A DNA stretch of 55,654 bases from Candidatus Uhrbacteria bacterium. GTDB taxonomy: Bacteria > Patescibacteriota > Patescibacteriia > JACPHY01. The stretch lies in assembly GCA_016188355.1 (NCBI GenBank), contig JACPHY010000009.1, positions 1 through 55,654 on the forward strand, in the 5' to 3' direction. The translations under genes were made by a program, and so were the position numbers. Below, in pieces: positions 1 to 55,654 of the stretch (position 1 is the first letter of the stretch; each line of letters begins with the position of its first letter). The notes under the pieces are model-generated. The model made no database searches. It was given only the letters and a program-made list of their open reading frames with translations, and was not told the DNA's origin.

Positions 1-389
1 ACGGCGTACGACGCAAGGAAGTACGGCCGAATCTCCGCGGGCAGCGGCTCGATCACCTCACGGGTGAAGTGCTCACGTTCCGCCGCCTCGAGGAGCGGCC
101 CCACGAGCGGGTGATTCTTGATGTCCCAACGCACATCCCCCCCAATGCCCTCTCCATCATCGTGCGTACCCGCACAACGATAGAGCGCGACCTCGTCAAG
201 CCCCTCCATGGCGCCGTGCAGGCGTTCGAGATCGCAGAGCACCATCATGAGATGCAGCGCCTGATTTTCGTGCGTACAGACATCCTCATCCTGTACGCGT
301 CGGTCGCCGTAGTGCCCCCACCGCGTCACCCGACGCAATCGATTCGTGGTGGCGTCCAGGTATTGCTGGGGATTCTCGAGCATGTTCAT
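1..389 (-). CDS. HD-domain phosphohydrolase, YfbR-like 5'-deoxynucleotidase (N-terminal part only; gene continues past the left edge)
   Basis: Own translation of the reverse strand from ATG at 387-389: MNMLENPQQYLDATTNRLRRVTRWGHYGDRRVQDEDVCTHENQALHLMMVLCDLERLHGAMEGLDEVALYRCAGTHDDGEGIGGDVRWDIKNHP... It shows the H...HDDGE..GD pattern of HD hydrolases and GC-rich third positions. It is missing from the ORF track only because it runs off the window. Confidence 0.55.
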   Translation of the reverse strand, partial: MNMLENPQQYLDATTNRLRRVTRWGHYGDRRVQDEDVCTHENQALHLMMVLCDLERLHGAMEGLDEVALYRCAGTHDDGEGIGGDVRWDIKNHPLVGPLLEAAEREHFTREVIEPLPAEIRPYFLASYA

Positions 390-520
390 TTCCGACCCCT
401 TTCTGATCTGTGGAAAAGACCTACCCTCCAGCGTACAAACGGCCGCAGCGCTGGCAATGTGTCACGCGTCAATCACCCATGGTACCCTGTGGCCAGCGTG
501 GTTCGCGAAATCCGTTCCCT

Positions 521-1897
521 ATGTCCATCGAATCCCTCTCCCACGTCACCCGGAAACTCCCCAATGGCGGCACCGTACTCGTCCTCAATACGGGCGCCGT
601 CATTACTCCAGAAGCGGAAGCCATGCTCCAGGCGCTCCATTCGCGGTCCGTGGGTGGCGTGACCGAACACCTCAAAAAACTCCAGGAGAAGGGATCCGAC
701 CGATTCATGTCGAGCTTCTACGTCGGGTACGGACATAAGTCCATTGGCGACTGCGGGAGCATCACGGTATTCATTGAGGGCGTTTCCATGCTCGCCGCCA
801 AAGCGATCCAGGACTGGCCGCTCTACAGCGGACAGGAATCCTCCACACGATACATTGATTTTTCGACCCAACCATTCATCGATCCCGTGCGCAGTGTCCG
901 CAGCACCGCAATCCTTGAAGCGTGGCGGCGATTCTATTGCAAAGGACTCCCCCCCACCCGTGCACGGCTGCAGCGGCTCCATCCCCGATCAGCGGACGAG
1001 CAAGAGGCGATGTACGACAAGGCAATCGATGCACGCGCATTCGATATCATGCGCGGCTTTCTCCCGGCTGGCGCCTCAACCAATCTCGCGTGGCATTCGA
1101 ATCTCCGACAGATGGCCGACAAGCTCGCGCTGCTCCGTCATCACCCGCTCGGGGAAATACGTGATATTGCCACTGCACTGGAAAGCGCGCTCCTGGAGGC
1201 GCACCCCAGCTCTTTCGGCCATAAGCGGCACGAGGCAACCGAACAGTACCACGCCACATGGATGACGCAGGAGAATTACTTCTCCCATACGCCATACTCC
1301 AGCGTCGAACTCCTCCGGAATGATGTCGATCGTTTGCAGCTCGCGGCGCACCGCGATCTCCTCGCGCGCCGTCCCCAAAAAACGGAACTCCCAAAATTTC
1401 TTGGCGAGTGTGGCACCCTACAATTCGGATTTCTCCTCGATTTCGGTTCATTCCGCGATCTGCAGCGACATCGCGCCATCCATCAACGCATGCCGCTCGT
1501 CACCACGAAGCACGGATTCCATCCCTGGTATTTCCAGGAGTTACCCGAGGAGCTCCTCCCGGAGGCGCGTACGCTCCTCGCCGATCAGGAGCAGGCGATC
1601 GCCGCACTCGATCTTGCGCCGGAGGTAGCGCAGTACTACACCGCCATGGGATACCGCTTGCCGAATCGCATCACCGGAACCCTGCCCGCTCTCGTCTACC
1701 TCGTCGAACTTCGCGCAACACGATTCGTCCATCCCACGCTCGCGGCAATTGCGGGAGCAATGGCCAATATCCTCGCGAGCACCTTCGCCAACGAGGGACT
1801 CGTCCTGCATCTCGATCAGGAACCCGGACGCTTTGATGTCCGACGAGGAGCGCACGATATCCGGGAAACCGCCGCCAGTGACGCACGCGCGCGGTAA
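521..1897 (+). CDS. thyX: FAD-dependent thymidylate synthase, ThyX family, long two-lobed form
   Basis: Track ORF 410..1897 starts at GTG; the first ATG with a sensible N-terminus is 521 (MSIESLSH...). There are two ThyX-like halves: GHKSIGDCGSITVFIEGVSMLAAKAIQDWPLYSGQESSTRYI, and later FRDLQRHRAIHQRM (RHR motif). Neighbours are tmk and tdk. Confidence 0.6.
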   Translation: MSIESLSHVTRKLPNGGTVLVLNTGAVITPEAEAMLQALHSRSVGGVTEHLKKLQEKGSDRFMSSFYVGYGHKSIGDCGSITVFIEGVSMLAAKAIQDWPLYSGQESSTRYIDFSTQPFIDPVRSVRSTAILEAWRRFYCKGLPPTRARLQRLHPRSADEQEAMYDKAIDARAFDIMRGFLPAGASTNLAWHSNLRQMADKLALLRHHPLGEIRDIATALESALLEAHPSSFGHKRHEATEQYHATWMTQENYFSHTPYSSVELLRNDVDRLQLAAHRDLLARRPQKTELPKFLGECGTLQFGFLLDFGSFRDLQRHRAIHQRMPLVTTKHGFHPWYFQELPEELLPEARTLLADQEQAIAALDLAPEVAQYYTAMGYRLPNRITGTLPALVYLVELRATRFVHPTLAAIAGAMANILASTFANEGLVLHLDQEPGRFDVRRGAHDIRETAASDARAR

Positions 1898-1908
1898 CTG
1901 CACCCCAT

Positions 1909-2658
1909 ATGCCAAATGGCATGTTCGTGATCGTGGATGGAATCGATGGATCGGGGAAGGGCACCATCACCGACGCACTCGCAACACGGGAAGCCGCTCG
2001 CGGAGCACGCATACTCGACCTCCGTACCTTCGCCCAGCAGCAACATCGTCTCCCCGAACCCGAGGAATGCACGAATTACGATGTGCTCCTCTCCGCAGAA
2101 CCTACCCATGCGTGGATTGGCCGCGCGATCCGCGACGAAATCGTTCGCGCCAACGATCGCGCGTACGGTGCACTCCGCACCGCAGAGCTCTTCGCACTCG
2201 ATCGCCTCGTCCTCTACCGCCGCGTCCTGCTTCCCGCCCTTGCGCGCGGCACGCACGTCATCCAGGAGCGCAGCGTCACCTCGTCGCTCGTGTACCAACC
2301 CATCCAAGCGGAGCCGGTGCACATCGACGCACTCACCGCGCTCGAAGGAAATGCGTTTGCGCTCGCCCATCCCCCAACGCTCTGCATGATCGTCTCCACC
2401 GAACCCCCACGCGCACTCCAGCGCCTGCAGCTCCGCTCGGGAAAACAGGACAACGCCATTTTTGAGCGCCTCCCCATACTCCAGAATCTCCATGCACGCT
2501 ATCACAGTTCCTGGTTCCAGGAGCTCCTGACGTCACATGGTTGGCGGGTGGCCCATCTCGATGCAAACGGCGCCGTGGAAGATGCGGTTGCCCATGCATG
2601 CGCCGCATGGGATGCTGCAACACAGAAAACACCAGCGCAGGCGCACGCTTCGGCCTAA
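1909..2658 (+). CDS. tmk: thymidylate kinase
   Basis: MPNGMFVIVDGIDGSGKGT P-loop typical of Tmk; about 250 aa; follows thyX after 11 nt. Confidence 0.85.
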   Translation: MPNGMFVIVDGIDGSGKGTITDALATREAARGARILDLRTFAQQQHRLPEPEECTNYDVLLSAEPTHAWIGRAIRDEIVRANDRAYGALRTAELFALDRLVLYRRVLLPALARGTHVIQERSVTSSLVYQPIQAEPVHIDALTALEGNAFALAHPPTLCMIVSTEPPRALQRLQLRSGKQDNAIFERLPILQNLHARYHSSWFQELLTSHGWRVAHLDANGAVEDAVAHACAAWDAATQKTPAQAHASA

Positions 2659-2686
2659 CGCCCTAAATGCCTCCCACTGCTCCGTT

Positions 2687-3277
2687 ATGGCCGAACTCAC
2701 CGTCATTGTGGGCTGCATGTTCTCCGGAAAAAGCGAGGAGCTCCTCCGCCTCCTCAAACGCGCAGCGATTGCGCGATTATCTACGGTCGTCATCCAGCCC
2801 ACCACGGACACCCGAACCGTTGGTCGCGTCTGCTCGCGGGATGGCCGATGCGTGGACGCGGTCGTCGTGCGGGATGCACGCGCCATTCCCAGCACGGCCG
2901 GACTCTACGACGTGGTCGGCATTGATGAGGCGCAATTTTTCGACGAGCACCTCCTGAGCGCGATCCACGAACTCTACGCTGCCGGTAAGCGCCTCATCAT
3001 CGCGGGACTCGACACCGACTATCGCGGCGAACGATTCGGCTACATGGATCAAATCATGGCCATTCCCGAGGCACGGATCGTGAAGCTCCGCGCCGTCTGC
3101 ATGCGCTGTGGCGAGGAAGCAACGCGAACGTTCCGCAAGAGCGGCGCGGGTGCTCAGGTAGAAATAGGCGATGGCGACAAATACGAGGCGCTCTGCTACA
3201 GTTGCTATCGTCTCGCCTCAGAACGGGTAACCGCACCCAATCCCACAGCAGCCGCTGCGCAACGGGTACTCGCCTGA
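2687..3277 (+). CDS. tdk: thymidine kinase (type II, Zn-ribbon C-terminus)
   Basis: Internal ATG at 2687 gives MAELTVIVGCMFSGKSEELL (P-loop), DEAQFF, and C-terminal CMRCGEE...CYSCY. The track start at 2537 would overlap tmk by 120 nt. Confidence 0.85.
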   Translation: MAELTVIVGCMFSGKSEELLRLLKRAAIARLSTVVIQPTTDTRTVGRVCSRDGRCVDAVVVRDARAIPSTAGLYDVVGIDEAQFFDEHLLSAIHELYAAGKRLIIAGLDTDYRGERFGYMDQIMAIPEARIVKLRAVCMRCGEEATRTFRKSGAGAQVEIGDGDKYEALCYSCYRLASERVTAPNPTAAAAQRVLA

Positions 3278-3303
3278 GCCCGTGGTAATTCGTTTTTTGT
3301 TGT

Positions 3304-4818
3304 ATGGAGTTGGAGCCAATCATTGGCCTGGAGATTCATGTCCAGATGAAAACCCGCACAAAAATGTTCTGCGGGTGTATCAATCATGGCGAGCACGAGA
3401 ATCCCAATACCGCCATCTGCCCCATTTGTACCGGACACCCCGGCACGCTTCCGGTCCTCAATATGGTTGCGGTGACCTACGGGGTCCGCACGGCACTCGC
3501 CCTCAACTGCCGCATCCTCGAGCACGTGAAGTTCGACCGGAAGAACTATTTCTACCCCGACCTCCCCAAGGGATACCAGATCTCCATGTACGATCTCCCC
3601 GTTGGCGTGGAGGGATACCTCGACATTCCTGCGACTTCCGGAGCCAAGGAATCTGATCATCGAACGCGCATCGGAATTACGCGACTCCACCTGGAAGAGG
3701 ATGCCGCAAAACTCCTCCATTCCCCGGACGAGCAATGGAGTTTCGTGGACTACAATCGCGCAGGAACGCCGCTCATGGAAATCGTGACGCAGCCGGATTT
3801 TCGTGCCCCTACGGATGCGCGACGCTTTCTCCAGGAACTCCAGACGATCTGCCGATATCTCGGGGTTTCCGACGCCGACATGGAGAAGGGCCACATGCGC
3901 TGCGACGCGAACATCTCCCTCCGTCCTGCCGGCAGCACCGCGTTCTGGCCAAAAACAGAAATCAAAAACGTGAACTCCACCAAGGCGGTGGAACGGGCGC
4001 TCGAATTCGAAATTCGCCGGCAAACCAAGCTCTGGCAAACCAACACTCCGCCCAGTACGTCCACCACGCGCGGATGGGATGACGGCAAGCAGGCGACGGT
4101 AGATCAACGGGAGAAGGAAGGAGAGGGCGACTACCGGTATTTTCCCGAACCCGATCTTCCCCCGCTCCACTTCGGTCCGCTCCAACCCATTGACCCCGAA
4201 GTCGTTCGACGTACGCTCCCCGAACTTCCCGCAGCGAAGCGGCATCGCTTTGTGGAGGAGCTGGGCGTGAGCGCCACGGATGTCGGGACCATCACGAACG
4301 ATCCCGCGCTCGCCGATTTCACCGAACAGGTCATCTCCGAGCTCCATGCATGGATACGGTCCACGCCAGATGCGTCCGATGATCTCCTCGCGAAAGCAGG
4401 ACGCACCGCTGGAGGTTGGATTGCCTCCAAGCTGCTTGGCATCGGTAACGATCGCGGAACCTCCTTTGGAGAGTCCAAAGCAACTGCCGAAAATGTTGCG
4501 GAACTCCTGACGCTCTTCCTCACGCATCGCATTAACTCCACCATCGCACAACAACTCCTCGAGCAAATGGTGGTCACCGGAGCGGATCCGAGCCAACTCC
4601 TGGAAGAAATGCACGTGGAGCAGGTATCGGATACCGACACACTCACCACCGCAGTCGAGGCAGCCATCACCGCACACCCCGGACCCGTTGCCGATTACCG
4701 ATCCGGAAAAAGCAACGCGGTCCAGTTCTTAGTCGGACAGGTGATGAAGGCAACGAAGGGAACAGCGAACCCCGGCGTGGTACGCACACTCCTCGAAGAG
4801 CGCCTCCGGTCCATCTGA
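3304..4818 (+). CDS. gatB: Asp/Glu-tRNA(Asn/Gln) amidotransferase subunit B
   Basis: MELEPIIGLEIHVQMKTRTKMFCGC... is a canonical GatB N-terminus; 504 aa; GatB/YqeY-like tail. Confidence 0.9.
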   Translation: MELEPIIGLEIHVQMKTRTKMFCGCINHGEHENPNTAICPICTGHPGTLPVLNMVAVTYGVRTALALNCRILEHVKFDRKNYFYPDLPKGYQISMYDLPVGVEGYLDIPATSGAKESDHRTRIGITRLHLEEDAAKLLHSPDEQWSFVDYNRAGTPLMEIVTQPDFRAPTDARRFLQELQTICRYLGVSDADMEKGHMRCDANISLRPAGSTAFWPKTEIKNVNSTKAVERALEFEIRRQTKLWQTNTPPSTSTTRGWDDGKQATVDQREKEGEGDYRYFPEPDLPPLHFGPLQPIDPEVVRRTLPELPAAKRHRFVEELGVSATDVGTITNDPALADFTEQVISELHAWIRSTPDASDDLLAKAGRTAGGWIASKLLGIGNDRGTSFGESKATAENVAELLTLFLTHRINSTIAQQLLEQMVVTGADPSQLLEEMHVEQVSDTDTLTTAVEAAITAHPGPVADYRSGKSNAVQFLVGQVMKATKGTANPGVVRTLLEERLRSI

Positions 4819-4833
4819 CGTCCAATCCACACC

Positions 4834-4865
4834 ACAACACCCGCGAAGCACTACGCGGGTGTTGT
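4834..4865 (+). terminator. hairpin terminator after gatB
   Basis: acaacacccgcg / cgcgggtgttgt, 12-bp stem with 8-nt loop, followed about 25 nt later by a T-rich tract (ttttatttttctcttt). Confidence 0.5.
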
Positions 4866-4945
4866 ATATCGTCGGCATCGTAGGATTTTATTTTTCTCTT
4901 TGTGTATTGAAAAAAATCACACAACATCCGGCGTGACACCTCGAA

Positions 4946-4974
4946 TTGACATATTTCTGCTCAATTGCTATAGT
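4946..4974 (+). promoter_or_regulatory. sigma70-type promoter TTGACA-N17-TATAGT
   Basis: TTGACA at 4946-4951, exact 17-nt spacer, TATAGT at 4969-4974, inside a locally AT-rich spacer. A GAGGAGGGG Shine-Dalgarno and the ATG at 5020 lie downstream. Confidence 0.6.
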
Positions 4975-5019
4975 GCATACTTCCCGTAGGAAAGTACTCC
5001 CGCGGGTTGAGGAGGGGAA

Positions 5020-5355
5020 ATGCAGCACGCACGACCGAATGGACCGTGCCCTCAGTGCACCGGGACGCTGCACGTGCATGACGAAACCTGCTTTGTGCGG
5101 GAGCAGCAACGCCGGGCATCGAAGTTCTCGGCGGCGATCGACCGATTGGAAAATCCCGTGATCGGCGTGTGGGTCGCGGATGAGATCGAGCGACAATTCC
5201 GGGCAAGCGGCGGCACGATTCATTGTCCATCACGCGCCATGCCATCAATCGATGGATTCACGGCGACCATCCTGCCCGTTCGACCGCCATCCCGAGCAGG
5301 AACGCCCCGGGAGCGGAATCCGGACCAGCGGGCTCCGGACCAGATGACCCTCTAA
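5020..5355 (+). CDS. small hypothetical protein with N-terminal Cys/His knuckle (CPQC..H.H...C)
   Basis: Strong SD (gaggagggg), consensus promoter upstream, hairpin downstream, GC-rich third positions. No family recognised. Confidence 0.55.
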   Translation: MQHARPNGPCPQCTGTLHVHDETCFVREQQRRASKFSAAIDRLENPVIGVWVADEIERQFRASGGTIHCPSRAMPSIDGFTATILPVRPPSRAGTPRERNPDQRAPDQMTL

Positions 5356-5376
5356 CGCGGCATCCCCCGCGTCACG

Positions 5377-5405
5377 CCCCGTCCCGACACACCGTCGGGA
5401 CGGGG
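5377..5405. terminator. bidirectional hairpin between the 5020 ORF and miaA
   Basis: ccccgtcccgac / gtcgggacgggg, 12-bp stem with 5-nt loop, sitting between two convergent stop codons (5355 and 5413). Confidence 0.55.
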
Positions 5406-5412
5406 ATCTTCG

Positions 5413-6519
5413 TCAACCCCGATCCGCAAGAAACAGCCGAACCATCCGAACCGCTTGTGGAGACGAATGCACCCAACGCACGGTTGGGTCTCGTCGAAAC
5501 CACGCGAGCTGCTTCCGCGCGTATCGATAGGTCGCGCGCGCAATGCACTGCCCAAGCTCCCGACGCGGAGCTCGGAGTGCCGCATCCTGCTGCAGCCAGG
5601 CAATCACCTCACGATACCCCATTCCCCGTAATGGCTCGATCATGCCGTACTGATGCGCCAATGCCTCCGTTTCCGCAATGAGACCCTGCCGGAGCATCGC
5701 ATGTGCGCGGGATACAATGCGGCGCTGGAGTACAGGCAATGAACGATCCACTCCAATCTGCAGAAAGGAGAACGGCATCGACCGCCGCTTCCGCAGCTCC
5801 GCATACGGACGACCCGTTGCTCGGGAAACTTCGATTGCCCGAATGAGGCGCCGCGGGTTCGCCTGATCAATGTGCGACCATCCGACGGGATCGAGGGCTG
5901 CGTATTGGGCGCTCAACGCTTCCACCGATTGTGCCGCGAGTGCAGCACGCAGCGCCGCATTCGGAGGCACGTCTGGAAGATCCAGTCCTCCGACCAACGC
6001 CTCCACGTACAGGCCAGTACCACCCACCACAATCGGCAATCGTCCCTGCCGTGCAATCCGACGAATGCAGCGCGCTGCATCGTGCACAAATGCTGCCGCC
6101 GAGTACGGTTGATCAGGATTCCGAATATCGATGCAATAATGCGGAATGCCGCGCACGAGGATGGGAGTATCTGTGGTGGAGCGTTTCGACGAACGCACCG
6201 CGGTGGGGGGTCTCTCGTCGCTGGCCGCTCCTCGGGACGATCGCGCATGCGCGGTGGGACATTGTGGCGATTGCACGTCCGTAGGGGGTCCCTCGTCGCT
6301 GGCCGCTCCTCGGGACGATCGCGCATGCAAGGAAGCATTTTTTTCTTCATGCGCGATCGCTTTTGCCGTTCCGATATCCATGCCCCGATAGACGGTGCGG
6401 CTATCCGCGGCAATCACGGCGCCGTGGAACCGCTGCGCGAGTAATATCCCGAGATCCGTTTTTCCGGATCCGGTTGGCCCGACGACTACCACCACGCTGG
6501 TCTTGCGATCATGGCGCAT
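5413..6519 (-). CDS. miaA: tRNA dimethylallyltransferase with about 70-aa internal insert
   Basis: ATG at 6519 gives MRHDRKTSVVVVVGPTGSGKTDLG (P-loop). Also ADSRTVYRGMDIGTAKA, IPHYCIDI and IVVGGTGLYV. Track start 6579 is a TTG 20 codons upstream (alternative). Confidence 0.85.
   Translation of the reverse strand: MRHDRKTSVVVVVGPTGSGKTDLGILLAQRFHGAVIAADSRTVYRGMDIGTAKAIAHEEKNASLHARSSRGAASDEGPPTDVQSPQCPTAHARSSRGAASDERPPTAVRSSKRSTTDTPILVRGIPHYCIDIRNPDQPYSAAAFVHDAARCIRRIARQGRLPIVVGGTGLYVEALVGGLDLPDVPPNAALRAALAAQSVEALSAQYAALDPVGWSHIDQANPRRLIRAIEVSRATGRPYAELRKRRSMPFSFLQIGVDRSLPVLQRRIVSRAHAMLRQGLIAETEALAHQYGMIEPLRGMGYREVIAWLQQDAALRAPRRELGQCIARATYRYARKQLAWFRRDPTVRWVHSSPQAVRMVRLFLADRG
6207..6328. repeat. 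in-frame direct repeat (2 x about 44 nt, 78-nt period) inside miaA
   Basis: ggggtctctcgtcgctggccgctcctcgggacgatcgcgcatgc at 6207-6250 and gggggtccctcgtcgctggccgctcctcgggacgatcgcgcatgc at 6284-6328. It encodes HARSSRGAASDE(G/R)PPT twice. Confidence 0.9.
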
Positions 6520-6602
6520 GTGTTTTACGGTAACAACGAGACACGGCAGCCCCGTGCTCAACACTCGTTCATTCTCCAACCGGGCACAGGAGGATTACGC
6601 TG

Positions 6603-7010
6603 ATGCAGGAGATGTCCGCCGAAGATTGGGTCGAACTCGCGCGAGGCGTTGCGCAGATGTCCGTCGAGGTGTTCTCGCCCCCCTATCGACCGACCGCAGC
6701 TGCTCAACACATGTTCGCAAACGACCTACGCGCCGGCAAGGCGATCGCTGCGCTCCTCTTCCGCAACGAGCATGGTACCGGCATTGCGCTCAATGCGCAT
6801 CGGGGAGCACCGCAACCCACATTCACGCTGGTTGCGCCGCCGGAACGACGCTGCATTGGTGCGGTATGGGAGCGCGTGCTGACCGCACGATTCCCGCAAG
6901 CAACATTCGAGTACATCCGCTCCGACCACCCCATCAGCCTCGGAAGCGCGCTCCGGGATACCGGAACGTACGCCAACGGCTCCGAGCACTCGCGCGCATC
7001 CTGTGGATGA
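6603..7010 (+). CDS. hypothetical protein
   Basis: ATG preceded by AGGAGG at 9-nt spacing; GC-rich third positions; divergent from miaA; GC hairpin downstream. No family recognised. Confidence 0.5.
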   Translation: MQEMSAEDWVELARGVAQMSVEVFSPPYRPTAAAQHMFANDLRAGKAIAALLFRNEHGTGIALNAHRGAPQPTFTLVAPPERRCIGAVWERVLTARFPQATFEYIRSDHPISLGSALRDTGTYANGSEHSRASCG

Positions 7011-7016
7011 CCGCAT

Positions 7017-7045
7017 GCACCCCCCGACAAGATGTCGGGGGGTGC
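7017..7045 (+). terminator. GC-rich hairpin after the 6603 ORF
   Basis: gcaccccccgac / gtcggggggtgc, 12-bp stem with 5-nt loop. No clear T-tract. Confidence 0.4.
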
Positions 7046-7229
7046 CATTCGTCACCCGATCCTCATGACGGACGGCCTCGCCGCGCTATCCGACGCGCGG
7101 TCCCCGCATACCCGCGCTGTGCACGCATGCGCTGCTGCTGACCCGCCGCCGTGCCGCCCCGGGGCGCAAAGCGGGATTTTCGCGATTGTACCGCTCGCCG
7201 CGTCCCTCGCGTGCTCCGCATACATGCGG

Positions 7230-9047
7230 TCAGATTGATCGATCTCGAATTTCCTTCTGGATCCGTTCCACGAACGCCGCGCGAGCCATCGTGAGCAACT
7301 CCTCCTGGCCGCGCAGACGAATCGGCAACTCCGCACTCGCCATCTCTCGATCACCCCACACGATCGTATACGGCACTTTCATGTGCTGTTGCTGTCGAAT
7401 GCGCTTCCCCACCGTTTCTGTCGCGTCGACGAATTCCACGCGAAGACCCGCATCGCTCAGCTCCTGAACGAGCGCACGCGCAGATTCGACGTGTCGCTCC
7501 CCCACCGGAAGCACCGCGACCTGTACGGGCGACAACCACACCGGAAACGCACCCGCATAATGCTCAATGAGCACCGAGAGGAACCGCTCGATAGATCCCA
7601 TGATCGCCGCATGGATCATGACGATGCGCTCACGCTCACCCGATTCGTTCACGCACGTGAGATCAAACCGCTCCGGCATGTTCATGTCGATCTGGATGGT
7701 CGCCACCTGCCACTCCCGACCAATGGAATCCTTTGCAATGAAATCGAGCTTCGGCGCGTAAAATGCGGCCTCTCCCAAACCCTCCACATAGACAGCGGCG
7801 TTTTCATTCGCCACCTCCCGCAGCATGGTTTCCGCTTGATCCCAGTACCCCTGGTTTCCAAGGTACTTCTCCGGATGCTGGGGGTCGCGTAGGGAGAGCC
7901 GAAGACGCAGCGGCATGCCGAATGCACCGTAGAATGTGTGCACGATTTCCCAAATTTTCTGAATTTCTTCCTTCACCTGCGCAATGCGACAAAAAATGTG
8001 CGCGTCATCCTGCGTGATACTGAGTACGCGAGAGAGTCCCGCAAGTTCGCCGGATTGCTCGTCGCGATACACCATGGTCGTGTTCTCGTACCGCTGCGGG
8101 AGCTCCCGGTAGCTCCAGAGTTTCCGTGCGTATATTTGCGTATGATGCGGACAATTCATCGGCTTCATCGCGAACTCGTGCTGCTCACGCGTCGTAATCT
8201 TGAACAGATCATCCTTGTACTTCGCCCAGTGACCGGAGCGCTCATAGAGATCCTTCTTCGTGATGTGGGGAATTTCAACCCGCTGATACCCACGCGCCTT
8301 CCGAAGCTCCCACACGAACGATTCGAGCAGCGTACGGATCATTGCCCCCTTCGGCGTCCAGAGCGGCAGACCACTACCCACGAGTTCGGAAAACACGAAC
8401 AAATCGAGCTGCGGGCCGAGTTTCTTGTGATCGCGCTTCTCCGCCTCCGCGAGCATCTGCTGGTGCGCGGCGAGTTCCTCTGGAGTCGCAAACGCGAGCC
8501 CGTAGATCCGCTGGAGCTGCGGATTCGTATCCTTCCCACGCCAGTACGCTCCCGCGATGGATGTCAACGCAAATGCACCGAGATCGCGCACCGTATCCAC
8601 GTGCGGACCGCGACAGAGGTCCACGAACTGATCCCCCGTCCAATAGACGGAGACCACATCGGGTACCTCACTCAGTTCGCGCTGCTCCTCGGGACGCACG
8701 GCCGTCGTTCCCTTGGTGCGGAGATCGGTGAGCAGCTCCACCTTGAAATCTTGCCCTCGTTCTTGAAAAAAAGTAATCGCTTCCTCCATTGACATCTCCA
8801 CCCGACGAAATGCGTCGCCACGTGCGATGAGGGATCGCATCGTCCCCTCGAGCTGCGCGAGATCCTCCGGAGCGAGTCGCACCGGTTGCCCCTCCGCGTC
8901 ACGCACATCCATGTCGTAGTAAAATCCGTGCTCTACCACCGGTCCCACCCCCAGTCGCGTTTTTGGCCAAAGCTGTATCGCCGCGGCGGCGAGGAGATGG
9001 GCGGTCGAGTGGCGGATCGTCTCTACGGAGGCATTCGGCATAGACAT
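7230..9047 (-). CDS. thrS: threonine--tRNA ligase (no N-terminal TGS domain)
   Basis: 605 aa. It starts directly in the editing domain (IRHSTAHLLAAAAIQLWP). Class II core (FAMKPMNCPHH, ITQDDAHIF) and an anticodon-binding C-terminus are present. Confidence 0.9.
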   Translation of the reverse strand: MSMPNASVETIRHSTAHLLAAAAIQLWPKTRLGVGPVVEHGFYYDMDVRDAEGQPVRLAPEDLAQLEGTMRSLIARGDAFRRVEMSMEEAITFFQERGQDFKVELLTDLRTKGTTAVRPEEQRELSEVPDVVSVYWTGDQFVDLCRGPHVDTVRDLGAFALTSIAGAYWRGKDTNPQLQRIYGLAFATPEELAAHQQMLAEAEKRDHKKLGPQLDLFVFSELVGSGLPLWTPKGAMIRTLLESFVWELRKARGYQRVEIPHITKKDLYERSGHWAKYKDDLFKITTREQHEFAMKPMNCPHHTQIYARKLWSYRELPQRYENTTMVYRDEQSGELAGLSRVLSITQDDAHIFCRIAQVKEEIQKIWEIVHTFYGAFGMPLRLRLSLRDPQHPEKYLGNQGYWDQAETMLREVANENAAVYVEGLGEAAFYAPKLDFIAKDSIGREWQVATIQIDMNMPERFDLTCVNESGERERIVMIHAAIMGSIERFLSVLIEHYAGAFPVWLSPVQVAVLPVGERHVESARALVQELSDAGLRVEFVDATETVGKRIRQQQHMKVPYTIVWGDREMASAELPIRLRGQEELLTMARAAFVERIQKEIRDRSI

Positions 9048-9178
9048 TCAGCGTACCCATTGCTCCATTGACACGCAACTAGGTCTACCTGCACACCGCC
9101 AACCCATTGCGCACCTTGCATCCATGCCCTACCATGTGACCACGCTCATTCCACACTCCACCCTCCAGGAGCCGACCC

Positions 9179-9595
9179 ATGGGTATCCGTTCCACCCCAA
9201 CCCGAATCTGGCGCACCTGCATATTCCTCCTGCTGATCAACGGCGGCGCATACGCCTGTACGACGACCCATCGCATGGCGGTGGGGACGCAAATCACCTT
9301 CGCTGCTCGGGATTCCTTCACCCTCCGCCTCACGCTCCAGTGCTCTACCTGCACGTCGCTGGCGGATCTCAGTGCGTGGGGGCTCCAATGGGAGGCACAC
9401 CGGCGCATGACGCGCTCGGTTACCGCCACGCTCGCCACCCGCGTGGGACGCATCGCGGAACAGTGTACGATCACGGAAATCGATGCAATCGCATGCCGAG
9501 CAATTCCCCCGCCACTCACCTGCTCCGCACGCGCACGGGTCATCTGTCCCGAATACACCACCTGCGTCAGAAATAACCAACGGAGTTGCCGATGA
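9179..9595 (+). CDS. small Cys-rich secreted protein (signal peptide)
   Basis: AGGAG lies 8 nt before the ATG. N-terminus RIWRTCIFLLLINGGAYA; 10 Cys in 138 aa; GC-rich third positions. The stop overlaps the next start (ATGA at 9592-9595). Confidence 0.55.
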   Translation: MGIRSTPTRIWRTCIFLLLINGGAYACTTTHRMAVGTQITFAARDSFTLRLTLQCSTCTSLADLSAWGLQWEAHRRMTRSVTATLATRVGRIAEQCTITEIDAIACRAIPPPLTCSARARVICPEYTTCVRNNQRSCR

Positions 9596-10041
9596 TTCCG
9601 CTACTCCTCACGGTGGCAACCGCCACCTCGGCCCCTACTCCCTCCTCAGATGCACCACGCGCCATCCATGCCATCACACAGCTGGAATCTACGAACGGCG
9701 AAATGGACAGCGTCATCACGATGCGTCCGTGCAGTGCGCACCACGTCTGTAGCGCGTGGATCACGATCACTCCCACGCCGGCTCTCCTCGCGTGGTTCCA
9801 GCAATGGTATCCGCAAGCAGAGGGCCTGACGGATGCGTATGCGCTCACCTTCGAATCCACACTCCTGAACGCAATCGCGCGGCATCAACTCGAAATCCGC
9901 AGTCGCCAGGCATTGCCGTGCCACACGATCGCGAGCACCATCTTCCATGCGCCCATGCGCTGGCACACACCAAACGAGCTCCTCCTGCTGCTTCTCCCCA
10001 CCCACGCAGAAGTGATCGCCACATGCCCTCCTGCGCCATAG
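9592..10041 (+). CDS. small secreted protein (signal peptide)
   Basis: True ATG at 9592 (track start 9586 is TTG), with GGAG 6 nt upstream. MIPLLLTVATATSAP signal-like N-terminus. Coupled to the upstream ORF. Confidence 0.5.
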   Translation: MIPLLLTVATATSAPTPSSDAPRAIHAITQLESTNGEMDSVITMRPCSAHHVCSAWITITPTPALLAWFQQWYPQAEGLTDAYALTFESTLLNAIARHQLEIRSRQALPCHTIASTIFHAPMRWHTPNELLLLLLPTHAEVIATCPPAP

Positions 10042-10044
10042 CAT

Positions 10045-10080
10045 GCGCCCGCCCGGGAATCCCGGACGGGCGCATTTCTT
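10045..10080. terminator. bidirectional intrinsic terminator
   Basis: gcgcccgcccggg aat cccggacgggcgc hairpin (10045-10073) followed by atttctt. It sits between convergent genes ending at 10041 and 10095. Confidence 0.6.
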
Positions 10081-10094
10081 GTATTCCTTGTGGT

Positions 10095-11300
10095 TCATTC
10101 AGCGCCCGAGCTTACGGGCTGCACTTCCACCGTAACATTCGCCGAACGGAATGGGACGCGCTGCACCCAGAATGGCCAAAACGACACCTCGACGTCAGAT
10201 ACTCCAGGAATCGATCGTACGTACGTCTGCACTTCCGCCGCAGTAAATCCGGCAATACGGTTGGAAACAAATGACTGCGCGGAAGATTCCAGCAGCGCCG
10301 CTGCCTCGCCATGCACACGAACCAATGCACTTGCCGCATCATGACGAACGAGCTGCACCGTCATGGCGCGCATATCCACGTCCCCCAATGTACGATGCAA
10401 CGCGCTCGCCCGCTGCTCGAGCGCAGCACGGACGCGAGCCTGCAGCTGCGCACGAGGCACCACAAAGGCAACGGCGGTGGTGACTGCATCTACTCGAATC
10501 GCGGGAACCGATGCCCCCACGTCAGCGCTCGATGTGGCCCGTGATTCCTCATCCAAGAGGATAATCTCCTCCCCATCTCCCGCATTCGCCTCTGATCGTT
10601 TTCGTGCATCGGCACGCGCATGCGCAATGGCCTGACGCCGTGCAGCTGCCAAAAGTTCCTCCGTGACGATCGCCCCGGACGCACCTCCTGGCGCGGTCGT
10701 ATCCGCGCCCACTCCACCGGTCATTGGCTCTGCCGATTCTGCCCAAATGCGCTCCTGTAACCATGGGGAGAGTCCCGGAATCGTCCACTTCGCCGGCCCA
10801 ACGTTCCCGCCAGTGCCCACGCGATCCGCGATCACCGGCACTCGTTCCACGCGTCCGCGCGCGGGGATCACCACGCTGCGCGTCAGCCGAAACAACGCAC
10901 CATCCGGCGCAAGAAGCCGCGTGCGCGCCACGAGCGCCTGCGAGGTGGATTGCGTATTGATCAACGTCACGACGCCCTGCGCATGCGCAGGGGTCTTTGC
11001 GGCACCAGCCGGTACCGGCGTCCCCCCCAATTCCGTCGCAAGCTCCATGGACCCCGTCCCATCCACCCGCACCACACGGCCCACAATCGCCCCCGCATCC
11101 GCTGCGGTCGATGCGGTAACCAATGGTATTTCCACGTCCACACGAACCGGCTCCGGACGAACAACGAGCACGACCCGCACGCGAGCCAAGGAGGTGAGCA
11201 CCATGCCCAATGCTGCGACTCCAACCATGACGAAAAATACTCCTGCGAGCCAATAGAATCGTCGGAAAGATACGCGCGGAGGAGATGCACGTGGCGACAT
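10095..11300 (-). CDS. membrane-anchored hypothetical protein (single N-terminal TM, beta-rich ectodomain)
   Basis: FYWLAGVFFVMVGVAALGMVLTSL TM segment; 401 aa; 42 nt downstream of dnaE on the same strand. It resembles the N-anchored proteins often labelled baseplate-J-like in CPR genomes (weak recollection, not verified). Confidence 0.6.
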   Translation of the reverse strand: MSPRASPPRVSFRRFYWLAGVFFVMVGVAALGMVLTSLARVRVVLVVRPEPVRVDVEIPLVTASTAADAGAIVGRVVRVDGTGSMELATELGGTPVPAGAAKTPAHAQGVVTLINTQSTSQALVARTRLLAPDGALFRLTRSVVIPARGRVERVPVIADRVGTGGNVGPAKWTIPGLSPWLQERIWAESAEPMTGGVGADTTAPGGASGAIVTEELLAAARRQAIAHARADARKRSEANAGDGEEIILLDEESRATSSADVGASVPAIRVDAVTTAVAFVVPRAQLQARVRAALEQRASALHRTLGDVDMRAMTVQLVRHDAASALVRVHGEAAALLESSAQSFVSNRIAGFTAAEVQTYVRSIPGVSDVEVSFWPFWVQRVPFRSANVTVEVQPVSSGAE

Positions 11301-11342
11301 AGAACAACGGCCTCAACAACGTAACCGTCAGTATACCATGAA

Positions 11343-14300
11343 TCACCCCGTGGCCTGCGCCGGTGCTCCGGCGACCGACTCCTCGGTACAGCAATCCACA
11401 CCCACCAACGCCGTTACCGCATCCCGAAAATCCCCCGTACATGCGACCGAGCATCCTGTGCTCACCACACTACCATTCGCTACCCGGAGACGGACGGACA
11501 TCGATCCAGGAAACCGCAGCAGGAGATCGCGCAATGCGGGGAGCCGATCTTGAGAAAACGTTGCGGGCAACTGAATCAGCAGACGCCGCTGCTCTCTCGC
11601 GCCAGGAACTCCGGGCGCCGGGCGGACGCCGATCGCACCCAGCGCATCCCGTTCTCGTCCCGGCAGCACCTGCACCGCATGGTCCGCAAGAATTTTCGGC
11701 GTCCCGTCTTTTTCGGAACATTTTCCCCGCACCAACGCCAACGTTTCCGCCAGCCACACTTGCGGCGTTGCGGTGAGCACCCGCGGGAACACCACCACCT
11801 CAATTGCGCCCGTCGCGTCCTCCAATTCCGCAAACAACATTGCCTCCCCATTTTTCGTCACAATACGTTTCACGCGAGTCATTGCTCCCCCAATGACCAC
11901 ATCCGACCTCCCTCCCCGCTTCACTTCGGCGATAGGAACCACGGTTGCACCTAGGAGCTGACTCGTCGCAGCGAACGGATGTGCGGTGAGGTAGAATCCC
12001 AGGAGCTCGCGTTCCCAGGAGAGGCGGAGTCGCTGGGGAGCAGCATCCGCAGGCGCGAGTCGCAGGGCATTTGCGACACCCATCATGCCGAAGAGGTTCT
12101 CCTGGCCCGCCGCACGATCGCGCGTGACCGCCCGATGATGCGCGAGCAGTGCATCGATGTTCGCAAGCAATTGCCCCCGCTCGCCAAAGGCATCCAACGT
12201 GCCCGCCTGGATGAGACTCTCCAGGGACTTTTTGTTAAAGTCCTTATCCTCCATCCGCGCCAAGAAATCCTCGAGATCACGGAATCTCCCGTGCGCATCG
12301 CGCTCCCGGACGATTGCTTCCACGAGATGCTCTCCCACGTTCTTGATCGCAGCCAACCCGAAACGAATTGCCGGGCCCATCGCCGCACGATCCACCACCG
12401 TAAAAAGCTGCGCACTTTCGTTTACCTCGGGACCAAGCACCGTCATGCCCATTTCCCGGCACTCCTGAATGAGAATCGTCAGCCGATCCGTGTTGCCGCG
12501 CTCCGCGGTGAGCAGCGCCGCCATAAACTCCGGCGCGAAATGCGCTTTGAGATACGCCGTCTGGTACGCAATGAGCGCGTAGCATGCCGCATGGGAACGA
12601 TTGAATCCGTATCGTGCGAACGGTTCAATCCATTCCCAAATTTTCGCCGCAACCTTTGGTCCAATGCCGTTCCGAATCATGCCCGCAATCAGCTTCTCTC
12701 GCTGCTCATCCAGGAGGGACTTGATCTTCTTGCCGACCGCTTTCCGTAACGTATCAGCTTCGGACATGGAGAATCCGCCCAGCACCCGCGCGAGCTGCAT
12801 GAGCTGCTCCTGGTAGACCATGATGCCGTACGTATTCCGCAAAATGGGCTCCAATGCCGGCAGCAGATACTCGACTGGCTTCCTCCCGAATTTCCGATCA
12901 ATGTACTCCGGAATGAGCTCCATGGGCCCTGGGCGATAGAGCGCCACCATGGCGATGATGTCTTCGAACTGCGACGGCTTCAGCTCTTTGAGGTAGCGCT
13001 TCATGCCTCCGGATTCGAGCTGAAAGACACCGGTCGTTTCTCCCCGCTGGAGCAGCGCGTACGTGGGACCATCGTCGAGCGGAAGCTGCTCGAGGTTGAT
13101 CGCCCCTCCCCGTGCACGAATCATGTGCACCGCATGTTCCATGATCGAAAGGTTCGAGAGTCCCAAGAAATCCATTTTGAGGAGACCGAGTGCCTCCACC
13201 GCATGCATTTCATACTGTGTCACAATCGTTGCATCATCGGCGGATGCGCGCTGGATCGGCGTATTCCGCACGAGCGGCTCCGCGGCAATCACCACGCCGC
13301 ATGCATGCGTCGAGGTATGCCGCGACGCACCTTCCAGCCGCTGTCCAATCGCGAATAGCCGCTGCGTCGTTTCATCGGCGGCTGCTAATTCCTGCAGCTC
13401 GGGGATATCACGCAACGCCTCCTCCAGCGATGCCTGCATGGGGATCAACTTGGCGAGCCGATCACAGAACTGCAGCGGAATATCGAGCACCCGACCCACA
13501 TCGCGCACCGAAGCGCGCGCTGCCATGGTTCCGAAGGTGATAATTTGCGCAACGCAATCCTCACCATATTTCGACTGCACGTATCGAATGACCTCATCGC
13601 GACGATGATCTGCAAAATCGATATCAATATCCGGCATTTGAATACGCCCGGGCGCCAAGAATCGCTCGAAGAGGAGGTCGTACGCAAGCGGGTCCAGGTT
13701 GGTGATATTCGTGAGGTAACTCACGATGGAGCCCGCCGCACTGCCGCGACCAGGACCCACGACGATCCCCTGCCCCTTCGCCCAATTCACGAAGTCCTGC
13801 ACGATCAAGAAGTACGAGGAGAGACCCATTTGGGCGATTACGCCGAGCTCATATTCGAGACGCTCCGTGGCGCGTCCGCGGAGCGCGTCGGTCGCATACC
13901 GCTTCGTCAACCCATCCACACAGAGCTCCCGAAGGTGCGACTCGTTGGTTGCACCCGCAGGTAGCGCGAACCGCGGCAGGAGAATTTTTCCAAGTTCGAG
14001 TTGGCAATCGCATTTCGCAGCAATCTCGAGCGTGCGCTCGATCGCATCCGGGTGCTCCGAAAACAGGAGCGCCATTTCGTGCGCACTCCGAAGGCTGTAA
14101 TTCTCTCCCAGCATGGTCATGCGATCGCGGTCGGATTGCTTCGCTTTTGTTTGGAGACAGAGCAGCACATCTTGCGCCTCCGCATCTGCAGGCTGCAGGT
14201 AGTGCACATCGTTCGTCGCCACGAGCGGCACGCCGTGTCGGCGACCAAGCTCCACCAGCGCCGCGTTCACCTTCGCCTGCTCAGACCCCTCGCTGCGATG

Positions 14301-14831
14301 TTGCATTTCCAAATAAAAATCCTCCCCGAATCGCTCGCGGTACCGACGGACCGCCGCGTCGGCCTCGTCGCGCCGCCCCTCGCGAATCAGGTGGGGAATC
14401 TCTCCACTCAAACACCCAGAGAGCACGATCAATCCTTCACCGAATTGCTCGAGCAGCTCCCAGTCAATGCGTGGCTTGTAGTAAAATCCTTCGAGGTGCG
14501 CTCGCGTGGTCAATTGGAGCAGGTTCTGATATCCCAAACGGTTTTTCGCAAGGAGCACGATGTGCGTATACGCGCGCTCTCCAGGCTGCCGCTCGCGATC
14601 GTGCCGACTCCGCGGCGCGAGGTACGCCTCAATACCGAGAATGGGTTTCACCCCCGCTTTCGTGGCTACCTTATAGAATTCGATCGCACCATACATGGCG
14701 CCATGATCGGTCAATGCGACCGCCGGCTGACCATCTGCTTTTGCTGCCGCCACCAGCTCATCGAGACGGGTAAGTCCGTCGAGGAGCGAGTAGTGCGAAT
14801 GGACATGGAGATGGACAAACGATTGCGCCAT
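11343..14831 (-). CDS. dnaE: DNA polymerase III alpha subunit
   Basis: MAQSFVHLHVHSHYSLLDG PHP domain; 1162 aa with polymerase core and OB-fold tail. Confidence 0.95.
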   Translation of the reverse strand: MAQSFVHLHVHSHYSLLDGLTRLDELVAAAKADGQPAVALTDHGAMYGAIEFYKVATKAGVKPILGIEAYLAPRSRHDRERQPGERAYTHIVLLAKNRLGYQNLLQLTTRAHLEGFYYKPRIDWELLEQFGEGLIVLSGCLSGEIPHLIREGRRDEADAAVRRYRERFGEDFYLEMQHRSEGSEQAKVNAALVELGRRHGVPLVATNDVHYLQPADAEAQDVLLCLQTKAKQSDRDRMTMLGENYSLRSAHEMALLFSEHPDAIERTLEIAAKCDCQLELGKILLPRFALPAGATNESHLRELCVDGLTKRYATDALRGRATERLEYELGVIAQMGLSSYFLIVQDFVNWAKGQGIVVGPGRGSAAGSIVSYLTNITNLDPLAYDLLFERFLAPGRIQMPDIDIDFADHRRDEVIRYVQSKYGEDCVAQIITFGTMAARASVRDVGRVLDIPLQFCDRLAKLIPMQASLEEALRDIPELQELAAADETTQRLFAIGQRLEGASRHTSTHACGVVIAAEPLVRNTPIQRASADDATIVTQYEMHAVEALGLLKMDFLGLSNLSIMEHAVHMIRARGGAINLEQLPLDDGPTYALLQRGETTGVFQLESGGMKRYLKELKPSQFEDIIAMVALYRPGPMELIPEYIDRKFGRKPVEYLLPALEPILRNTYGIMVYQEQLMQLARVLGGFSMSEADTLRKAVGKKIKSLLDEQREKLIAGMIRNGIGPKVAAKIWEWIEPFARYGFNRSHAACYALIAYQTAYLKAHFAPEFMAALLTAERGNTDRLTILIQECREMGMTVLGPEVNESAQLFTVVDRAAMGPAIRFGLAAIKNVGEHLVEAIVRERDAHGRFRDLEDFLARMEDKDFNKKSLESLIQAGTLDAFGERGQLLANIDALLAHHRAVTRDRAAGQENLFGMMGVANALRLAPADAAPQRLRLSWERELLGFYLTAHPFAATSQLLGATVVPIAEVKRGGRSDVVIGGAMTRVKRIVTKNGEAMLFAELEDATGAIEVVVFPRVLTATPQVWLAETLALVRGKCSEKDGTPKILADHAVQVLPGRERDALGAIGVRPAPGVPGAREQRRLLIQLPATFSQDRLPALRDLLLRFPGSMSVRLRVANGSVVSTGCSVACTGDFRDAVTALVGVDCCTEESVAGAPAQATG

Positions 14832-14903
14832 AGATCACCACTAGCATAGCAATGCGCATGCCGCGTCGCATCCTCCATCGCCCAGGTCGTCGACCTGCTC
14901 GCA

Positions 14904-15166
14904 TTGACAGAAATCCCTGCCCATGAAATACTAAGGATACCTTACGTTTTTTGGCGCAGTTTCGATCTTTTCGGAAGCCGGACCCCTCCCCGGCCTGAGA
15001 ACTCCCAGGGTACGTCGTGCCTCGCAGGCACGCTCCACCGCGCGCTCACTAGCGCCGACCCCCTCCCGGCATGGTGCGGCGTACCCTGGGAGCCTTCTCA
15101 CTTCCTCCCGCTGACTGCTCGAACCCATCACCGCCCGCGCATCCGGATGCGCGGGCATTTCTTTAT
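14904..15166 (+). other. structured intergenic element (candidate sRNA on the plus strand, or dnaE leader on the minus strand)
   Basis: TTGACA (14904-14909)-N17-AATACT on the plus strand. A long-range helix pairs 14973-15014 with 15080-15105 (ggaa/ttcc, tgagaa/ttctca, ctcccagggtacg/cgtaccctgggag). Nested hairpins gccgg..ccggc (14977-14994) and cgtgcc..ggcacg (15016-15032). Ends with a palindromic hairpin plus T-tract. Confidence 0.35.
15133..15166 (+). terminator. perfect 24-nt palindrome plus T-rich tail
   Basis: gcccgcgcatcc/ggatgcgcgggc (15133-15156) followed by atttctttat. The T-tract is only on the plus-strand side although both flanking genes are on the minus strand. Confidence 0.45.
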
Positions 15167-15188
15167 ACCGCACGTCCATTTTTGTGCA

Positions 15189-17747
15189 CTATGTCCGCAA
15201 GGTCGCACCCAACTGCGACTGCAACTGTGCCGCAATAGCCTCCCCCGCCGCATCCACCTCCTCAGCGGTCAGCGTACGATCCGCGGCGAACGTTAAATGG
15301 AAGGCGAGACTCTTCATGCCACTCGGAACCCCCTCGCCCGCGTAGGAGTCAAAATATGCGCAGGTTGAAAGCAGCGGATGCGCAGACGCAATGACACGTA
15401 CCACATCAGCATATGTGGTACGACGATCCACTACTACCGCGATATCCCGCTTGATCGCAGGAAAAGCCGACGGCGCACGCAGAACAGTAGGCGCACCGCC
15501 AGTCGCAATGCATGCAGCCCAATCCAGATCCGCAAGAGCAACCCGCGTCGGTATTCCTGCCGCTTCGAGTACCGCAGGATGCAACTCTCCCAGCGTCCCC
15601 ACGAGCACCCCTGCAACCACCACGTCCATCGTTCGCCCCGGATGCCAAAGACAAAAACCCGAAGGGAGATTACAGGAAGTCGCCGGCGTAAACTCGATCC
15701 CACGAACTCCCAACTGCGCCGCGCAATGCTCCACCATGCCCTTCACCTGTAGCACGATCTCTCCCGATGTGGATCGATCATATGCGGCAATTGCCAACCG
15801 CAATTCCTCGCGCGGCAGCCGCTGCTCTCTCGTACGTGCGTGTCCCTTCCGCAGCGATGCACTGTTCGCTGTTTGGGGGATATAGACGTTTGCCAATTCA
15901 AATACCGCGCCCTTCGCGAGCACCGGCGCGTTGGCGGCCACCACCGGCAACAGCGTCGGGATCAGCGACGGACGGAGCAGGGAAAATTCTTCAGAAAGCG
16001 GGTTCTCCAGTTGCACGCACTGCTCCGGCACGAATCCACAACGTGCAATAACCGACGCACTCGTGAGCGCGTAGGTGGCAATCTCGGTGGCGCCGATATC
16101 CGCAAGTACGGTTTTCACCCGATACTCTCCATCAAACTCCGTTTGTGGGGGTGCGGGCGGCAAGACATCGATCGGCAGCTGGCCGATCGGCAGTGTGGCG
16201 GGAATGCGGTGATACCCATACACCCGCGCCACTTCCTCCACGAGATCATGCACGCCAGTACAATCGGCCGCCCGCCACCATGGCGGCGTCACCTGCCAGG
16301 CCGATCCCCGCGCACGCACGGTACATCCGAGTGCCGTCAAGGTGCGCCGCGTCTCCGTGGCTCGCAAGGAAACCCCCAGAGCAGCCGCCGCATCGGTAGG
16401 TCGGAACGAGATGGGCCTTGGTTTTGGCATCGGCGCACCCACGATCGTCCGCGCCTCGAGCACTCCTCCCGCCACTTCGAGCAGCAGCGACGCTGCGCGA
16501 TCCAGGACTGCATCCACGCTCGCCTGCGGGATACCTTTCTCAAACCGTGCCACCGCATCCGTACGCAATGCGAGTCGTCGCGCCGTTGCACGGACACGCA
16601 CCGGATCAAACACCGCACACTCCAGCACGACATCCTGCGTGGATGCTGATACGCCCGTTTCCGCTCCTCCGATCATGCCCGCAAGCGCGATCGGACGCTC
16701 TGCATCGGCAATAACGAGATCTGCTCCCGTCAATGCGTATACGCGCGCATCGAGTGCGTGCAATTGCTCCCCCGCACGTGCGCGCCGCACCACGATTTCC
16801 GCCGCACCGCTGCGCTGCGCCCGTGTGTCCCGACGTAGGGTCGCTACATCAAATGCGTGCATCGGATGACCGTACGCGAGCAAGGCATAGTTGGTCACGT
16901 CAACGATATTCGATATCGGCTGCACGCCGGCGGTGAGGAGGCGTCGTCGTAGCCACCAGGGAGCAGGAGCATGCGTCACCCCCGTGATCCGCACCGCCCC
17001 ATACCGTGGACACCCGAGACGATCCTCCAGGCGTATCGCGAGAGGGGCACGCACCGAACGCGGCACGCGAATCGGCCGAATCGCCGACTTCCGCAGTGCA
17101 CACCCCGTCACCACCGCCACTTCCCGCGCAAGCCCCTCAATGCCGAGCAAATCGGTCCGATTCGTCGTTATTTCAATATCGAACACCACATCATCCATCC
17201 CCAGCGCCCGCGCGATCGGCATACCCACGAGCGCGTCCGACGAAGATCGCGACTCCGATTCCAGGAACGTGCAATCCAAAATTTCCCGCTCTCCCTCCGC
17301 AGGGAACCAGGTCCCCAGTCCGATTTCGGAGGCCGCGCAAATCATGCCCTCACTCCGGACGCCGCGAATTTCGGTCGGAGCAAGTTCCACGAGTTCCCCC
17401 TGCCCATGCCATCGCACGCGGGCACCGGGCATCGCATACGCGACGAGCATTCCTCCATGGAGATTCGTGCCGCCGCACACCACCGGTACGGTGCGCGTCC
17501 GAGTTGCTCGCCCACGCGACGATGTTGCCGCATGCAATGCAACCTGCGCGACCTGCAACTTATCTGCGTTCGGATGTGCAGCAAGCTCCACAATCCGGCC
17601 GACCACTACACGATCAAGATTCGCATCCAGGCGATGCAGGCGTTCGACGCTCACGCTATGCAACGAAAGCTGGCTCGCCAGCTCCTCCGGAGATAACGTC
17701 ACGTCCACAAATTCGCGCAGCCATTGATAGGAAACCTGAAGATCCAT
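15189..17747 (-). CDS. pheT: phenylalanine--tRNA ligase beta subunit
   Basis: ATG at 17747 gives MDLQVSYQWLREFV, a typical PheT N-terminus. tRNA-binding OB (AAHPNADKLQV), B3/4, B5 and FDX-ACB-like tail. An alternative ATG at 17798 adds 17 aa. Confidence 0.9.
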   Translation of the reverse strand: MDLQVSYQWLREFVDVTLSPEELASQLSLHSVSVERLHRLDANLDRVVVGRIVELAAHPNADKLQVAQVALHAATSSRGRATRTRTVPVVCGGTNLHGGMLVAYAMPGARVRWHGQGELVELAPTEIRGVRSEGMICAASEIGLGTWFPAEGEREILDCTFLESESRSSSDALVGMPIARALGMDDVVFDIEITTNRTDLLGIEGLAREVAVVTGCALRKSAIRPIRVPRSVRAPLAIRLEDRLGCPRYGAVRITGVTHAPAPWWLRRRLLTAGVQPISNIVDVTNYALLAYGHPMHAFDVATLRRDTRAQRSGAAEIVVRRARAGEQLHALDARVYALTGADLVIADAERPIALAGMIGGAETGVSASTQDVVLECAVFDPVRVRATARRLALRTDAVARFEKGIPQASVDAVLDRAASLLLEVAGGVLEARTIVGAPMPKPRPISFRPTDAAAALGVSLRATETRRTLTALGCTVRARGSAWQVTPPWWRAADCTGVHDLVEEVARVYGYHRIPATLPIGQLPIDVLPPAPPQTEFDGEYRVKTVLADIGATEIATYALTSASVIARCGFVPEQCVQLENPLSEEFSLLRPSLIPTLLPVVAANAPVLAKGAVFELANVYIPQTANSASLRKGHARTREQRLPREELRLAIAAYDRSTSGEIVLQVKGMVEHCAAQLGVRGIEFTPATSCNLPSGFCLWHPGRTMDVVVAGVLVGTLGELHPAVLEAAGIPTRVALADLDWAACIATGGAPTVLRAPSAFPAIKRDIAVVVDRRTTYADVVRVIASAHPLLSTCAYFDSYAGEGVPSGMKSLAFHLTFAADRTLTAEEVDAAGEAIAAQLQSQLGATLRT

Positions 17748-17864
17748 ACGTGAACGTAAAAACGCAATCGTGTCTCCATTGATATCACTTCCCGTCATCG
17801 CAAACCACCCACGAAGACTTGCTTTTCGCTATGGCACCAACGGAACAGCCGCATGGGGAGTGGA

Positions 17865-18734
17865 TCATTTAGGGTCGATCGTTCCGGCAATTTTCGTGGC
17901 GCGAATCGCTCGCTCCGCGAGTCGACGCGCGATGGCGAAACGCGGCGAACGACGCGGCTCCCCCAAAGTCACCACGATTGCACGTGAGCCGGTTTTCGGA
18001 TCACGAATCAACATGGCGATCGTGTCCCCCGCCTCATGCAAATATCCCGTCTTCGATGCCTCAGTCGCAAATCGCTGCCACTGCTTGAGCAGGATATTCG
18101 TGTGCGCAAATTGCCGCGGAGACGTTCGGCCATTGCGTGCAGTGACCGTAACCGTTGCCCGACTCCGTGCGAGCATGGACCGAATCTCCGGGTATTCCAA
18201 TGCTGCCGCAAATGTCCGAGCGACCTCCGCCGCGGTGGACACATTCGCCGGATCAAGACCATGTACATCAACGAATTTCGTGTGTCGCAATCCCAGGGCC
18301 CGCGCCTTCGTGTTCATCGCTGCAATAAACTCCCGCTCCGTATACGGCGTCAAATCTACCAACATGCGCGCGGGAATATTCTGCGACCCCACCAACAACG
18401 CCAGGAAGAGATCCCGTCCCTGCAGCCGATCACCGCGCGCAAAATGCATCCAATTCCGATACGCGTAATGCCGAGCAGGGTCGTACGCAACCGAACGATC
18501 GAGATCCACGCGGGCATCGAGGAGCACCATCGCCGTCGTCAGCTTCGTCAACGACGCAATGGGGCGCGGGAGGTCCGCGCGCGTCGACTGGACCACCGCT
18601 CCGGTGTCTAAGCGCTCCACATACGACGAGGTGGGCACGACCGCAGGAGCCGCCGCATACCCCATCGACGGCATCGCCCATCCCACCACGAACACGCTCA
18701 TGCCTATCCCAAAAAGGACGGCTCGGTTCCTCAT
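17865..18734 (-). CDS. serine-type D-Ala-D-Ala carboxypeptidase (PBP5/6-like, S11)
   Basis: Signal/TM N-terminus; SLTK (SxxK), SQN (SxN) and KTGY (KTG) motifs in order. The start overlaps the pheS stop (ATGA at 18731-18734). Confidence 0.8.
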   Translation of the reverse strand: MRNRAVLFGIGMSVFVVGWAMPSMGYAAAPAVVPTSSYVERLDTGAVVQSTRADLPRPIASLTKLTTAMVLLDARVDLDRSVAYDPARHYAYRNWMHFARGDRLQGRDLFLALLVGSQNIPARMLVDLTPYTEREFIAAMNTKARALGLRHTKFVDVHGLDPANVSTAAEVARTFAAALEYPEIRSMLARSRATVTVTARNGRTSPRQFAHTNILLKQWQRFATEASKTGYLHEAGDTIAMLIRDPKTGSRAIVVTLGEPRRSPRFAIARRLAERAIRATKIAGTIDPK

Positions 18735-19816
18735 ACGGCAGCACCTCCCACGCGCAGATCATTGCAATAGAGGAGACGGATATCCGAAATGCCGTGCCGC
18801 ATCATGAGCACGCGCTCCACGCCCCATCCAAATGCGAAACCCGCATGCGTGCGCGGATCGATGCGACCCGCCTGCAGTACCTTCGGATGCACCATGCCAG
18901 CCCCTCCCAATTCCAGCCATCCCGACTTGCACAATCGACAGCGCGCACCCCCCTGCACCCCACTCCCTCCGCAAACGGCGCACGAGATATCAATCTCGAA
19001 ACTCGGTTCCGTAAATTGAAAATGGTAGGGACGCAATCGAATCGTACGATCTGGACCAAAGTAGGAACGAACGAAGTACTCGAGCGTTCCCTTGAGATGC
19101 GCCACGGTGACCTGGCGATCCACCAGCAACCCCTCAAATTGATGGAACACCGGCACATGGCTCACATCAATCTGGCGTCGGTAGCACTTGCCGATATTGA
19201 TCATGCGGATGGGAAGATAGCCCTTCTCCATCTCCCGTACCTGCCCATTCGAGGTATGCGGCGTCAGGACGATGCGCTCTCGCTGCTTGCCGTTCTGATC
19301 CCCATCAGCCGCGGAAGCGACAAAAAATGTCTCCCATTCATCACGAGCGGGATGACCCGGCGGCATGTGCAATGCCTCGAATGCGTAGTAATCAGAATCC
19401 ACCTCCGGATGCCGGGCCCGGAGAAATCCGATGCGGGCGAATATCGTCGCAATCTCCTGAATCGCCACGCTCACCGGATGCACCGCTCCGCGCGGGAACG
19501 GAGTCCCCGGAAGCGTGACATCCATCCATTCCGCCTCCTCCAATCCCGCCATCCGTTGCGCACGCAATGCGGTACGCCGCTCATCCAGTGCGCGCTCGAT
19601 GTCCTGCTTCACCTCGTTCGCGCGCTGTCCCGCTCTTTTTCGCTCCTCCGGAGCGAGCGCACCCAGCTGACGGAGGAGCGCGGTGAGCGCACCCTGCTTG
19701 CGACCGAGCACCGCGAGCTCCAGCACTTCCACACCCTCCAGATCATTCACCTCGACAATTTTTTGGAGCGTCTCCTCGTGTAGCTTTTGCAGTGCATGAT
19801 GCATATCGTTCCTCAT
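18731..19816 (-). CDS. pheS: phenylalanine--tRNA ligase alpha subunit
   Basis: Class II motifs (FHQFEGL, GWLELGGAGMVHP, GFAFGWGVERV); 361 aa. Confidence 0.95.
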   Translation of the reverse strand: MRNDMHHALQKLHEETLQKIVEVNDLEGVEVLELAVLGRKQGALTALLRQLGALAPEERKRAGQRANEVKQDIERALDERRTALRAQRMAGLEEAEWMDVTLPGTPFPRGAVHPVSVAIQEIATIFARIGFLRARHPEVDSDYYAFEALHMPPGHPARDEWETFFVASAADGDQNGKQRERIVLTPHTSNGQVREMEKGYLPIRMINIGKCYRRQIDVSHVPVFHQFEGLLVDRQVTVAHLKGTLEYFVRSYFGPDRTIRLRPYHFQFTEPSFEIDISCAVCGGSGVQGGARCRLCKSGWLELGGAGMVHPKVLQAGRIDPRTHAGFAFGWGVERVLMMRHGISDIRLLYCNDLRVGGAAV

Positions 19817-21414
19817 ATCCAGGGTGCCACCATTTTCCGTTCGAGGTCGCCACGGAAGCAGAACGCGTCATGCGCATCGCTTCCGGGTAATACGACCTCC
19901 AATCCTTGTGCTCCCACCGTGACTCCGGATCGATCCCGTGGACACCGCTCCGTCGGATTCCATTGTTCCAGCACCCGCGCACGAGCACGCGCGTCGCGCA
20001 TGGGGACATCCACCCGCCGCTCCATGAGCACACCGCCATGCGCATGATCAAAAATTGCGTACCAAAATCCCGTAACCGCGCCATCCATCGCCTGGACGTC
20101 GCGCGCCGCAACGGCAATGTACCGACGATCCGCAGACCGCTCCAGCGCAATACGGCCATCCCATGCCGCACTCCGGAGGATGTCTGCATGCGCCGTCCGT
20201 GCGACCAGGCGTGGATAAAAATCCGATGCGGCCACCGCCTCGATCCCGATCGAGGAGATCACGAACGCGGGAACGGTTGCCGATCCCGGAAGTACCGCGT
20301 AATACGAATGGAATGCGGGATCCGGTGTGATCGTCACCCACGCACCTCCGCGAAACGCGCGAATTGCCATCGGCATCCCCTGTGGGTCGCGCTGCTCCTC
20401 TGCGTCCACATACGTTGCTCGCGGCGGCAACTGCTCTTGGAGCATGCGCGCTCGCGATCCATCTCGATACTTTCCGTGCGCGATCGGAATCCATCGCCCA
20501 TCGCGCTCATAGGTGGTGGCGAGCACCACATTGTCCGGTCCTCCATCCTGATAGACCGCGAATACGCCATGATCCGATACGATAAATTCCTCGAAGTCGA
20601 TACGGGAACGATCACGCACCCCAAACGCATCGGGTCCGTACGCAATCCATTGATCACGCGATGCGTCGTACCGCGCCACTCCCCCCGCACTCTCCGCATG
20701 TGCACGCACCAATGCCCACACCTCCCCATTCCGTGCGTACATTTCCACATTCAGGAGGGCACCACGAATTCCCAACTCTGCGCGGTAGGCGCGCACCGTG
20801 CGCGATTGCACATCAATGCGCGCCGCGCCATTGTACGTCCCCACCCAAAGCGCATCCCCATCAACGGCAAAATGAAAATTCCGAAGATCCGGTATACCCG
20901 CACGGATTCCGTAACTGCCCAATATCCGTGGTGCAATCAAATCGATCTCCATCACCCCAACATCGAGACACCCCAAGTACAACACATCGCGCACGATCGC
21001 AATATCATGCACTTCGCACCCCGAAACCGCTCGCGGGTTCAATTGCGCAATGAGATGCACCCGCTGCGGAGCGCTGTCGTCCGCATACCAGAGCACCTGC
21101 GATCGCTCCATCCATGACGCGCGCTCCGTCAGAACCATGAATCCATCTCGATACGGAATGACGCGACGCAACCCAGAGCCAACCGAGGGCAGCTCATCCA
21201 GCTGGAGCGTTGCTACCGCACGCGTCGTTTTCCAGGAAAGGAACAGTGGCGGCGCTTCGGGAGCCGGTTCTGGCGCGGACGGCACCACCGCATCCCTCGT
21301 CAATGGCGGGAGCGGCCGCAATGACTCGTTCCTCCATACCCAGATCCCCGCAATAATCACCGCGATCAAAACCGCCACACCACCTTCAGCCATGTGGCGC
21401 GGATGATGCACCAT
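19813..21414 (-). CDS. membrane-anchored beta-propeller-like hypothetical protein
   Basis: N-terminal TM (VAVLIAVIIAGIWVW), then repeated D..LWVGT / V.A.. blades. ATGA overlap with the pheS start; 3 nt after the rseP stop. Confidence 0.6.
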   Translation of the reverse strand: MVHHPRHMAEGGVAVLIAVIIAGIWVWRNESLRPLPPLTRDAVVPSAPEPAPEAPPLFLSWKTTRAVATLQLDELPSVGSGLRRVIPYRDGFMVLTERASWMERSQVLWYADDSAPQRVHLIAQLNPRAVSGCEVHDIAIVRDVLYLGCLDVGVMEIDLIAPRILGSYGIRAGIPDLRNFHFAVDGDALWVGTYNGAARIDVQSRTVRAYRAELGIRGALLNVEMYARNGEVWALVRAHAESAGGVARYDASRDQWIAYGPDAFGVRDRSRIDFEEFIVSDHGVFAVYQDGGPDNVVLATTYERDGRWIPIAHGKYRDGSRARMLQEQLPPRATYVDAEEQRDPQGMPMAIRAFRGGAWVTITPDPAFHSYYAVLPGSATVPAFVISSIGIEAVAASDFYPRLVARTAHADILRSAAWDGRIALERSADRRYIAVAARDVQAMDGAVTGFWYAIFDHAHGGVLMERRVDVPMRDARARARVLEQWNPTERCPRDRSGVTVGAQGLEVVLPGSDAHDAFCFRGDLERKMVAPWI

Positions 21415-21417
21415 ACG

Positions 21418-22581
21418 TTAGAGACCCACCGCGGAACGAATCGCAGACCAAATGCCGCCACCAAACTGCGTGAGGTCCCGGTAGGTGACCAGCATAATGA
21501 GTGCGAGCAGCACCAGGAATCCGGTCGTATGAATCGCGCGCTCCACTGTCTGCCGGAGCGACTTCCGACGCACCGCTTCGAGGAGCAACAACGCGAGCCG
21601 TCCACCATCCAACGCCGGGAATGGCATCACGTTGAGGAGCGCAAGATTTGCGGAAAGCACCCCAGCGAACTGCAGGAGATGGGTGAATCCCATCTGGACC
21701 ACCTGCCCCGTGAGCACGGCGATGCCAACCGGACCGGTCACCTCTACGGTCACCGCACGCTCCTGCACTAACCCACGGAACAATCCAGCAAATGATCGGA
21801 AGATCTCCCCGAACACATATCCTGTCATGCGTACGCCCTCCACCACCGCACGGTGGACCGGATAACGCACAATGCCCGTTTCCGTCAGTTGCACCCCAAT
21901 ACCTACTTTCCCAATGCCGGGCAGCAACGCCGCTGCCACGGAAATGACTTTGGTCTCCGCTCCCCGCAGGATGCGAAGCTCCAGCGGAACCCCTTCGTGC
22001 GCACGGACATATTCCTGTAGTGCAGATGCGGTCGCTACCGGCTGCGCATCCACCGCAGTCACCACATCTCCGGCTTGCATACCCGCCGCCGCTGCGGGGC
22101 CGCCCGGAAGTATGCCCGCAATCACTACCCGATGATCACGCACCTGACTCCCTGGGGGAATGCCATCGAGCACCTGTGGCGCGCCGATGACAAAAACCAC
22201 CGTGAAGAGCACCACGCTCAATACCAAGTTCATGGCAACGCCTGCGACCAACACCAACGCACGGCGCGCGTACGATTTCGATCCGAAACTCTGCGGATCA
22301 TCCGTTTTCCCACCATCCTCACCCGCAATTCGCACAAAACCGCCCAACGGAACCGCGTTCAACGAGTAGATGGTTGATGTTCGTGTATCAACCTCCTTAT
22401 TTCCCGTCACCCACCGCCAACGCCCCCGGACCCGCTGCACACCCACGAGGCGCGGTGGGAATCCGAATCCGAATTCGTCCACCCGCATACCCGCACGACG
22501 CGCCGCAAAAAAATGACCCGCCTCGTGCACGAAGACGAGGACGCTCAATACCAAAACAAATGCCAACACAGAAATCAGCAT
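21418..22581 (-). CDS. rseP: site-2 (M50/RseP-type) zinc metalloprotease with PDZ domain
   Basis: ATG at 22581 gives MLISVLAFVLVLSVLVFVHEAGHF (HExxH). PDZ region present; C-terminal NLALLNVMPFPALDGG. Track start 22620 is GTG. Confidence 0.85.
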   Translation of the reverse strand: MLISVLAFVLVLSVLVFVHEAGHFFAARRAGMRVDEFGFGFPPRLVGVQRVRGRWRWVTGNKEVDTRTSTIYSLNAVPLGGFVRIAGEDGGKTDDPQSFGSKSYARRALVLVAGVAMNLVLSVVLFTVVFVIGAPQVLDGIPPGSQVRDHRVVIAGILPGGPAAAAGMQAGDVVTAVDAQPVATASALQEYVRAHEGVPLELRILRGAETKVISVAAALLPGIGKVGIGVQLTETGIVRYPVHRAVVEGVRMTGYVFGEIFRSFAGLFRGLVQERAVTVEVTGPVGIAVLTGQVVQMGFTHLLQFAGVLSANLALLNVMPFPALDGGRLALLLLEAVRRKSLRQTVERAIHTTGFLVLLALIMLVTYRDLTQFGGGIWSAIRSAVGL

Positions 22582-22646
22582 AGGTACTGCCAGCGTACCA
22601 CAACACTTCTCCCGTCGCACCCCGCACTACTCACCCCGGCGAACAC

Positions 22647-24035
22647 CTAGTGCCCTTCACCCGTCGGGGCGCCAACACTCTCGGTAATGAACGCGGTGAT
22701 TGCCGCGCACTGCTGTGCGACCACGTCCGCATGTGATCCCTCCACATTCAAACGGAGGAGCGGCTCAGTATTCGAGCTGCGCACGTTTGCGCGCCACTCC
22801 GGATACGTGAACGAACATCCATCCAAATCAGAAAACTCCGCATCGGCGTACCGTGCGCGGAGCGTCGCGAAACAGCGCTGCACCGCGGCAGCATCGGGCA
22901 ATCGAAAATTCACCTCACCCGATTCCTGCGCCACCCGAAATGGCTGGAGCACTTCGGAAAACGGCCGCCGCTCGCGTGCGAGCACCCGCAGCACCGCAAG
23001 CAAGACGAGGAGCGGCTCTTCCGCATAGCCGGTCGCACGGAAGAACGAGTGACCCGACGACTCTCCCGCAAACAGACCATGCTCCTGTCGTAGTCGATTC
23101 GAGATGAGCGCATGACCCACCGGACTCATCCCAAAAACTCCCCCCGCACGTTCGATTGCGGCGCGCGCATTGCGAATGTACCGCACATCCACCAGGACGC
23201 GCTCTCCGGGGTGATCCCGAAGGAGTTCGGTGGCCACAAGCGCCGTAATCAGGGATGGCGGGATCACCGTACCGTGCTCATCGAGAAGGAAGAAGCGATC
23301 CCCATCCCCGTCCGTCGCGATGCCGAGATCTGCCCCGGTGGCACGGACCCGCTCCTGCAGATCACGGAGCGTTTCCGCCTGGAGCGGGTCCGGGGGATGA
23401 TTCGGAAACGTGCCATCCAGCGCGAAATACAGACGATCGAGATCAATGCCGATCTCTCGCGCAATGGCATCGAGATAGAGCGCACCCATGCCATTGCCCG
23501 CATCCGCCACGATACGCAATGGCGGGAGCTGCGCCACGGGCAGGATGGCCAATGCATCGCGCGCTTCTGCGGTCACCACATCAGCCACCGTTCGTACGGA
23601 TCCTCGCACGGCGGTCGGCGCGCCGACGCCCGCGCACACCGCATCACGAATGGCTTCCATGCCGCTCCCCCGCCCCACCTTGAGCACGGCATCGGGCGCA
23701 CGACCCACCACCTTGAGGCCATTGTATTCTTTCGGATTATGCGATGCCGTTACCTGTACGCCCCCCGCACACTCCATCGTGCGCACCGCGAAATAAAATG
23801 TCGGCGTGCTCACGAGTCCCACATCGATCACCTCCGCGCCCGCGTCATTCATGCCGCGCATCAACGCGTCAGAAAGTGCCGGGCTGGATGCGCGCATGTC
23901 CCGTCCCACCACATACGCGCCGCCCGACGCCGCCACCACGCGACCCACACGATACGCCAACTCCAGCGTAATCTCTCCGGGAACCAGGCCACGGATATCG
24001 TATGCTTTGAAAATATGGGTCGGAATGTGCTCCAT
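22647..24035 (-). CDS. phosphomannomutase/phosphoglucomutase
   Basis: ATG at 24035 gives MEHIPTHIFKAYDIRG. TASHNPKEYNGLK phosphoserine loop; DGDGDR metal loop. Track start 24173 is TTG with a non-homologous extension. Confidence 0.85.
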   Translation of the reverse strand: MEHIPTHIFKAYDIRGLVPGEITLELAYRVGRVVAASGGAYVVGRDMRASSPALSDALMRGMNDAGAEVIDVGLVSTPTFYFAVRTMECAGGVQVTASHNPKEYNGLKVVGRAPDAVLKVGRGSGMEAIRDAVCAGVGAPTAVRGSVRTVADVVTAEARDALAILPVAQLPPLRIVADAGNGMGALYLDAIAREIGIDLDRLYFALDGTFPNHPPDPLQAETLRDLQERVRATGADLGIATDGDGDRFFLLDEHGTVIPPSLITALVATELLRDHPGERVLVDVRYIRNARAAIERAGGVFGMSPVGHALISNRLRQEHGLFAGESSGHSFFRATGYAEEPLLVLLAVLRVLARERRPFSEVLQPFRVAQESGEVNFRLPDAAAVQRCFATLRARYADAEFSDLDGCSFTYPEWRANVRSSNTEPLLRLNVEGSHADVVAQQCAAITAFITESVGAPTGEGH

Positions 24036-24187
24036 ACGAGTGCTGATATGCGATGATCGGATATGCCGCGGCGCGAACTGCTCCCGGCGTCCCACCAACT
24101 GGGAATCGATCGTATTCCATGGTATTCTCACCGTAGCGGGGCGATCATGTTCCGCCAATCCCTTAACGTGCAATTTCCTCTCGCACT

Positions 24188-24751
24188 ATGTCGATTTCAC
24201 TGATTCTGTTCATCATTCTCGTGGTACTCCTGTTCTGGTGCGTCTTCACCTACAACCGGTTCGTGAGTCTCCGGAATCGCACCGAAGAAGCATGGTCCGA
24301 TGTCGAGGTCCAAATGAAGCGCCGATACAATCTCATTCCCAACCTCGTCAATACCGTGAAGGCATACGCTACCCATGAGGCATCGACCTTCGAGAAGGTA
24401 ACCGCGGCACGCTCCGCAGCCATGCACGCCGGTTCCATAACCGCGCACGCGCAAGCAGAAAATCTCCTCTCGGATACCCTGAAGTCCCTCTTCGCAGTGG
24501 CCGAAGCATACCCCGATCTCAAGGCCAACACGAACTTCATGCAACTGCAGGATGAACTTCGAGATGCAGAGGACAAGATTCAAGCATCGTGGCGCTTCTA
24601 CAACACGAACGTCCGTGCATACAACACTGCGCTCCAGCAGTTTCCGGGTAACGTGATCGGCGGCATCTTCTCCTTCCGCCCCCGCGAATTCTTCGACATC
24701 GACGACGTCCGCGAAGCGCACATGAAGGAAGTGCCGGAAGTGAAATTCTAG
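24188..24751 (+). CDS. lemA: LemA family membrane protein
   Basis: N-terminal TM, then YNRFVSLRNRTEEAWSDVEVQMKRRYNLIPNLV, the hallmark LemA block. Confidence 0.85.
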   Translation: MSISLILFIILVVLLFWCVFTYNRFVSLRNRTEEAWSDVEVQMKRRYNLIPNLVNTVKAYATHEASTFEKVTAARSAAMHAGSITAHAQAENLLSDTLKSLFAVAEAYPDLKANTNFMQLQDELRDAEDKIQASWRFYNTNVRAYNTALQQFPGNVIGGIFSFRPREFFDIDDVREAHMKEVPEVKF

Positions 24752-24786
24752 ACCCGTCTCCGATCCGTGCGCTTCCGTGTAGTCAC

Positions 24787-25671
24787 ATGTACGAACAAAT
24801 CGCCGCCAACAAACGACGCACCGTAGTACTCATTGCCGCGATCCTTTTCCTCGCGGTCGGCTTGGGGTATGCGTTCGATGTGCTGCGCCATGCGGGAGGA
24901 AGCGGCGTCGCATTTGCCGGCATACTCGCAAGTACGATGGCCATCGGATCGTATTATTTTGGTGATCGCGTAGCACTTTGGTCCTCCGGAGCACGACCCA
25001 TCACCAAGCGTGACCATCCGCTCCTCTATCGCACGGTGGAGAACCTCACGATCGCGAGCGGGACGCCCATGCCCGCGCTCTACATCATTCCCGATCCTGC
25101 ACTGAACGCATTTGCCACGGGACGCGATCCGGAACATGCCTCCATTGCCGTCACGACCGGCGCACTCGATACGCTCGCGAACGAAGAGCTGGAGGGCGTA
25201 CTCGCGCACGAGCTTTCCCACATCAGAAATTACGACATCCGCATCATGACCGTGGTCGTGGTGCTCGTGGGCGCCATCGCGCTCCTCTCCGATGTGCTCC
25301 TCCGTTCGGGATCACTCCACCGGAGTCGCGAGGACCGCGAACATACGCCGCCCGTGCTTGCCATTGCCGGCATTGTGCTTGCCCTCCTCGCGCCGTTCGC
25401 GGCAGAACTCATCAAGCTCGCCATTTCCCGTCGTCGTGAATATCTCGCGGACGCTTCCGGCGCACTCCTCACCCGGTACCCCGAGGGACTCGCACGTGCG
25501 CTCGAAAAAATCGCACAACAGCAACAGCCTCTGCAACGCGCCACCAACGCCACCGCGCACCTCTTTATTGCGAATCCCTTCGGCGCGCAGCGACAACGGT
25601 TCATGCGTCTCTTTTCTACCCACCCACCCATCGCGGACCGCATTCGCATCCTTCGCGGGATGACCATGTGA
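24787..25671 (+). CDS. htpX: M48 zinc metalloprotease HtpX-like
   Basis: HELSHIRNYD (HExxH), EYLADASG, four TM segments. Adjacent to lemA, a common pairing. Confidence 0.85.
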   Translation: MYEQIAANKRRTVVLIAAILFLAVGLGYAFDVLRHAGGSGVAFAGILASTMAIGSYYFGDRVALWSSGARPITKRDHPLLYRTVENLTIASGTPMPALYIIPDPALNAFATGRDPEHASIAVTTGALDTLANEELEGVLAHELSHIRNYDIRIMTVVVVLVGAIALLSDVLLRSGSLHRSREDREHTPPVLAIAGIVLALLAPFAAELIKLAISRRREYLADASGALLTRYPEGLARALEKIAQQQQPLQRATNATAHLFIANPFGAQRQRFMRLFSTHPPIADRIRILRGMTM

Positions 25672-25690
25672 TGGCATCGGCTTTCCTTCT

Positions 25691-28276
25691 ATGTCTTCAC
25701 TCTTTGAGCGATTCACCGCCCACAGCACGCACATCCTGCAACGCGCGGAAGCCATCGCCACCCACGCAGGCGCGGCACATGTGGAACCCACGCACCTCCT
25801 CCTTGCCCTCGCACTCGAGCGTGGGAGTCTCGGTGCGGAAATTCTTGCAAAAGTCCGCGTCCAAACCGACGCACTGCGCGCCGCCTTGCACATCCCGGAT
25901 GCCGCGACCCGCGCACCCGTTGACGCGCCGACCACGCGACGCACCACGCGACGACGCGCCCCCGCGCATATTCCCCTCGACGAAAATACGCGCCGCTGTC
26001 TCGAAAAAGCAGCACTCGTTGCCGCCACGCATGGCCACCGATACATCGGCAGCGAACACGTACTCTCTGGACTGCTCGCCATCCATGATTCCGCCATCCT
26101 CCGCGTCCTCCAGGAGCTCCGCATCGAACCAGATACCATCGCGCCCCATCTCGCCAATGTCCTCACGAGCACCTCAAAATTCCCAGAATTCACGGCAGCC
26201 ACCACTCCCGCAGAATCCGCTGTATCCACCGAACAAACGCAGGCCGCCCCACCCAAAACACCCGCATTAGATTTCTTCGCGAAGGACCTCACCGCGCCCA
26301 CCGTGGCAACCGGCATTGATCCGGTCATTGGCCGTGAGGCGGAAATTGAGCGCGTGATTCAAATCCTCTGTCGACGGACCAAGAACAATCCCATCCTCGT
26401 TGGCGATCCGGGCGTAGGAAAAACCGCCATCGTGGAAGGCCTCGCACGCAAAATTCTCGAGCGGGACGTGCCGGATATCCTCGCCGGAAAACGGATTCTC
26501 GCACTCGATCTCGCACTCGTCGTCTCCGGGACCATTTACCGTGGAGAATTCGAATCGCGGCTGAAACAAATTCTCGATGAGGTCCGGCAAGACACCAACC
26601 TCATCCTCTTCATCGACGAAATCCATACCATCATGGGTGCCGGAGCAGCGTCCGGATCACTCGATGCCGCGAATATCCTCAAACCCGCGCTCGCCCGCGG
26701 GGAGATCCGCTGCATTGGAGCGACCACGTACGATGAATTCAAAAAACACGTCGAAAACGATCCAGCGCTGGAACGACGGTTTCAGCTCGTGCAGGTATCG
26801 GAACCATCCGCAGAATCCACCACCGCCATCCTCCGGGGACTCAAACCCTACTACGAGCAATTCCATCGGGTTGGCATTACGGAGGAAGCGATCGCCGCAG
26901 CGGTGCGATTCGCAGAACGATACCTCCCCGACCGAAAATTCCCCGATAAAGCTATCGATCTCATCGATGAAGCAGCTGCGCGATTGCGCGTCCTCACCAA
27001 GAACGATCCCCTCCTGCGCAAAGCAAACGCACTCACCGCGACGTTGGAGCAAATCGATCACCAGAAACGCGCCGCCGTTGCTGAGGAACGATATGCCGAT
27101 GCCGCACGGTTCCAAGAGGAGCACGCCACCGCACTGCGTGAGTTGACCGGCATTCACGCGAAGCTCCGTCACCGGAAAACCACTGCCACCGGCCATATCC
27201 GAGGTCCCGAGGTTGCCGCCGTGGTCGCGCAAATCCTCAAAATGCCCGTCGAGGATATCCTCCTCGAGGAGCACGAGCGCTTCCGCACGCTCGACGTTCA
27301 ACTCCGCGATCGCATCGTCGGCCAGGCACATGCAGTCACCGCTATTGCCCATGCACTCCAGCGCGCAAAGAGTGGCCTCGCCGCACCAAATCGACCGCTC
27401 GCCTCATTCCTCCTGCTAGGCCCCACCGGCGTCGGGAAAACGGAAACCGCAAAAGCACTCGCCCAACTCCTCTTCCAGCGCGAGGATGCACTCATCCGCT
27501 TGGACATGTCCGAGTTCTCGGAAGGGTTCACCGTGTCTAAATTGGTCGGCGCACCGGCCGGGTATGTCGGATATCGCGAAGGATCGAAGCTCACGGACAC
27601 CATCCGCAAAAAGCCCGCAAGCATCGTCCTCTTCGATGAAATCGAAAAGGCGCACCCGGACGTATGGAATCTCCTCCTCCAAATTCTTGAGGATGGTCGC
27701 CTCACGGATGCGACCGGACGAGAATCCCGATTCACGAACGCGGTGATCGTCCTGACCTCGAATGTCGGTTCGGATGCATTCACGCGGGCAAGCATTGGAT
27801 TTCATGCCGGCACCACTCCATCGGATGCCCTCGCGAGCCAATACACCGATATCCGTCAGGATGCCCTCCGCGAGCTGCGCAATCGCTTCCGCCCGGAATT
27901 GCTCAATCGCATCGATGAGACGATTGTGTACCTCCCCCTGCGCCGAGAAGATCTTGCCACGATTACCGAAAAACACCTCCACGTATTCGCGGAACGGCTC
28001 CAACGCGAACATCAGATGACCCTGGACACCCCACCCGAAACCATCGCCTGGATCGCGGAACGCGCCTTCGACCCGGCGCAAGGCGCCCGTGCCGTCCGAC
28101 GCCTGCTGCATACGCACGTAGAAAACCCCATTGCGAGCGGTATTCTGGAAGAACGATTCCATCGCGGCGACCACCTCGTGCTCGCACCCACACCCGATGG
28201 CCAAACACTGGATGTGCGGGTGCACGCCGCACCTAAATCCACCCGTCATCCGGCACGATCCACCGCACACGCATAA
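25691..28276 (+). CDS. clpC: ClpC-type AAA+ chaperone/unfoldase
   Basis: Duplicated Clp-N repeats. Two Walker A boxes ([15 protein letters not shown] and [15 protein letters not shown]). Short UVR-like linker ([12 protein letters not shown]). ASIGFHAG ClpP-docking-type loop. Confidence 0.85.
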
Positions 28277-28297
28277 CTCGATTTGCCCCGGCACCGT

Positions 28298-28867
28298 ATG
28301 CCTGTTGCCGCAGAAGACGCTCGAGATACGGGTGGTGAGACGGGAACATCATCCGCACCAAACGCAGTGCGCAATCTCGCCAACGCGGGAAAAGCGACGC
28401 TCCCGCGGGGCATCCGCGCTGGAGCACTCGCGCAGGCACAAAGTGCCCGCGCCGCCATCGGCATGGGTGGCGCAATCCTCTCTGCGCAAGCGCTCCGATT
28501 CAGCTGGATGAATCTCATCTCACTCTTTGGCTTGCCCCTCATCTACATCAACATCCATTTCCTGGGCCGCTACTTCACGCACGTGGAGTGGTTTGCACCG
28601 TTTGGATCAGAATGGACGGCAACCGCCACATCCCCGGGGCGCCCCAATTACGCGCTCGAGTACGGCGAAATCATCGCCATGCTCGTCCTGGATGCCTTCG
28701 TGGCTACCGTGCTCCTCATCCTGAGCGCGATTAGCTTCTTTCTCATCTGGGCAGTTTCCCATCCACTTGAATTCTGCGCAATGATCCCCACTCCTGTCGC
28801 GTTATCCATCGGATCCCTCCTCGGTCCCCTCGGTCCTGCCGCGAGCATCGTTTGTGCGGTCCAATAA
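28298..28867 (+). CDS. polytopic membrane hypothetical protein
   Basis: Track ORF starts at TTG 28283; the first ATG is 28298. The C-terminal half has 3-4 hydrophobic helices (LISLFGLPLIYINIHFL, IIAMLVLDAFVATVLLILSAISFFLIWAV). The start is uncertain. Confidence 0.45.
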   Translation: MPVAAEDARDTGGETGTSSAPNAVRNLANAGKATLPRGIRAGALAQAQSARAAIGMGGAILSAQALRFSWMNLISLFGLPLIYINIHFLGRYFTHVEWFAPFGSEWTATATSPGRPNYALEYGEIIAMLVLDAFVATVLLILSAISFFLIWAVSHPLEFCAMIPTPVALSIGSLLGPLGPAASIVCAVQ

Positions 28868-28937
28868 TGCAGTACCGCCCCACAACGCTACCCATTGCAC
28901 TCCACAGGCGGCCTCTTGAGGTACAATAGAAGGCAGT

Positions 28938-30185
28938 ATGGATCGAAAACGTTTCCTCGCCGCGCTTGGCATCGTCGCGTTCCTGCTCCTCGCGGGAGCC
29001 GGCCTCTATTTCGTCTTCTTCCGACGCGCGCCCACGCCGGAAGAGCCCACCGCTCCGCCTGCGAATCTGGTGCCCATCAATACGCCCGCACTCCCGCCCG
29101 GCGCATCGATTCGACCGCCCACCCCCGGAACTCTCCTCACGCCATCCGCACCGACCAACGCACCCACTCCCGCCCCATCCCCCACCACACCGCCTGTCAC
29201 GGCGCAGGGAGGGCGCACGCAAACTACCGCACTCAGTGATACGCCGACGCGTTTCGTGCGTCTCGCTACCGATGGCCGACCACAATACTACGATCCCTCC
29301 TCGCAGCAGTTCTATCGCATTGGCCCCGATGGCCGCCCCGTTCCGCTGAGCGACCGAAAGTTTCCTGCGGTGCGATCGGTGTCGTGGTCACCAAATGATG
29401 ACCGTGCCATTTTGGAATTCCCCGACGGCGCAAATGTCCTCTTTGACTTCCGCGCGAATACCCAGGTCACCCTCCCTACGCACTGGGAAGACTTCTCCTT
29501 TGCACCCACCGGCGATCGCATCGCCGGAAAGAGCGTGGGCCTGGATCGAGAAAACCGCTGGCTCTTCGAGGCGGGAGCGGATGGGAATAACTTCCGACCC
29601 ATTGAGCCCCTCGGACAGAATGCGCGCAAGGTGACCGTTGCGTGGTCGCCGAATAACAGCGTCGTCGCGTTCTCTCGGACGGGGAACGAGATTGGCGATG
29701 AGCGACAGCAGATCATCGTCGTGGGACGAAATGGGGAGAACTTCCCCGGACTCACCGTGGAGGGAAGTGATTTTCGACCGCGTTGGTCGCCCTCCGGCAA
29801 TCATATTCTCTACAGCGCGGTGCATCGATCCAACGATTTCAAACCAGAACTCTGGGTCGTGGGAGGATCGGGAGACGCCATCGGTTCCAATCGCGTCCGT
29901 TTGCATGTGAATACCTGGGCGGACAAATGCACCTTTGGTGATGAGACCACCCTCTACTGCGCCGTACCGAAAGAACTCCCCCGTGGCGCAGGACTCGAAC
30001 CGAGCGTCACCGCGGGTACGCCGGATACCATCGAACGCATCGATCTCACGACGGGCATCCAAACCACGGTCGGCCAACCGGCGGAGGATACCAATATCAC
30101 GCAGCTCTCCGTCGCACCGGACGGCAGTCGCCTCTTCTACACCTCGCGCATCGATGGACGATTGTACGAACTTCGGCTCCGGTAG
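28938..30185 (+). CDS. membrane-anchored TolB-like (PD40/WD40-like) beta-propeller protein
   Basis: TM (LGIVAFLLLAGAGLYFVFF), a Pro-rich linker, then repeated WSPNDDRAILEF / WSPNNSVVAFS / WSPSGNHILYS / VAPDGSRLFYTS blades. Confidence 0.7.
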   Translation: MDRKRFLAALGIVAFLLLAGAGLYFVFFRRAPTPEEPTAPPANLVPINTPALPPGASIRPPTPGTLLTPSAPTNAPTPAPSPTTPPVTAQGGRTQTTALSDTPTRFVRLATDGRPQYYDPSSQQFYRIGPDGRPVPLSDRKFPAVRSVSWSPNDDRAILEFPDGANVLFDFRANTQVTLPTHWEDFSFAPTGDRIAGKSVGLDRENRWLFEAGADGNNFRPIEPLGQNARKVTVAWSPNNSVVAFSRTGNEIGDERQQIIVVGRNGENFPGLTVEGSDFRPRWSPSGNHILYSAVHRSNDFKPELWVVGGSGDAIGSNRVRLHVNTWADKCTFGDETTLYCAVPKELPRGAGLEPSVTAGTPDTIERIDLTTGIQTTVGQPAEDTNITQLSVAPDGSRLFYTSRIDGRLYELRLR

Positions 30186-30194
30186 TGCTGCTCC

Positions 30195-30848
30195 ATGCGC
30201 CCCGCTCCATTCCTACTCGCCACATGCATCCTCGTTGGTGGCGCCGCGCTCTACGCCATGCGTCCTCCGACACGACCCGCACCCGTCTCCCCGGTATCTC
30301 CGTCCCCCACGGCTCCGGCAACAACACCGCGCAGTCCCAGCGTCCTCCCCACGGATCCGATCCGTGGCTCGGCAAACGCCCCGCACACCGTGATCATTTT
30401 TTCGGATTTCACCTGTCCCTCCTGTGCTGATGCCGCGCAAGCACTGCAGTCGATATACGCCGCGCATCCTTCCGACGTCCGCATCGTATGGAAGGATCTC
30501 CCCATTCTCGATCGCATCACCGGATCTCGAGCACTCCATATTGCCGCACGTTGCGCGCAACAAGAGGGAAAATTCTGGGAGTTTCATGATGCGTTCTTTG
30601 CCGCACGCCCCGCAAACGCGCGCATGATCGATGCGCTCCGCACTGCCCATCAAATAAACCCCGCGTCATTCGAAGCATGCCGCAAGGGAGCATCTGCAGC
30701 AGAACGCGTCGATGCGAACAAACGGGAGGCAGCTGCCCTCCGACTCACCGGGACCCCCACACTGTTCATCGACGGCACGCCAATGCCGCACGCAATCACG
30801 GCCGCCAATATCACCGATGCGCTCCGGACCGTGCGCGCACCGTACTGA
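30195..30848 (+). CDS. DsbA-family thiol:disulfide oxidoreductase
   Basis: N-terminal anchor; FSDFTCPSCADA (CxxC); thioredoxin-like length (217 aa). Confidence 0.8.
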   Translation: MRPAPFLLATCILVGGAALYAMRPPTRPAPVSPVSPSPTAPATTPRSPSVLPTDPIRGSANAPHTVIIFSDFTCPSCADAAQALQSIYAAHPSDVRIVWKDLPILDRITGSRALHIAARCAQQEGKFWEFHDAFFAARPANARMIDALRTAHQINPASFEACRKGASAAERVDANKREAAALRLTGTPTLFIDGTPMPHAITAANITDALRTVRAPY

Positions 30849-30858
30849 TGCCCGAACT

Positions 30859-32007
30859 ATGCACACCCCACCCATCGCACGAGCGACACTCCTTGCTTGC
30901 TGCACGCTCCTGCTCGCGTGTGCTGCGCAACCCGTTTCCGCGCAATCGTGTCGCTCCAACAGCGATTGTGCCAGCGGCAAACGATGCGAGGGCGTTGATT
31001 TTGTGGAAGGCCCCGGAGGACGAGGGAGGACGATTCCAGGATCCTGCGAACCCATTCCCGGCGCCCCCACCCCCACCTCCGCATACCCGTCCGAGTTCAA
31101 ATTCACTCCCGTGGAGCCGAAGATCCATTTCACGCCGCCGGAATTTTCGTTTTCGAAGGCAAAAGTAGAAACCCCAGACGGACGAGAGACCTACGTGAGC
31201 CTTCCTTGGCTCGCCGAGTACATTGGCGCATTCTACCGATGGCTCATTCCCGTGGGCGCGATCCTCGCTGTGGTCATCATCATGGCGGCCGGACTCCTGT
31301 GGGCAACCTCTGGCGGCGGCGGGCAAATCAAAACGGCGCAGCATTGGATTCAGAACGCCATTCTCGGCCTCCTGCTCCTGCTGAGTTCATACGTCCTCCT
31401 CCAAATCATCAATCCAGAACTCGTTCGCCTTCCCGCGCTCCGCGTACAGGTAGCGACACCAATTCAAATCAGTGATGACGCCGAAGAGCCGGAATCCGTC
31501 ATCGGCACCGAACCCGGGGTCTCCGTGCCGATCACCGGCGACAACATCCGCGTGCGGGGCGCGCGCATTGATAGCGGACTCCTGGAGCCACTCCAGAAAG
31601 CCGCGAAAGAACTTGCTCCGCAGGGAATCATCCTGAGCGTCACCTCTGGATTGCGCAGCCTCGAAGATCAAAAACGCCAAATTGCCGCGAAATGCAAAGA
31701 CCCGAAGGACCCCAAGTCATGCAGCGTTCCGGTCTGCATGCTCAAAAACGGCCCCTCGAGCTGCCCCCACACCACCGGTCGCGCGGTCGACGCATGGGGA
31801 TGGAAGGACGGGAAACAATGTCGACTCCAGAAGGAATGCGTCACCGGAAGCAGGGCCATACAAAGCCCCTCCACCGAACCCTGCCGAAACGACCCCTGCC
31901 AAGCCGCCGTCATCAAAGCAATGCAAAATGCAGGTTTCTGTAGCTGGCTCGGCGAAGCGTGGCACTTCGAGTACCCCAAGCCGGGCATGTCGCAACCATG
32001 CGTATAG
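30859..32007 (+). CDS. secreted fusion protein: Cys-rich N-terminus + TrbC/VirB2-like two-helix pilin-like domain + VanY/M15-type peptidoglycan peptidase domain
   Basis: ATG at 30859 (the track start 30712 overlaps the DsbA gene). Signal MHTPPIARATLLACCTLLLACAAQPVSA. Pilin-like hairpin FYRWLIPVGAILAVVIIMAAGLLWATSGGGGQIKTAQHWIQNAILGLLLLLSSYVLLQIINP. C-terminal SGLRS...HTTGRAVD...EAWHFEY. Confidence 0.7.
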   Translation: MHTPPIARATLLACCTLLLACAAQPVSAQSCRSNSDCASGKRCEGVDFVEGPGGRGRTIPGSCEPIPGAPTPTSAYPSEFKFTPVEPKIHFTPPEFSFSKAKVETPDGRETYVSLPWLAEYIGAFYRWLIPVGAILAVVIIMAAGLLWATSGGGGQIKTAQHWIQNAILGLLLLLSSYVLLQIINPELVRLPALRVQVATPIQISDDAEEPESVIGTEPGVSVPITGDNIRVRGARIDSGLLEPLQKAAKELAPQGIILSVTSGLRSLEDQKRQIAAKCKDPKDPKSCSVPVCMLKNGPSSCPHTTGRAVDAWGWKDGKQCRLQKECVTGSRAIQSPSTEPCRNDPCQAAVIKAMQNAGFCSWLGEAWHFEYPKPGMSQPCV

Positions 32008-32010
32008 CGG

Positions 32011-32084
32011 GCTGCAAGCTGCAAGCTGCAAGCTGCAAGCTGCAAGCTGCAAGCTGCAAGCTGCAAGCTGCAAGCTGCAAGCAA
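32011..32084. repeat. heptanucleotide microsatellite (GCTGCAA) x10 plus a partial unit
   Basis: Ten perfect head-to-tail GCTGCAA units at 32011-32080, then gcaa. It starts 3 nt after the TAG stop at 32005-32007 and lies about 110 nt upstream of radA. Confidence 0.95.
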
Positions 32085-32194
32085 TTAAGTATCGTCAAAT
32101 GAGACTCCGCTCAGTTCAATTGATGCTTCACTCTCTGATCGCTTATTCGTGCGAATAGTGGAATTGAAAAACCGACACCCACCCAAAACCTTCC

Positions 32195-33547
32195 ATGGCT
32201 AAATCTGCTGCCGCCACCATATACTCCTGCTCGCAGTGTGATGCCCAGCACCCCAAGTGGCTCGGGCAATGCACGACGTGTGGCGCATGGGGAACGTTAA
32301 CCGCAACGCGCGCACCGGTCGCCGCGCAGAACCATGGCACCCACCTCCGATCGGAGGACATCCCCGCCCTCGATACGGTTGATCCCACCCCCGCGCGCGG
32401 CACACCATCCGGCATTGCCGAATTCGACGCGGCGATTGGCGGCGGAATCGTAGCAGGAAGCCTCCTACTCCTCGCCGGTGAGCCTGGCGTCGGAAAATCC
32501 ACCCTCCTCCTCCAGGTCGCGCACGCTCATACCGCGCACGGCACCGTTCTCTATGTGAGCGGCGAGGAAACCGCGGGCCAAATTCGCATGCGTGCCGAGC
32601 GCCTCGGCGGCGCCTCGTCGCACATTCGCGTCCTGACTACCACCAACGCGCAGGCAGCACTGGATGCCATCACTACCCTCAAGCCTGCGCTCGCGATCAT
32701 CGACTCCATCCAAACGCTCAGCAACCCCGACCTTCCCGCGGATGCCGGCGGCGTCACCCACATCCGTACACTAGCCAACACGTTCCTCGCCCACACAAAA
32801 ACGACGAACGTCCCCACGATCATCGTCGGACATGTCACCAAGGATGGGGCGGTTGCGGGACCAAAAACACTCGAGCATCTCGTGGACCAAGTGGCAGTCC
32901 TCGAGGGCGATCCTGACAATGATCTCCGCTATCTCCGCATGACGAAAAACCGATACGGACCCACTGATATCGTGGGTGTGTTTACCCATACTCCCCAGGG
33001 CCTCGTGAGCTGTCCTGATCCGGCTGCGGCATTTCTGGGCGCGTCTTCCGCCGCGGTCGGCACCGCTACCGCAGCGGTCGCATTTGGCAACCGCACGCTG
33101 CTCGTCGAAATCCAAGCACTCGTGGTACGCACCCACGCCGGTCCGCCACAACGCCGAAGCATTGGCGTCGACATCAACCGACTCCATGTCCTCCTCGCGG
33201 TGCTCGCCCGGCATGGCAACATTCCGCTCGGCGCATTCGACGTGCATGTGGCAACCAGCGCCGGAATCCGTATAGACGACCCCGCAGCAGACCTCGCCAT
33301 TGTCAGTGCCATCGCCTCTGCGGCGACCAACCACGTACTTCCATTCCAGGTTGCCATCGGTACCGTACATCTCGATGGTTCCATTCGCCCCATTCGATCC
33401 ATCGAGCGCCGCATCCAAGAAGCGGTACGCATCGGCCGAACCCGCATTGCCGCTCCCCGGAGCACATCCCCCATCACCGGCGCACACCTCACCACCTGCG
33501 ATCATCTACGCGAACTGACCTCCCTCTTTCGTACCGAAGCAAAATGA
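32195..33547 (+). CDS. radA: DNA repair protein RadA/Sms
   Basis: YSCSQCDAQHPKWLGQCTTCGAWGTL zinc finger; GEPGVGKSTLLLQ Walker A; KNRYGPT motif; Lon-like C-terminus. Confidence 0.9.
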   Translation: MAKSAAATIYSCSQCDAQHPKWLGQCTTCGAWGTLTATRAPVAAQNHGTHLRSEDIPALDTVDPTPARGTPSGIAEFDAAIGGGIVAGSLLLLAGEPGVGKSTLLLQVAHAHTAHGTVLYVSGEETAGQIRMRAERLGGASSHIRVLTTTNAQAALDAITTLKPALAIIDSIQTLSNPDLPADAGGVTHIRTLANTFLAHTKTTNVPTIIVGHVTKDGAVAGPKTLEHLVDQVAVLEGDPDNDLRYLRMTKNRYGPTDIVGVFTHTPQGLVSCPDPAAAFLGASSAAVGTATAAVAFGNRTLLVEIQALVVRTHAGPPQRRSIGVDINRLHVLLAVLARHGNIPLGAFDVHVATSAGIRIDDPAADLAIVSAIASAATNHVLPFQVAIGTVHLDGSIRPIRSIERRIQEAVRIGRTRIAAPRSTSPITGAHLTTCDHLRELTSLFRTEAK

Positions 33548-33577
33548 GTCCCCTGAGCACCTCGTGCCCAGGGGACT
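33547..33577. terminator. hairpin between convergent radA and the zinc-finger gene
   Basis: agtcccctg / caggggact, 9-bp stem with 13-nt loop, starting at the radA stop codon. Confidence 0.4.
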
Positions 33578-33596
33578 TCTCCGTTCCGCTCGTCCG

Positions 33597-34031
33597 CTAC
33601 CGCATCACGCGAGCACGAACGGGCGCACTCGGCCGTCGCGGGATTTCCCGCCTCGCCGCGCAACCCGTACAGAGCTCGCTCCCCGCCAGCAGCCGAACGT
33701 CCAGCATGCGATCACCGCACTCACACCGCAGCGGCCACTCCTTCCGCTGCATGCGGTCCAGAATGCGATCGATCCCCATGCGCTGCCGAGAGAGCACCTG
33801 CATCCGATGCGTGCGGATCGAATGATCCACGTCGCCATCGGGTTCGTCGTCCTTGAGCGGCGACGATTGCTCGCCCTCCCGTATCGGCGCTCCCAGCGTT
33901 CGAAGTTCGCGCTCCGTTGCTTCTTTCTGCTTCGCGAGGGAAACAAAGAGTCGACTCTTACTCAGGAATCGACCCCCAATCCCTTTTGGCACGCTCCCCA
34001 AGGAACTCACTGCCTTGCGTGCGTTCACCAT
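33597..34031 (-). CDS. DksA/TraR C4-type zinc-finger protein
   Basis: C-terminal CECGDRMLDVRLLAGSELCTGC (CxxC-N17-CxxC) preceded by a charged helical region; 144 aa. Confidence 0.65.
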   Translation of the reverse strand: MVNARKAVSSLGSVPKGIGGRFLSKSRLFVSLAKQKEATERELRTLGAPIREGEQSSPLKDDEPDGDVDHSIRTHRMQVLSRQRMGIDRILDRMQRKEWPLRCECGDRMLDVRLLAGSELCTGCAARREIPRRPSAPVRARVMR

Positions 34032-34225
34032 GTGAGGCCCCTCCAGGCCGTTGCGATCCCCCTCACCATGAGTTCAATTGCACGAGGTGCGGCGCTGCGT
34101 CGTGAAGAATCTCGCAACCCAACGAACCCATTTTGCCCCGCACCAACATGCACGATACCGTGCGGATACGCGCCGTCAAGCAACGACACGGCTGGCGTCC
34201 GACCATCACACAGCACGCCACGCCA

Positions 34226-36280
34226 TCACTCCAGATGCGCGGCGCGATACTGCGCGCACACCGTATGCGGCAGCTCACGCGCAATACGCTGCGCACACGC
34301 AAACGTTGCCGCGCCGATCGCCGCAAAACGAAATGCAGGCCAACCGGACTGCGTGGTACCCACCACCGCTCCTGGACCACGTTCCTCCAAATCGAACTCC
34401 GCGACGGTAAACCCATCCGCACATGCAGCGATTCGATCAAGACGCGCACGCACTTCGGGATTCCTATGGCGCGTCGTGAGGTAGCACATGCTTGCCGCGG
34501 ACCCACGACCAACGCGTCCACGCAATTGGTGGAGCTGCGCGAGCCCAAATCGTTCCGCATCTTCAATAATGATCACCGTTGCATTTGGCTGATCCACCCC
34601 CACCTCCACCACCGTGGTCGCCACCAACACCTGCACCACGCAATCGGCAAATGATTGCATGACCGAACGCTTTTCGGTCGCGGACATCTTGCCATGCAGC
34701 ACATCAACGGTCGCTTCGGGGAATGCGCGGCGCGCCCGATCCACCGCCTCTACCACCGCCGCAGTATCCGATTCCTCTCCCTGAGCGATACTTGGACAGA
34801 CAATGTACACCTGATGCCCCAATGCCAGTTCCGCGCGCACCTCCACACTCATCTGCGCGCGATCTGCAGGAGCAATCACCACCGTACGAACGGGCACACG
34901 ATGCGGCGGCCGTTCATCCAGAAGGGACACGTCGAGGTCTCCCAATAACGTCAACGTCAACGTCCGCGGAATGGGCGTCGCGGTCATCGAGAGGAGATGC
35001 GGCATCCCTCCCGTCGCTTTTGCCCGCAGCGTCGCGCGCTGTTCCACGCCAAACCGATGCTGCTCATCAATGACCGCAAGCGCCAGTCGCGCAAACGTCA
35101 CGCGTTCCGCGAGGATCGCATGCGTCCCCACTATCACCCCCACATCACCCGATGCCAGCTCCCGCGCAATCGTACGCGGCGGTACGGATTGACCATCAAT
35201 CCACCGCGTCGTCCGCGTCCACAGCGCCACCCGAATACCGAGCGGCTGCAGCCAACGCAGCATTGTTGCTGCCTGCTGCGTCGCGAGAATCTCCGTTGGC
35301 GCAAGGTACGCGGACTGCAAACCCGCACGCGCCACCTGTGCCATCGCGATTGCGGCAATAACCGTCTTCCCGGATCCCACATCGCCATTCACGAGACGTT
35401 GCATGGGTCGCACGCCCTCCGTAGGAGCACTATGCATCGCATCCGTTCCCCCCGCGCAATCCTGCAACACCTCGCCCAATACTCGCTCCTGCGCATTGGT
35501 CAATACAAACGGCAGCGCCGCCCTGCATGCTGCGGTCACCGCAGGATCGATGGCGATATATGGCGCGCGTGCCTGGGTGCGTTCCTCTCGGGATGCACGC
35601 ACCCGCAGGCAGTACACGAGCGCCTCCTCACAGGCGAGACGCTCACGCGCATCGCGGAGCACCTCCCAATGGGGAGGGAAGTGCATGGCACGAACGGCGG
35701 CAGCGTACTCCAGTAGCCCTTCCGCCGCGCGAAGTTCTCGCGGAAGAGGGTCAACGAATTCACGCACCGCGGGAAGCGCCGCATGCACCAGCAGACGCAC
35801 CTGTTTCTGAGAGATACCCGCGGTGAGTGGGTAGATCGGCACAATGCGCCCCGCGTGCAGCGCGCCCGACACGTCACGCTCGATGAGCGGATGCGATATC
35901 TGCATCCCGTGATTCGCCATCTCTGGCACCCCAGCAACCAGCACCTCCATGCCGACGGCAAACGCATGCGCAAGATACGGCTGCTGGAACCAGACACACC
36001 GAATAGCGCCGGATGCATCCGTAATCATGGCCTCGGTCACCATCAGGTGCCGACGCGCCGTTCGGCGGTTGGCAATCGTCAGCACACGACCGCGAATCAC
36101 CGACCGCTGCCCCTCAGTCAACGCGGCAATCGTGGTGACGGTCTGTAGGTCCTCATGCCGAACGGGAAAATAGCGCAAGAGATCACCCACGGTCGCAATA
36201 CCCAAACGCGCGAGCGGCCGAGCAAGGGCCTTCGCAATCCGATGAAATTCCGCGATGGGCTGCGCGCTAGTAACCTCCAC
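34226..36280 (-). CDS. recG: ATP-dependent DNA helicase RecG
   Basis: Wedge/OB N-terminus; GDVGSGKTVIA Walker A; VIDEQHRFGV; helicase C motifs. GTG start at 36280, 15 nt after the upstream stop. Confidence 0.9.
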   Translation of the reverse strand: MEVTSAQPIAEFHRIAKALARPLARLGIATVGDLLRYFPVRHEDLQTVTTIAALTEGQRSVIRGRVLTIANRRTARRHLMVTEAMITDASGAIRCVWFQQPYLAHAFAVGMEVLVAGVPEMANHGMQISHPLIERDVSGALHAGRIVPIYPLTAGISQKQVRLLVHAALPAVREFVDPLPRELRAAEGLLEYAAAVRAMHFPPHWEVLRDARERLACEEALVYCLRVRASREERTQARAPYIAIDPAVTAACRAALPFVLTNAQERVLGEVLQDCAGGTDAMHSAPTEGVRPMQRLVNGDVGSGKTVIAAIAMAQVARAGLQSAYLAPTEILATQQAATMLRWLQPLGIRVALWTRTTRWIDGQSVPPRTIARELASGDVGVIVGTHAILAERVTFARLALAVIDEQHRFGVEQRATLRAKATGGMPHLLSMTATPIPRTLTLTLLGDLDVSLLDERPPHRVPVRTVVIAPADRAQMSVEVRAELALGHQVYIVCPSIAQGEESDTAAVVEAVDRARRAFPEATVDVLHGKMSATEKRSVMQSFADCVVQVLVATTVVEVGVDQPNATVIIIEDAERFGLAQLHQLRGRVGRGSAASMCYLTTRHRNPEVRARLDRIAACADGFTVAEFDLEERGPGAVVGTTQSGWPAFRFAAIGAATFACAQRIARELPHTVCAQYRAAHLE

Positions 36281-36295
36281 ATCTTCGTCCTCACC

Positions 36296-37231
36296 CTACT
36301 CAACACACTGCAGCAACCCCTTCCCCGGTAACCCACGATTCGCCTGAAGATGGACAATCCGTCTCGTCCCCTGACGCGTGAGCACCCCCACACGATACCG
36401 ACAATCTGGAGGTGATACCCGACCGGAGCGCACCGCTTCTTCGGGATAGTAGGGCAACTCGCCGATGGAACGGAAGAGGTTCTCTTCCACCTCAAAACCG
36501 AAGGTGCGTTCGTTCCAAATGTATGTATCCAAATCACGGATAATGAGTAAAATCAGCACCAGCGCGCTCGTCACAAGGATTGCGGCGGCATCCGGAAGCC
36601 ACTCTCCCGTTCGGCTGCCGTACAACGACGCCACGACCAGCAATGCCAGAGAACCAAGTACGGTCCAGGAAAATGCAGAAAGCGTTTTTGTTCCCAGCAC
36701 CAGCAATTGCTGTCGCGCCGTGGTAATGGCATCCAACTCAGTCAGGATCACCTGATGCACAGACCCGCGCTCCGGGATATATGGCAACGATCGAATAACT
36801 GCAACCGTCGCGTCAAATGCACGACGACTCCCCCGCACGTAGTCGAGTATCTCAAAATCCAACGAACAACGGAGATATGCATCCAACTGTTTCTGCAACG
36901 CGGGGATGGCGGGAGCGTGGTACACCGCAACCGATCGATACAACGATTGCCAGGTTGCCGTTTCCACCGCAATCAAACTCTTCGTCTGCACGTAATCGGA
37001 ACTCGTCACGTAGATATAAAATCCCGCAATGATGCCAAAAAGGAATGTACTCACCGTGAGAAGTGTCGATGCGCTGTCCTGATCGATGAACCCGATCGGC
37101 ACCAGAGGAAGCGCGAGCGCGGTGCACAGCAGGGTAAGAAAAAACACATTCCGCGTACGCAAGAGTACCGGAATTCCCCACAATCCCGGCTTTGGGATAT
37201 TGAGGCGCGCAGCCCGACGCGTGATCGGCAT
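36296..37231 (-). CDS. polytopic membrane hypothetical protein
   Basis: 311 aa with paired TM helices at both ends (FFLTLLCTALALPLV, TFLFGIIAGFYIYV, LGSLALLVVASLY, ILVTSALVLILLIIR). Directly upstream of recG. Confidence 0.6.
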   Translation of the reverse strand: MPITRRAARLNIPKPGLWGIPVLLRTRNVFFLTLLCTALALPLVPIGFIDQDSASTLLTVSTFLFGIIAGFYIYVTSSDYVQTKSLIAVETATWQSLYRSVAVYHAPAIPALQKQLDAYLRCSLDFEILDYVRGSRRAFDATVAVIRSLPYIPERGSVHQVILTELDAITTARQQLLVLGTKTLSAFSWTVLGSLALLVVASLYGSRTGEWLPDAAAILVTSALVLILLIIRDLDTYIWNERTFGFEVEENLFRSIGELPYYPEEAVRSGRVSPPDCRYRVGVLTRQGTRRIVHLQANRGLPGKGLLQCVE

Positions 37232-37291
37232 ATGCAGGTGTTCCCATGAGGGATAGGGAGCACTCAGTATACCAAAACATACCCGATCTGC

Positions 37292-37828
37292 TCACGGAAT
37301 TCGATACACGTAGAGCCGAATCCCTGGGGCCATCTCCACCACGTCCGCTGGGGTATGCAGGGATGAACCGCAGCCCAGCATCACAATCCACGTTCCTGGC
37401 CGCGTACGCGAAAACAGGTGCTGCTCCACCGCGCGAATGCCGCTGGAGTTCAAAAAACAGTACACCACGTCCACGGCGGCGAAATCTGCGTGTTCTGCAC
37501 GCGCGCATCGCACCGTGACGCGCGATCTTCGTATCCACGCGCGAATCCACGCAATCCACGCGTACATCGCCACGCATTCATATCCGATCACCCGTCGAAA
37601 TCCCTCCCGTTCCGCCGCAAATACCATGTTTCCCAAGCCGCTCCCCAGATCCACGAACACCGCTTCCGAGAACGGTATCGAGCAATGCGTGCGAAGATAC
37701 GAAAATACTGCTCGCGCGGATTTCCCCGGAGTTCCGAGATACGGAACACCAATCACCACCGTGCTCAGCACCCACACGCCAAACACGAGAAATAACGCGA
37801 TCACGATGACGGCAGCAACGATCTCCAT
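37292..37828 (-). CDS. membrane-anchored SAM-dependent methyltransferase-like protein
   Basis: ATG at 37828 gives MEIVAAVIVIALFLVFGVWVL (TM), then VFVDLGSGLGNMVFAAEREGF (motif I). Track start 37915 adds 29 aa (alternative). Confidence 0.55.
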   Translation of the reverse strand: MEIVAAVIVIALFLVFGVWVLSTVVIGVPYLGTPGKSARAVFSYLRTHCSIPFSEAVFVDLGSGLGNMVFAAEREGFRRVIGYECVAMYAWIAWIRAWIRRSRVTVRCARAEHADFAAVDVVYCFLNSSGIRAVEQHLFSRTRPGTWIVMLGCGSSLHTPADVVEMAPGIRLYVYRIP

Positions 37829-38064
37829 GTGGAACACAACACCACATCGCACCCATGCTGGAGGTACGATGTGGTGGATGATTGTTTTACGCTCCATGCC
37901 CCTCGTGGACCCCATCCGACCCAGAGCGCAGCCGAGGATGCGTTCGGGGAAGAAGGGCTTTGCCCGACCCCGAATGCACCCGGAGGCAAGCGACTGAATG
38001 TCCGTTGCGACCGATTGAAGGGAGTGGGCCCACGGGCGAACCGGGAGGTTCGTCCCGCGATTTC

Positions 38065-38139
38065 TGGTGCCCCCGTGAGGAATCGAACCTCAGTCTTGGG
38101 TTCCGCAAACCCACACTCTATCCGTTGAGCTACGGGGGC
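38065..38139 (-). tRNA. tRNA-Arg (anticodon GCG), CCA encoded
   Basis: Reverse strand: GCCCCCG TA GCTC AACGGATA GAGT G TGGGT TTGCGGA ACCCA AGAC TGAGG TTCGATT CCTCA CGGGGGC A CCA. Full cloverleaf with a GTTCGATT T-loop. Confidence 0.85.
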
Positions 38140-38205
38140 AACACACGAACACATACGACGCGCACTTCGAGTACCGTAGCGAAGAACTTCCCGCCCCGCA
38201 AGTAG

Positions 38206-38694
38206 CTACAGCTTCAGGATTCTCGCAAATACGTCCGAGGTCGGCTCCTCCTCGCCTTCGCGTTCCGGCAGATGCGCGCGAAGTACCCGACGCAATTCCT
38301 CGGGCTCCACCGACTCCACGGGGATGCCAATCCGGGGGCGAAGGTTCTTTCGGGGATGTACGTAGAGCACCGAGCGCGTTCCCTCAATTGCGACGACCCA
38401 GAAATCGACCAGCTCCGTAAATGGATACAATCGATCCTCCAGGACGACTCCCGATTCGGTAATCGTGCAGGTCATGCGCCGCGGCTCCTGCGTGTGCCGC
38501 AGATAGAACACGACCGCAAGCATCACCACAATCACCGCGAACATGAAATTTCGCGTGGTAAATGCGTATATGAGGAGCGCGGCGGCGATCACGATGGCAA
38601 TTGCATACCATCGACGATCGCGGTCATACTGCTCATACTCCGCAAACGTCCAAGTCAGGAGGGGCGTTTCGGGTGCTGGGGTTGTTTCCGTCAT
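38206..38694 (-). CDS. membrane hypothetical protein (two TM helices + small C-terminal domain)
   Basis: ATG at 38694 preceded by GGAGA. WYAIAIVIAAALLIYAF and FMFAVIVVMLAVVFYL helices. The track start 38754 extension looks non-coding. Confidence 0.55.
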   Translation of the reverse strand: MTETTPAPETPLLTWTFAEYEQYDRDRRWYAIAIVIAAALLIYAFTTRNFMFAVIVVMLAVVFYLRHTQEPRRMTCTITESGVVLEDRLYPFTELVDFWVVAIEGTRSVLYVHPRKNLRPRIGIPVESVEPEELRRVLRAHLPEREGEEEPTSDVFARILKL

Positions 38695-38817
38695 ATTCTC
38701 CGTGCACGTTGACGAAACAAGCCGATTCCGGTTACGCTTCTTGCAGCGTAGCAAGAAAAATCATCATCCGCAAACGCACCGTCGCGCGAGATCCGCTGCG
38801 TGCCGTGCGGGAAATCT

Positions 38818-38904
38818 GGAGAGGTGGCCGAGTGGCTGAAGGCAGCATCCTGCTAAGATGTTGAACTCGAAAGGGTTCCGAGGGTTCGAATCCCTCCCTC
38901 TCCG
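38818..38904 (+). tRNA. tRNA-Ser (anticodon GCU), no encoded CCA
   Basis: GGAGAGG TG GCC GAGTGGCTGAA GGC A GCATC CTGCTAA GATGT, long variable arm (GAACTC GAAA GGGTTC), GAGGG TTCGAAT CCCTC CCTCTCC G, followed by TTTTT. Confidence 0.9.
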
Positions 38905-38922
38905 TTTTTGCAAACGATACGC

Positions 38923-38958
38923 CACACCGCGCCGCACCACGACGTGCGGCGCGGTGTG
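38923..38958 (+). other. perfect 15-bp GC-rich hairpin between the two tRNA-Ser genes
   Basis: cacaccgcgccgcac (38923-38937) / gtgcggcgcggtgtg (38944-38958), 6-nt loop. It ends 4 nt before the second tRNA. Confidence 0.8.
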
Positions 38959-38962
38959 CGGT

Positions 38963-39046
38963 GGTGGGGTGGCCGAGTGGTTGAAGGCGCCGGTCTTGAA
39001 AACCGGTAACCCAAAAGGTTCGCGGGTTCGAATCCCGCCCCCACCG
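38963..39046 (+). tRNA. tRNA-Ser (anticodon UGA), no encoded CCA
   Basis: GGTGGGG TG GCC GAGTGGTTGAA GGC G CCGGT CTTGAAA ACCGG, long variable arm, GCGGG TTCGAAT CCCGC CCCCACC G, followed by aattttt. Confidence 0.9.
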
Positions 39047-39090
39047 AATTTTTGTACGATCATGTGCGTTAGATAGCCCCGATACCGTGT

Positions 39091-39429
39091 ATGCCAAAAG
39101 TCATTTGGGTACTCGTCTCATGCCAGACCGAACGTGAAGCAAGGCAAATTGGGAAGGCGGTACTGGCGCAGCGCTTGGCGGCATGTGCGAAATCGTTGGA
39201 TCAGGAGGATACCTGGTATTTTTGGCCGGCGCGCGCTGCGCACCTCACCCATCAGGATGGCGGGGCGCTGCTCGTCCTGGAAACCCTTGCGCCAAAATAT
39301 CGCGCCATTGCCGCACTCGTGCGCAAGCTGCACTCGGACAAACTCCCCTCGGTCGGGTATCTGGAAATCAAGGGCACCAGCAAGGAGCTCCTCGCTTGGA
39401 TACGCGAGTCTCTGCGACCAGCCTCGTAA
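39091..39429 (+). CDS. cutA: CutA1-like divalent-cation tolerance protein
   Basis: 112 aa. VSCQTEREARQIGKAVLAQRLAACAKS...DTWYFW...LVLETL...KLHSDKLPSV follows the CutA1 pattern (LAAC, W..., K/E-T, H.Y..P). Confidence 0.6.
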   Translation: MPKVIWVLVSCQTEREARQIGKAVLAQRLAACAKSLDQEDTWYFWPARAAHLTHQDGGALLVLETLAPKYRAIAALVRKLHSDKLPSVGYLEIKGTSKELLAWIRESLRPAS

Positions 39430-39442
39430 TCGACCGCAACAA

Positions 39443-39475
39443 CAACACCCCCGAGCACAACGCTCGGGGGTGTTG
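39443..39475. terminator. bidirectional 14-bp hairpin between cutA and the ATP-grasp gene
   Basis: caacacccccgagc / gctcgggggtgttg with 5-nt loop, between convergent stops (39429 and 39483). Confidence 0.55.
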
Positions 39476-39482
39476 CGACGCA

Positions 39483-40700
39483 TCATCCACGCCGACGCTC
39501 ATGCCCCTGATCACGGAGCAGTATATCCACCAGGGCGCCCGCTACGTCGCGCGGCGTTCCGTGGGTGGGGGCGTGATGCATATCGATCGATGGCAGCGTG
39601 TTGCATTCAATGACGCCACAACGTTGTGCCCGCCAAGATTGCCGAATCTCCGGAATGATGAAGTCAATCCCCACCAAATCTGCGCCCAGCGTTTCAGCAA
39701 TGCGCACGAAGAGTTCCCGAGTTTCAGCATGGACCACGTCCGTGACGTCTTCGATATCGCACCCGTATCCGAGCGTTACCTTTTCGTGCAGGTCCACACG
39801 TTCTCCGGCAGCGGGGACCGAAGACCACATTTTGCCTTGCGTCCGCAATATCTCGATCGTCGTCTCGTCCCCATGAAACTGGTGATGCGTGGAGCGCACA
39901 TCTCCACGCGCACCGCGACGTGCATCGGCGTTACGTTCCACCAGCAGCTCCGCGATGGTCCGCTTCCCATCTCCCGTCACGCTTGGAGGCAGCCGACGGC
40001 AAACGGCCGCGCACCTTCCCGCAACAATTGTTGCCCGATACACCGCCCCAGGGAGCTGCTCCTCGAGCAGCACCTTCCAATCGAGCATCTGCGCGGACCG
40101 AAATGCGGTCACGAGCGCTCCTTCGTCGCACACGCCGACGGTGGTATGCCGACTCAGGGAACCGCTCCGCGGCTTCACGACGAGCGGATACCTAATTGCC
40201 TGCGCTGCACGCCGTGCATCGCGCACGGTTCGGACCACCCGCCAATGCGGCACCGGGATCCCCGCCTGCGCGAGGCAGTGCTTCACGAGCGCCTTGTCGT
40301 CAATAATACTCTCCCGTATCCGCGTATTACCGCGCGGCAATACTTCCCAATACCGATGCGCCGCTGCTTCGCGCGATGCGCGAAAAATGTGCATGCGCTG
40401 GCCAAGACACCGCAGCCGCTCCACCCGCCATCCCCTGATCTGCACCCGTTCCACCACCAGCCGAATGCGACTAGGCAGCGCTGACGCATCGGTGGATTCC
40501 CAGTGGAGCACCCGCAATCGTTCCCCCATCCATAGGAGCGCGCGGCGCACCGCAACAGCCATCGCGCGCGCTCGCGCGCCACCGGACCGACCCACGCGAT
40601 ACCCAAATCGATCCACAATATCCAATACATCGGTCGTGTAGTTCACGAACCAATCCACCCGATGATTGGTCGGAGAAGGGCCGCAGGCGTCGCAAGACAT
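39483..40700 (-). CDS. stand-alone ATP-grasp ligase resembling the N-terminal/ATP-grasp half of cyanophycin synthetase
   Basis: ATG at 40700, 8 nt after the comF stop (track start 40802 overlaps comF). DKALVKHCLAQAGIPVPHW, YPLVVKPRSGSLSRH, AVYRATIVAGR, PPSVTGDGKRTIAELLVERNADARRG, LVGIDFIIPEI, IECNTLPSIDMHHAPTHG. No Mur-ligase-like domain follows. Confidence 0.65.
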   Translation of the reverse strand: MSCDACGPSPTNHRVDWFVNYTTDVLDIVDRFGYRVGRSGGARARAMAVAVRRALLWMGERLRVLHWESTDASALPSRIRLVVERVQIRGWRVERLRCLGQRMHIFRASREAAAHRYWEVLPRGNTRIRESIIDDKALVKHCLAQAGIPVPHWRVVRTVRDARRAAQAIRYPLVVKPRSGSLSRHTTVGVCDEGALVTAFRSAQMLDWKVLLEEQLPGAVYRATIVAGRCAAVCRRLPPSVTGDGKRTIAELLVERNADARRGARGDVRSTHHQFHGDETTIEILRTQGKMWSSVPAAGERVDLHEKVTLGYGCDIEDVTDVVHAETRELFVRIAETLGADLVGIDFIIPEIRQSWRAQRCGVIECNTLPSIDMHHAPTHGTPRDVAGALVDILLRDQGHERRRG

Positions 40701-40708
40701 ATCAGGAG

Positions 40709-41470
40709 CTACCCTCGCGCAATCGCGAATCCGGAAATGGTTCCGGCCCCCGCGCGACGCAGGGTGCGTGCGGCGGAGGACATTGTTGCGCCGGTGGTAC
40801 ACACGTCATCCACGAGGAGCACCGCGCGTCCGCGTACTGCGTCCGGGCGCTGCACCGTGAAAACATCCGTCATATTTTCGAGTCGCGCCGCGCGCGTTAG
40901 CATCGCCTGCGGCGCCGAACGACGCACACGTACAAGCACCTCGTCGTGCACCGTCCCCCACCCCGCGTCCGCCAGCGCGGCCGCAATCGGCGCACTCTGA
41001 TTGAAACCGCGCTCCAACTCCCGAGACCAGTGGAGCGGGATCGGAATGAGTATCAGATCATGGCCGACAGCCGCCCGCAATGCCGCGTTCGCTGGTCGTG
41101 CACAAAATTCCGCCACCAAGATTGCATATGCCTGCGCCACATCGTGCGCAGGCATATACTTCACCATCTGCACCATCTGCTGTACGCTGGCGACCGCGTA
41201 GGGTGCGATCGAAATCACGTGCTGCAAAGGAAAATCTCGCGCGCACGTCGCGCAGGTCCGTCCGGCAGGCGACGGCCGCTCACAGCGACCGCACACAAAG
41301 CTGCCGCTCACGGGAAGCTGTGCCACGCATGACACGCACCACCACGCACCCTCTACTCCACACGAAAGGCACACCCGCGGCGCGAGCACGTCCGCACACC
41401 ACGAGACAATGGACGAACCCACTCGCCCTGCGCCCGCGGCAAGGCGACCGAGCATACCTACGACTCCCAT
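40709..41470 (-). CDS. comF: ComF-family phosphoribosyltransferase-like competence protein
   Basis: N-terminal double zinc knuckle (CLSCG...CVSC, CGRC...CATC). C-terminal PRTase loop VLLVDDVCTTGATM. The start overlaps the upstream ORF by 13 nt (alternative ATG at 41455). Confidence 0.8.
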   Translation of the reverse strand: MGVVGMLGRLAAGAGRVGSSIVSWCADVLAPRVCLSCGVEGAWWCVSCVAQLPVSGSFVCGRCERPSPAGRTCATCARDFPLQHVISIAPYAVASVQQMVQMVKYMPAHDVAQAYAILVAEFCARPANAALRAAVGHDLILIPIPLHWSRELERGFNQSAPIAAALADAGWGTVHDEVLVRVRRSAPQAMLTRAARLENMTDVFTVQRPDAVRGRAVLLVDDVCTTGATMSSAARTLRRAGAGTISGFAIARG

Positions 41471-42057
41471 TGCGCATCATCGACGCGCCAGCCCTCCGGA
41501 GTCTCCATGAGGTGCACCACTAAAATCTGCGTATTCGTCCGTGCAGCTGCAGTAGCGCGCGTCTCCATGCGCTGCGTCGTGACCCGTGCCGTTGCCGTAC
41601 GCGGCTGCGCATCGTCCGCAAGCATCACTGCCGTTGAAAGCGCAATCGTGGAAGTCGCCCGGAATTCCGCGGCCGCTGCTTGCGCCAGTTGCTGCGCCAC
41701 AAACGATTCCATGCGGCGATGGTATCGCTCCGTCATGAGCGAATAGAGATCGCTAATGTTCACGAATTTCCCTTCACTCGAATATGTCCCGAAGCGCTCC
41801 GCAAAGGTCATGGCAATTTGTCGAATCGCCACATCCGCCGGCGGAGGAGCGGGCGGAGCCTCGACCTGTGGCGCATCGGTCGGTGTTATCACATCCCCTG
41901 AACGAGCGAGTCCACCAACCGCGGTTGCAGGATTCTGCGCAGACGATGCGGGAGGCGTCGGCGATGGTGCCGATTTCTTCCCGAAGAACAATAATGCCAG
42001 CGCGATGAGCGCAAGCAGAATAATCGCCATCAACGCCATCTTCATCCGTCGCTGCAT
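41458..42057 (-). CDS. membrane-anchored hypothetical protein
   Basis: MQRRMKMALMAIILLALIALALLFF anchor, Pro-rich linker, about 120-aa globular C-terminus. 27 nt after the VirB4 stop. Confidence 0.55.
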   Translation of the reverse strand: MQRRMKMALMAIILLALIALALLFFGKKSAPSPTPPASSAQNPATAVGGLARSGDVITPTDAPQVEAPPAPPPADVAIRQIAMTFAERFGTYSSEGKFVNISDLYSLMTERYHRRMESFVAQQLAQAAAAEFRATSTIALSTAVMLADDAQPRTATARVTTQRMETRATAAARTNTQILVVHLMETPEGWRVDDAQWES

Positions 42058-42084
42058 ACGAAAATATCAAAAATCGAGCAACGA

Positions 42085-43986
42085 TCACGCCCGTTCCATG
42101 ACCGGCTGCGCTGCTTCCTTTTCGGTGAGCGAATCTTCGAACGCGCGCTTCGATTCCTCGATCGCGAGCAGCTGCCGGGGGTCGGAGGTGATGAGCTGAT
42201 CCTCGCTGTAGCTCGCCACAATTTTGATGGCGACATGTTTCGCTCCGGCGAAGAAAATCCCCTCTCCGGGACCCGATTCGAGCAGCAGATATTTCTCGCC
42301 CTGCGTGAGCATGAACGTTTTCTGGATGGTGTCGATTGCGGCGGGAGACTGCTTCAGGAGCAATTGAATCGCGGAGTTCGTCACGATCGCCCGCCCGTAT
42401 TGCGACGTCAAGAAATCCTGTACGTCCTGCGTAATCGTGGTCACCCCCAAATAGTACTTACGGCATCGCTTCACGAGCGCGAAGATGAACTTCGCGGAGT
42501 CTTCATGCTGCATGAGCCACCATGCTTCATCCACCACCAATTCGCGACGCTTGCGTTCGGACCGAACGACGTTCCAAATGTAGTTGACGATGGAGTAGAT
42601 GGCAATCGGCTTCAATTCATCCTCAAGATCACGCACGGAGAAAATGACGAGCTGGTTACGCATCTGAACGTTCGTCGGCGCGTTGAGGAGACCCGAGAAC
42701 GTTCCTTCCGTAAACTTCTTCAACCGTTCCGCGAGCGGCAATCCCCCGACCATGCCATCGAGAATCTGCTGCAGGTCCTGGAGAATCGGCATGTCGCGCT
42801 CCGTGAGCACGGAGAGATTGCTCGCGGGAGTAATGTCCTTCTTTGCGTAACATTCGAGCAGCGCGCGATCAATGACCGCATCTTCCTGCGTTGTGAACGG
42901 GCCGATCATGATCTTCAGCAACCCCTTCACGGTAATCACGGCAGTACGGATGATATCTTCCGCCGCAACCTCCTCCCCCCCTCCTCCCACGGGTCGCGGA
43001 AGATCAAACGGATTCACCTTTGCATCCGAAGAAAGGGACACGTTAATGTACGTCCCCCCCACCGCGTCGGAAAGGTGCTTATATTCCATCTCTGGATCGA
43101 TCACGATCACGTCCACGCCCATCATGAGCGCACGCAACACCTCCAACTTCACCGCGTAGCTCTTCCCCGCACCGGAAGTTGCGAACACGACCATGTTCGC
43201 GTTCTGCAAACTGAACCGATCGAAGAGGATTAAGCTGTTATTGTGCCGATTGATGCCGTAGAGGACGCCATCATTCGACGTCAACTCGGAGGAAATGAAC
43301 GGGAACGACGATGCACAGGGGGACGAATTCATGTTGAACGACACCATGAGCTCGTCATTATTGAGCGGCAGCGTCGAATTGAACCCCTGCTCTGCCTGGA
43401 AATACACCCGCTTACTATATACGAGCTTCGTCCCGAGGAGCTGCTCAATTTCATCCGATGCCTTATCGAGCTCCTCTTTCGATTTCGCGTATACGGAAAC
43501 GTAGAGCGCGTACTGAAAAAACTTTTCCGTTCCTTGGGAGAGATCATCGCGAAGCTGCTCAATATCCCGAAGCGCGGTTTCCCGAATCGGATCGCGCGGC
43601 GCCCCCTTCTCCTGATCCGACAAAATCTGCGCCTCGAGCGCACCCACTTTTTTGCGCAGCTGCTTCAGGATAATGCCCGTCTTCACGGGGTAAAAATACA
43701 TCGACACGTCGACCATCTTATTGATGTTGATGATCGGCGCAAACCAGCCCACGTTGATATATCGCGGGTAATCGATCACGAACAACGTGCGCACAAACAA
43801 TCCCCCGAGCTGGAGATAATCCGGCGTCACCTGAAATGCAGCAGGGGCAATGAGATCGCGTACGGAGACGATACCACTGCGGTAGATGCGCTCTTCTTCG
43901 AGGACAATGCGCTCCTCTTCCGTGCGCAATGCCGTCTCGGATGGTTTCGCGTTCGCGCGTTCGAGTTGTCGAGGGTCGATCGCCAT
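42085..43986 (-). CDS. virB4: VirB4/TrbE-family type IV secretion ATPase
   Basis: ATG at 43986 (track start is TTG 43992). DYPRYINVGWF block; Walker A VVFATSGAGKSYAVK; Walker B ELVVDEAWWLM; GVTTITQD. Confidence 0.85.
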   Translation of the reverse strand: MAIDPRQLERANAKPSETALRTEEERIVLEEERIYRSGIVSVRDLIAPAAFQVTPDYLQLGGLFVRTLFVIDYPRYINVGWFAPIININKMVDVSMYFYPVKTGIILKQLRKKVGALEAQILSDQEKGAPRDPIRETALRDIEQLRDDLSQGTEKFFQYALYVSVYAKSKEELDKASDEIEQLLGTKLVYSKRVYFQAEQGFNSTLPLNNDELMVSFNMNSSPCASSFPFISSELTSNDGVLYGINRHNNSLILFDRFSLQNANMVVFATSGAGKSYAVKLEVLRALMMGVDVIVIDPEMEYKHLSDAVGGTYINVSLSSDAKVNPFDLPRPVGGGGEEVAAEDIIRTAVITVKGLLKIMIGPFTTQEDAVIDRALLECYAKKDITPASNLSVLTERDMPILQDLQQILDGMVGGLPLAERLKKFTEGTFSGLLNAPTNVQMRNQLVIFSVRDLEDELKPIAIYSIVNYIWNVVRSERKRRELVVDEAWWLMQHEDSAKFIFALVKRCRKYYLGVTTITQDVQDFLTSQYGRAIVTNSAIQLLLKQSPAAIDTIQKTFMLTQGEKYLLLESGPGEGIFFAGAKHVAIKIVASYSEDQLITSDPRQLLAIEESKRAFEDSLTEKEAAQPVMERA

Positions 43987-43999
43987 ACACAAATACCGA

Positions 44000-44662
44000 T
44001 CACGATTCTACCTGCAGCTCCTTGAGCTCCACGAGTTTCTCGTTGGTTGCGGTGATGGGATTGTATAACCGGTAGAACAACTCCATGAGCGCCTGCGTGT
44101 CGAGAATCACACTCTTCAGACCCATGGACTGCAATGCCCCCGCTATCGCATTCACGCGCTGAAAGAGTTGTTCCCGACGATCCGTGAACATTTTCCCCTG
44201 CAACCGCAGACGTTTCGCGGGAGAGAATGCCTCCCCCAATCGATCAAAGAAGCTTTTCCGCCGATCCGTGAAGGGACTGTACATGACCACCACGTAAAAG
44301 GACTTGGTCATGATGTCCCCGAGGCTCACCAGCTCTCCGACGAATTTACGATATTCCGCCATTTGTACCTTCAGCAGCTCATTCGGCTGCGATTTCTCGA
44401 GATCCCGTAATTTGGTGAGATAGGGGTCAATGTCGAGATGACGTGAATGGATGACGATCTGGAGCGGCACGTCGAGCGTATTCAAAAATTGCACGTACTG
44501 CGCAATGACCGCCTCCTGCTCCTCTTCGGATTTCAGGGCGAAGTTGATGCTGGACACTGCGAGCACCGCACGCAGCGTACCATCGTTCATGATCACCGTA
44601 TCTTCGCGGATTTCCGCGATGTCGAGGTACCGCTGTGTGGCAGGATGTGCGGATTTCGCCAT
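44000..44662 (-). CDS. T4SS-associated protein resembling the N-terminal domain of long VirB4/TrbE proteins
   Basis: YLDIAEIREDTVIMNDGTLRAVLAVSSINFALKSEEEQEAVIAQYVQFLNTLDVPLQIVIHSR resembles the VirB4 N-domain pattern (D.v...dG.l..v..v.g..f.l.s..E......f...l......q). 13 nt upstream of virB4 and 5 nt after the prgI-like stop. Confidence 0.5.
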   Translation of the reverse strand: MAKSAHPATQRYLDIAEIREDTVIMNDGTLRAVLAVSSINFALKSEEEQEAVIAQYVQFLNTLDVPLQIVIHSRHLDIDPYLTKLRDLEKSQPNELLKVQMAEYRKFVGELVSLGDIMTKSFYVVVMYSPFTDRRKSFFDRLGEAFSPAKRLRLQGKMFTDRREQLFQRVNAIAGALQSMGLKSVILDTQALMELFYRLYNPITATNEKLVELKELQVES

Positions 44663-44667
44663 ATTCC

Positions 44668-45111
44668 TCAGCGTGCAGTACCGATATCATCCGGACGGAA
44701 GACCCCGCCCGTATTGACCACCAATGCAAGCTCCTGCAACTTCGTGGCACTCGGCGGCGCCTTCGTGGCTGGCGGTGCCGCTGTCTTCACGTTGACCGAT
44801 TTCCCCAATTCCCGAAGCTCGCTATCCGTGAGCGTCTTATCCCAAATCTTGAGTTTCGGTCGCCGCTGCGTCTGAATGAGATTCAAGAGAAAAAAATGAA
44901 ACGGCATGCCATTCACCCGATAAAACGCGAGGATACCGCCAAATGCGAGCAGCAATAACCCCACAAAAGCGAAAATCCAGAACGAGAGCAACTTGAAGAG
45001 CACGAAATCCAACACCCCCGTAGCCAACAGGATGATAAACTGCCGAGTCGTAATCGGCCCGAAGATCTTATCCTCCACGTCGATGAACTGGGGAACCATG
45101 AACTGATGCAT
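44668..45111 (-). CDS. PrgI/VirB3-like small T4SS membrane protein
   Basis: MVPQFIDVEDKIFGPITTRQFIILLATGVL followed by a second TM helix, the characteristic PrgI-family N-terminus; 147 aa. Confidence 0.7.
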   Translation of the reverse strand: MHQFMVPQFIDVEDKIFGPITTRQFIILLATGVLDFVLFKLLSFWIFAFVGLLLLAFGGILAFYRVNGMPFHFFLLNLIQTQRRPKLKIWDKTLTDSELRELGKSVNVKTAAPPATKAPPSATKLQELALVVNTGGVFRPDDIGTAR

Positions 45112-45148
45112 GTGGATATTCTACCACAGTCACTGCGCGCGTTCTCCC

Positions 45149-47005
45149 CTAGACCCGCAGTGCGCGATTCATGTTGCCGATTTCCTGGAGCTCTTCCACG
45201 GTCAATGAGGATGGATCTCCTCCATGGCGCGCGTTCGCTTCTTCGGCGAGTGTATGCTTCGCCGTCAGCGCCGCATTCAAAATATCCGCGTAGAGGAGGA
45301 AGAGCGGGCTCATCCGAAGCGCGCGAATGCCTTCCGCACGTTTCGTGTTGCCGTCTTTTTCAAGGAGCGCGATTTTCTCGATGATTTTTTGCGCCGCCGC
45401 ACTGGGCGTTTTCGCAATCTTACGCAAGTCGCTCACCGTGAGGCGACTCAACTCTTCGATCGGCCCCACCAGTCGCGGCGGGACCGCACGAATCTCCTGC
45501 ACTTTCGGACGGCCGGAAGCCGTGACCGTGGGGACCGCGGCCATTCCGCTCATGGGAGGACGATAGGAGGGAGGCGCAACCACCGGAGCAGGAGGAACAA
45601 TGGGTCGCGGTACCGAAACGATAGGAGGCGCTGCTACGGGCGGAGCAACCGGAGGCGGAGGTGGCGGCTCCGGGACGGGCATGACCGCGGGCACCATCGA
45701 CCCAGGAGGCGCCATCGGAGGTGCGGGCGGTGGCGGAGGAGGCGGAGGCGGAGCAGATGCTACTGTGGGCGGCTGTTGCACTTCCGCGGGAGGGCGACCA
45801 CGCAGGGTCGCCCCTACGTCCTTCCGGGGATTGCCGATGGGCAATGGAGGAGATGGCGGAGTGAAGGGCGCAGGTGCCACCGAAACCACTGGCAACGCCG
45901 CTGGAGGTGACACCATGGCACGCTCTGGTGCGGGTTCTGGCACGGATGGCGAAGGCGCGCTTCTCGTGAGCCGCAATTCCGGGATAGGAGTAGTCGGTGC
46001 GGGTTCAACAACAGCGGCCTCCTGCGCAACTGCAACGACCGGCAATCCCGGCGGCGGCTCATGAATCGGCTTCCCCTTTGACGCATGCACCCCACGCACC
46101 GCGCGCGCCTCCTCTTCCAAAATCTTCATTACCTGATCCACGTACTGCGACGGAATCCCCAATCCTCCCTCCGGCTTCGGACGCACCAGCAGATCACGCG
46201 TCTCCCGATTGCTCCGCACACCACGAATCCCCGCCTCGACCGTCTTCCGGAACCGCTGCTCCGCCTCGGCGCTCTTAAAACGCGCGCCGGTACGCTGGAG
46301 CACCCGATCCACCGCAGCCGTAATCGCCGCACGGCTCGCCGATTCCTCCACCTGCACCGTCGTCACCTCCTCCACCTCTGCACGCGTGAGCAATGTCTCA
46401 TCCCCCGCTGCTTTTAGCGGTTCAATGGTTTCCAGCAGCTGCGGAGTCGCATCATCAGGCACCAATGTGGCTCCGTGATACTTCCGCAAAATCCGAAGCA
46501 CGGCATCCGTATGATCATCGGAAAGCTCGGCCCCTCCAATTTTCACCGATCGATGCAAAAACTCATTCGTTTCCATCTCATCCCGCACCTCTCGCAAATA
46601 CAGTCCCACCGCATGTCGGATGCGTTCCTCCACGCGTCCACTCATCATCTCCACTGGGATCACGTCACCAATTTCTCGCATGACCTCAGCCAATCGCACA
46701 ACCGGAGGCACCGCCGTAGGATCGATCTTCTGTATCACGTTTGCCAACATGCGTCGCAATACCGCATCGGCAATCTCGCGCGCCCGTGACAGTTCAATGC
46801 CTTGCGATACCAACTCCACAGGAAAATCCGACCACCGCATTTCCCCGCACGCAAAACGAACCAACGGCGTCATCAATGATACCCCAAAATCCTCTTCGAT
46901 CTCCTCCATCTGTTCGATTGCCTGAGGACCAGTAATCGCCGCCTGAACTTCTACAGGCAACAATCGAAATTTTTGAAAATCGATAGTGGTGGGTGCCGTC
47001 GTCAT
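45149..47005 (-). CDS. proline-rich hypothetical protein (about 200-aa poly-Pro/Ala-Pro core)
   Basis: 618 aa. Helical N- and C-terminal domains flank PPPPPPPPPAPPMAPPGS..PPPPPVAPPVAAPP. Embedded in the T4SS-like operon with 12-nt and 37-nt gaps. Confidence 0.65.
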   Translation of the reverse strand: MTTAPTTIDFQKFRLLPVEVQAAITGPQAIEQMEEIEEDFGVSLMTPLVRFACGEMRWSDFPVELVSQGIELSRAREIADAVLRRMLANVIQKIDPTAVPPVVRLAEVMREIGDVIPVEMMSGRVEERIRHAVGLYLREVRDEMETNEFLHRSVKIGGAELSDDHTDAVLRILRKYHGATLVPDDATPQLLETIEPLKAAGDETLLTRAEVEEVTTVQVEESASRAAITAAVDRVLQRTGARFKSAEAEQRFRKTVEAGIRGVRSNRETRDLLVRPKPEGGLGIPSQYVDQVMKILEEEARAVRGVHASKGKPIHEPPPGLPVVAVAQEAAVVEPAPTTPIPELRLTRSAPSPSVPEPAPERAMVSPPAALPVVSVAPAPFTPPSPPLPIGNPRKDVGATLRGRPPAEVQQPPTVASAPPPPPPPPPAPPMAPPGSMVPAVMPVPEPPPPPPVAPPVAAPPIVSVPRPIVPPAPVVAPPSYRPPMSGMAAVPTVTASGRPKVQEIRAVPPRLVGPIEELSRLTVSDLRKIAKTPSAAAQKIIEKIALLEKDGNTKRAEGIRALRMSPLFLLYADILNAALTAKHTLAEEANARHGGDPSSLTVEELQEIGNMNRALRV

Positions 47006-47017
47006 ACCACATTCCCA

Positions 47018-49621
47018 TTACGCACTCGCCCCGCCCGTCCCCGCCACTCTTCTCGGAGACAGACGAACCCCCAAGCCCTTAAGCTGTGCGATCGCTTCCG
47101 GAGACAACTTCACTCCCCCTTCCCGTGCCCACCGCGTTGCATTCGCGAGTCCATCCGTGAAGTACTCATGCATCGCGTCCTCTTCAGACATCTGTGGATT
47201 CTTCCATTCCGATCGAATGGCATTCACGATCGATTCACGCTCCTGCGTAGCGATAGATTCCCAAACGGAACGCAACTGGGTCTGATCCACAGATTCCAAT
47301 TGACCATGAATCGATTCATGGATCACCGTATGCTTCGCAGAGCCCGTATCGCGCCCCTTGTTGACCAAATTCAGTGCCGACGATCCTGAGAGCGCATTCT
47401 TGATCTTCTCAATATCCGCATCCGCGTATCCCTGTCCCTGGAGCACGGTGCCAATCTGCTGGGCCACACGATCCTTATCGCCGCCCGTGAGGTGCACCCC
47501 GTTCCCCGAAAGTCCGAGCATGTTGAAGTCGATGGCCAATCGCGCTTCGCGCGAACCCCCGCCCTGCTCGGCCTGTCGCAGTAATTTCTGAAGTCCACTA
47601 ATCGCATTGGGATCATAACCCTCACGCTCACGATGTCGTTCGATTGATTTCGATGTGCGATCGTTCTCGTGATACTGCTCTCGGGAATAATATTTCGATG
47701 CATTCTGCTGATATTCTTTCGATGCAAAGAAATCTAAACCCCGATTTGCATGATCTTGCACCTGACGTTGCGTCTGCTGCTGTCGCTGCGCATCGTACCC
47801 CGCAGAGTATCTTGGACGTGGCCCCGGAGGGGGAGGAGGACCGCCGCCCGGGGGAGGATTTTGCCATGGTGGGATCGTGGGACTTCCAGGCATGGCTCCC
47901 GCAGTTGCCATCTTCGCATCACGACGCGCCTCAGCGCGATCGTTGTCTTTTTGCGCATCTGTTGTAGTGGGCGTCCAATGAACAGAACGTGATCGTAGCT
48001 GCGTTTGATATTCACGTTCCTCTTGCGCACTCAACCACTTCTGGTGGCTCTGGAAATTACCCAAATCACCAACAGCGCGCTGTTGGACAGCAGTACCTTT
48101 TTCGAAGATTGTTCTTCTTTGGCCAGCCGAAAGATCGCTACGAGTCTGTAATTCGTACAGTTCATTCGCACTGAGATCCAAAAGTTGATCATCTTTCAAT
48201 TTTCCGACAGTCGCTTTCCGCAACGCAGCATCCTTAATAGTAGAAGGAGCTCGTCTTCGTGCGGCATCGCGAAGGGCAACCGCATTCGCCCCCACCGCTG
48301 CTTGGTTGGCTAATCGACCGAGCATTTCCAGCTCCTTTGGCTTCCCTTTCAACTGCGCAATACGATTTGCCTGTTCCTCTTCTCGCTTTTTCCTGGCGGC
48401 ACCCACCGCAACCAATCCCCGCATCGCAAGATTGTTCGCAAGCGGAATACGAGAAGCGGCAACGGCGCCCAATCTGTTCTGTGCCCAATCACTCTGCACT
48501 CCTCGAGTAGCGACTGCTCGTGCTGCCGCATACCCTGTCCCGTACACCGCCGCTTTCTTTGCGGCCTTCGTCCCGTATTCCTTCGTCTTATCCACAATAC
48601 CCCCAAGCATCTTCGATCCCATTGCACCGGTTTTCGCGCCGATTTGGAGACCGGCGATCAGCATGGAGATGGCGATAACGAAAGAAATGATGGAGTCCGG
48701 CGTTCCCGCACTCGAACCCAATGCCGCTACACCATCGTTGTATTCCTGATTCGCGACATCAGAACCGCCGACCGTCGCATCTTTCCTGATTTCTGTCCCA
48801 GTCTGTCCAGAACCCGCCGTGACCAACGCTAACCATAAAAAGAATGCGAGCACCGGACCCGTAGTGAGATATTTTCCAAATTCGGACCACCATTCACTCG
48901 CGTATTTTTTCCCTTGCGGGATCGCATTCAAGAGATACGGCAGCGGCGATAGCACGACGAGCGCCCAGAGCATCACGATGCGATACGCGAGAATGACGGT
49001 CATGACCACGCAAGTGGCAAGCGCAATCGCGAGCAGCACGGCCGCGAGCAAATAGGTACCAACCACCTTCAAAATATCCACACCCGCACCTTCGGTATAC
49101 GTGAGGGAGATCATCTGCTGCAGCTGAAATGCCTGTGCAAAATTCCCTGCGGCTGCGGCCGCGAATCCATTCACGAACGTCATCATGGCCACCTGCGACA
49201 GATCGATAAAAATGCCGGCGATGGTCTTGGAGAAATTGATGAAAATCGCACCGAATACGAGCTTCGGCAACAGCGTCTGTACCTGGTACTCCTTTACGCT
49301 CAATATCGTTCCGAATGCGATGACCAGCAGCGCAACAATGAAAAACATGTTCGCAATATCGCGAACGATCACCCACCCATTCGTCACCGCCGTGCTCGTC
49401 ACGAAACTATTGTATTGTGCAACGAGCGTGAGCACGTAAATCACGAGCAAGAGCAGCTTCCCCAAAAACTGCACAATCACGGAAAGGAAAATGCCGAGCC
49501 ATTCCGCAATGGTTTGGGTGACTGTCGATGTCGCAAATCCCGGAATGGGCGATGCCGCGACCACACCCAACACGATCACCGCGAAAACGCCAATAACCGC
49601 CCGCACGGCAGTGGGGCGCAT
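47018..49621 (-). CDS. large polytopic membrane protein, VirB6/TrbL-like N-terminal half with long hydrophilic C-terminal half
   Basis: ATG at 49621 is preceded by GGGAGG (9 nt) and gives MRPTAVRAVIGVFAVIVLGVVAASP (signal-like). An alternative ATG at 49666 has no SD. At least 7 TM helices in the first 400 aa, then a charged/Pro-rich region (PPGGGPPPPPGPRP). Confidence 0.65.
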   Translation of the reverse strand: MRPTAVRAVIGVFAVIVLGVVAASPIPGFATSTVTQTIAEWLGIFLSVIVQFLGKLLLLVIYVLTLVAQYNSFVTSTAVTNGWVIVRDIANMFFIVALLVIAFGTILSVKEYQVQTLLPKLVFGAIFINFSKTIAGIFIDLSQVAMMTFVNGFAAAAAGNFAQAFQLQQMISLTYTEGAGVDILKVVGTYLLAAVLLAIALATCVVMTVILAYRIVMLWALVVLSPLPYLLNAIPQGKKYASEWWSEFGKYLTTGPVLAFFLWLALVTAGSGQTGTEIRKDATVGGSDVANQEYNDGVAALGSSAGTPDSIISFVIAISMLIAGLQIGAKTGAMGSKMLGGIVDKTKEYGTKAAKKAAVYGTGYAAARAVATRGVQSDWAQNRLGAVAASRIPLANNLAMRGLVAVGAARKKREEEQANRIAQLKGKPKELEMLGRLANQAAVGANAVALRDAARRRAPSTIKDAALRKATVGKLKDDQLLDLSANELYELQTRSDLSAGQRRTIFEKGTAVQQRAVGDLGNFQSHQKWLSAQEEREYQTQLRSRSVHWTPTTTDAQKDNDRAEARRDAKMATAGAMPGSPTIPPWQNPPPGGGPPPPPGPRPRYSAGYDAQRQQQTQRQVQDHANRGLDFFASKEYQQNASKYYSREQYHENDRTSKSIERHREREGYDPNAISGLQKLLRQAEQGGGSREARLAIDFNMLGLSGNGVHLTGGDKDRVAQQIGTVLQGQGYADADIEKIKNALSGSSALNLVNKGRDTGSAKHTVIHESIHGQLESVDQTQLRSVWESIATQERESIVNAIRSEWKNPQMSEEDAMHEYFTDGLANATRWAREGGVKLSPEAIAQLKGLGVRLSPRRVAGTGGASA

Positions 49622-49790
49622 CAATCGGATCCTCCCGATCCCGATCTTATGCACGAATGAAATCATGCGGCGCTATTCGGTTCTATTTCAGTATAGCGGA
49701 TTATGACACGGTGCGGGCGGGAAAATCCGTAGAATGGCAGTACTCACACCGCGAAACTGTGGAAATCTCTTCCAACCACAGACATCATCC

Positions 49791-49819
49791 TTGACACCCC
49801 GCCGCCTTTTTCTCATACT
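49791..49819 (+). promoter_or_regulatory. promoter-like TTGACA-N17-CATACT
   Basis: TTGACA 49791-49796, 17-nt spacer, CATACT 49814-49819. About 40 nt upstream of the ATG at 49859. In the divergent spacer with the T4SS-like operon. Confidence 0.45.
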
Positions 49820-49858
49820 CTCCTCACAGCTTCTTTCACAATTCTGGGGGAATACGCC

Positions 49859-50314
49859 ATGCGCAATGGAACGCTCATGCTCTGGTACATAACCTGCACC
49901 GCCGGATGCGCGACCACGCTCGCTGGGAACCACGAACCAATCGCGGTGCTCCACGAACGGCCTCCCGGGTGTCGCCCATCACAGTGGGGCGCGCAGTGTC
50001 TCGAGATCGTGAACACACTGCCCGCTCCGGTATTGATCTGCGTAGATGGCGCCTGTCTCCGCATGGCGGGCGATCCGAACGGGCTCATGCCCAGCGGCGC
50101 AATCGCGTACATCCGCGTGGAGCGACAGGTCGCAGCGCATACGCTCACGTACACGGCGTTCGATGAGGTCCGCACTCGACACATCGCACTCCGGACGCCG
50201 AGCATACTCTGGCGCTGCTCCCTCCCGTTCTCCATGCAACCCTATCGACGTACTTCCTGGGGCGGGCACTCCATTCGGCTAGGACAGCAGCTGGCGGACT
50301 GTCAGATGCGGTGA
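49859..50314 (+). CDS. small putative lipoprotein
   Basis: MRNGTLMLWYITCTAGC lipobox-like TAGC; 8 Cys; GC-rich third positions; GGGGGA about 8 nt upstream. Confidence 0.5.
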   Translation: MRNGTLMLWYITCTAGCATTLAGNHEPIAVLHERPPGCRPSQWGAQCLEIVNTLPAPVLICVDGACLRMAGDPNGLMPSGAIAYIRVERQVAAHTLTYTAFDEVRTRHIALRTPSILWRCSLPFSMQPYRRTSWGGHSIRLGQQLADCQMR

Positions 50315-50351
50315 GTCCCGCAAAGCACCGTAAAGAAGGAGCAGGAACATC

Positions 50352-51005
50352 ATGAAAGGTGCCTTGGCACTGGCGACCATGGCCCTCAGTGCCGGCTGCG
50401 CTACCCATCGCATGTACGACCCCTACTGCGGAGCGTTTACCGGAACGCAAATGGAATACGAACGGTTCATTGCGGATTGCGAGGCGCTCCGCACGACACG
50501 CGCCATGCGCTCGCGCAATGCACAGGATGAGGCGATCGCCGAAGATCTCCGCGGCGCGCTCAATGCAGAAGTCCATCGCAATGGCCTGCAGCACGCCGCA
50601 CCGGAGTACGTGGCCACCACGCTGCTCCAATCGCTTGCACAGCGCGACCTCCTGCGGGCGTCCACGCGACTCGCCGTACTCCCGCCGGATTGCCGCGTCG
50701 CGGATGCGTACTGCGTTGCCGTACAGGCCCGCATGGAACAGCAGATCGTCGCCGCCAATCAATGCACCGTCATTGAACGCGTCCGCCTCCTCGAAATCCT
50801 TCACGAACTGCACTACCAGCAGAATCCCGCGGGATTCGATGAGGAAAGCGCGGTGGAGGTGGGTCGATTCGTGGGCGCCACGCACGTACTCCTCCTCACG
50901 GTGACTGCACCTCCGGAGCAACGCGCCCTCGATCTCAGCGCGCGCGTCGTCGACGTCGAGCATGCCATTATCGTCGCGAGCGCCCACGAAACGTTCCGCA
51001 ACTAG
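50352..51005 (+). CDS. lipoprotein with CsgG/LpoB-like fold signature
   Basis: MKGALALATMALSAGC lipobox; AAGGAG SD. C-terminal CTVIERVRLLEILHELHYQQNPAGFDEESAVEVGRFVGATHVLLLTV matches the ER..L..I..E...Q......d...a...G...GA......G.v pattern of CsgG/LpoB-type lipoproteins. Confidence 0.5.
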   Translation: MKGALALATMALSAGCATHRMYDPYCGAFTGTQMEYERFIADCEALRTTRAMRSRNAQDEAIAEDLRGALNAEVHRNGLQHAAPEYVATTLLQSLAQRDLLRASTRLAVLPPDCRVADAYCVAVQARMEQQIVAANQCTVIERVRLLEILHELHYQQNPAGFDEESAVEVGRFVGATHVLLLTVTAPPEQRALDLSARVVDVEHAIIVASAHETFRN

Positions 51006-51006
51006 C

Positions 51007-51031
51007 AATACCGGCCCATTGGGCCGGTATT
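51007..51031 (+). terminator. hairpin terminator
   Basis: aataccggccc att gggccggtatt, immediately after the stop at 51005. Confidence 0.5.
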
Positions 51032-51035
51032 TCCA

Positions 51036-51064
51036 TTGACACGCCGATCACCTTCCGACATACT
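51036..51064 (+). promoter_or_regulatory. promoter-like TTGACA-N17-CATACT
   Basis: TTGACA 51036-51041, 17-nt spacer, CATACT 51059-51064, the same hexamers as at 49791. The 13-mer tccattgacacgc is also present at 9064-9076. Confidence 0.45.
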
Positions 51065-51113
51065 TCCTGCACGTCTTGCACCTTCCCAATTCGACATGGC
51101 CTGAGGGGTTCAC

Positions 51114-52193
51114 ATGCAACGAAACCGCGCCGTGCTCCCGCTCTTCTGCTTCGCGCTCCTCCTCCATCTCGGCTGCGCACATGCCATTACGATCGGATAT
51201 CGCCCTGCGCCACCCATGGACGCACGTACCCAAATCGTGACCCTCGTCACCGGTGACGACGCTCGCGTCATCACGGTACTCCCACTCGTCGCGGGCGTGC
51301 AGGATGCGACCTATCACGTAGAGGCGCGCACCGCATTCGCGTTGGCCGCAGATGCCACCGATCTCGTCGGGTCGTTCTCGTGGCCAGCTGCGACCGACGT
51401 GCGCAAGCTCTTCACTCCGCTCGCATCCGTACTAGAACAATTGGGTGTCCCTACCGCTCCACCCAGCATCCTCGAGCGAGACACGATCCGCTTCGACACC
51501 CAGTATCTCCTCTTGGGCACCAATGAACGCGCGCTCATCGACCGCGCATCTTGGCTCCTCTTCCAGTGGCTCCCGCATGTGGTGGGCGCACGCACCTTCG
51601 ACTCGTTCACCCTCTCGCTCGTTCCCACGACTGCCACCCCCATTGTGGGAATCACCGCGCCCCACATCTTCACCCAACTTCGCTATCGCACACAACCACC
51701 GGACGCGATACGCGCAGCATTGGCATCCGAGCAAACCGCCGGGCAGCTCTTCGGCCTGCTCCATGGACTCCTCCGCCGCTGCCTCCAACGGGAACCGTAC
51801 GGACGATTTATCGTGGATACGCCCAATGCCGCACCCGTGCCATCGCGCGCGCTCTGCGGCATCATGCAACTCCCCTCGTTCCAGCATTTCCCAGAAGCCG
51901 TGCAGCTCTTCGTTCTGCACACGGTCCTTGTGCCTCCCCCGCGCGATCTGACGCTCACCACAACGAGCACGACGGAGACGCCCACGAACACATTCCCGAT
52001 GGATGGACCACAACTGCGGCGCATGCAGATCGCCGACGGCTTCGCCTTCCTCGCGACAACACTCCAGCAACAAAAACTGCAACGCGGACTCCTCCTCATC
52101 GAGAGCGGAGACCTGGAGGTCGTGGAAAAAACCGCCCGCGATCTCAAAATCACGCTCCACGTCATTTGCACTCCACGCGGATGTACACCGTAG
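51114..52193 (+). CDS. putative lipoprotein, unknown function
   Basis: MQRNRAVLPLFCFALLLHLGC lipobox-like; GAGGGG SD; 359 aa; intrinsic terminator downstream. Confidence 0.55.
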   Translation: MQRNRAVLPLFCFALLLHLGCAHAITIGYRPAPPMDARTQIVTLVTGDDARVITVLPLVAGVQDATYHVEARTAFALAADATDLVGSFSWPAATDVRKLFTPLASVLEQLGVPTAPPSILERDTIRFDTQYLLLGTNERALIDRASWLLFQWLPHVVGARTFDSFTLSLVPTTATPIVGITAPHIFTQLRYRTQPPDAIRAALASEQTAGQLFGLLHGLLRRCLQREPYGRFIVDTPNAAPVPSRALCGIMQLPSFQHFPEAVQLFVLHTVLVPPPRDLTLTTTSTTETPTNTFPMDGPQLRRMQIADGFAFLATTLQQQKLQRGLLLIESGDLEVVEKTARDLKITLHVICTPRGCTP

Positions 52194-52246
52194 CAAACAT
52201 ACCGCCATGACCGTTACCCAAACGCCGCCGCGCCATGATCGCATTC

Positions 52247-52278
52247 ATCCACCGTCCTCAAGGAGTCGGTGGATTTTT
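52247..52278 (+). terminator. intrinsic terminator
   Basis: atccaccg / cggtggat stem with 12-nt loop, followed by a TTTTT run (52274-52278). Confidence 0.65.
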
Positions 52279-52322
52279 GATTGCTGGCACAAGTACGATC
52301 GGTATCATGAATACCAGTATCT

Positions 52323-53117
52323 ATGCCTGAAAAATTTTCACCACCCTCCGAAGAAACGCCGCCAAACAGCACCGAAACCACAGAACAGCAGAAAAACCCT
52401 CCGGAACTTGCGGATTTTCACCATTTCGTCGCGGATGAACTGGAGTTCGTGGATCGGTCCACGATCGAACGACTTGCACCGGCAACGCAGCTTCGGCTGT
52501 TGCAGGAGTATTGGAATGTACCGGCTTCGGTCGATCATTTTCAACGGCTCGCGGGGATGTTTACGGAGATCAATACTGCCTCCACGCCGACCACCGAAGC
52601 GGCCAACTTACTCGAGTACGAGCAGCGACGCGATCAATATATTTCCTACCTCCTCCACAAGCTCCCCCTGGAACTCCGCGAACGATGGACAACGGAAATG
52701 GACGAGCACCCCAACGACGCATTGCCGCGTTTGCAGCGCGCAGTCGCACGTACGGATCTCGGGCTTGTATTAGGATTCCATGTGACACGTCGGCCACTCG
52801 CCGGAGACCGCGTATGGACGGCAATGGCTTCGGACGTATTCGACGAATTGACGACAGTTGCCGACGCTCCGGATATCGCCCCTATTGATGCGCGCGCAAA
52901 ATCTTGGTACTCCCTTGATCCGAACCATCTCTACGGACATCGCGCACGGTATCTCTATCTCATTGAGGGATCTCGTGGCGATATCGGATCGCCGAGAGAA
53001 TTCTTGCCCGGCCACATTTGGAGTTCCGCTCCGCTCCGCATTCGACACCACATCCCACTCACTCCCGCGATCGTCAGGGCGCTCGATCTCCACTTCGATC
53101 CCTGGAAAGGCGCATAG
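52323..53117 (+). CDS. hypothetical protein, cassette gene A copy 1
   Basis: 264 aa; intact ORF. Paralog of 54080..54884, e.g. FVADELEFV, YLLHKLPLELRERW, AKSWYS(L/I)DP(N/H)HLYGHRAR, EGSRGDIGSPREF.PGHIWS.APLRIR.HIPLTP shared. No family recognised. Confidence 0.6.
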   Translation: MPEKFSPPSEETPPNSTETTEQQKNPPELADFHHFVADELEFVDRSTIERLAPATQLRLLQEYWNVPASVDHFQRLAGMFTEINTASTPTTEAANLLEYEQRRDQYISYLLHKLPLELRERWTTEMDEHPNDALPRLQRAVARTDLGLVLGFHVTRRPLAGDRVWTAMASDVFDELTTVADAPDIAPIDARAKSWYSLDPNHLYGHRARYLYLIEGSRGDIGSPREFLPGHIWSSAPLRIRHHIPLTPAIVRALDLHFDPWKGA

Positions 53118-53126
53118 AACGAAAAA

Positions 53127-53148
53127 CCGCCAGCGATAGTGCTGGCGG
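53127..53148. terminator. hairpin between convergent A1 and B1 (conserved in copy 2)
   Basis: ccgccagc gatagt gctggcgg. An identical stem with loop gataat occurs at 54872-54893. Confidence 0.5.
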
Positions 53149-53163
53149 ATCAGCAGTGCCATC

Positions 53164-53682
53164 TCATGAGGGCGCGTCGAGCACCTGCCAGGCAGTGTCG
53201 GGGTACATCACCTGGAACCACGCATTCTCCGCAAGCTCATTTCGCTGCGGAAATTGCGAAGGCGCGATACGGGAGATGAGCAGCGCGGCGAGATATCGCA
53301 GGCCGTCCATCTCCGCGGTCATGGCGTCCACGAGTGCAGCATTCTGCGCTGCGACCATCACATTCGGCGCGCATGCCTGCGCCATACGCGCACGGAGCTG
53401 CGCAATATCTACACGCATCGACTCCTGTGGCGTGTGGGGCAACCCGGCAATGGGTCGAACGAGGCTCACATAACCCTCGAACTGCCGGTACGCATGACAC
53501 CGAAGTCCGAACCGTTGCACAGGATCCCGACAGGCGAGCGGGAACCGGAAACCTTTCGGCAGTCGATAGAAGTACCCGTCTTTCGAGTCGAGTAGCGCGC
53601 CAAACGGATGCCGCATCAACCGCTCAACCGGCAAGAGCCAGCGATCAAGGACTACCGCCGGGACTTGGACTTCTGCGTCCAC
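53164..53682 (-). CDS. hypothetical protein, cassette gene B copy 1
   Basis: Track ORF 53164..53745 (ATG). GTG at 53682 preceded by GAGGGA is closer to where similarity with paralog 54901..55395 begins (LDRW..P..RL..HP.GALL...FRFPL.CRDP). It overlaps the TraR-like gene by 31 nt (94 nt if the ATG is used). Confidence 0.5.
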   Translation of the reverse strand: MDAEVQVPAVVLDRWLLPVERLMRHPFGALLDSKDGYFYRLPKGFRFPLACRDPVQRFGLRCHAYRQFEGYVSLVRPIAGLPHTPQESMRVDIAQLRARMAQACAPNVMVAAQNAALVDAMTAEMDGLRYLAALLISRIAPSQFPQRNELAENAWFQVMYPDTAWQVLDAPS

Positions 53683-53942
53683 GACTTCCCTCGTGATTGG
53701 TCGTACACGGTCACGCAATCCACACACCAGACGGTTTCCGGACATGCTGCACGTCGTGCGGATGGAATTGGCGCGCCACAGGTGACGCAGTGGTCGGGCA
53801 TGGTCCCATCTGGCCGCCGATGCGCGAGCGCACGTTCCGTGCGGATGATGTAGTGCTCTGCTTGCAATCGAATCTCCGGATCCTCATCCGAATTCCGGTG
53901 GCGCTTCGTTTGCTCGAGGTACTTTTGCGAAAGATCGATCAT
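53652..53942 (-). CDS. TraR/DksA-type C4 zinc-finger protein
   Basis: ATG at 53942 preceded by AAGGAGGAGG. MIDLSQKYLEQTKRHR...CVTCGAPIPSARRAACPETVWCVDC (CxxC-N17-CxxC); 96 aa. The track start 53987 extension is unnecessary. Confidence 0.7.
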   Translation of the reverse strand: MIDLSQKYLEQTKRHRNSDEDPEIRLQAEHYIIRTERALAHRRPDGTMPDHCVTCGAPIPSARRAACPETVWCVDCVTVYDQSRGKSWTQKSKSRR

Positions 53943-53968
53943 GCACCTCCTCCTTGGTGAGCAGGGAG

Positions 53969-53997
53969 ACGATACCAGAGCACGCACAGGGAGTCAA
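53969..53997 (-). promoter_or_regulatory. promoter TTGACT-N17-TATCGT driving TraR-like/B1
   Basis: The reverse strand reads gcTTGACTccctgtgcgtgctctggTATCGTctccctgc. Identical hexamers, spacing and flanks (GC..., ...C.CCCTGC) recur at 55473-55501. Confidence 0.55.
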
Positions 53998-54079
53998 GCT
54001 TCTATTTTTTCACGCCCAATCCTGGAGTACGCTGAAACCATATCATTGCCGTCGCTCAGTTCGAGTGCTCGCACGCGAT

Positions 54080-54884
54080 ATGCCAGAACGATTCTCGCTA
54101 CCTTCTACCGAAGATGCGTCCCCGCGCACTGGAAGCACGGATCCCGTGCACCCAGAAATCCCGCCCGAGCTCGAGGAATTCCGCTACTTCGTAGCGGATG
54201 AGTTGGAGTTCGTGAATCGAACTACGGTTGAGCAGCTCACGCCCGCAGAGCAACTACAATTACTCGTGGACCACTGGCGCTCACCGGCATCTTTCGCGCA
54301 CTTCCAGCAACTCCTCGAGCGAGTGGGAGCAACACCCGATCCCCTCCCATCCGCCACTTCCCTGGAATCGCCAACGACCAATGACATAAACAATCAATAC
54401 GTATTCTACCTCCTCCATAAACTCCCCCCTCGAGCTCCGTGAACGATGGGAAGAGGAACTTGAAGCTCGCCCCCACACCGCACTTCCACGACTCATCCGT
54501 GCCGTCGCCCAACCCCAATCTGGACTCCTCCTGGGATTCCATGTCTCACCACGCCCCATTGCTCAGGATCGCATTTGGGCGACATCCAGCGCCGATGAAT
54601 TTTCGGCGCTGGGCCAAGTAACGGATACGTCGCAGGCAACCACGATCAATGCGCAGGCGAAATCCTGGTATTCGATTGACCCGCATCATCTGTACGGGCA
54701 CCGCGCACGCCACCTCTCTCTCGTGGAGGGATCGCGTGGGGATATTGGTTCGCCCCGAGAATTCGCACCTGGGCACATTTGGAGTGCGGCTCCACTCCGC
54801 ATCCGACAGCACATTCCACTCACACCCACGGTCATTCGCGTACTCGATCTCCACTTCGATGCAACGACAAACCGCCAGCGATAA
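54080..54884 (+). pseudogene. cassette gene A copy 2, interrupted by a +1 frameshift in a C6 run
   Basis: MPERFSLPS... parallels copy 1. At 54424-54429 there are six C where copy 1 (52664-52668) has five. Frame 0 stops at 54440-54442. Removing one C restores KLPLELRERW and an open, conserved frame to the TAA at 54882-54884. Confidence 0.65.
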
Positions 54885-54893
54885 TGCTGGCGG
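54872..54893. terminator. hairpin between convergent A2 and B2
   Basis: ccgccagc gataat gctggcgg; it overlaps the A2 stop codon. Confidence 0.45.
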
Positions 54894-54900
54894 ACAGGAC

Positions 54901-55395
54901 TTAGGAGGGCAGAGGGAACGCCTCCCATGGGATGGAGGGGTCAACAACCCGCATAAACCAATTCCACTCCAGTGTATCGCCCTCAGGGAAACGCGCTGGC
55001 CGCTTCCCGAAGATCACCATCGCAGCAAACAGTCGCAATCCGTCGACCTCTGAAGTCATCGCGTCAAGCAGGTCGGCATTGGATGCCACCATCGCAGAGC
55101 GATCCCCAATCGCCATGGCCAGGCGTGCGCGTGCCTGGTTCCGATCCACACAGACCACCTCATGTGGCGTGCTCGGGAGCTCGATGGCGGGAAGCACTGC
55201 CCCCATGTACCCGGTGATGAGGATACGTACATGGTGTCGATAGTTGGATCCCCGAATAGGGTCTCGGCAGGGCAACGGAAACCGGAAGTCGCGTGGGAGG
55301 TGGTAAAAGAATCCATCCCGGTCACGACACGTGAGCAGTGCCCCCAAGGGGTGCTGTGCCAACCGATCGAGCGGCACCATCCATCGATCAAGCAC
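54901..55395 (-). CDS. hypothetical protein, cassette gene B copy 2 (start unclear)
   Basis: Paralog of 53164..53682. The track start is GTG 55395, immediately abutting GGAGGAG (spacing too short). Next ATG at 55380. The well-placed SD+GTG at 55436 is in another frame. Confidence 0.45.
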   Translation of the reverse strand: MLDRWMVPLDRLAQHPLGALLTCRDRDGFFYHLPRDFRFPLPCRDPIRGSNYRHHVRILITGYMGAVLPAIELPSTPHEVVCVDRNQARARLAMAIGDRSAMVASNADLLDAMTSEVDGLRLFAAMVIFGKRPARFPEGDTLEWNWFMRVVDPSIPWEAFPLPS

Positions 55396-55472
55396 CTCCT
55401 CCGCTGTGCCCTATGCTTTTTCAAATGATCGTTCACGGCAACCTCCTCATCAAAAATCCGTCACGCAGGGGG

Positions 55473-55501
55473 ACGATACCAATATCCACCCATTCAGTCA
55501 A
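55473..55501 (-). promoter_or_regulatory. promoter TTGACT-N17-TATCGT (second cassette)
   Basis: The reverse strand reads gcTTGACTgaatgggtggatattggTATCGTccccctgc, followed by GAGGAGG and GTG at 55436. Confidence 0.5.
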
Positions 55502-55519
55502 GCGCCGCCTCATTGGCTT

Positions 55520-55654
55520 TTAGCAACGAGCTGGAACAGCCACGAGGGAAGTTTCTAGGAAGGTGAGCGGAGATTGAAATAATTCCGGTGCGTTCCAGCG
55601 TGCCTCGAATTCTCGCAGGAGGCTCGGGAGGTGTTCCTTCCAGACGTGATGGTG
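55520..55654 (-). CDS. C-terminal 44 codons of an unidentified gene entering from the right edge
   Basis: Own translation: HHHVWKEHLPSLLREFEARWNAPELFQSPLTFLETSLVAVPARC, then TAA (55520-55522). Open to the window edge; no homology recognised. Confidence 0.25.
   Translation of the reverse strand, partial: HHHVWKEHLPSLLREFEARWNAPELFQSPLTFLETSLVAVPARC

Follow-up and report, generated by a model that had tools for sequence, protein, structure and literature searches.

A chromosomal T4SS gene cluster with a linked comF gene in an Uhrbacteria-like member of the class ABY1

The window analyzed here is a 55,654-nt stretch of contig JACPHY010000009.1 (Candidatus Uhrbacteria bacterium, GCA_016188355.1). 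It contains a cluster of eight co-directional minus-strand genes at 39483-49666 with a spacing of -13 to about +45 nt (Table 1). From the VirB6-like gene to the ATP-grasp gene, the longest ORFs are separated by 12, 37, 5, 7, 27, -13, and 8 nt. The tightly spaced ORFs described in the initial annotation were all found at their coordinates. In the public gene calls for the same contig, listed in the same order, the predicted proteins have 867, 618, 147, 220, 633, 193, 248, and 405 aa, with gaps of 12, 37, 5, 13, 45, 2, and 8 nt (the called virB4 starts at 43986). No credible ORF or conserved feature was found in the intergenic region ahead of the cluster. The divergent LpoB-like lipoprotein gene on its far side is also present in two relatives (L081 and L082).

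Table 1. Features of the T4SS locus and its surroundings (positions in the window)
Feature	Position	Strand	Remarks
VirB6/TrbL-like	47018-49666	-	882 aa; first gene of predicted operon
Patescibacteria-specific conserved protein	45149-47005	-	618 aa, 14% Pro
PrgI/VirB3-like	44668-45111	-	147 aa; PF12666
TrsD/TraD-like, stand-alone VirB4 N-terminal domain	44000-44662	-	220 aa; NF041427
VirB4 ATPase	42085-43992	-	635 aa; NF045971
VirB8-like bitopic protein	41458-42057	-	199 aa; AF2 and Foldseek
ComF/ComFC family	40709-41470	-	253 aa; GntX, TIGR00201, DZR_2, Pribosyltran matches
ATP-grasp ligase, CphA G-domain-like	39483-40700 (longest ORF to 40802)	-	405/439 aa; NF010623
VirB2-like pilin and VanY/M15 peptidase fusion	30859-32007	+	weak matches in window copy, stronger in orthologs
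radA	32195-33547	+	TIGR00416, 4e-121
recG	34226-36280	-	RecG models, up to 3e-214
Intergenic region, presumed promoter (inferred)	49667-50351	.	685 nt, between VirB6-like and LpoB-like genes
LpoB-like lipoprotein gene, divergent from cluster	50352-51005	+	flanks intergenic region
Three tRNA genes	38065-39047		just downstream of cluster

VirB4 matches the CD1110 family model NF045971 (E 1e-104, 351 bits against a cutoff of 325), PF19044 (E 1.8e-26), and the VirB4 C-terminal domain in PDB entry 4ag5 (4e-47). Its Walker A motif GAGKS is located at aa 274-278 (nt 43159-43173) and its Walker B motif VVDEAW at aa 486-491 (nt 42520-42537). The match to the CedB model is weak (E 1.8e-15, 56.6 bits against a cutoff of 700). 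Numerous Patescibacteria genomes and contigs from metagenomes encode a VirB4 with 68 to 83% identity; they span Uhr-, Magasanik-, Falkow-, and Kerfeldbacteria, all of which belong to the class ABY1 in a published genome table (PMC12102498). The host is an Uhrbacteria-like member of this class of Patescibacteria. The 220-aa protein encoded next to VirB4 matches TrsD/TraD (NF041427, E 4.5e-7), aligns to the N-terminal parts of the VirB4 models NF045975 (3e-9), TIGR00929, and NF045971, and has orthologs carrying the TraC-like domain PF26593. It is the equivalent of a stand-alone VirB4 N-terminal domain, and its gene is present in 80/80 related loci.

The PrgI/VirB3-like protein scores above the gathering threshold of PF12666 (E 1e-10, 42.5 bits against a cutoff of 27) and has two TM segments in a hydrophobic stretch at aa 20-67; 76 of the 80 related loci encode it. 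In a hydropathy scan the 882-aa protein shows a polytopic N-terminal region of 350 aa, with about seven hydrophobic/TM segments within aa 15-345, followed by a hydrophilic tail of about 530 aa. The tail (hydrophilic/coiled-coil and poorly conserved) matched solely low-complexity or coiled-coil chains in the PDB, and a profile search with the 882-aa protein itself gave no direct Pfam or NCBIfam match. Among 41 orthologs, six matched TrbL/VirB6 (PF04610, best E 4.6e-5) and one matched TrbL_4. The N-terminal 400 aa are kept in 47 loci, upstream of the other genes in every case. HMM searches thus upheld the initial family assignments of PrgI/VirB3, the VirB4 N-terminal domain (TrsD), VirB4, ComF, and ATP-grasp, and the 882-aa protein is predicted to be VirB6/TrbL-like through its orthologs only.

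The 618-aa protein lacks TM segments. Its N-terminal region is helical and is followed by a disordered linker rich in Pro (approximately aa 308-509) and, at the C-terminus, by a conserved helical domain of about 120 aa. Neither the protein nor 59 orthologs gave a Pfam or PDB match, and a single-sequence AF2 model was poor (pLDDT 47.7). In 63/80 loci the gene directly precedes that of PrgI, with a median gap of 33 nt. For the C-terminal domain, 1801 representative homologs were found; it is C-terminal in all of them, and 60 of the homologs are without any Pfam domain. The protein is a conserved, Patescibacteria-specific member of a large uncharacterised family.

The initial annotation described the 199-aa product simply as anchored and stated that no VirB8-10 scaffold was encoded. 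As to VirB8, this has to be corrected. In this protein a disordered linker of Pro/Ala type connects an N-terminal TM helix with an NTF2-like domain at the C-terminus. Its AF2 model (pLDDT 87.8, 41-sequence MSA) matched CagV (6iqt, E 1e-4), DotI (3wz5, TM-score 0.74 on target), TrwG/VirB8 of R388, PrgL (7aed), TraE, and TcpC in a Foldseek search against the PDB, and its orthologs show weak Pfam matches to SnoaL_4, VirB8, and TIM21. By predicted structure it is a VirB8-like NTF2-fold protein. The gene is immediately 3' of virB4 in 58 loci. The term "minimal" used for the gene set was also an understatement, because a VirB2-like pilin gene is found 10 kb from the cluster, directly upstream of radA. 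It encodes a secreted protein in which the VirB2-like domain, a two-TM hairpin, is fused to a VanY/M15 peptidoglycan peptidase domain. The copy in the window gives weak matches (PF18895 0.0027, TrbC 0.0077, VanY/M15 about 0.01); PF18895 is detected in 13/14 orthologs with a best E of 2.7e-12. The C-terminal domain varies among the 14 orthologs (five M15/VanY, one M23, and one C39-like). The fusion gene accompanies the T4SS in 14 loci and in one of them (L067) is directly 3' of the VirB8-like gene. It is a probable distal component of the same T4SS.

The ComF-family protein combines a double Cys4 zinc ribbon at its N-terminus with a type-I phosphoribosyltransferase domain that has the PRPP loop LLVDDVCTTGAT. 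It matches GntX (NF008616, 1.6e-27, positions 22-225 of 227) and TIGR00201 (3e-24, 1-190 of 190), in both cases over the full length and below the curated cutoffs, as well as DZR_2 and Pribosyltran. The CxxC pairs are invariant across 57 orthologs. The comF gene overlaps the VirB8-like gene (13 nt between the longest ORFs) or abuts it. In relatives the two genes are a median of 3 nt apart and overlap at 22/51 junctions; the stop-start overlap or near-abutment is kept in most ABY1 genomes despite divergence of the proteins to about 25-30% identity. From this spacing comF is predicted to be usually translationally coupled to the VirB8-like gene. Among metagenomic ComF-like loci, virB4 is upstream in just 3/54. 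The comF linkage is confined to ABY1, and in other classes the T4SS is near dnaA/dnaN (PMC12102498).

The cluster had been proposed to run on into both comF and the ATP-grasp gene. For comF this holds in relatives: it is co-directional with virB4 and within 1.5 kb in 61/70 informative loci. The ATP-grasp gene fared differently. It encodes a stand-alone ligase similar to the cyanophycin synthetase G domain (NF010623, E 5e-68, residues 204-476 only; PDB CphA1 7lgn, 6.7e-43) and lacks the Mur-ligase M domain. Its position on the same strand with an 8-nt gap after comF could suggest a functional part of the machine, e.g., one adding amino acids to a T4SS component or its cargo, and an ortholog occupies the same position in another Uhrbacteria genome (L083). 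That copy, however, is just 34% identical and about 70 residues shorter, and no such gene follows comF in 79/80 GTDB loci or in L081 and L082, two close relatives with 83% VirB4 identity; in one of the 80 GTDB loci it is found 6 kb away. A role in the machine is very unlikely. Since only one further relative has the gene after comF, it is a lineage-specific neighbour outside the conserved system.

The order VirB6-X-PrgI-TrsD-VirB4-VirB8-ComF is conserved across the related genomes. Because it recurs in 80/80 of them, the arrangement is not due to chance, and vertical conservation of the cluster across the whole class is supported. The initial annotation pointed to the proximity of radA and recG, and both indeed travel with the cluster in ABY1 relatives, as also reported previously (PMC12102498): within 10 kb of virB4, recG is found in 19/83 and radA in 16/83 related loci. 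The recG, radA, pilin, and PD40 genes remain by the T4SS also where the block is inverted and the junction lacks comF.

The best-matching VirB4, PrgI, and TrsD models derive from Firmicutes and Mollicutes conjugative elements, and the three tRNA genes just downstream are of a kind typically targeted by ICEs. The locus could therefore be read as an ordinary or decayed ICE whose relaxase, coupling protein, and integrase are outside the window or lost. No relaxase, VirD4/T4CP, VirB11, or integrase was matched among the ORFs scanned in the 55-kb window (all but a few short ones of about 80-165 aa outside the cluster), and neither att-like repeats nor direct repeats longer than 19 nt were found around the cluster. 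In GC3 the cluster genes (0.58-0.72) match the housekeeping genes (0.61-0.71). The cluster is surrounded by housekeeping genes with unrelated functions, and its synteny with these flanks is kept in 80 genomes of a single class. In the published phylogeny the system forms a monophyletic clade with vertical inheritance and rare inter-class transfer (PMC12102498). We therefore rejected the ICE, ordinary or decayed, as extremely improbable; this reading is largely refuted and the initial view that the cluster is not a conjugative element stands. A VirD4-like coupling protein could be encoded beyond the window; such genes are far from virB4 in many genomes (PMC12102498).

The locus is very probably the ABY1 version of a chromosomal, non-conjugative T4SS cluster carried by nearly all of the ultra-small CPR bacteria, and in this version comF is joined with the T4SS genes in one predicted operon. 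This system was described by Quinonero-Coronel et al. (2025, PMC12102498); it lacks a relaxase and is linked to comF, recG, and radA in ABY1. Import of DNA or other macromolecules was proposed there for the Patescibacteria T4SS, and the DNA-uptake reading is a hypothesis already in print (PMC12102498).

In the proposed mechanism, VirB3, the split VirB4 (TrsD plus ATPase), VirB6, and VirB8 would form a VirB4-powered channel in a single membrane, and the pilin-hydrolase would reach or open the host-cell envelope. Because relaxase and coupling protein are absent, the machine would not export its own DNA; host-derived macromolecules would be moved inward. In ABY1 the cargo would probably include nucleic acid, passed as single strands to ComF(C) and from there to RadA/RecG for recombination or salvage. 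Precedents are the ComB T4SS of Helicobacter pylori, which works together with ComEC and ComFC, and the DNA-importing Ced system of archaea. The statement as a whole, ABY1 T4SS identity plus the proposed mechanism, has an even chance of being correct; the nucleic-acid step, taken by itself, is possible and put forward tentatively. A 2026 preprint describes a parasite acquiring host RNA, with possible T4SS pili at the host interface.

The same T4SS may instead be an export or contact machine that delivers protein effectors or anchors to and opens the host envelope, with comF, recG, and radA as bystanders kept by genome streamlining and co-expression convenience and sharing no pathway with it. 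In Saccharibacteria the T4SS is essential for epibiotic growth, comEC, comF, and dprA are dispensable, and transformation requires ComEC; an interpretation by protein export or another role was preferred in that study (PMC10633639). ComF is therefore not required for the essential T4SS function in that group. The class-specific comF linkage, the unrelated housekeeping genes around the cluster, and the resemblance of the variable hydrolase domains (M15, M23, C39-like) to envelope-attacking modules point the same way, and adjacency conserved in streamlined genomes can be historical. On the other side, the VirB8-like/comF junction is kept through deep protein divergence, two recombination genes and the pilin gene stay nearby through rearrangements, and neither effector candidates nor a coupling protein were identified in the window. 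We regard export or contact as a serious possibility short of probable; the weighing of nucleic-acid import against effector export as the function is inferential.

Among known systems, the Gram-positive MPF-FATA type (pGO1 TrsC-TrsD-TrsE, pIP501, pCF10 PrgH-PrgI-PrgJ-PrgL, CTn2 CD1110) is the source of the best HMM matches (CD1110 VirB4, TrsD, PrgI). It shares the VirB3 - VirB4-N - VirB4 order, a VirB6-like membrane protein, and a VirB8-like NTF2 protein (PrgL 7aed among the Foldseek matches). In contrast, neither a relaxase or VirD4-type coupling protein nor an oriT or mobile element context was found at the present locus, which is on the core chromosome and is accompanied by a VirB2-like pilin, absent from the Gram-positive systems. 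For a T4SS paired with ComF, the nearest functional parallel, as an analogy only, may be H. pylori ComB with ComFC: a DNA-import T4SS without relaxase in which ComFC handles the incoming single strand. ComB differs in being a diderm system (VirB2-4 and VirB6-10) with comFC outside its operon; the present host has no outer membrane. The archaeal Ced/Ted systems (CedA, CedA1/A2, CedB) import DNA between cells without a relaxase, using a VirB4/HerA-like ATPase, a VirB6-like polytopic protein, and VirB2-like pilins. The VirB4 described here is far closer to bacterial conjugative VirB4 than to CedB, and no CedA-type proteins were identified.

The sole experimentally probed relative is the monoderm-type T4SS of Ca. 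Southlakia epibionticum (SEML1_0006-0019; Wang et al., 2023, PMC10633639). As at the present locus, there are pilin genes, and neither a relaxase nor a coupling protein is recognisable in the cluster. It differs in its class (Saccharimonadia), in that its cluster itself contains an array of several pilin genes, and hydrolases as well, and in comF, which is non-essential and not reported in the cluster. From the Patescibacteria T4SS of ABY1 (PMC12102498) there is no essential difference: VirB4, TrsD, PrgI/VirB3, VirB6, and a VirB2-like pilin are common to both, both are chromosomal and without relaxase, comF, recG, and radA are nearby, and the Uhrbacteria host lineage belongs to ABY1. VirB8-like proteins are rare in that system and occur mostly in ABY1; the present locus has one. 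To that description our analysis adds the predicted coupling of comF to the VirB8-like gene, the VirB8 fold by structure prediction, the family of the 618-aa protein, the variable cell-wall hydrolase domains on the pilin gene, and the ATP-grasp gene as a local addition.

The cluster is a T4SS of the Patescibacteria clade (MPF-FATA-derived) in an ABY1-type neighborhood with comF, recG and radA; coordinates are collected in the table below. The longest ORFs and the public gene calls agree on eight tightly spaced, co-directional minus-strand genes, as in the initial annotation, which was made from the sequence alone. The gaps are 12, 37, 5, 7, 27, -13 and 8 nt with the longest ORFs and 12, 37, 5, 13, 45, 2 and 8 nt with the public calls (proteins of 867, 618, 147, 220, 633, 193, 248 and 405 aa). 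The contig is metagenomic (55.6 kb, GC about 60%) and its proteins are also found on the Logan assemblies of SRR12113422 and SRR12113419. The rest of it carries housekeeping genes: thyX, tmk, gatB, miaA, thrS, dnaE, pheST, rseP, a phosphomannomutase gene, lemA, htpX, clpB, radA and recG.

Coordinates of the features discussed (positions in the window unless a T4SS locus of a related genome is named)
Feature	Position	Strand	Remark
VirB6-like gene	47018-49666	-	operon
618-aa protein gene	45149-47005	-	operon
C-terminal 124 aa of 618-aa protein	45149-45523	-	helical domain
PrgI/VirB3 gene	44668-45111	-	operon
TrsD gene	44000-44662	-	operon
virB4	42085-43992	-	operon
VirB8-like gene	41458-42057	-	operon
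comF	40709-41470	-	operon
ATP-grasp gene	39483-40700	-	last gene of the cluster
CutA1 gene	39091-39429	+	downstream of operon, convergent
tRNA-Arg(gcg), tRNA-Ser(gct), tRNA-Ser(tga)	38065-39047		just downstream of operon
Pilin-hydrolase gene	30859-32007	+	directly upstream of radA, 10 kb from virB4
Pilin-hydrolase orthologs (among others)	L002:17558-19129	-	related genome
	L067:12513-13754	+	related genome
	L081:19436-20407	-	related genome
LpoB-like lipoprotein gene	50352-51005	+	divergent from operon
Duplicated module, plus-strand gene	52323-53117 / 53954-54442	+	paralogs
Duplicated module, minus-strand gene	53164-53745 / 54901-55395	-	paralogs
Extra soluble ORF, examples	L004:6545-7540; L023:6321-7445; L002:4972-6183		related genomes
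Rejected ORFs	39118-39486; 38732-39097; 49688-49954; 50145-51008	-	not genes

VirB4 (635 aa) contains both GAGKS and VVDEAW and matches NF045971 above the cutoff (1e-104) and PDB 4ag5 (4e-47). It is 68 to 83% identical to homologs in Candidatus Uhrbacteria, Magasanikbacteria, Falkowbacteria, Kerfeldbacteria and other Patescibacteria; the four named groups are listed under class ABY1 in a published genome table (PMC12102498). A match of VirB4 to TIGR03743 (TraD, E 0.0097) reflects P-loop similarity only. The PrgI/VirB3 protein (147 aa) exceeds the threshold of PF12666 (E 1e-10), and the profile searches thus bear out the PrgI and VirB4 assignments made before. The PrgI/VirB3-like and TrsD-like genes lie directly 5' of virB4. 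The 220-aa product of the latter matches NF041427 (TrsD, 4.5e-7), aligns with several VirB4 models over their N-terminal portions, and has orthologs that contain PF26593; judged by these matches it is a TrsD/TraD-type protein, a VirB4 N-terminal domain standing alone. The 882-aa protein has a topology that fits VirB6 (about seven TM segments, with the last 530 aa or so forming a hydrophilic tail), and PF04610 (TrbL/VirB6) was detected in 6 of its 41 orthologs (best E 4.6e-5) and TrbL_4 in one; the window protein itself has no direct family match. A VirB6 label transferred through the orthologs is plausible. PDB-sequence profile searches with the VirB6-like, 618-aa and VirB8-like families returned low-complexity or TM noise only. 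Total GC is about 53-55% over virB4, trsD and prgI (42085-45111) versus about 60% elsewhere, with GC3 unchanged (0.69-0.72). Codon positions 1 and 2 account for the dip, which reflects amino-acid constraint in very conserved proteins, not foreign origin.

The initial annotation described the gene after virB4 as encoding an anchored protein and saw no VirB8-10 scaffold. The latter was partly wrong, since a VirB8-like protein is indicated by AF2 modeling and Foldseek. The AF2 model (41-sequence alignment, pLDDT 87.8) shows a TM helix joined by a disordered linker to an NTF2-like domain with three helices and four strands. In the PDB it matches CagV (6iqt, E 1e-4) and DotI (3wz5, the highest target TM-score, 0.74), and also TrwG/VirB8 of R388, PrgL of pCF10, TraE of pKM101 and TcpC; generic NTF2 folds, ARC6 for one, reach similar scores, and VirB8 support at the sequence level is weak. 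With this modeled fold, and since the gene comes immediately after virB4, a VirB8 equivalent is the best reading of it. The few VirB8-like proteins reported in Patescibacteria are nearly all from ABY1 (PMC12102498).

The Pro-rich 618-aa protein has no TM segments and no detectable family, even via 59 orthologs, and its single-sequence AF2 model (pLDDT 47.7) was unusable. Its C-terminal 124 aa form a helical domain without a Pfam model. At E<=1e-3 the domain recurs in 1801 cluster representatives, proteins of 110 to 810 aa that all carry it at the C-terminal end. It defines a very large uncharacterised family, which in ABY1 is encoded immediately 5' of PrgI. Most ABY1 relatives carry an extra soluble ORF of 300 to 430 aa, belonging to one of two sequence families (14 and 12 members), between the VirB6-like and 618-aa-family genes. 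The window lacks it, the gap there being 12 nt. Fusion of the extra gene into the VirB6-like or 618-aa window protein was considered and gave only one marginal match; the gene is therefore simply absent from the window.

The flanks were also inspected. A 685-nt gap lies 5' of the operon, followed by the lipoprotein gene (lipobox LSAGC, weak LpoB-like match). In L081 and L082, the nearest relatives, this gene is conserved at the same place ahead of the VirB6-like gene, and its product could be envelope-associated with the T4SS, or unrelated. The Rfam scan returned the three tRNAs and nothing else. The long minus-strand ORFs around 38065-39429 are artefacts of high GC or translated tRNA genes. 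The four ORFs rejected in the table were discarded as genes: they have an Arg-rich off-frame composition, overlap tRNA-Ser genes or the opposite-strand CutA1 gene, and lack homologs in relatives. A promoter/terminator consensus scan of 38700-50500 was uninformative, the counts being near those expected from shuffled sequence. At 52323-55503 there is a tandemly duplicated two-gene module (period about 1.76 kb, nucleotide identity 70-78%) without family matches; the second copy of its plus-strand gene is apparently truncated or frameshifted.

An ICE or genomic island is effectively excluded. The window ORFs scanned with Pfam/NCBIfam include neither a relaxase nor a coupling ATPase, and no VirB11 or integrase. 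A VirD4/TcpA-type coupling protein was likewise not found within the window, though a distant copy may exist elsewhere in the genome. The cluster is not flanked by att-like repeats; the direct repeats seen are 14 to 19 nt long and at chance level. The cluster genes have the same GC3 (0.58-0.72) as housekeeping genes. In 80 loci from species-representative genomes the co-directional order VirB6-like, often the extra soluble gene, 618-aa family, PrgI, TrsD, VirB4, VirB8-like, ComF is conserved. The housekeeping flanks, the matching GC3 and this class-wide synteny uphold the earlier statement that this is not a conjugative element: the cluster belongs to the chromosome and is inherited vertically, and the window yielded no relaxase.

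ComF (253 aa) has a double Cys4 zinc ribbon and a PRT domain (DZR_2 and Pribosyltran matches), with four CxxC motifs at aa 34-76 and the PRPP loop LLVDDVCTTGAT at aa 218. The first two CxxC pairs are invariant across 57 orthologs. Full-length matches to GntX (1.6e-27, 96.5 bits) and TIGR00201 (3e-24, 85.9 bits) are below the curated cutoffs of 304 and 233.6, and in a profile search against the PDB, H. pylori ComF (7p0h) was matched solely over the generic PRPP loop. The gene lies directly downstream of the T4SS genes, with recG 5.8 kb and radA 8.5 kb from virB4, in line with the earlier remark that both are within 10 kb. In 70 loci the sequence continues for 1.5 kb or more past virB4, and in 61 of these comF lies within that distance on the same strand. 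The median gap from the VirB8-like gene is 3 nt and the two genes overlap at 22 of 51 junctions; this spacing is kept although both proteins have diverged to about 25-30% identity. If ComF-like genes were generally linked to virB4, the same would be seen elsewhere, yet of the 54 metagenomic ComF-like loci that extend far enough upstream, only 3 have virB4 there, so the linkage belongs to this lineage and not to ComF in general. Within 10 kb of the T4SS in relatives we found recG (19 loci), radA (16), the pilin gene (14) and a PD40 protein (12), and these neighbors are retained even where the block has an inverted orientation and the junction lacks comF.

The initial annotation's pairing of comF with an ATP-grasp gene after virB4 held for comF and failed for its partner. 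Apart from the window, a single Uhrbacteria genome has an ATP-grasp gene after comF (L083, 34% identity, shortened). L081 and L082, whose VirB4 is 83% identical, have none in this position, and neither do 79 of 80 GTDB loci. The protein (405 aa; PDB 7lgn, 6.7e-43) covers only residues 204-476 of cyanophycin synthetase models. CphA1 combines N, ATP-grasp G and Mur-ligase-like M domains in about 870-930 aa, whereas this protein has a G equivalent only; lacking the M domain, it is a stand-alone ATP-grasp and not a CphA. The gene should be dropped from the T4SS.

The pilin-hydrolase gene encodes a protein with a signal peptide, a two-TM hairpin with weak matches to T4SS_pilin (PF18895) and TrbC/VirB2, and a VanY/M15-like C-terminal domain. 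PF18895 was detected in 13 of 14 orthologs (best E 2.7e-12), and the C-terminal peptidase varies among them (VanY/M15 in five, M23 in one, C39-like in one). The gene co-travels with the T4SS in relatives and in L067 is directly 3' of the VirB8-like gene. It probably supplies the VirB2-like pilin (PF18895/PF04956) that is often near virB4 in such genomes.

A survey of 3,035 Patescibacteria genomes placed their VirB4 proteins in a monophyletic, chromosomally encoded clade nested in MPF-FATA, with TrsD, PrgI/VirB3, VirB6 and VirB2-like pilins, almost no relaxases, and comF, recG and radA common in ABY1 loci; its authors propose that DNA or other host macromolecules are imported (Quinonero-Coronel et al. 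2025, PMC12102498). A 2025 review treats the Patescibacteria systems as a new type of T4SS (PMC12857230). The initial observation and its interpretation thus match published in-silico work, and both the arrangement and the hypothesis are already in print. The present analysis adds the apparent coupling of comF translation to that of the VirB8-like gene, model-based support for VirB8, a putative pilin-hydrolase fusion with swappable hydrolase domains, the family size of the 618-aa protein and the exclusion of the ATP-grasp gene.

Patescibacteria account for much of bacterial diversity, yet they cannot synthesize nucleotides, amino acids or lipids; the T4SS may bear on how they get these from hosts. 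To our knowledge it is the sole T4SS known as essential to its carrier. Beyond the parts list, gene order and conservation that we observe, VirB3, TrsD with VirB4, VirB6 and VirB8 would form an ATP-driven channel through a single membrane, and the pilin-hydrolase would engage the envelope of the host. Host macromolecules, nucleic acid included, would then move inward, and ComF, RadA and RecG would process the nucleic acid. Export of the cell's own DNA by the machine is unlikely because neither a relaxase nor a coupling protein was found in the window. Inward transfer has the operon evidence on its side, as well as the precedents of ComB and Ced; we hold it only tentatively, somewhat short of an even chance, for two reasons. 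In Saccharibacteria, Tn-seq showed that epibiotic growth depends on the T4SS, whereas the cells can do without comEC, comF and dprA, and natural transformation requires ComEC (Wang et al. 2023, PMC10633639); that essential role thus needs neither ComF nor ComEC. The comF linkage is, moreover, class-specific. Nearly as likely is the main rival, in which the machine serves export or contact and comF is a bystander. On the side of inward transfer, a 2026 preprint describes a parasitic ultra-small bacterium feeding on host RNA, where the interface with the host shows possible T4SS pili.

The coupling of comF to a T4SS subunit in ABY1, as read from gene spacing, is the clearest genomic hint that the cargo may include nucleic acid. 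We know of no cultured ABY1 representative, and the hint is already published, so the locus confirms and sharpens a known lead and opens no new one; it keeps some value as a more precise idea to test, namely docking of ComF at a T4SS. A bolder and rather improbable version is that the ABY1 T4SS has been rewired for contact-dependent nucleic-acid import and recombination. ComFC, co-translated with the VirB8-like protein, would dock at the VirB4/VirB6 channel in place of the coupling protein, RadA and RecG would process the strand, and the pilin-tethered hydrolase would open the host envelope. The Ced system combines a CedB-type ATPase with CedA, CedA1 and CedA2, whereas VirB4 here scores 56.6 bits against the CedB model (cutoff 700) and CedA-type proteins gave no matches. 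If it were true, the rewired ABY1 T4SS would be the bacterial monoderm counterpart of archaeal Ced and H. pylori ComB.
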